Positions 1 through 30,582 of a stretch of DNA of 30,582 nucleotides are shown here, in pieces. Location of the stretch: assembly GCA_025558095.1 (NCBI GenBank), contig JAIVFI010000048.1, positions 1 through 30,582 of the forward strand, given 5' to 3'. The translations under genes were made by a program, and so were the position numbers. Source of the DNA: Hyaloraphidium curvatum SAG 235-1. Lineage: Eukaryota > Fungi > Monoblepharomycota. Each line of letters opens with the position of its first letter. Positions within the stretch are counted from its first letter, which is position 1. The notes beneath the pieces were generated by a model, which made no database searches, was not told the DNA's origin, and worked only from the letters and a program-made list of their open reading frames with translations.

Positions 1-808
1 CGAGGTGGAGCGAGCGCAGGGGAGCTGCGAGAAGGGCGGGAGGCCGCGGTCCGTCACGTGGCCGTTGTCGTACACGGCCAGATGGGCGAGGAGGGGGACG
101 GTGGTGGGGAGCAGGAGAGGAAAAAGTCGTCGATGGAGAGGCGGTCCTCGCCGTAGCTTTCCGGTAGGACGAGGCGGAGCAGACGCGGCGAGCGGGTGAG
201 CAGGGCGGCCAGGGAGCCGCCGGCCATGTGGCGGTAGTCTTTCGCGGTGACCAGGGCCGAGGCCGGCGGGGAGTGCAGGGCCAAGCGGTGCAAGGCGGCT
301 GCCGAAGCGTGCGAGAGCAGCGAGAGGTCGAGGGTTTTCAGCGGGTGGTCGGGAAGCGACGAGGGCGCGGGGGCAGCGGGAACAGCCCGTCCAGTCGCAC
401 GGCGTGCTGCAGCCGCGGGGCGTCGAGCAGCAGGCTGGCCGAGGGCGCGTCGTCGCCCGAAGGGTACTGAGATTCCCAGAATGCGGCCAGCGAGTCGAGC
501 TTTGAGAGCGGCGGCCGGCAGTACGCGTACAGCCGCTCGGTCGCCCACGGCCGCCACGCGCGGCACACCGCCGCGGCGGCCGCCAGCGTCGCCGAGTCCA
601 GCGGGTCCACTTTGCTCAAAATGCGCGATACGAGTTCTCCGGGCAACCCGGGGCGTCCGGGACCCTGGACTCCCGCGGGCGCGGTTGTCGCCACCGGCAT
701 CTCCGCGGCGCGCTCCCCAGGCGGCCGCCCGGCCCCGCCGACCAGCGACAGCGAGCCCGTGCCGCGGAGCACGAGCTGCGTCGTCGCGCAGCTGCACACG
801 AGCGCCAT
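1..808 (-). CDS. Mirror copy of the F-box/LRR-like gene at 11374..12915; 5' part only, cut by the window edge, with apparent frameshifts
   Basis: Reverse complement of 11374-12184. Single-base deletions in G-runs (~115, ~370) break the frame relative to the intact right-arm copy. Confidence 0.75.
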
Positions 809-1225
809 TCCGGTGGGCCGGGATGACGCCGTCAGATAAGGGACCGCCGGCCTGCGGAACCAGATGCCCTGCATGGGCCACGTCATGTGACCGTTGGTAG
901 GCCCCCAAACGGAGGCAAGCGACCGAAACTGGCAAAGACGGGCGCAATTTACTGGTGAGAGGCTCTTCCGTGTCCTCCGCGGTGTCATGCATTGGCGGAT
1001 CAGGCTCAGTTGGCTTCCAGGCGGCGAATGGGCGCGGCGGACGGTCGGGACGATTCCTGTCCGAATCGCGAGCATCCACACTTCCAGTAGGCCGAACTCG
1101 ATAGATCACATGTATATCTGTGCATTTCGTGGCTCACGTCGTTGGTTTCTTGAATTGCTCGGAGATCGAGGGAGGGGGATCGACGGATCCGTCAGAGCCG
1201 TCAACGGTGTCGCCCATGGCCTCGA

Positions 1226-2540
1226 ATGCCCCATCCGAACCTACTCGTTCTGCTCGTCCTGCTCATTTCGTCGTTTTTCCTGCTCCGGTCGCCGCCGGCC
1301 GCCCTCGATGACGAGCCGGAGCCCGCGCCACGGACAGCCTCCAACGCGTCCCGCGCGCGCTGCCCGTCGGACCTCGTCCTCCTCGCCGCCACCATCGCCC
1401 GCTCCGCGGCGCACGAGCTCCCCTTCCTCCTCGCAAATTTGGAGCGCCTCGCGTCGATGGTTGGCGCGCTGCACGTCCTCCTCGTCGAGAACGGCTCGCG
1501 GGACGGCGGCCGCGCGCTGCGCGCCTGGGCGGACGAACGCGGCGTGCCGTTCCTGGAATCCGAGGACGACCATAAAGACTGGACGCCTCCGTACCCGCCG
1601 GCCCCGCCGGCCCCGCCGCTCCGCCCCTCGCGACACCCGAAGATCCTCTCTGCCCGCGCCGTCGCGTTCCGCCACCCGGGCGGGAAGAAGGACCTCCGCA
1701 CGCTCGCCCGCGCGCGGGACGGGTACCTCCACGCGCTGCGGACCCACTCCTGGTACTCGAACGTCGACTACCTGTTCCCGGTGGACACGGACATGTGCGT
1801 GCCGTGGCGCGTGGAGCGGCAGCGGGGCGTGGAGGGATGGGAGGGTGTGTGGACCAACCTCCTGGCCGCGGAGCGGCGGTACGACCGCCTCGACCCCTCC
1901 ACCTCGCACCTCCGGCCGCCCTTCGGGGGCAAGGGCTGGTCCGCCCTCTTCCCCAACGGCATCTGTGGGTGGTACCTCCCCCGTTCTCTCCCCAACGGCA
2001 CCGTCGCATCCGTCCCCGCCGCGCCGCACGCGGAGGGGGCGCAAGGATACTACTGCGACCGGTTCGCGCTCGACGGCGGGGGCGCGTTTCCCGGGGGAGC
2101 GCTGGACCACCGCAGCTGCGCGGGGGCGAAGAAAGGGGGTGGTATTGCGAGTATGTCGGGCCCGAGGGGATGAAGAATGTGAAGGAGCAGGGGGACGGCG
2201 AGGGGAAGGAACCGTTCGTACCCGTGCGGGGCGCGTTCGGCGGGCCGCGCTGTACTCGGCCCCCTTGCTCCGCGCGCGCTCGGACTGCGTCTATTCGGGA
2301 TCGAAGGGGTGCGAGCACGCGGGGCTCAACGACTGCCTGAGGACGGGGAGGGTGGAAGGCCGAGATGGGGATCGCGGCGAGGTGGACGGTGGATTGGGAG
2401 GGGTGCGGGGAGGCGCCCAAGGAGGACGGGGCGGGGAAGGGGTGCAGGAGGGGGTTTTGGACGAGCCGCTGGGGGACTTGGATGGGGAGGCGGAAGTGGA
2501 GATGATTGGCGGGCGGGCAGAGGCCGTTGATCGAAGATGA
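1226..2540 (+). CDS. Mirror copy of the CAP59/GT69-like glycosyltransferase, with apparent frameshifts between ~2135 and ~2435
   Basis: Same N-terminal ~300 aa as 9636..10955(-). Deletions in G-runs shift the frame. Confidence 0.7.
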
Positions 2541-3239
2541 CCACAGGAGCATGAAGCTGTTTGACGCCGAGATGCTAATTGCAGGCCTGTACAATCGCGA
2601 AAAGGCGGCTCTTGATTCCTTTGCTGCTCCATTCGAGCTGCCTCCAAGCGGGCGTGAGGGATGTAGACGTACAGGCTCTCTCGGACGAGTGCGTCCTTGG
2701 AACCGTCGGACCTCCAGCCGCCACCAGCCGCTCTCTCCCCTGCTCGAAAACTACGCTGGGTTTTCGACCTGGACGGGACGAGTGCCGACGCGGAAACCCT
2801 CCCCGCGCCGCCCACGTGCCCCGAGGACGTGCGCTCGACTTCGTTGAGGTCCCTCGCTCCGCTCCAAGGAACACCACCGCTTCGCGTGCGGTCATAGTCG
2901 CTGCCGTGGGCCTTCAAACAGGCCTTCAGTTCCCGGACGTTAGGCCCGTTGCCTGGGCTGGCGCTGCAGTTGGGTTTACCTCGTCGGAGTTCGGGACGCG
3001 GTCCTCAAGCGGCCTGCCGCGGCGTCGCACGCGACCCCAAACCCGTGGCAACGTTCCGTTGCTCCCTCGCCCCGAGCTTCAAGCGCACGGCGCCACCGAG
3101 CGGGTTCCGGCCACCACTTTGCCGCAAGCGGAGTTCGCGCCCGCGGACTTTGCCATCGGATCGGCTGTGCCGGGCGCAGTCCGACGCGGGGGGACGAAGT
3201 GCCGCCACCGCACACGCGTGGCTACGACGTTTCTCGAGC

Positions 3240-5631
3240 ATGACTGCGCATCGGAGCAATAATTCAGGGCCGCTAGCGGCGCCTCGCGTCATCGTGGTCG
3301 CGATCATCGCCGCCATCATCACGAGGGCGGTTCCTGCACGGGGCGCGACAATCATCGACGGCTTCACTCTTGGGAGCCGATGCGTTGTTGCAGGCACTTT
3401 CAAGCAGCTCTGTGAGCTGCCGCGCAGCATTGATTTCTTTCGTGCGTGCTCACACCGGCCACTACTCGGCCGGCATCGAAACCGCCATCAATCCAAGCCC
3501 AGCTACCCGGGACATGTCAGGCAAATTTAGCCTGTGAATCTACTTCCAGCGTTGGCTACGACGCTCGGCAGATTTGCGACGCAAGCGCCCCTCAGTCATT
3601 CACGCTCTCGGGCACGGTGGTTCTTCACTCGCCTTCTGCCGCGCCCACTCTCTCCATTGATTCTTGCATTTTCCGCGCAGGGCAATTACTTCGTCCTCAC
3701 CCAATGGTCCGGCACTTCCTGCTCCGGCACATATTCTACCGCCGCCGCGGTGCTCACCAATGAGTGCGTCCCGCTTGGTTTCCTCGGCATCCCGGCCTAT
3801 GGCCTCTCCACATGCTCCGGCGTCACCGACGCGGAAGGGAGCTTGTCCTTCTTTGTTGACGGGGCCTGTTCGGTACGTTTTCCCCTACCGCTCATGCGCG
3901 CTCTGCGTTACCCTATTCATGCGCACGGCATCCATGCAGAGGCCCTTCCCCAGCTTTGGCACGTTCAAAGCCATTCGCGGCCACTGCGACATTCTGAATC
4001 TCGGTTCTGCTACGTGTATGCCCTCCGGCTCCGTTCTTCGTGAAGTTCTGGTGACCAGTTTCGCCACAGTCGCTCTAACGGCCAAGTGCGATTACCCGCT
4101 TCAGGGTTTCCCGATTCCATTTGCAGAGCTACAGGGGGATCGGTTGCCACGACAAGTACCCAATCCGTCACCACCACGACGCCAACGCAATCAACGCCTC
4201 TCCCTTCTCCGCCGACCTCCTCATCGCCGCCCGTCGGAGCAATCGTAGGCGGTGTACTTGGGGGACTCGCGGCGCTTGCTCTGCTTGTAGTGCTGCTGTT
4301 CTGGATGAGGCGGAGGAGGAGGCCTGCGGAGAGCATTCCTGCGGAGAAAGCAGAGAAGCAGATGCCTGCAGGCTCGCCGCATATGGAACCTGGGACAGTT
4401 CGCGGGTTTTCATCCACCGCCAGGGGCAACGCTGACAGCGTGCCGCGAGTGGCGGCTTCACCTTCCGAAGCCAGCAACCCTGCGCTCGCGGAGGACGTCG
4501 CCTCAGTGCCGAGCAACGACCCACACCAGGAGCAAGCTTTACCCGTGACACCCGCTGCCGCCGTTGCTCTTGCGTTTCCTCTGGCAGCCTCTGGGGACGG
4601 AGCTTCTGCGGACACAGCAGGATCCACGCTCGCCGCTGGTCGGTCGCCTCCGGCACTCCCCTTTTTCCGGGCGGAAGCCCGATCGCCCCCCCCCCTGTCC
4701 CGCAGCCGAGCTCCAAGCTCCTTGTTTCGGCTACGGACATCGTCATCGACAGCTCGCAAAAGCTGGGAGAAGGCAGCTTTGGGGTTGTCTATGTCGGCAC
4801 TCTGCGCGGGACTAGAGTCGCAGTCAAGACTCTGAAAGGAGACCTCGACGAGCACACCCTGAAGGCTTTTGCGAAGGAGGTGACCAACTGGGAGGGCCTC
4901 GTCCAGCGTAACGGTGAGCGGCTCGCCAACGGCTCGGAGTCTGTGGAGGTGCTGATCTCCACGCTTTTACGCAGTCCTCCCGCTGATGGCCTACTGCCCT
5001 TCTCCCCCGATGATGGTCACCGACCTCGTCCGCGACGGCAACCTCCGCAAGTACCTGTCGGCCCGCGGCTGGCCCCTAGACCTCGGCCTGCGCTTCCTCG
5101 AAGACGTCGCCAACGGCATGGTCTACCTGCACGGCCTCGGCATCCTGCACGGCGACATCAAGTCCCTCAACGTGCTCATTGACGGCAGCAAACCATGATC
5201 ACCGACTTTGGCCTCTCGCGGGTGCGCCAGGAGGTCGGCAAGTCGACCGCCGCGGGCACCGTCGGCGGCGGGCTCTCGGGCACGCCGGGGTTCCTGGCGC
5301 CGGAGCTGGTGGACGGCGCGGCGCTGCAGAAGCCGGCGGACGTGTACGCGTTCTCGATGTTGTGCTACGAGGTCGTGAGCAAGGGCAAGTACCCGCTCGA
5401 GGAGCTGAACCCGGCATTGGTGGGTGCGAGCGCCGCCATCGCGACAAACGCTGACAACCACCTCCCATCCAGGTCCTGTACAACGTTGCCGTCAAGGGCG
5501 TCCGCCCGGAGCGGCCCGAGGGGGTTCCGGACGCAGTGTGGAGCCTTATGGAGCGGTGCTGGGACCAGGACCCGAAGAAGAGGCCGACGTTCGTGCAGGT
5601 GGCCAAGGAGCTGGACGAGATCGTCGGATAG
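3240..5631 (+). CDS. RLK-A, left-arm copy: signal peptide, 10-Cys ectodomain, Thr/Pro stalk, single TM, TKL-type kinase; 7 exons; apparent frameshifts at ~4128, ~4640, ~5192
   Basis: Signal RVIVVAIIAAIITRAVPARGA; TM VGAIVGGVLGGLAALALLVVLLFW followed by RRRRR; kinase motifs LGEGSFG, VAVK, HGDIKSLN, DFG, GTPGFLAPE, DVYAF, CWDQDPKKRPTF. Intron positions match RLK-B. Confidence 0.85.
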
Positions 5632-6065
5632 GGACGACGGTAGAAGCTCGCCCGATTTTTGTTAAGCAATCGTGTTTACAAGTCTGTCTGCGCTGTGATT
5701 CGAGGAGCGGGGAGCGGGGATCCTGTCGAGTCAGATCACCAGCCCGCGCGTCCCCACCCTCCTTCCCGACGCCGAGTCCTCAAGACCTGCGCAGCGGGCC
5801 TCCTGCGGCAACGCATCATCAGTGTTTCTTCCGCCGAAGGCGCGGGGACGGGCGCCCGCCGCGTCGCAATTCGCCCTCCAGGGAGCCAGCGGCCAAGTTC
5901 CGTCGCTGCCTCGACCGAACCCGCAGGAGCCGGCACTGTGCGGCGCGTGGGCGGAGAGCGGAATTCCGGTGGAGAGGGGATCTCGCGGCCGCGACGACGC
6001 CGTCGGCGTCTGAGTGTCAGTACTGCATTGCGACCGAGCACGGCCGATGGACCGGCGACGCGTCC

Positions 6066-6103
6066 TCGACCGCTCGGTCCCGTGAAACTTCCCGAGCGGT
6101 CGA
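6066..6103. other. Apex of the palindrome: stem tcgaccgctcgg / ccgagcggtcga around a 14-nt loop tcccgtgaaacttc (6078-6091)
   Basis: 6066-6077 is the reverse complement of 6092-6103, read directly. Confidence 0.9.
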
Positions 6104-6537
6104 GACGCGTCGCCGGTCCATCGGTGCTCGGTCGCAATGCAGTACTGACACTCAGACGACCCGACGGCGTCGTCGCGGCCGCGAGATCCCCTCTCCACCG
6201 GAATTCCGCTCTCCGCCCACGCGCCGCACAGTGCCGGCTCCTGCGGGTTCGGTCGAGGCAGCGACGGAACTTGGCCGCTGGCTCCCTGGACGGGGCGAAT
6301 TGCGACGCGGCGGGCGCCCGTCCCCGCGCCTTCGGCGGAAGAAACACTGATGATGCGTTGCCGCAGGAGGCCCGCTGCGCAGGTCTTGAGGACTCGGCGT
6401 CGGGAAGGAGGGTGGGGACGCGCGGGCTGGTGATCTGACTCGACAGGATCCCCGCTCCCCGCTCCTCGAATCACAGCGCAGACAGACTTGTAAACACGAT
6501 TGCTTAACAAAAATCGGGCGAGCTTCTACCGTCGTCC

Positions 6538-8933
6538 CTATCCGACGATCTCGTCCAGCTCCTTGGCCACCTGCACGAACGTCGGCCTCTTCTTCGGGTC
6601 CTGGTCCCAGCACCGCTCCATAAGGCTCCACACTGCGTCCGGAACCCCCTCGGGCCGCTCCGGCGGACGCCCTTGACGGCAACGTTGTACAGGACCTGGA
6701 TGGGAGGGTGGTTGTCAGCGTTTGTCGCGATGGCGGCGCTCGCACCCACCAATGCCGGGTTCAGCAGCTCCTCGAGCGGGTACTTGCCCTGCTCACGACC
6801 TCGTAGCACAACATCGAGAACGCGTACACGTCCGCCGGCTTCTGCAGCGCCGCGCCGTCCACCAGCTCCGGCGCCAGGAACCCCGGCGTGCCCGAGAGCC
6901 CGCCGCCGACGGTGCCCGCGGCGGTCGACTTGCCGACCTCCTGGCGCACCCGCGAGAGGCCAAAGTCGGTGATCATGGCTTTGCTGCCGTCAATGAGCAC
7001 GTTGAGGACTTGATGTCGCCGTGCAGGATGCCGAGGCCGTGCAGGTAGACCATGCCGTTGGCGACGTCTTCGAGGAAGCGCAGGCCGAGGTCTAGGGGCC
7101 AGCCGCGGGCCGACAGGTACTTGCGGAGGTTGCCGTCGCGGACGAGGTCGGTGACCATCATCGGGGGAGAAGGGCAGTAGGCCATCAGCGGGAGGACTGC
7201 GTAAAAGCGTGGAGATCAGCACCTCCACAGACTCCGAGCCGTTGGCGAGCCGCTCACCGTTACGCTGGACGAGGCCCTCCCAGTTGGTCACCTCCTTCGC
7301 AAAAGCCTTCAGGGTGTGCTCGTCGAGGTCTCCTTTCAGAGTCTTGACTGCGACTCTAGTCCCGCGCAGAGTGCCGACATAGACAACCCCAAAGCTGCCT
7401 TCTCCCAGCTTTTGCGAGCTGTCGATGACGATGTCCGTAGCCGAAACAAGGAGCTTGGAGCTCGGCTGCGGGACAGGGGGGGGGGCGATCGGGCTTCCGC
7501 CCGGAAAAAGGGGAGTGCCGGAGGCGACCGACCCAGCGGCGAGCGTGGATCCTGCTGTGTCCGCAGAAGCTCCGTCCCCAGAGGCTGCCAGAGGAAACGC
7601 AAGAGCAACGGCGGCAGCGGGTGTCACGGGTAAAGCTTGCTCCTGGTGTGGGTCGTTGCTCGGCACTGAGGCGACGTCCTCCGCGAGCGCAGGGTTGCTG
7701 GCTTCGGAAGGTGAAGCCGCCACTCGCGGCACGCTGTCAGCGTTGCCCCTGGCGGTGGATGAAAACCCGCGAACTGTCCCAGGTTCCATATGCGGCGAGC
7801 CTGCAGGCATCTGCTTCTCTGCTTTCTCCGCAGGAATGCTCTCCGCAGGCCTCCTCCTCCGCCTCATCCAGAACAGCAGCACTACAAGCAGAGCAAGCGC
7901 CGCGAGTCCCCCAAGTACACCGCCTACGATTGCTCCGACGGGCGGCGATGAGGAGGTCGGCGGAGAAGGGAGAGGCGTTGATTGCGTTGGCGTCGTGGTG
8001 GTGACGGATTGGGTACTTGTCGTGGCAACCGATCCCCCTGTAGCCTCTGCAAATGGAATCGGGAAACCCTGAAGCGGGTAATCGCACTTGGCCGTTAGAG
8101 CGACTGTGGCGAAACTGGTCACCAGAACTTCACGAAGAACGGAGCCGGAGGGCATACACGTAGCAGAACCGAGATTCAGAATGTCGCAGTGGCCGCGAAT
8201 GGCTTTGAACGTGCCAAAGCTGGGGAAGGGCCTCTGCATGGATGCCGTGCGCATGAATAGGGTAACGCAGAGCGCGCATGAGCGGTAGGGGAAAACGTAC
8301 CGAACAGGCCCCGTCAACAAAGAAGGACAAGCTCCCTTCCGCGTCGGTGACGCCGGAGCATGTGGAGAGGCCATAGGCCGGGATGCCGAGGAAACCAAGC
8401 GGGACGCACTCATTGGTGAGCACCGCGGCGGCGGTAGAATATGTGCCGGAGCAGGAAGTGCCGGACCATTGGGTGAGGACGAAGTAATTGCCCTGCGCGG
8501 AAAATGCAAGAATCAATGGAGAGAGTGGGCGCGGCAGAAGGCGAGTGAAGAACCACCGTGCCCGAGAGCGTGAATGACTGAGGGGCGCTTGCGTCGCAAA
8601 TCTGCCGAGCGTCGTAGCCAACGCTGGAAGTAGATTCACAGGCTAAATTTGCCTGACATGTCCCGGGTAGCTGGGCTTGGATTGATGGCGGTTTCGATGC
8701 CGGCCGAGTAGTGGCCGGTGTGAGCACGCACGAAAGAAATCAATGCTGCGCGGCAGCTCACAGAGCTGCTTGAAAGTGCCTGCAACAACGCATCGGCTCC
8801 CAAGAGTGAAGCCGTCGATGATTGTCGCGCCCCGTGCAGGAACCGCCCTCGTGATGATGGCGGCGATGATCGCGACCACGATGACGCGAGGCGCCGCTAG
8901 CGGCCCTGAATTATTGCTCCGATGCGCAGTCAT
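6538..8933 (-). CDS. RLK-A, right-arm copy; 7 exons; apparent frameshifts at ~7006, ~6790, ~6660
   Basis: Reverse complement of 3240..5631. ORF 6761..8509 shows stalk, TM and kinase N-lobe in one frame. Its indels are at different sites from those of the left copy, so the consensus of the two appears intact. Confidence 0.88.
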
Positions 8934-9635
8934 GCTCGAGATCAACGTCGTAGCCACGCGTGTGCGGTGGCGGCACTTCGTCCCCCCGCGTCGGACTGCG
9001 CCCCGGCACAGCCGATCCGATGGCAAAGTCCGCGGGCGCGAACTCCGCTTGCGGCAAAGTGGTGGCCGGAACCCGCTCGGTGGCGCCGTGCGCTTGAAGC
9101 TCGGGGCGAGGGAGCAACGGAACGTTGCCACGGGTTTGGGGTCGCGTGCGACGCCGCGGCAGGCCGCTTGAGGACCGCGTCCCGAACTCCGACGAGGTAA
9201 ACCCAACTGCAGCGCCAGCCCAGGCAACGGGCCTAACGTCCGGGAACTGAAGGCCTGTTTGAAGGCCCACGGCAGCGACTATGACCGCACGCGAAGCGGT
9301 GGTGTTCCTTGGAGCGGAGCGAGGGACCTCAACGAAGTCGAGCGCACGTCCTCGGGGCACGTGGGCGGCGCGGGGAGGGTTTCCGCGTCGGCACTCGTCC
9401 CGTCCAGGTCGAAAACCCAGCGTAGTTTTCGAGCAGGGGAGAGAGCGGCTGGTGGCGGCTGGAGGTCCGACGGTTCCAAGGACGCACTCGTCCGAGAGAG
9501 CCTGTACGTCTACATCCCTCACGCCCGCTTGGAGGCAGCTCGAATGGAGCAGCAAAGGAATCAAGAGCCGCCTTTTCGCGATTGTACAGGCCTGCAATTA
9601 GCATCTCGGCGTCAAACAGCTTCATGCTCCTGTGG

Positions 9636-10955
9636 TCATCTTCGATCAACGGCCTCTGCCCGCCCGCCAATCATCTCCACTTCCGCCTCCCCATCCAAGT
9701 CCCCCAGCGGCTCGTCCAAAACCCCCTCCTGCACCCCTTCCCCGCCCCCGTCCTCCTTGGGCGCCTCCCCGCACCCCTCCCAATCCACCGTCCACCTCGC
9801 CGCGATCCCCATCTCGGCCTTCCACCCCTCCCCCGTCCTCAGGCAGTCGTTGAGCCCCGCGTGCTCGCACCCCTTCGATCCCGAATAGACGCAGTCCGAG
9901 CGCGCGCGGAGCAAGGGGGCCGAGTACAGCGCGGCCCCGCCGAACGCGCCCCGCACGGGTACGAACGGTTCCTTCCCCTCGCCGTCCCCCTGCTCCTTCA
10001 CATTCTTCATCCCCTCGGGCCCGACATACTCGCAATACCACCCCCCTTTCTTCGCCCCCGCGCAGCTGCGGTGGTCCAGCGCTCCCCCGGGAAACGCGCC
10101 CCCGCCGTCGAGCGCGAACCGGTCGCAGTAGTATCCTTGCGCCCCCTCCGCGTGCGGCGCGGCGGGGACGGATGCGACGGTGCCGTTGGGGAGAGAACGG
10201 GGGAGGTACCACCCACAGATGCCGTTGGGGAAGAGGGCGGACCAGCCCTTGCCCCCGAAGGGCGGCCGGAGGTGCGAGGTGGAGGGGTCGAGGCGGTCGT
10301 ACCGCCGCTCCGCGGCCAGGAGGTTGGTCCACACACCCTCCCATCCCTCCACGCCCCGCTGCCGCTCCACGCGCCACGGCACGCACATGTCCGTGTCCAC
10401 CGGGAACAGGTAGTCGACGTTCGAGTACCAGGAGTGGGTCCGCAGCGCGTGGAGGTACCCGTCCCGCGCGCGGGCGAGCGTGCGGAGGTCCTTCTTCCCG
10501 CCCGGGTGGCGGAACGCGACGGCGCGGGCAGAGAGGATCTTCGGGTGTCGCGAGGGGCGGAGCGGCGGGGCCGGCGGGGCCGGCGGGTACGGAGGCGTCC
10601 AGTCTTTATGGTCGTCCTCGGATTCCAGGAACGGCACGCCGCGTTCGTCCGCCCAGGCGCGCAGCGCGCGGCCGCCGTCCCGCGAGCCGTTCTCGACGAG
10701 GAGGACGTGCAGCGCGCCAACCATCGACGCGAGGCGCTCCAAATTTGCGAGGAGGAAGGGGAGCTCGTGCGCCGCGGAGCGGGCGATGGTGGCGGCGAGG
10801 AGGACGAGGTCCGACGGGCAGCGCGCGCGGGACGCGTTGGAGGCTGTCCGTGGCGCGGGCTCCGGCTCGTCATCGAGGGCGGCCGGCGGCGACCGGAGCA
10901 GGAAAAACGACGAAATGAGCAGGACGAGCAGAACGAGTAGGTTCGGATGGGGCAT
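9636..10955 (-). CDS. Type II membrane GT-A fold glycosyltransferase, CAP59/CMT1 (GT69)-like, 439 aa, no intron needed
   Basis: N-terminal anchor LLVLLVLLISSFFLL; motifs VLLVENGSRD, LARARDGYL, DxD in YLFPVDTD, VRGAFGGAALY and CEH, resembling cryptococcal mannosyltransferase-like proteins. Confidence 0.68.
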   Translation of the reverse strand: MPHPNLLVLLVLLISSFFLLRSPPAALDDEPEPAPRTASNASRARCPSDLVLLAATIARSAAHELPFLLANLERLASMVGALHVLLVENGSRDGGRALRAWADERGVPFLESEDDHKDWTPPYPPAPPAPPLRPSRHPKILSARAVAFRHPGGKKDLRTLARARDGYLHALRTHSWYSNVDYLFPVDTDMCVPWRVERQRGVEGWEGVWTNLLAAERRYDRLDPSTSHLRPPFGGKGWSALFPNGICGWYLPRSLPNGTVASVPAAPHAEGAQGYYCDRFALDGGGAFPGGALDHRSCAGAKKGGWYCEYVGPEGMKNVKEQGDGEGKEPFVPVRGAFGGAALYSAPLLRARSDCVYSGSKGCEHAGLNDCLRTGEGWKAEMGIAARWTVDWEGCGEAPKEDGGGEGVQEGVLDEPLGDLDGEAEVEMIGGRAEAVDRR

Positions 10956-11373
10956 TCGAGGCCATGGGCGACACCGTTGACGGCTCTGACGGATCCGTCG
11001 ATCCCCCTCCCTCGATCTCCGAGCAATTCAAGAAACCAACGACGTGAGCCACGAAATGCACAGATATACATGTGATCTATCGAGTTCGGCCTACTGGAAG
11101 TGTGGATGCTCGCGATTCGGACAGGAATCGTCCCGACCGTCCGCCGCGCCCATTCGCCGCCTGGAAGCCAACTGAGCCTGATCCGCCAATGCATGACACC
11201 GCGGAGGACACGGAAGAGCCTCTCACCAGTAAATTGCGCCCGTCTTTGCCAGTTTCGGTCGCTTGCCTCCGTTTGGGGGCCTACCAACGGTCACATGACG
11301 TGGCCCATGCAGGGCATCTGGTTCCGCACGGCCGGCGGTCCCTTATCTGACGGCGTCATCCCGGCCCACCGGA

Positions 11374-12915
11374 ATGGCGCTCGTGTGCAGCTGCGCGACG
11401 ACGCAGCTCGTGCTCCGCGGCACGGGCTCGCTGTCGCTGGTCGGCGGGGCCGGGCGGCCGCCTGGGGAGCGCGCCGCGGAGATGCCGGTGGCGACAACCG
11501 CGCCCGCGGGAGTCCAGGGTCCCGGACGCCCCGGGTTGCCCGGAGAACTCGTATCGCGCATTTTGAGCAAAGTGGACCCGCTGGACTCGGCGACGCTGGC
11601 GGCCGCCGCGGCGGTGTGCCGCGCGTGGCGGCCGTGGGCGACCGAGCGGCTGTACGCGTACTGCCGGCCGCCGCTCTCAAAGCTCGACTCGCTGGCCGCA
11701 TTCTGGGAATCTCAGTACCCTTCGGGCGACGACGCGCCCTCGGCCAGCCTGCTGCTCGACGCCCCGCGGCTGCAGCACGCCGTGCGACTGGACGGGCTGT
11801 TCCCGCTGCCCCCCGCGCCCTCGTCGCTTCCCGACCACCCGCTGAAAACCCTCGACCTCTCGCTGCTCTCGCACGCTTCGGCAGCCGCCTTGCACCGCTT
11901 GGCCCTGCACTCCCCGCCGGCCTCGGCCCTGGTCACCGCGAAAGACTACCGCCACATGGCCGGCGGCTCCCTGGCCGCCCTGCTCACCCGCTCGCCGCGT
12001 CTGCTCCGCCTCGTCCTACCGGAAAGCTACGGCGAGGACCGCCTCTCCATCGACGACTTTTTCCTCTCCCTGCTCCCCACCACCGTCCCCCTCCTCGCCC
12101 ATCTGGCCGTGTACGACAACGGCCACGTGACGGACCGCGGCCTCCCGCCCTTCTCGCAGCTCCCCCTGCGCTCGCTCCACCTCGCAGTCGTGCCGTGGCG
12201 CGTGATTCTCGCAAAATTGCTGTCGCACCTGCCGCCCACCCTGGAATCGCTGGGCATGGGCAAGCTCAAGGCGCGCGACGCGGACCAGCTCGTCTGGTTC
12301 CTCCGCGACCACCCTTCCATGAACGAACTGGACCTCCCCCACGCCGAGCCCGGGTTCTTCGCGGGCGGCACCGTCGCCCGCCTCCTCGACGCCGCCCCGG
12401 CGCTGGAGAGGCTGGGGATCGAGGTCGAGCCCGGGCAGACCATCCCGCCCCCGCCGCCTGCGGAACCGGAACCACAACCTGCGGAAGGCGAGCAGCCCGA
12501 TGCCGATCCCGGCGGCGCCGAACAGCTGCAGCCGCCCCCCGTCGCCGCACCGGCGCCGCAGGAGCCGGAACCGCACTACCTCTCGGGCCTGCTGTCCCCT
12601 CCCCCGTCCTTGACCCACCTCCGCGTGGCGGGGCACGCGCTGCCTCCCGATCTGCTCCCCCGCGTGCTGCCGCAGCTCGTCGCGCTGGACGCCAGGGGGT
12701 GCGGGGCGGAGGTGGCCGCGGCGTTCGCGGCGGGGGCAAGGTACCCGAAGCTGAGGATGGTGGACGTGCGAGGATGCGAGGGCGTGGAGAGGGAGGTGGT
12801 GGTGGCCGCGTGCCCGGCGCTGGAGAGGGTGTTCGTTGGGGAGATCAGGCAGGGGGACGGGCTGCGGGAGTGGGGCGCTTTCGGGAGCGAGGGGGGGAGG
12901 TGGAACCTCTCTTGA
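11374..12915 (+). CDS. F-box protein with degenerate RNI-like leucine-rich repeats and a Pro/Glu-rich insert (513 aa; alternative start at 11482)
   Basis: F-box-like LPGELVSRILSKV..LAAAAAVCRAW; LxxLxL repeats (LKTLDLS, LRSLHL, LESLGM, LERLGI, LTHLRV, LRMVDVRGC). Confidence 0.8.
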   Translation: MALVCSCATTQLVLRGTGSLSLVGGAGRPPGERAAEMPVATTAPAGVQGPGRPGLPGELVSRILSKVDPLDSATLAAAAAVCRAWRPWATERLYAYCRPPLSKLDSLAAFWESQYPSGDDAPSASLLLDAPRLQHAVRLDGLFPLPPAPSSLPDHPLKTLDLSLLSHASAAALHRLALHSPPASALVTAKDYRHMAGGSLAALLTRSPRLLRLVLPESYGEDRLSIDDFFLSLLPTTVPLLAHLAVYDNGHVTDRGLPPFSQLPLRSLHLAVVPWRVILAKLLSHLPPTLESLGMGKLKARDADQLVWFLRDHPSMNELDLPHAEPGFFAGGTVARLLDAAPALERLGIEVEPGQTIPPPPPAEPEPQPAEGEQPDADPGGAEQLQPPPVAAPAPQEPEPHYLSGLLSPPPSLTHLRVAGHALPPDLLPRVLPQLVALDARGCGAEVAAAFAAGARYPKLRMVDVRGCEGVEREVVVAACPALERVFVGEIRQGDGLREWGAFGSEGGRWNLS

Positions 12916-13609
12916 TCGGATCCTCGGGGAGGCGGATGGGGACGGTGCCGATGGGAACGGGAAGGAAGGGAACAGTGTCTTGCCGGATGGGAAGGGCGCT
13001 TGCTAGATGTACAGGTAGACGGCGGCGAAGAAAGGCCGATAGACAGATGCAGTAGTGGAACCTATGGGTTGGGAACGACCCGCTCTCCATCTTCTTCCTA
13101 ACTGGAGCAAGAGCAGCCGTGCCCCGTTGTCCTTGCGACTCGTGGCGCGTGCTCTCCAGTTTTCTTCGCGTGCGGACGTCGGCAGTCGGCATGCACCTGC
13201 TTCGATTGCTTCGAGTATCGAGTATCAGCCTCACCAGCCCACCTCTACTTCGACCCACGTCTCCACGTCTCGCTACCGGATACCTGTTCACCGACCGGGC
13301 CGCCCGCTTTCGTCGACCAATCTTCTGCTTACGGGGCAGGCAGTGTTGGCTGCCACCGCAACGCACGGCGCACCCGCAGCGAGGAAACCGGCACTGCGCG
13401 CGGGTTCTTTCATTGCCTCGCTCCGCGCTCGAAGGAGCAGCACCCGCGGTGCCGTCCGCACCGTGCGGCGCTTAGACGGAGAGTGAAGCCCTCGGGCGCT
13501 CCCACATCGGGCCGGGTGGTGCCGCATCCCGGCGGGCGCGAGGTCCACCGCGCCCTCGCTTCGTTGTCGGTCTTTTCGCGGCCCCCCTCGACTGCGCCGC
13601 ACAGCCAGG

Positions 13610-16047
13610 ATGCCTCCGCGACGACTTCGCTTACAGCCGCGACGAATGACGCGCGTCTGCGCTGTCGGGATCGTCGCCGCGTTGATCGCCACGCGCGCGG
13701 TTCCGATCTGGGGCGCGACCATCGTCGACGGCTTCATCCCCGGCTCGGGCTGCAGGGTCAACGCCACCGCGCCGCAGCTCTGTGCGTCGACGCCCGGCCC
13801 CCACCCGCTCCTCACTGATCATGTCCCCCCTTTCCCTCTCCTGCCGAGCAGTCCAGGCGAACCTGCCGACCACCTGCCAGGGCAACGTCGCCTGCATTCC
13901 CAGTAACGCCACAGTCAACTACGACGTGACCCAGACCTGCAACGCCAACGCCCCCCCGTCCTTCACCCTCCAGGGCTCGGTCGGTTTCCGCGCCCCATTT
14001 CCGCGCCCGGCACACTCTGACGCCCCCCTCCCCCTCCCATCCGCAGGGAGACTACTTTGTCGTCACCCAGTGGTCCGGCGCCACCTGCACCGGCACCTAC
14101 CTCACCGCCGCCGCCGTGATCGCCAACCAGTGCGTGCCCCTCGGCTTCATCGGGATCCCCGCCTTCGGCCGCCCTGCCTGCGCCCCTGGCGCCGCTTCGG
14201 GCACCATGGCCTTCTTCGGTAACGACGCCTGCACCGTGGGTTTGGCCTCGTGGCCCAGCGCCCGCCCTCCCATGACGCGTTTGTCCTGCCGCCCCAGATC
14301 CCCTTCACTGGCCTCGGCACCTTCAGCGTCACCGCCGGCAACTGCGGCACCCTCTCGCTCGGCCCCTCCACCTGTAAGTCCCCCACTTCCCCGCCCTTTA
14401 CCCCGCGCTGACAACTTCCCACCCACAGTCGCCCTGACCGCCAAGTGCGCCTCGATCGTCAATGGCTCCCCGGTCATTCCTTTTGCTGCTATTGCGGCGG
14501 TTACAACTACGACAACAACCACGACAACGCAAACGTTCACCACCGCGACACCAACAGAGGCGACACCGGTTCCTCCAACGCCAGCATCCTCATCTCCACC
14601 TGTTGGGGCGATCGTCGGTGGCGTGATCGGAGGAATCGCGGCGGTCGCGGCCATCGCCGGGCTGTTGTTCTGGCTGCGGCGAAGAGGTAGGCCTGCGGAA
14701 AGTGTTCCTGCGGATCCAGCAGAGAAGCAGCAGCCTAGAGGCTCGCCGAACCTGGAAACCGCTGCGACAGCTCAGCACTACAAGGGAGCGGGCCCACCAC
14801 CAGCGCCAAATGGCTTCGTTGCTTCTGCTCCAGTTCCCGCAACCATTGCCGTTGACAGTGTCCCGCGAGTGGTGGCTTCAGCTCCCGAACCTAGCAAAAC
14901 CGCACTCCTCGTGGACCTCGCCTTGGTGCCAAACAATGACGCGGAACAAGCTTTGCCCGTGCAGCACGCTGCGGCCGTTGCTCTTGCTTCTCCTCCGTTG
15001 GGTATAGGGGGTGGAGCTGAGGACACGGGATCGACCTTCGCCGCGGCCTCACTTGCCTCCGGTGCTCCCCTTCCCCCCGGCGGCGGAACCCCGATCGCCC
15101 CCCTCCCTGTCCCGCAGCCGAGCTCCAAGCTCCTTGTTTCGGCTACGGACATCGTCATCGACAGCTCGCAAAAGCTGGGAGAGGGCAGCTTTGGGGTTGT
15201 CTATGTCGGCACTCTGCGCGGGACTAGAGTCGCAGTCAAGACTCTGAAAGGAGACCTCGACGAGCACACTCTGAAGGCTTTTGCGAAGGAGGTGACCAAC
15301 TGGGAGGGCCTCGTCCAGCGTAACGGTGAGCGGCTCGCCAACGGCTCGGAGTCTGTGGAGGTGCTGATCTCCACGCTTTTACGCAGTCCTCCCGCTGATG
15401 GCCTACTGCCCTTCTCCCCCGATGATGGTCACCGACCTCGTCCGCGACGGCAACCTCCGCAAGTACCTGTCGGCCCGCGGCTGGCCCCTAGACCTCGGCC
15501 TGCGCTTCCTCGAAGACGTCGCCAACGGCATGGTCTACCTGCACGGCCTCGGCATCCTGCACGGCGACATCAAGTCCCTCAACGTGCTCATTGACGGCAG
15601 CAAAGCCATGATCACCGACTTTGGCCTCTCGCGGGTGCGCCAGGAGGTCGGCAAGTCGACCGCCGCGGGTACCGTCGGCGGCGGGCTCTCTGGCACGCCG
15701 GGGTTCCTGGCGCCGGAGCTGGTGGACGGCGCGGCGCTGCAGAAGCCGGCGGACGTGTACGCGTTCGCGATGCTGTGCTACGAGGTCGTGAGCAAGGGCA
15801 AGTACCCGCTCGAGGAGCTGCTGAACCCGGCATTGGTGGGTGCGAGCGCCGCCATCGCGAGCTTCGCTGACAATCACCTCCCACCCAGGTCCTGTACAAC
15901 GTCGCCGTCAAGGGCGTCCGCCCGGAGCGGCCCGAGGGGGTCCCGGACGCGGTGTGGAGCCTGATGGAGCGGTGCTGGGACCAGGACCCGAAGAAGAGGC
16001 CGACGTTCGTGCAGGTGGCCAAGGAGCTGGACGAAATCGTCAGATAG
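13610..16047 (+). CDS. RLK-B: intact receptor-like TKL kinase; exons 13610-13781, 13852-13979, 14047-14235, 14298-14373, 14429-15325, 15387-15835, 15889-16047
   Basis: Six GT..AG introns of 53-70 nt splice into a continuous frame: signal peptide, 10-Cys ectodomain, poly-Thr stalk, TM VGAIVGGVIGGIAAVAAIAGLLFWL-RRR, and a complete kinase with an HGD catalytic loop. Confidence 0.92.
13715..14480. repeat. Ectodomain tract near-identical, in inverted orientation, to RLP-C (~23200-23958)
   Basis: Intron 1, exon 2 and the first half of intron 2 are essentially identical. Exons 3-4 are near-identical and intron 3 is more diverged. Confidence 0.9.
15091..16040. repeat. Kinase-module tract near-identical to RLK-A (~4679-5625 and ~6545-7495)
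   Basis: Intron 5 (gtgagcggctcgcc...ttttacgcag) is identical in A and B, with only scattered substitutions elsewhere. The flanking juxtamembrane region and 3' UTR are clearly more diverged. Confidence 0.9.
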
Positions 16048-16203
16048 GCCCTACGGTAGATGTCCCCACTACTTTTGCAATTCAATCGTGTTTGCAGATC
16101 TGGCGGCGCTGTGATTCGAGGAGCGGGCTGGCCACGGCGCGACTTCCTCTCCCCCGCGAATCTCCCGCAGATTGTCTCCCGAGCAGACAGCCTCCCAACG
16201 ACG

Positions 16204-17740
16204 ATGGCCGCCTCGGGCGCCGACGACGTTATCCTTCAGAAGGACGCGGACTTCCTGCCCGAAGAGTGGCTGGCCCTATTCCCCGCCCCGTCTCCCCCGG
16301 TCCCGACGTTCGGCGACGAGGAGCAGGGCGCGAACCCCGAGGACGCCGCCCGCGCAGCTGACCCTCTGACGGCGGACGGAATATTGCGCGACCTGGGCGG
16401 CGCGGCAAAGGTGGCGGCGTGGCCCGTCCTGCGCGTCCACGCGGCGCTGCCGGGCTGGTTCACGGCACTCGCGATTTCCCCTTCCAGTGCCGCCACCATC
16501 GCCCTCCTCGGGCTCACCGTGCCCTTGGCAGGGGACATGTTTACCGCCAAGGACGTGGCGCTCGGAATTGCGGGGACGACGCTGTTTCTCACAGGGCTCT
16601 CTGTCAGTTACGGCCTCGTCAGCCCGTTCCTCGGCGCCAACATTTTTCGGAACGGCTTGGTGGAGTTCTCGCACGTGGCAGCTCTTTGCCGATGGCTGCG
16701 GCTCGTTGGCCGAGGGAAAACGCCTCAGGGCGTCGAGGCCGCCTCCTCGCCCCTCGTGCGCCACGTCCCCGGCGACCTCTCTTGCCCGTGTACGTCGTGC
16801 TGCAGTTGGGTCGAAAGCACATCTGGAATCCTCGACTTCCTCGATCTTTTCGGCAACGTTTCCCTTGGTTGGATGGTCTTGTTCTTTTTCGCCTACACAC
16901 CGGTTGTAACCTTCGGTGCGGCCCTGTGGTCGACTTGGTACGGCGCTCTCCTTGGGGCCATATGGGCATCCATGTTTCCGGCTTACATCTTCACTGCGTT
17001 GTCACGCCTCCTGGGGAACGACAATATGGCTCACACGGCCCTCCAACGGCGGCTGCACTGCCGAGCTGTCGATATGGCCATGGCTGACCTCCTGAGCCGG
17101 TTTCGCAGCGCCGCTGCTGCCGGCGATGCGCCTCCCCGCGCGGATTCGTGGCTCTACGTCAGGCTGCACTATCGCTTCGCGGCGCTCTGCCGGTTCAGAC
17201 GCCAGCAGGACGGGATCGTGATCTCGCGGCTGTACGGGCTCGCTCTCGTGCCGGGTGCGGTCCTGCTTACCGCGCTGTATGCGGTGAGTGTCGCAGCGTC
17301 ACGGTGCCGCCGGACACGCAACCTGACGGCTCCCCGGGCACCTTCCGCAGGCCGTCGGCCGCTGTATCTCCGCCTGGCAGCTTGCCGTGTTCGCCCACGC
17401 CGCGGTGTACTTTACCGTCAACGCCGTCAACCTCGCCTCCCGCAACTCGCTCATCGACGCCGTCGCGGCCGTCTACCGCGACGCGCAGAGGGAGCTCCGT
17501 GCGCTCGCGCTCCGCACCGGGCCGGGACCCCTTGCGGACGAGATCGCGCTCCACGACCGCGCGATAGCGTCGTTTCAGGACGTCGCCAGGTACAGGGCGA
17601 AGCTGTTCGGGTTCGTGGTGTCGTTCGGGACGGTGAGGACGATGCTGGTGACGGGGCTGACGGTCGCCGTCGCGCTGTGGAGCGTGCTGCGGGCTTTCGG
17701 GGTGACGGCGACCCTTGAGAGCTTCTGTCCCGTATCATAG
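16204..17740 (+). CDS. Multi-pass membrane protein, gustatory-receptor-like / DUF3537-like 7TM ion-channel candidate (489 aa; intron 17284-17350)
   Basis: Several hydrophobic segments. Spliced C-terminus YRAKLFGFVVSFGTVRTMLVTGLTVAVALWSVLR resembles the split TM7 of the GR/GRL/DUF3537 superfamily. Paralog at 24763-26114. The gene model is more certain than the family call. Confidence 0.7.
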
Positions 17741-17953
17741 AGGCCAGCGGATGCAGGAAGATCGGTTACTCCCGGAAGTGCTCGGGTTCCGAAGGTGGCG
17801 ACGTCGTTCCAGTTGTGGCGGCCAAGGAAGTAAGGAACTGGATGGGCTCATGGGATATTTGGACTAGAAAGCTGGAGTATCTAGTAATTTCCAGGCTTTC
17901 TTCCGCCTCTTCCCACTTCTCTCGAAATCGCCGCTGGGCGGCCTCGGCACCGC

Positions 17954-18347
17954 TCAACTGTCCTCCGCGCACAGGCCCGAGACGCAGACGTCCGAGCCGC
18001 AGCAGTCCCCATCCCGGCTGCAGCCCTCGCCCGTGTCGGCACATGCCGGGGCGTACCGCTTGTACAGCGCCCGCCGGTCCCTTGCGGGCGCGACGCAGGC
18101 AACCATGCCCGCGGGGGCGCCGGGGTGCGCGTACTCGCAGAACTGGTGGGCGGCGCAATCAGCGCACGAACGGCGGAAGACGGCCGCGGTGGTGGATGGG
18201 GGACTGCGCGGAACAGGGGAGTCGTGAGCATCGGGCGGCGAAGGGAAGTCGGCGAACCCACGCCGCGGCGGCCGAGGCGACTGAGGCAACGATTAGGAGG
18301 GCGACGATTAGGAGGGCGACGATTTTGACGGCGGTCGTGAACTTCAT
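17954..18347 (-). CDS. Small secreted Cys-rich precursor with a C-terminal knottin (ICK-like) module; intron 18204-18261
   Basis: Signal MKFTTAVKIVALLIVALLIVASVASAAAA. The gtgggt..gctcac..gcag intron joins in frame to PPSTTAAVFRR-SCADC...LYKR-YAPACADTGEGCSRDGDCCGSDVCVSGLCAEDS*. Confidence 0.82.
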
Positions 18348-19309
18348 CGTTGCTCACTCCTGTGTTCGTCGGTGCTTGGGGGGACGTCCCCTTTGACCCT
18401 TTATGGGGGATGATTTGATGGGGGATGAGGATCCCGAGTCGGGGGATGCGGGCGGCATCCGGCTGTCCTCCCCGCCGTCATCGACCAGCGATGGGTTGGG
18501 CGGATCGACCGGAGACCCAGCGATTCGACTTATGAGCTTGCCTCGACGACTAGGTGTCATTTTTGTACGACGGAAAACGCTGTCAAGCGATCCAAGGGGA
18601 CCGAGGTATAGGCATCCCTTGCGGCGTGCGCTCCCTTTGCCACGAACACCGATCCAGCCGATAGTTCATCACGGATCTCGTGCTCGGATACTAAAGTCAG
18701 GCGGACATTTTTTTGCATCCGTCGACGCTCCTGTTTCGGCGCTACGGCTGCCTCCGCTGCAGGTCGGCACTACATCGCCCTTCTGTGGTCCTCCACGCAC
18801 TCGCCCGACTCGCACAGGCCGGATCCGCGGCACTGGGAGCATATCGATTGAAGGACTGTCTTAAGGAACTAACGGCACATCGAGTCGCGCTGTTGCGGCC
18901 GTAAAATGCGAGTTCGAAACGGACCGAAGGACAGTGAAAGGTTGCTGCGATGCGCTCCCATAGCACCGCCCCGATTCGGGATCTCGTGCTCGCAGTAGCT
19001 CCCTTCGAAGCTCGAACATCTTTCATATCCATCGCGCGCCAGCATCTCCTCGGCCGAGGGGCAACAGCTGCTGTTTCGACGAACTCCTTCCCAGCGCGAC
19101 GGCCAGCAGAAAAAGATGGCAAGAAACCCCAGGAAATGCAAAAGAAGAGACCAAGCCGCAGTTCATCTCGTTGGAAACTTTTGCCCAGAACGCGATTCGT
19201 CCCGTCGTTCCAATCTTCGGTGGCCGGGCGGCTTCACTCCGGCTCGGACCCGCTCGACCTCCCGACATTGAGCCCACCAGCACCCCCTCGGCAGCCCCGT
19301 CTCCCCACG

Positions 19310-20328
19310 ATGCTCCGCGCCACCTCTCTCTTCCGCGCCGTGCGCCAGGCCGCGCCCCGCCGCACCATGTCGGGCGCTCCGGTGCGCTTCCGCCCGCGAC
19401 GCGTCGGAACCAGGAACTGACGCGAATTGCTCCCCCTGGACACCTCGGCCCCGATGTTGCCCCTCATGATACCGATGTGCTTCCGCCGATGTGGTTGCGA
19501 CGCGTCGCGCGGGACCATAGCTCTACACGGCCGAGGCCACCGCCGTCGGAGTGGGCTGCCCTTGCCCCTGGAATCGGAAGCCCGCGTCGCTCACAAACCC
19601 CCTCCCCCCCTGCATCGCGCGTCCGATTCTCTCTCATAGGCCAGGTACGCTTTTGTTCCGACTGCCACCGTGGCCGCCCGGGCGCTGAACCTCCCCGCAG
19701 GAACGGCCACGTGAAGTCGAGCGACGGGATCCTGGACTTCGACCTGTCGGTGCCCAAGGGCATGGGCGGGCCGGGGGGTGCCAAGACTAACCCAGAGCAG
19801 CTGTTTGCCGCTGGGTAAGTCCCCCGTGGGGCCGTGGTGTGTCCAATTCTGACCTTCTGAGCCGTCGACGTGCTCCCCGCGGCCAAACAGCTACTCTGCC
19901 TGCTTCGGAGGCGCGCTTGGTGCCGCGCAGGGCATGCTGAAGCTGCCGAAGTGGGTCTCCTGCCTCCTTTTCGTGGTTTTGGGCACCGATGGACCGGCCG
20001 ACCCTCACAGGCTGCCCGACAACATGAGCGTCAACGCAAAGGTCTCGATCGGCAAGGGCGAGGGCGGCTTCGACCTCGCCGTGGACTTTGTCGTCACCGC
20101 TGTGGGCACTTCCGTCTCCAGCTCGCGGTGCGGCTGGATCGACTGATCACTACCATTGCAGCCCGGCTACGACAAGGCGGACCTGCAGAAGATCATCGAC
20201 AAGGCGCACACCGGTGGGCCCTCCATCTTTACCTCACGTTGCTTCGGATCTGAACCGCGCTCTCGGCAGTCTGCCCGTACTCCCGGGCGACCAAGGGCAA
20301 CATGCCCGTGACGACCGTCATCGGCTGA
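19310..20328 (+). CDS. ohr: Organic hydroperoxide resistance protein (Ohr, OsmC/Ohr family); exons 19310-19381, 19521-19550, 19640-19644, 19701-19814, 19891-19950, 20011-20101, 20162-20213, 20270-20328
   Basis: Spliced product contains LYTAEATAVGARNGHV, TNPEQLFAAGYSACF and AHTVCPYSRATKGN, i.e. both catalytic Cys motifs. N-terminus resembles a mitochondrial presequence. Confidence 0.93.
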
Positions 20329-20728
20329 GCATCCTGCTTTCCTCCACTTCTTTCTTGGCATCTATCGCCCGAATGTTCCGTGGTTGAATGCGCAGCCTTT
20401 TCCGCGCGCGGCTGGCATCGCAGGTCCGGGCGGTGTTTGCCTTTGGCGTGGGTGGCGTCCGGCCGGGCTGTGCGCCAATGCGACGGGCCCTGACGTCCGT
20501 CCGTCCAGCTTTCGGCCTCATACGGCACCGAAGAAGGAAGCAAAGTTGTCGGCTTCAACCTCCGTCCATTCGAGAAAGGAAACCTGGCTTCCATCGCGCG
20601 GGAGTTGCGGCGGCGGAACTGTTGTGGGTCCAGCGACTCAGCGGGATGCCGCAGCTCCGCCCCTTCGGGATCTGGCCGGCCAACACCGCCCGCGGCCCCC
20701 CCAGTTCACCCCAGCTCACACCGGACAC

Positions 20729-22365
20729 ATGCTCCTCGCCGCGCTCCTCGCCGTGCTGCTCCTGGCGAGCGGCGCGCGCGCGACGCCCACGCCCTCCGCC
20801 TGCGGGCCGGGCGTCTGCGGGGACGGCATCCTCTGCTGCGACGACTGGTTCCTCGGTGCGCCCTCCTCCTTCCCTTCCTCTCGCGATTCGGGCTGACTCG
20901 CTGGACTTCTGCACGCAGGCGCCAAGTGCTACCTCGCCGAGGTGATGGTCTGCACGCCCGACCTCGGGCGGGCCGCGGGCGACCTGTCGCTGTGCCCCGT
21001 CGGCACCTGGGCATGCGACAGAGCGTGCTATGACCCGTCGAAGTACCGATGCGAGGGTGGGAAACTGGAGCTGGGGCCGGCTACGGCTACGGGAACTGGG
21101 ACGGGGACGACAGAGACGGCGGCGCCCGAGACGACGAGCAGGGTGGTGCCGACCACCTCGCCGCGCCGCAAGACGACGAGCAAGGGGCCCAAGGCGACGA
21201 CGACAAAGGCCCGCAAGACGGCCACGACGCGCAAGACGACCACCAAGCGCCCGACGACCAAGCGCCGGACGACCAAATCCCTCACCGCGGCCCGCAAGTC
21301 AACCTCCCGCCCGGTCCCCAAGGCCACGTCCAAGATTCCAGCCCCCCCGCCGACGACCACCAAATCCGGTCCCGCCCCCACGCAGACCGCCGACCTCCGC
21401 ATCAAGAACTCGTGCACCTCCACCCTGTGGTTCGAAGCCCGCTGGATGGGCAAACCCCTACCCGGCCACGCGAGCACCATCACGCGCGCCCTCCCGGGCG
21501 AGTACGTTGACTACGTCATCCCCGCCGACGGCCTCGATTCGACGCGGTTCTGGGGCAAGTTCGGGTGCGACGACCGGGGGAGGAACTGCCTCGTCGGGGA
21601 CAGTATGGGGTTCTACCCGGGGAACGAGTGCCCGCCCGGGGGGTGCAACCCGCCGATCGACAGCCTCTTCGAGGCGACGTGGGGTTGCAAGCCGGGGACG
21701 GGGTGCCATGCCGCAAAGCCCACTACGTGGTTTGATACGACCCAGGTCCGTTTCCGCTGCTGTTGCGTGCGCGATAGCTGACTCTTTGCGCCCTCCAGGT
21801 CGACGGCTGGACGATCCCGTACCGCCTCCGCGCCTTCGGCGAGACCGACCGCTGCGACTGCAAGGCCGGCGTCTGCGGCTTCTCCGGCGTCGATGCCACC
21901 CGCCTGACGCTGGACAAATGCCCCACCGCCGACGACCTCTCGTGGTCGGGCCGATGGGCGACAACGACCAACGGCTCCAACCTCTCGGCCGTGAACCTGC
22001 TCGCCGCCCGGAACGGCGTCGCGGTGGGCTGCATCTCGCCGTGCAAGATCTTGACCTTCGCCCCGCCATGGGGCTTTGGCGAGAAGGAATCCGCGGGCGG
22101 CGCGGCCACGTACATGTGCTGTCCCACCCCCGATCCCAACCCCGCCACGTGCCGCCCCGAGACGGGCTGCCTCCTCTCGCCCGAGTGCAACGCGGGGCCG
22201 GTCAAGGACACGCAGTACGTGCGGACGGTCAACACGCTGGCGCCGGGGATCTACGCCTTCAGCTACGACGACGAGGTCGGGCTGCACGCGTGCCCGGCAG
22301 GGACGGTGGTGTACGAGTTTGAGTTCTGCCCTGAGGGATCGGGGGAGTACCCGATGCGGGTGTGA
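20729..22365 (+). CDS. Secreted thaumatin-like (PR-5 family) protein with an N-terminal Cys-rich CBM52-like module and a Thr/Lys-rich linker; introns 20856-20918 and 21746-21798
   Basis: Signal MLLAALLAVLLLASGARA; CPVGTWACDRACYDPSKYRCEGGKL; thaumatin hallmarks IKNSCTSTLW, RFWGKFGC, SLFEAT, WFDTTQVDGWTIP, GCISPC, YAFSYDD, YEFEFCP. Confidence 0.85.
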
Positions 22366-23079
22366 GGGCGTCGACGGCACCGCGGTGTTGCCCTTGGCGA
22401 GCACTCTCCTCACGTTGGCGGGCACGGCCGGCCGGGGGGCGGCACGGAGCAGCGGGCCCAAAGGCGACGCGCGGAAGAAGGCGGCGGCCTCTGCGAAGCC
22501 GCCGTCGAGCGACGCGGCCGCCAGGGACTCAGCAAGATCCGCCATGGCCGATTAAATTACGTCAGAGGCTCGGCGGCCGCGCTGCCGGTTCACGGTACGG
22601 TAGACGCGACGTTGTTGACTTGATGTCGAACCTGCCTAGGTCATCCACCCCGGCGCGGTGCTCCTCATCTAGCTCCATCCCGCCGATCAACCACGCGGAT
22701 CCAGCTCGCAAAGTTCTTCGGAAAGCCGAGGAGAGGTTGCTTGTCGGGGGCGGACACCGCGCATCCGGATGTACTATGTAATCTTTGCTCCTCAACCGCG
22801 CTGAGCTTCTGGGCCTCAGCAGGCTCGCGGGAGGTTTCTTCCCCGGTCCCAACCCCGCGGGCACTCCTTTGATGCCGCCAAAGTGGACGGAAGGGGCATC
22901 CGGGACGGATCGATGATCTCGCGGAGCGAGTGAGGGACGCCGGGCCCTGCAGGGCCAGACGCGCGCAAGCCGCCCGGTCCAAAGTCCCGATTATATCGTA
23001 CCCAAAGTAGCGTGGTCCTCATACAAAGTTGCTCCTCCTGCAATACCCGTCTACCCATCCATCCTTTTGTAGCCGGCGC

Positions 23080-24022
23080 CTAGTACATGGCGGCGGCGGC
23101 GGCAGCGGCGGCGGCACCGAGCACGGGCATCAGCGTGGCGCGGACCATGCTGCCAGCGCCGGGGCGGCTGGTGGTCGCGGTGGCGGTGACAGCGGCGAAG
23201 GGGATGGTGGGGGAGCCGTTGACGACGGCGGCGCACTTGGCGGTCAGGGCGACTGCGGGGGGGAGTTGTCAGCGCGGGGTAAAGGGCGGGGAAGGGCGAG
23301 ACTTACAGACGGAGGGGCCGAGCGAAAGGGTGCCGCAGTTGCCGGCGGTGACGTTGAAGGTGCCGACGCCGGTGAAGGGGATCTGCATCGACAGGAAAAC
23401 GCGTCACTTGAGGCGGCCAGCAGGCGACGGGGAGAAACCCACGGTGCAGGCGTCGTTACCGAAGAAGGCCATGGTGCCCGAAGCGGCGCCAGGGGCGCAG
23501 GCAGGGCGGCCGAAGGCGGGGATGCCGATGAAGCCGAGGGGCACGCACTGGTTGGCGATCACGGCGGCGGCGGTGAGGTAGGTGCCGGTGCAGGTGGCGC
23601 CGGACCACTGGGTGACGACAAAGTACTCGCCCTGCGGATGGGAGCGGGGCGTCAGCGCTGGGCCGGGCGCGGAAATGGGGCGCGGAAACCGACCGAGCCC
23701 TGGAGGGTGAAGGACGGGGGGGCGTTGGCGTTGCAGGTCTGGGTCACGTCGTAGTTGACTGTGGCGTTACTGGGAATGCAGGCGACGTTGCCCTGGCAGG
23801 TGGTCGGCAGGTTCGCCTGGACTGCTCGGCAGGAGAGGGAAAGGGGGGACATGATCAGTGAGGAGCGGGTGGGGGCCCGGGCGTCAACGCACAGAGCTGC
23901 GGCGCGGTGGCGTTGACTTTGCAGCCCGAGCCGGGGATGAAGCCGTCGATGATGGTCGCGGCGCGCGCGGGGGCGGCGGCCAGCGCGAGGGCGGCGAGGA
24001 TGACGGCGGCGGCGGCGCGCAT
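23080..24022 (-). CDS. RLP-C: ectodomain-only paralog of RLK-B with a signal peptide and a GPI-anchor-like C-terminus; 5 exons, no kinase
   Basis: Starts MRAAAAVILAALALAAAPARAATIIDGF and has four introns at the same positions as RLK-B introns 1-4. Ends ...TATATTSRPGAGSMVRATLMPVLGAAAAAAAAMY*, i.e. small-residue omega region, hydrophobic tail and no cytoplasmic part. Confidence 0.87.
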
Positions 24023-24762
24023 TTCGGCGGGGCGGCGGCGGGGCGGCGGGCGCTGAGACGGCGATCCGAAAGGCGCGGCGGGGTTGTGGCCGACGGCGGA
24101 GAGGCGCGGGTCGAGTGACTCGGCGGGGGAGCAGAAAAGGTGGGGGGGTGCGCGGGCCGGGCCACCCAGCCGGCAGGGGACTAAGCCCCGATTCCCGGCC
24201 CCCGCGCAATCAAGCCGGCCGACGGGCGGCGCGATCGCCGGATCGGGCGCGGTAACAGGATCGGCATCGCAGGACATTGCGCAAAGGCCCCTCGGGACGC
24301 ATCCGGCAGGGCGGAAAGCACGAGTGACCCGCCCAGGCGCCGAATGATCCTTGCCCTTGCGTCGACGCCACCACCGGGGACTCGTACCGGCCAAAGGAAG
24401 CGCGGATGGGGTTGCAGTAAGCTTAAATAAACCGATCGGCGATTCAGATATGGGCCATCCGCGCGATTCGTCGCTCGGCGGGCCTGCGCGATGTGTCTCC
24501 CATCTTTGTCACCCAATCAAATCGAATCCCCCGCATGTGCTTTCCAATGTTCCAATAGATGGCGCACTTACAAATGACGCTCTACGCCGTTTCGTCGGAC
24601 AAATAAACCGCGCGCAGGGTGCCTGCCTCGACAACGGCTCCGGGATCAGGCCCTGATCACTGGGAACCGTCAGCGAGTTAGGTGGCCTCTGCCTCGGAAA
24701 CCGCCCCTCGTCCTTCGGCATTAGTAAACGCGTTGAAACGCGTTTTTGGCGTTGCCGATCGT

Positions 24763-26114
24763 ATGGGAGCCTGCTGTGCGGCCGCCGCTTGAGGCCCGCG
24801 TCCGCCGGCGGAACCGTTCTCCAAATGGACCGGGGACGCCTTCCTCGCCTCCCTCCGCCTCGCCTCGCCGGGGCTGGCCGCGTGGACAAGGGCGCAGATC
24901 GCCGTGGCGCCGTGGGTTGCCGGCCACGTGCGGCTGCGCTACACGGCCTTCTGGGTCCTGGGGTTGGCGCTGCTGCCGATCCAGTGGATCGCCAACAACG
25001 GCAGGTTCGGCACGGCGCAGCTGGCCGCGGGCACGGCGAGCTCGGCGGTGCTGGGGCTGGGCGGCATTGCCGCGGCGCTCTCGTCCAGGGGCTACGGTTC
25101 GCGGTACGAGGCGCCGGCGGGGTTCGGGCAGCACACGCTGGCCGTCGTCGCGCGGTGGGCGCAGCTGGTCCTCGGAGATCCGGCGGACAAGGGGCGGTCT
25201 TCGAAGCTGCTCGTGCACGACCCCAAGGACGGGCTCTGTCCCTGCCCGCTGCCGACGTGCGCGCGGGGCACGGTGGCGCTGGCCGGCCCCATCCGCTTCG
25301 CCGAATCCGCCCTTCGCTTGTCCAGTGCGTGGCTGTGGACGATCTTCTACTCCTTGTGGATGCCGGCGGTGACATTCGCCGCGTTCACGTGGCGCACGCC
25401 GTGGGCCGCCACCCTTTGCGCGGTCTACATCGCTCTGAACCTCGAATTTCACTGTGCCAACGTCATCGTAATCCAGCCTCTGAGCTACGTTTCCCTGGAG
25501 CTCACCCTCAGGCTCCACAACCGGGCCATGTCGCTGGCCCTGGACTACCTCGTCCGGCGCTGCGGCCTGCCCGCGACCGAGGACCCGGCGCCGCCGTCGG
25601 GACCGCCGCCGGACGACGAGACGTACATCCTCCTCTACGAATCCATGACCGCCGTATGGCAGCATCGCATCCGCTCGGCGGCGTTCAGCACCCGCCTCCT
25701 CGCCGTCGGCATCGTCGCCCTCGCGTTGACCGCCGTCGCCGGGATCGCGGCGGGCAACTGCCTCCCCGCCGCCTTCTTCTTCCTCCTGGCCTGCTACCTC
25801 CTCGTGCTCGCCTCGGACCTGGCCAACTTCTCAGAGAGCACCTCGCACGTCGCCGCCGTCCGCGCGCTGCTCCTCCGCGCGCGCACCCGCCTCCGCAGGC
25901 TGGCCCTCTCCCCGTCTCTCCCGCCCGCGCGGCTCGCCCTGGCGGAGACTTGGACGCCTCGCCGGGGTGTTTGGCCAGGTACATGGGGTTCGCGGTGGAC
26001 AGGGCGGTGGCGCGGAACGTGGCGTCGACGCTGTTTGCGATGGCGGTCGGGCTCTGGAGCGTTTTGAGGGGGAGCGGAGTCAGCGTGGGCCTGGAGATGG
26101 CCTGCGGGGGCTGA
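24763..26114 (+). pseudogene. Second GRL/DUF3537-like multi-TM gene, disrupted by an in-frame TGA at 24790 and a frame change near ~25945 (pseudogene or assembly error; 5' end uncertain)
   Basis: The main frame (24793-~25945) aligns by eye with 16204-17740 (H..P.D..CPC..C, L..RLH.RA..LA..D, Y..L). The C-terminus ARYMGFAVDRAVARNVASTLFAMAVGLWSVLRGSGV lies in another frame. Confidence 0.62.
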
Positions 26115-27503
26115 AGTGTCGGCGTTGCTGCCAAAAGATGGTTCTGCGGTCTTCCAGGTGTTGTGGTGGGGGCTTGTCGCGAAACACCGCATCTCCCGCC
26201 GGCTGCGGAGACCACCGCCCGGGCAAGAAAATGGCATGTCCGTCAGTGTAGCTGATTCACGGCTGCATGATGATCTGCAGTACTGTATTTTTTGTTCTGA
26301 GCGGGCCGGCGGAGCGAACTGGACGCTGGCCTGGCTGAGCAAGTTGAGATCCGCGAGCCAGCAACACCGCCGCCCTTCCCCGCTGCCGCTGCAAGCCCGC
26401 GCCATGGCCGCCATCGCTGTTGCACGTGCGTCGCGGTGGCGTGAATTGCAGCCGCCGCTAACGGGCCCGCAGCGCGCTCCGGCGTCAGCATCGTCCTCCC
26501 GCGCATTGCGGAGGGAGCCGGCCTGCTCCCTCAAGCGGCGGCCCCCGCGCATGTTCCCAGCGGCGCCCTGAACGAAGGGTTCCATGCGCCCGCCGAAGCG
26601 CAGGAAGCCGCGAGGGTCATCTTCCCGGGAGCAGCGCCCGCCGTTTATCATGTGCAGGCGACCGCTGATGTCGCTACAAACGTCGAGGTTGCTAGTGAAG
26701 GCGCCGGAAACGCGCTCGTCGACGTTCCCGCCGCGGCTCCCCGCGCTCCCCGGGCGGGCAGGAGGGTGAACCTCGGGGCCGGGCTCCGAGACCTCGCGGT
26801 AAGCCAGGGCCGGACAACGGAGAGGTCGAGCAGCTGAGTGCCCGCCCTCCCTACACCAGTACGAAGCCGTCATCACCGTGGCAGCGGAATCCAGCTGCAA
26901 TGTTCTCACAAGGGCGCCGGCGACGGTCCTCGCTGCACCCGTCAGCGCCGGCTTCGGGGCGGTCGTAATGCACAGCTACGCCAGCCAGCTCAAGGATCTC
27001 ACTGGCAACGATGTAGGGCTGCTTGCGACGCCGTCTTGCTTCTGAACGCTGATCGCGTCGCCCGGGCTTCCAGATCATGCGCTGGACCTGCACCGGGGCG
27101 GCGATCTTCGGATTCGCAGCCTTGGGGAGCACGGTGGTCTATTACATCTTTGAGAGGCCCACGTACCCTGGAAACCCGCCCCGGGGTAGGGCGGCGGGCA
27201 TCGCCCTGCAGTGAAGTTGCACCCGAGTCGCCCAAGAGCAAGTTGCAGAGCGGACATGCCGCTAGCGAGCTAGCTGGTCATTGCAACAGCCCTGTCGGCT
27301 CTCTGCCATTTATTTGACAATAGTGGAGCGTTGCGAAGGAGGAATTCGAAGTGCTCCAGTCCATCATTGTTCGTCGTGGTGAGCAGGGACAGATAAAGCT
27401 TCGCAAGTAACACTCAAATGCACATTTCAATCGATCTCCTAACTCGGTCCACATCCAAATAGCGCCGTCCCGCCCTAAAGCCCCATTGCTCGGCAGCTCC
27501 AGA

Positions 27504-28913
27504 TCACAGCTTGGCCTTCTGGTCGCCGAGCTGTCCCTCGGCCGGCGAATCCACGGCGATCCCGCTGCCCTTCTTGGTCCCCGCCGACTCGTCCCACGGC
27601 CTCGTGACGCGGCCCAGGGCAAACTCGGGCGCGAGCGTGTCCTGGAAATGGGGTTCGGGATTGGGTTACGGGGGGGGGGGGGGGGAACGGAGGGACAGGG
27701 GACCCACCGATCCGTAGGGCATGTCCTCGAACTTCTCCGGCTTCACCGGCGGCGTGTGCTGGCTCGTTGCCGGCGAGTAATAGCCCATGGAGTGATCCAT
27801 CATACTCAGGAAACGGTTAGCGCCATCGCATGGGGAGTGCCGCGGGGGTCACCTACGCGTACCCGACCAACTCCTGCACCTCGGGGTCAAGGGTGCGCGC
27901 CACCTCGGGAGGGACGGAGAGGTAGTGGTTCTCCTCGGAGCGGAGCCAGCCGAGGGAGAAGGAGACGTGCATGCCAACGCGCCTGCGGGGACGAAACGGT
28001 TTTGCGTGAGTCCGCGCGCGGATGGCCAGGGGAACAAGGGTGCCCACCAGTCGTCCTTGGTGACGTTCGCGCCACCGCCGTGGATAGTCGAGCCGAGATA
28101 TAGCCTGCATCCGCAAGGAGTAATTCAAGGGCTGCGGGCCAGGCAGGACAAAGGATGCAGGGCTACCCACACGCACGAGCCCTTGGGCATCACCGCCTGC
28201 CGCACGTCCCGCCCCTCGGCATCGGGCATGTACGAATTCAGCGGCCTCGCGTGCGTGCCGGGAACCACCTGTGTGGCTCCGTTCTTGTCCGTAAAGTCGG
28301 AAAGCGCCCACCTGCCCGGGAGGGAGCGACAAACGGGTTTCGGTCAAGCAGCGCTCGAGCATCGGGGAGTCCCCGCAGCCGCGACACACATTGTGGCCAC
28401 CATGGGCTCGAGTTCCTCAGGAAGATGCTTGCCCCAGGCGACGCGGTCGCGGTGGAGGGGCTGGGCGGGGGAGCCGGGGCCGATCTTGATGATCTGGGCC
28501 ACGTGCAGCTGCGTCGCGCGACTGCATTGAGCGGGTGCTTCACCCTGGGGCAACAGACCGCCCACCTGGTACCGCTTCGCATGCTCCAGCAGGTGCTCGT
28601 CGGCCGCCGCACGCAGGAACCGGTTCTTGAGCACCGCCTCGTTGAAGGTAGGCGACCTCGCCGGCAGTGCCCCGCAACGGACCGTGTTCTTGCCCGAAAA
28701 GTCGTCCACGCCGGACGTGGTCCCGCCAATCCAGGGCGCCATCTCCGCCACGATCCGGTCTGCTTGCGCCGGAGAAATTGCGTACTCGACAATCACGGCG
28801 CCGTCCTCGCGAAGAATACGAAGGGCGTCCTCGGGCTTGCAGGTGCGCCCGTCGACGCGGCGGACGTCGGGGAAGGAGTGTTCCATGGTCGCGGTGGCAA
28901 GGGCGGTCGCCAT
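27504..28913 (-). CDS. Phytanoyl-CoA dioxygenase (PhyH) family Fe(II)/2-oxoglutarate dioxygenase, ~7 exons, C-terminal PTS1 (AKL)
   Basis: LREDGAVIV, QPLHRD (HxD), WALSDFTDKNGATQVVPGTH, LYLGSTIHGGGAN (distal His), GWLRSEEN; last exon ends QKAKL*. One acceptor (~27805) reads GAG. Confidence 0.88.
27671..27685. repeat. Poly-G run (~15 nt) inside the last intron of the PhyH gene
   Basis: Read directly; forms a C-rich tract on the coding strand. Confidence 0.85.
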
Positions 28914-29635
28914 TTCGACGGGTTGAAGGGTGGCGGGCCTCTCGGCACAGAAAGAGCAGTCAGGGTGGGTCAAACAAGGGGTAGCCTGGTCGCCTGAGGG
29001 AAGACGGCGATGGAACTGCCTCTGAGTGGCGGTTGTGTGCGGCTGCGGCGATGCGCTCGGAGCGGAGCTGGCCGGTCGCCATTGGCGCCCGATCGCACAG
29101 CCTGATCGGGAGACATCGACACATTTCCCATGGGCTGCCTCTTTCGCAGACCTCATTTGTGTGTCGGATACGCTACAAAGGAACAGGAAGATGTCGCGCC
29201 CTGCATCGCAGTCGAGCTAGCGCCCGCCCTCGGCGTCAATCTCACTCCGATCGAACCCCGGTTGCGACACACTCCCCAAGTAGGCCCAAACGAAGGCTGC
29301 CGAGTGGATCGATGCCATGGGATGCAGGACATGCCGACGAGAGCCTTTCTCGTGGCTTCCATGCTTCGAATCAGGGCGGGCCTGCTTCTGCCGCAGATCC
29401 GCCCCGGGGGGACGTCAATCAGACCTCGGTCTACAGGGAGTAGCCGCAGGGGGGGAGGCAGTAAGTACAATTTATTCACCAGAAGCTTGATATTGGCCCG
29501 GTCGTGAAGCAGAACGATGCTGGGGCAGGTGGTCAATTAGTTAGCACGACGCTTCGACCGGGCCGCGCGTCCCCGTTTGCCACTCCCCCTCGTGCCCACT
29601 CAGTACACCCCTACGGACCTTCAGGCGCCCGCGAT

Positions 29636-30582
29636 ATGTCTCCCGCCATCGCTGGTCGCCCCGACCTGCTCTCGCTCCCGCCGGAGCTCCTCGCCGACGT
29701 CGCGCGGCGCGTCGCCGCCGGCCCGGGACTCGCGCAGCTGCTCGAGTTCGGCCTCGCCCACCGCGTGCTGCTCGCCACCGCGGTCCCCGCGCTCTGCCGG
29801 GAAATCAACGTCGTGAAGAAGGATGTGCGGCTACTGCGGTCGTTGGCGCGGGCCTATGCCACGCCGGGGCTGTTTGAGAGCGTGCGGTCGCTTCGGGTCG
29901 TGGCGGTCGGCCAGAGCGAGGCCGAGAAGAGGGAGGCAGGACAATGTGTCGCTCGGCTCATGAGGAAGTGCTCCGGGCTCGTGGATCTTACTTTCGGGGT
30001 CAGGGCGGCGTTCGACTGGGCCCTGCTGCGCGAATCGAAGCTCACCTCCTTGGATATCTCGGTGGACGATTCGAAAATCCTCCGGGGCCTGTCGGGCAAA
30101 TCTCGCCTTCCACCAACGCTCAAGAAGCTCGAAGTCTCGTGCTTCTTTGAGCCAAACCCTCCATTCTCCCTCAATCCCTCTGGGAACTCGTCGAGCGACA
30201 CGCGGAGCAGCTTGACGAGTTGTGGGTCGCGTTGGAATGCCGCCAATCTTCCCGCCTGATTTGATTTCCCGCGTCGCAGGATCTTCGAACCCTTTCAGCC
30301 CGGGACATTCGACCTCGCCCCCTTCCCCCGCCTCGTCTCCAAGCTCTCTGTCCTGCGCACCTACTCGGACAATCAGTCCCTGCTCTCGGACCTCGCCCAC
30401 CTTCCCCAGTTTCGGCCGCACACGCTGAAGCTCTGCGACGTGATCACGCCACGTGGGACGCGCTGGCCCGCATGCCCTCGCTCAGGCATCTCTGCATCCT
30501 CGACGACGGGACGCACTACTTTGCCTGGGGCCTGCCACCGAACTTGAAGTCCCTGGAGTTCATCCGCGCGCGGCCCGGGCTT
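29636..30582 (+). CDS. F-box-like / RNI-like LRR protein, 3' end beyond the window; probable intron 30222-30278; apparent frameshifts near ~30160 and ~30450
   Basis: LLSLPPELLADVARRV F-box-like start; LxxLxL repeats (VRSLRV, LVDLTF, LTSLDI, LKKLEV, LRHLCI, LKSLEF) spread over frames. Confidence 0.65.

Follow-up and report, generated by a model that had tools for sequence, protein, structure and literature searches.

A group of genes in the fungus Hyaloraphidium curvatum SAG 235-1, three of them in the window analysed here (the whole 30,582-nucleotide stretch of contig JAIVFI010000048.1, called C48 below), in all likelihood forms a lineage-specific cell-surface cluster of type-I kinases and head-only GPI-type paralogs that was duplicated and then homogenised by repeated gene conversion. 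The kinases RLK-A and RLK-B share one Cys-rich ectodomain with the kinase-less RLP-C and with a fourth gene, D, and tracts of near-identity tie A to B through the kinase domain and B to C and D through parts of the ectodomain.

Gene models and state of the locus

RLK-A (6538–8933, minus strand) encodes a signal peptide, a 10-Cys ectodomain spread over five exons, a Ser/Thr/Pro stalk, a transmembrane (TM) helix, a juxtamembrane region and a TKL kinase. RLK-B (13610–16047, plus strand; alternative start codon at 13646) comprises exons 13610–13781, 13852–13979, 14047–14235, 14298–14373, 14429–15325, 15387–15834 and 15889–16047, its sixth intron lying inside the kinase and being absent from the list in the preliminary description. 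The heads of A and B are N-glycosylatable, their stalks are rich in Ser, Thr and Pro, and each has one TM helix; that of B (14602–14676, plus strand) is followed by a run of Arg, which by the positive-inside rule gives type I topology. B has the layout of a receptor-like kinase, with signal peptide, ectodomain, TM helix with inner basic residues and kinase in a single message. RLP-C (P0002; 23080–24022, minus strand) is a protein of 231 aa in which a signal peptide and the 10-Cys ectodomain are followed by a short linker and then by a GPI-like signal at the C-terminus, while the kinase-less D continues from its ectodomain into a 142-residue stalk (49% Ser/Thr) and a GPI-type signal. By simple rules, the last 17 residues of C and D are uncharged (mean hydropathy 1.7 and 2.0), and small candidate GPI attachment residues lie 20–25 residues from the C-terminal end. 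Signal peptides and TM helices were assigned by inspection, and topology and GPI signals by such rules rather than by dedicated predictors; exons of A and B were searched, aligned and counted singly. No kinase relics were found downstream of C or D by tblastn (E ≤ 10).

These gene models agree with the earlier proposals that A and B add stalk, TM helix and kinase to the ectodomain and that type-I membrane kinases adjoin kinase-less GPI-type paralogs sharing it, and the hydrophobic, uncharged C-terminus of RLP-C fits, by rule, the GPI-like tail ascribed to it. The signal peptide of B does resemble that of A, as had been described; the same peptide is also found in D, so the resemblance is a trait of the family.

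The whole window is a redundant contig that duplicates C30:50530–75036 of the same genome, with which it agrees at 99.95%. Positions 1–6085 (no strand assigned) are a fold-back arm, a reverse-complement copy of 6086–12184 and an assembly artefact outside the locus proper; it departs from its source by one mismatch and 30 gap positions in 22 indels of 1–3 bases, many of them at base runs. C30 has no palindrome at this position, and gene D follows there instead, directly past the fold-back point and outside the window. Because of the fold-back, RLK-A is present twice in the window, a second, error-laden copy occupying approximately 3240–5711 (plus strand) of the arm. The copy at 6538–8933 carries indel frameshifts that C30 lacks, and an intact RLK-A is found at approximately C30:50987–53384.

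Directly downstream of B is a putative multi-pass membrane (7TM) gene (16204–17740, plus strand), of which an 80% identical paralog (7TM') lies downstream of D on C30. B with its 7TM gene is thus paralogous to D with 7TM', and the similarity of the two 7TM genes beside B and D points to an old inverted segmental duplication. Two further kinases with the 10-Cys ectodomain are located on other contigs. A full-length annotated protein is known for C (P0002), and none for A or B was found in the protein collection searched; P0017, considered as a candidate, proved to be a different, two-kinase protein. In the public annotation, the models of two paralogous kinases comprise the kinase alone (319 and 346 aa).

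Exchange of sequence among the cluster genes

Divergence between A and B is 1.9% inside a tract at 15085–16034 of B (plus strand), which spans the entire kinase domain, introns 5 and 6 included, and pairs with approximately 6551–7500 of A (minus strand), versus 35.9% outside it. Identity is 36–50% in introns 1–4, 61–70% in the ectodomain exons and 58–69% across stalk, TM helix and juxtamembrane region; it reaches 98% in the kinase part of exon 5, 61 of 61 positions in intron 5, 99% in exon 6, 89% in intron 6 and 96% in exon 7. The core of the tract (15271–15669) is the longest identical run of the pair, 399 bp versus a maximum of 60 in 10,000 permutations, and clustered identity was significant for A-B, B-C and B-D (P ≤ 1e-4, permutation tests). 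The A-B dS falls from 1.15 in the ectodomain to 0.050 in the kinase, where dN is 0.005, and the distance between A and B on protein trees is 0.006 across the kinase and 0.83 across exon 3 of the ectodomain. Identity within the tract is nested (100%, 96–99% and 89%), and neither edge of the tract falls on an exon border, one lying within exon 5 and the other close to the stop codon.

Among B, C and D the closest pair changes from segment to segment, and the tracts are given here without an assigned donor or recipient. One tract, at 13729–13979 of B (plus strand; counterpart in C at approximately 23694–23945, minus strand), covers the last part of exon 1 together with intron 1 and exon 2; over it B and C are 97–100% identical, versus 59–93% for D against either. 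Exon 3 (14047–14235, plus strand; 23443–23631 in C, minus strand), which holds four Cys and forms the conserved ectodomain core, shows 95–100% identity among B, C and D. In introns 2 and 3, C and D are the closest pair.

Much of the pattern given in the preliminary description is borne out: the kinase of B is near-identical to that of A including intron 5, its stalk and juxtamembrane region are diverged and A-like (31–42% from A), and the permutation results and the dS values support the gene conversion suggested for the cluster. The near-identity of the B ectodomain to that of C stands for 13729–13979 with intron 1, and is otherwise patchy, exon 3 matching D as well.

We propose that inverted segmental and partial duplication generated the cluster of genes A to D, and that repeated non-reciprocal recombination (gene conversion) between the inverted copies has since exchanged sequence among them. 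One set of tracts holds the kinase domains of A and B near-identical and another evens out portions of the heads of B, C and D; the stalk, TM helix, juxtamembrane region and most introns have drifted apart. B looks like an old paralog that has been repeatedly converted, given its own diverged stalk, TM and juxtamembrane regions, its nested tracts of differing age with edges away from exon borders and the correspondence of B and its 7TM gene to D and 7TM'.

A single recent fusion, by exon shuffling or unequal recombination, of a C/D-type 5' half to an A 3' half would also make B group with C and D by its head and with A by its kinase. Since the kinase-less pair of D and 7TM' parallels B and its 7TM gene, the ancestor of B could itself have been kinase-less. 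However, a recent fusion predicts kinase-level identity to A in the A-like stalk, TM and juxtamembrane regions, which are as diverged as stated above, and it does not account for the nesting of the tracts, for edges none of which falls at an intron or for the patchy identity between B and C. We consider such an origin unlikely, and the same observations speak against the earlier claim that B was built from two neighbours.

It is highly improbable that B arose as a chimera of A and C during assembly or polishing. The assembly is locally imperfect, with its redundant contig, fold-back and indel errors, and the 190–400 identical bases common to paralogs could mislead assemblers; but approximately 650 bp of stalk, TM and juxtamembrane sequence and the flanks are unique to B, C30 and C48 concur, and polishing is unable to raise 60% identity to 100% across hundreds of bases. 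Public contigs add to this. In run X1, which is labelled 'RNA?' and probably comes from the same strain as the assembly, contigs skip the B introns at 13782–13851, 13979/80–14045/46, 14236–14297, 14374–14428 and 15325/26–15385/86, all of them GT..AG, so that introns 1–5 are spliced precisely as modelled. X1 record 2 runs from exon 4 of B through its unique stalk exon into exon 6 with zero differences and therefore carries all four B-type sites (15089, 15104, 15183 and 15270), linking the stalk to the kinase, and a DNA contig (X2 record 6; 14965–15483) crosses the 5' edge of the kinase tract. X1 record 1 joins the unique 5' end of B to exon 2 and turns C-type in exon 3, and X4 record 12 joins exon 2 to a B-type exon 3, these transcript contigs being k-mer assemblies that can jump between identical stretches of paralogs; a C-type transcript contig was also found in X4, a freshwater metatranscriptome. 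Because public RNA and DNA contigs support its splice sites and junctions, we take B to be no assembly chimera, a possibility that the X1 and X2 contigs and the agreement of C30 with C48 largely refute.

Strong purifying selection alone, which the general conservation of kinase domains and the low kinase dN might suggest as the cause of the A-B near-identity, is refuted by the silent-site and intron data and is the least credible account of all, the next closest paralogs of the A and B kinase being only 76–77% identical in amino acids.

An orphan ectodomain and a TKL-like kinase

The ectodomain has 1+3+4+1+1 Cys in its five exons, 10 in total, in all four genes A to D; P0002, the NCBI model of C, has 10 Cys and a matching splice pattern. 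Its four introns have identical positions and phases in A and B. This matches the earlier observation of a 10-Cys ectodomain with four co-placed introns in three genes, and D also fits the 10-Cys, five-exon pattern. The preliminary description recognised no family, and our scans and homolog searches likewise gave none: there was no Pfam family for P0001 at E up to 10, for P0002 at E up to 0.1 or for the exon pieces, and the same scans gave no match to WSC (PF01822) or Mid2 domains. A homolog search against 1.84 billion representatives returned only four matches, namely D, C, an 80-aa metagenome fragment (P0004) and a 3048-aa Bacteroidota T9SS protein. The Ig-like repeats of the last align over approximately 60 residues without Cys, and we therefore treat it as compositional or chance similarity. 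An ESM Atlas feature search with the ectodomain gave a best score of 0.76, under the useful level, and AlphaFold2 on the C ectodomain (6-row alignment) gave no fold, with a mean pLDDT of 32.6. An internal duplication, with exons 2 and 3 as modules, was considered and rejected (hhalign probability 0.2%). No signal of diversifying selection was seen on the ectodomain, dN/dS being 0.3–0.5. As judged by these searches, the ectodomain is an orphan, previously undescribed Cys-rich family.

For the kinase, exon 6 of B scores 86.2 bits against Pfam PK_Tyr_Ser-Thr (PF07714; cut-off 23.1) and only 74.6 against Pkinase, and the N-lobe piece scores 24 bits against PF07714. The catalytic motifs are all present (GEGSFG, VAVK, the alpha-C Glu, HGDIKSLN, DFG and LAPE), and the catalytic loop HGDIKSLN is non-RD and of the Ser/Thr (TKL) type, unlike the AAR/RAA loop that marks Tyr kinases. 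With paralog P0008 as query, the best solved relatives are EGFR, CTR1, EphA2, Lyn, Mer, ABL1 and RIPK4, and there is no IRAK, BAK1, BRI1 or other plant RLK among the best 60 solved relatives listed. Placed by this list of relatives and by Pfam rather than by a reference-kinome tree, the kinase is TKL-like and outside plant RLK/Pelle (IRAK). The TM helix motif together with the kinase is shared by at least 13 genomic loci.

Likeness to known systems and significance

Plant RLK/RLP pairs share ectodomains, as LysM RLKs do with GPI-anchored LysM proteins. The present cluster has in common with them a single-pass kinase and a kinase-less, putatively GPI-type paralog with one ectodomain, a non-RD catalytic loop and clustered paralogs that exchange sequence; it differs in its TKL-like kinase, in an ectodomain without a Pfam family and in its fungal host. 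The resemblance is convergent, and the plant-style system of the preliminary description holds as an analogy only, given the kinase placement. Yeast Wsc1-3 and Mid2 are cell-wall-integrity sensors whose short cytoplasmic tail recruits a GEF. Like A and B, they are type I proteins with one TM helix, and their Cys-rich head sits on a long stalk that is rich in Ser and Thr and probably O-glycosylated; here, however, there is no WSC match, and a full cytoplasmic kinase and putative GPI-type paralogs are present. A and B probably serve as sensors at the cell surface or in the cell wall, their own kinase passing the signal on directly. The kinase-less forms, which have the same head, probably recognise the ligand or wall component that the kinases do, whether as partners, as decoys or as displays linked to the wall; as fold prediction failed for the ectodomain, ligand binding itself is a guess. 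Swapping of sensor modules onto a conserved kinase, as put forward in the preliminary description, is likewise conjectural.

Concerted evolution by gene conversion is known in tandem and inverted receptor gene clusters, and the mechanism here is ordinary: sharp-edged tracts of near-identity that include introns occur between diverged inverted paralogs a few kb apart. The cluster stands out in that the signalling module (A-B) and the sensing module (B-C-D) are each kept uniform by tracts of their own. Protist transmembrane TKL kinases, surveyed in oomycetes and amoebozoans (PMC10463195, PMC3019232), likewise place a TKL kinase behind one TM helix and have lineage-specific, often unannotated ectodomains, but the host here is a fungus. 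The surveys found transmembrane kinases to be scarce in fungi, a cross-kingdom count giving only 54 in 18 fungi, mostly IRE1 (PMC10463195), and the Hyaloraphidium lineage lies outside the sampling of both kinase surveys (PMC10463195, PMC3019232).

No paper in the collection searched mentions Hyaloraphidium together with kinase and receptor. Receptor kinases are commonly described as absent from fungi. In this early-diverging fungus, a single transcript contig encodes the signal peptide, the Cys-rich head, the stalk and TM helix and the TKL kinase, kinase-less GPI-type paralogs adjoin the gene, and at least 12 more loci reuse the TM-plus-kinase unit, an architecture that public annotation has overlooked. 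Tentatively, Hyaloraphidium, and perhaps other zoosporic fungi, might possess a genuine receptor-kinase system of at least 13 type-I TKL receptors, in which a conserved TM-plus-kinase unit is combined with varied ectodomains, an orphan 10-Cys sensor is carried both on kinases and on GPI-anchored partners, and conversion couples or uncouples the modules, convergent with the immunity-type RLK/RLP clusters of plants. Such a system, if true, would contradict the view of fungi as lacking receptor kinases. Should these proteins prove to be receptors at the cell surface, sensing coupled directly to a kinase would be present, or would have been re-invented, in zoosporic fungi, and the cluster would be small enough for studying how sensing and signalling modules stay together or are exchanged.

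A redundant contig and the neighbourhood of the receptor-like genes

Hyaloraphidium curvatum is a monoblepharid (zoosporic) fungus. Its assembly comprises 31.9 Mb in 55 contigs, one of which (C48; 30,582 bp) is the window in its entirety. We found that positions 50530-75036 of another contig, C30, correspond to window 6086-30582 at 99.95% identity (1 mismatch, 12 gap positions), and that window 6086-12184 in reverse complement corresponds to window 1-6085, forming a 12-kb palindrome (1-12184). Between its arms we counted 1 mismatch and 22 short indels (30 gap positions in all), with many of the indels at base runs. Because C48 is near-identical to C30, has reverse-complementary arms of its own and starts with a palindrome that is absent from C30, it is a redundant contig whose start is a fold-back, typical of chimeric long reads. 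As a result, the membrane kinase RLK-A occurs twice in the window, its copy at 6538-8933 (minus strand) contains indel frameshifts that C30 does not have, and the real gene neighbourhood runs on along C30, past the fold-back. Genes of the duplicated region are likewise annotated twice at NCBI (the protein P0002 has two accessions). A few kb outside the window-equivalent region, at ~78 kb, C30 encodes P0017 (682 aa), which has two kinase domains.

Architecture of the kinases and their kinase-less partners

The second membrane kinase, RLK-B (13610-16047, plus strand, seven exons), encodes a signal peptide, a head (ectodomain) with 1+3+4+1+1 = 10 Cys over five exons, a stalk rich in Thr/Pro, a TM helix (14602-14676) followed by an Arg run, a juxtamembrane region of ~150 residues, and a kinase that matches Pfam PK_Tyr_Ser-Thr and carries the Gly loop, VAVK, HGD..N (non-RD), DFG and APE motifs. 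Transcript contigs of the public run X1 (labelled 'RNA?') lack introns 1-5, each spliced precisely at its modelled GT..AG ends. The plan, intron positions and intron phases of RLK-A are identical. The kinase-less RLP-C (P0002, 231 aa, an NCBI hypothetical protein) is spliced in the same pattern and contains four N-glycosylation sequons besides its 10 Cys; its uncharged, hydrophobic C-terminus with small residues ahead is GPI-like by simple rules. Directly downstream of RLK-A, just past the window fold-back, a fourth member, D (P0001; C30:49161-50498; L001/L002), combines the family head with a 142-residue stalk (49% Ser/Thr) and a GPI-like tail; in the public model, translation begins at an internal Met and exon 1 with the signal peptide is missing; we located this exon at L002:325-498 (minus strand). 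Two further kinases, E (contig C25) and F (contig C24), have diverged heads (31-36% identity), that of E being almost intronless. Exons were analysed individually throughout, and the kinase activity, GPI anchoring and cellular location of the proteins, like their function, are inferred.

A mosaic receptor-like gene and its probable origin

By comparing RLK-A and RLK-B feature by feature, we obtained identities of 36-50% in introns 1-4, 61-70% in the ectodomain exons and 58-69% in the stalk, TM and juxtamembrane region, then 98% in the kinase part of exon 5, 61/61 in intron 5, 99% in exon 6, 89% in intron 6, 96% in exon 7 and 64% in the 3' flank. The best low-divergence segment is 15085-16034 (1.9% divergence versus 35.9% outside), and no identical run is longer than the 399 bp at 15271-15669, whereas 10,000 permutations gave at most 60. 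Divergence at synonymous sites (dS) is 1.15 for the head and 0.050 for the kinase, and protein-tree distance is 0.006 for the kinase versus 0.83 for head exon 3. The head and kinase trees have compatible topologies and are discordant only in depth of divergence. These identities, the permutation test and the dS contrast, together with contigs spanning the junctions, confirm the mosaic structure noted in the preliminary description.

Relations among RLK-B, RLP-C and D are reticulate. Over 13729-13979, a stretch comprising the end of exon 1 with intron 1 and exon 2, RLK-B and RLP-C are 97-100% identical and D is 59-93% identical to either. RLP-C and D are the closest pair in introns 2 and 3, RLK-B and RLP-C once more between exon 4 and exon 5, and exon 3 is 95-100% identical across all three. 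The RLK-B signal peptide, A-like in the preliminary description, is equally D-like and thus a family trait, not a fragment acquired from RLK-A.

Most likely, RLK-A and RLK-B, which lie in head-to-head orientation, are old sister genes whose kinase domains have been homogenised repeatedly through gene conversion, and RLP-C and D are partial duplicates of a B-type head. Both kinases have juxtamembrane motifs in common that F does not have, and no kinase relic was found near RLP-C or D. Two copies (80% identical) of a putative multi-pass membrane protein gene lie downstream of RLK-B (window 16204-17740) and of D (C30:46606-48121). RLK-B with its downstream copy is paralogous (80-85%) to D with the second copy on C30, and the paired copies mark an inverted segmental duplication. 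A one-step fusion of an RLP-C head to an RLK-A kinase is unlikely, as the stalk, TM and juxtamembrane region of RLK-B, although A-like, are 31-42% diverged and the conversion-tract edges fall within exons.

An assembly artefact is largely ruled out by contigs across the RLK-B junctions, all of them k-mer contigs, which can jump between identical paralog stretches, as one X1 contig does in exon 3. A single X1 transcript contig connects exon 4, via the stalk/TM exon unique to RLK-B, to exon 6 with zero differences, and therefore has all four sites separating RLK-B from RLK-A; another links the B-unique 5' end with exon 2. A contig of the DNA run X2 crosses into the kinase tract at its 5' end, and one from a freshwater metatranscriptome (X4) links exon 2 with a B-type exon 3, a further X4 contig being of C type. 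The source of runs X1 to X3 is probably the strain that was assembled. Over window 13761-14471, spliced X4 (2025) contigs comprise B type with zero differences and also C type, suggesting that the species or a near-identical strain was active in a natural freshwater sample.

An orphan head in a wider receptor-like family

The head matched no Pfam family, had essentially no relatives among 1.84 billion representative proteins, and gave no confident fold in structure prediction. Ig-like repeats of a 3048-aa Bacteroidota T9SS protein (L005:10001-19147) align with the C-terminal third of the ectodomain (summed E 7.5e-16); this match leaves the head Cys unconserved and is probably compositional.

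In 13 or more loci, a related kinase is preceded, at a distance of 0.5-1.6 kb, by the TM motif Pro-(Ile/Val)-Gly-Ala-Ile-Val-Gly-Gly-Val... TM-helix loci with a related TKL kinase include C6:48-53 kb, C6:1-4.5 kb and C24:155-161 kb, among others (L008-L010). Some carry other ectodomains, one being a STIG1-type Cys-rich plus lectin-like head, and at two of them the NCBI models are kinase-only (P0005 and P0008; 319 and 346 aa). In an unrelated sequencing run (Logan, SRR23967301), an intronless gene (L012:6001-8481) encodes an 826-aa relative in which a lectin-like head is combined with the shared TM motif, an SH3 domain and a kinase of 60-70% identity, which points to relatives of the receptor unit outside the H. 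curvatum genome.

Among the best 60 solved kinases listed, the nearest include EGFR, CTR1, EphA2, ABL and RIPK4, and IRAK and plant RLKs are absent, which places the cluster outside the plant RLK/RLP family; it may resemble a plant RLK/RLP pair in working, but does not belong to that family. The original interpretation is supported in part: receptor-like kinases with kinase-less partners, evolving in concert, stand, whereas 'plant-style' holds as an analogy and the building of RLK-B from two neighbours is unlikely. Fungi have been described as lacking receptor kinases (PMC5854419, PMC6733946) and as having very few transmembrane kinases (PMC10463195), and no paper tying Hyaloraphidium to receptor kinases was found in the literature searched. 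The cluster presents a receptor-like kinase architecture in a kingdom said to be without it, with a putative sensor domain that is an orphan.
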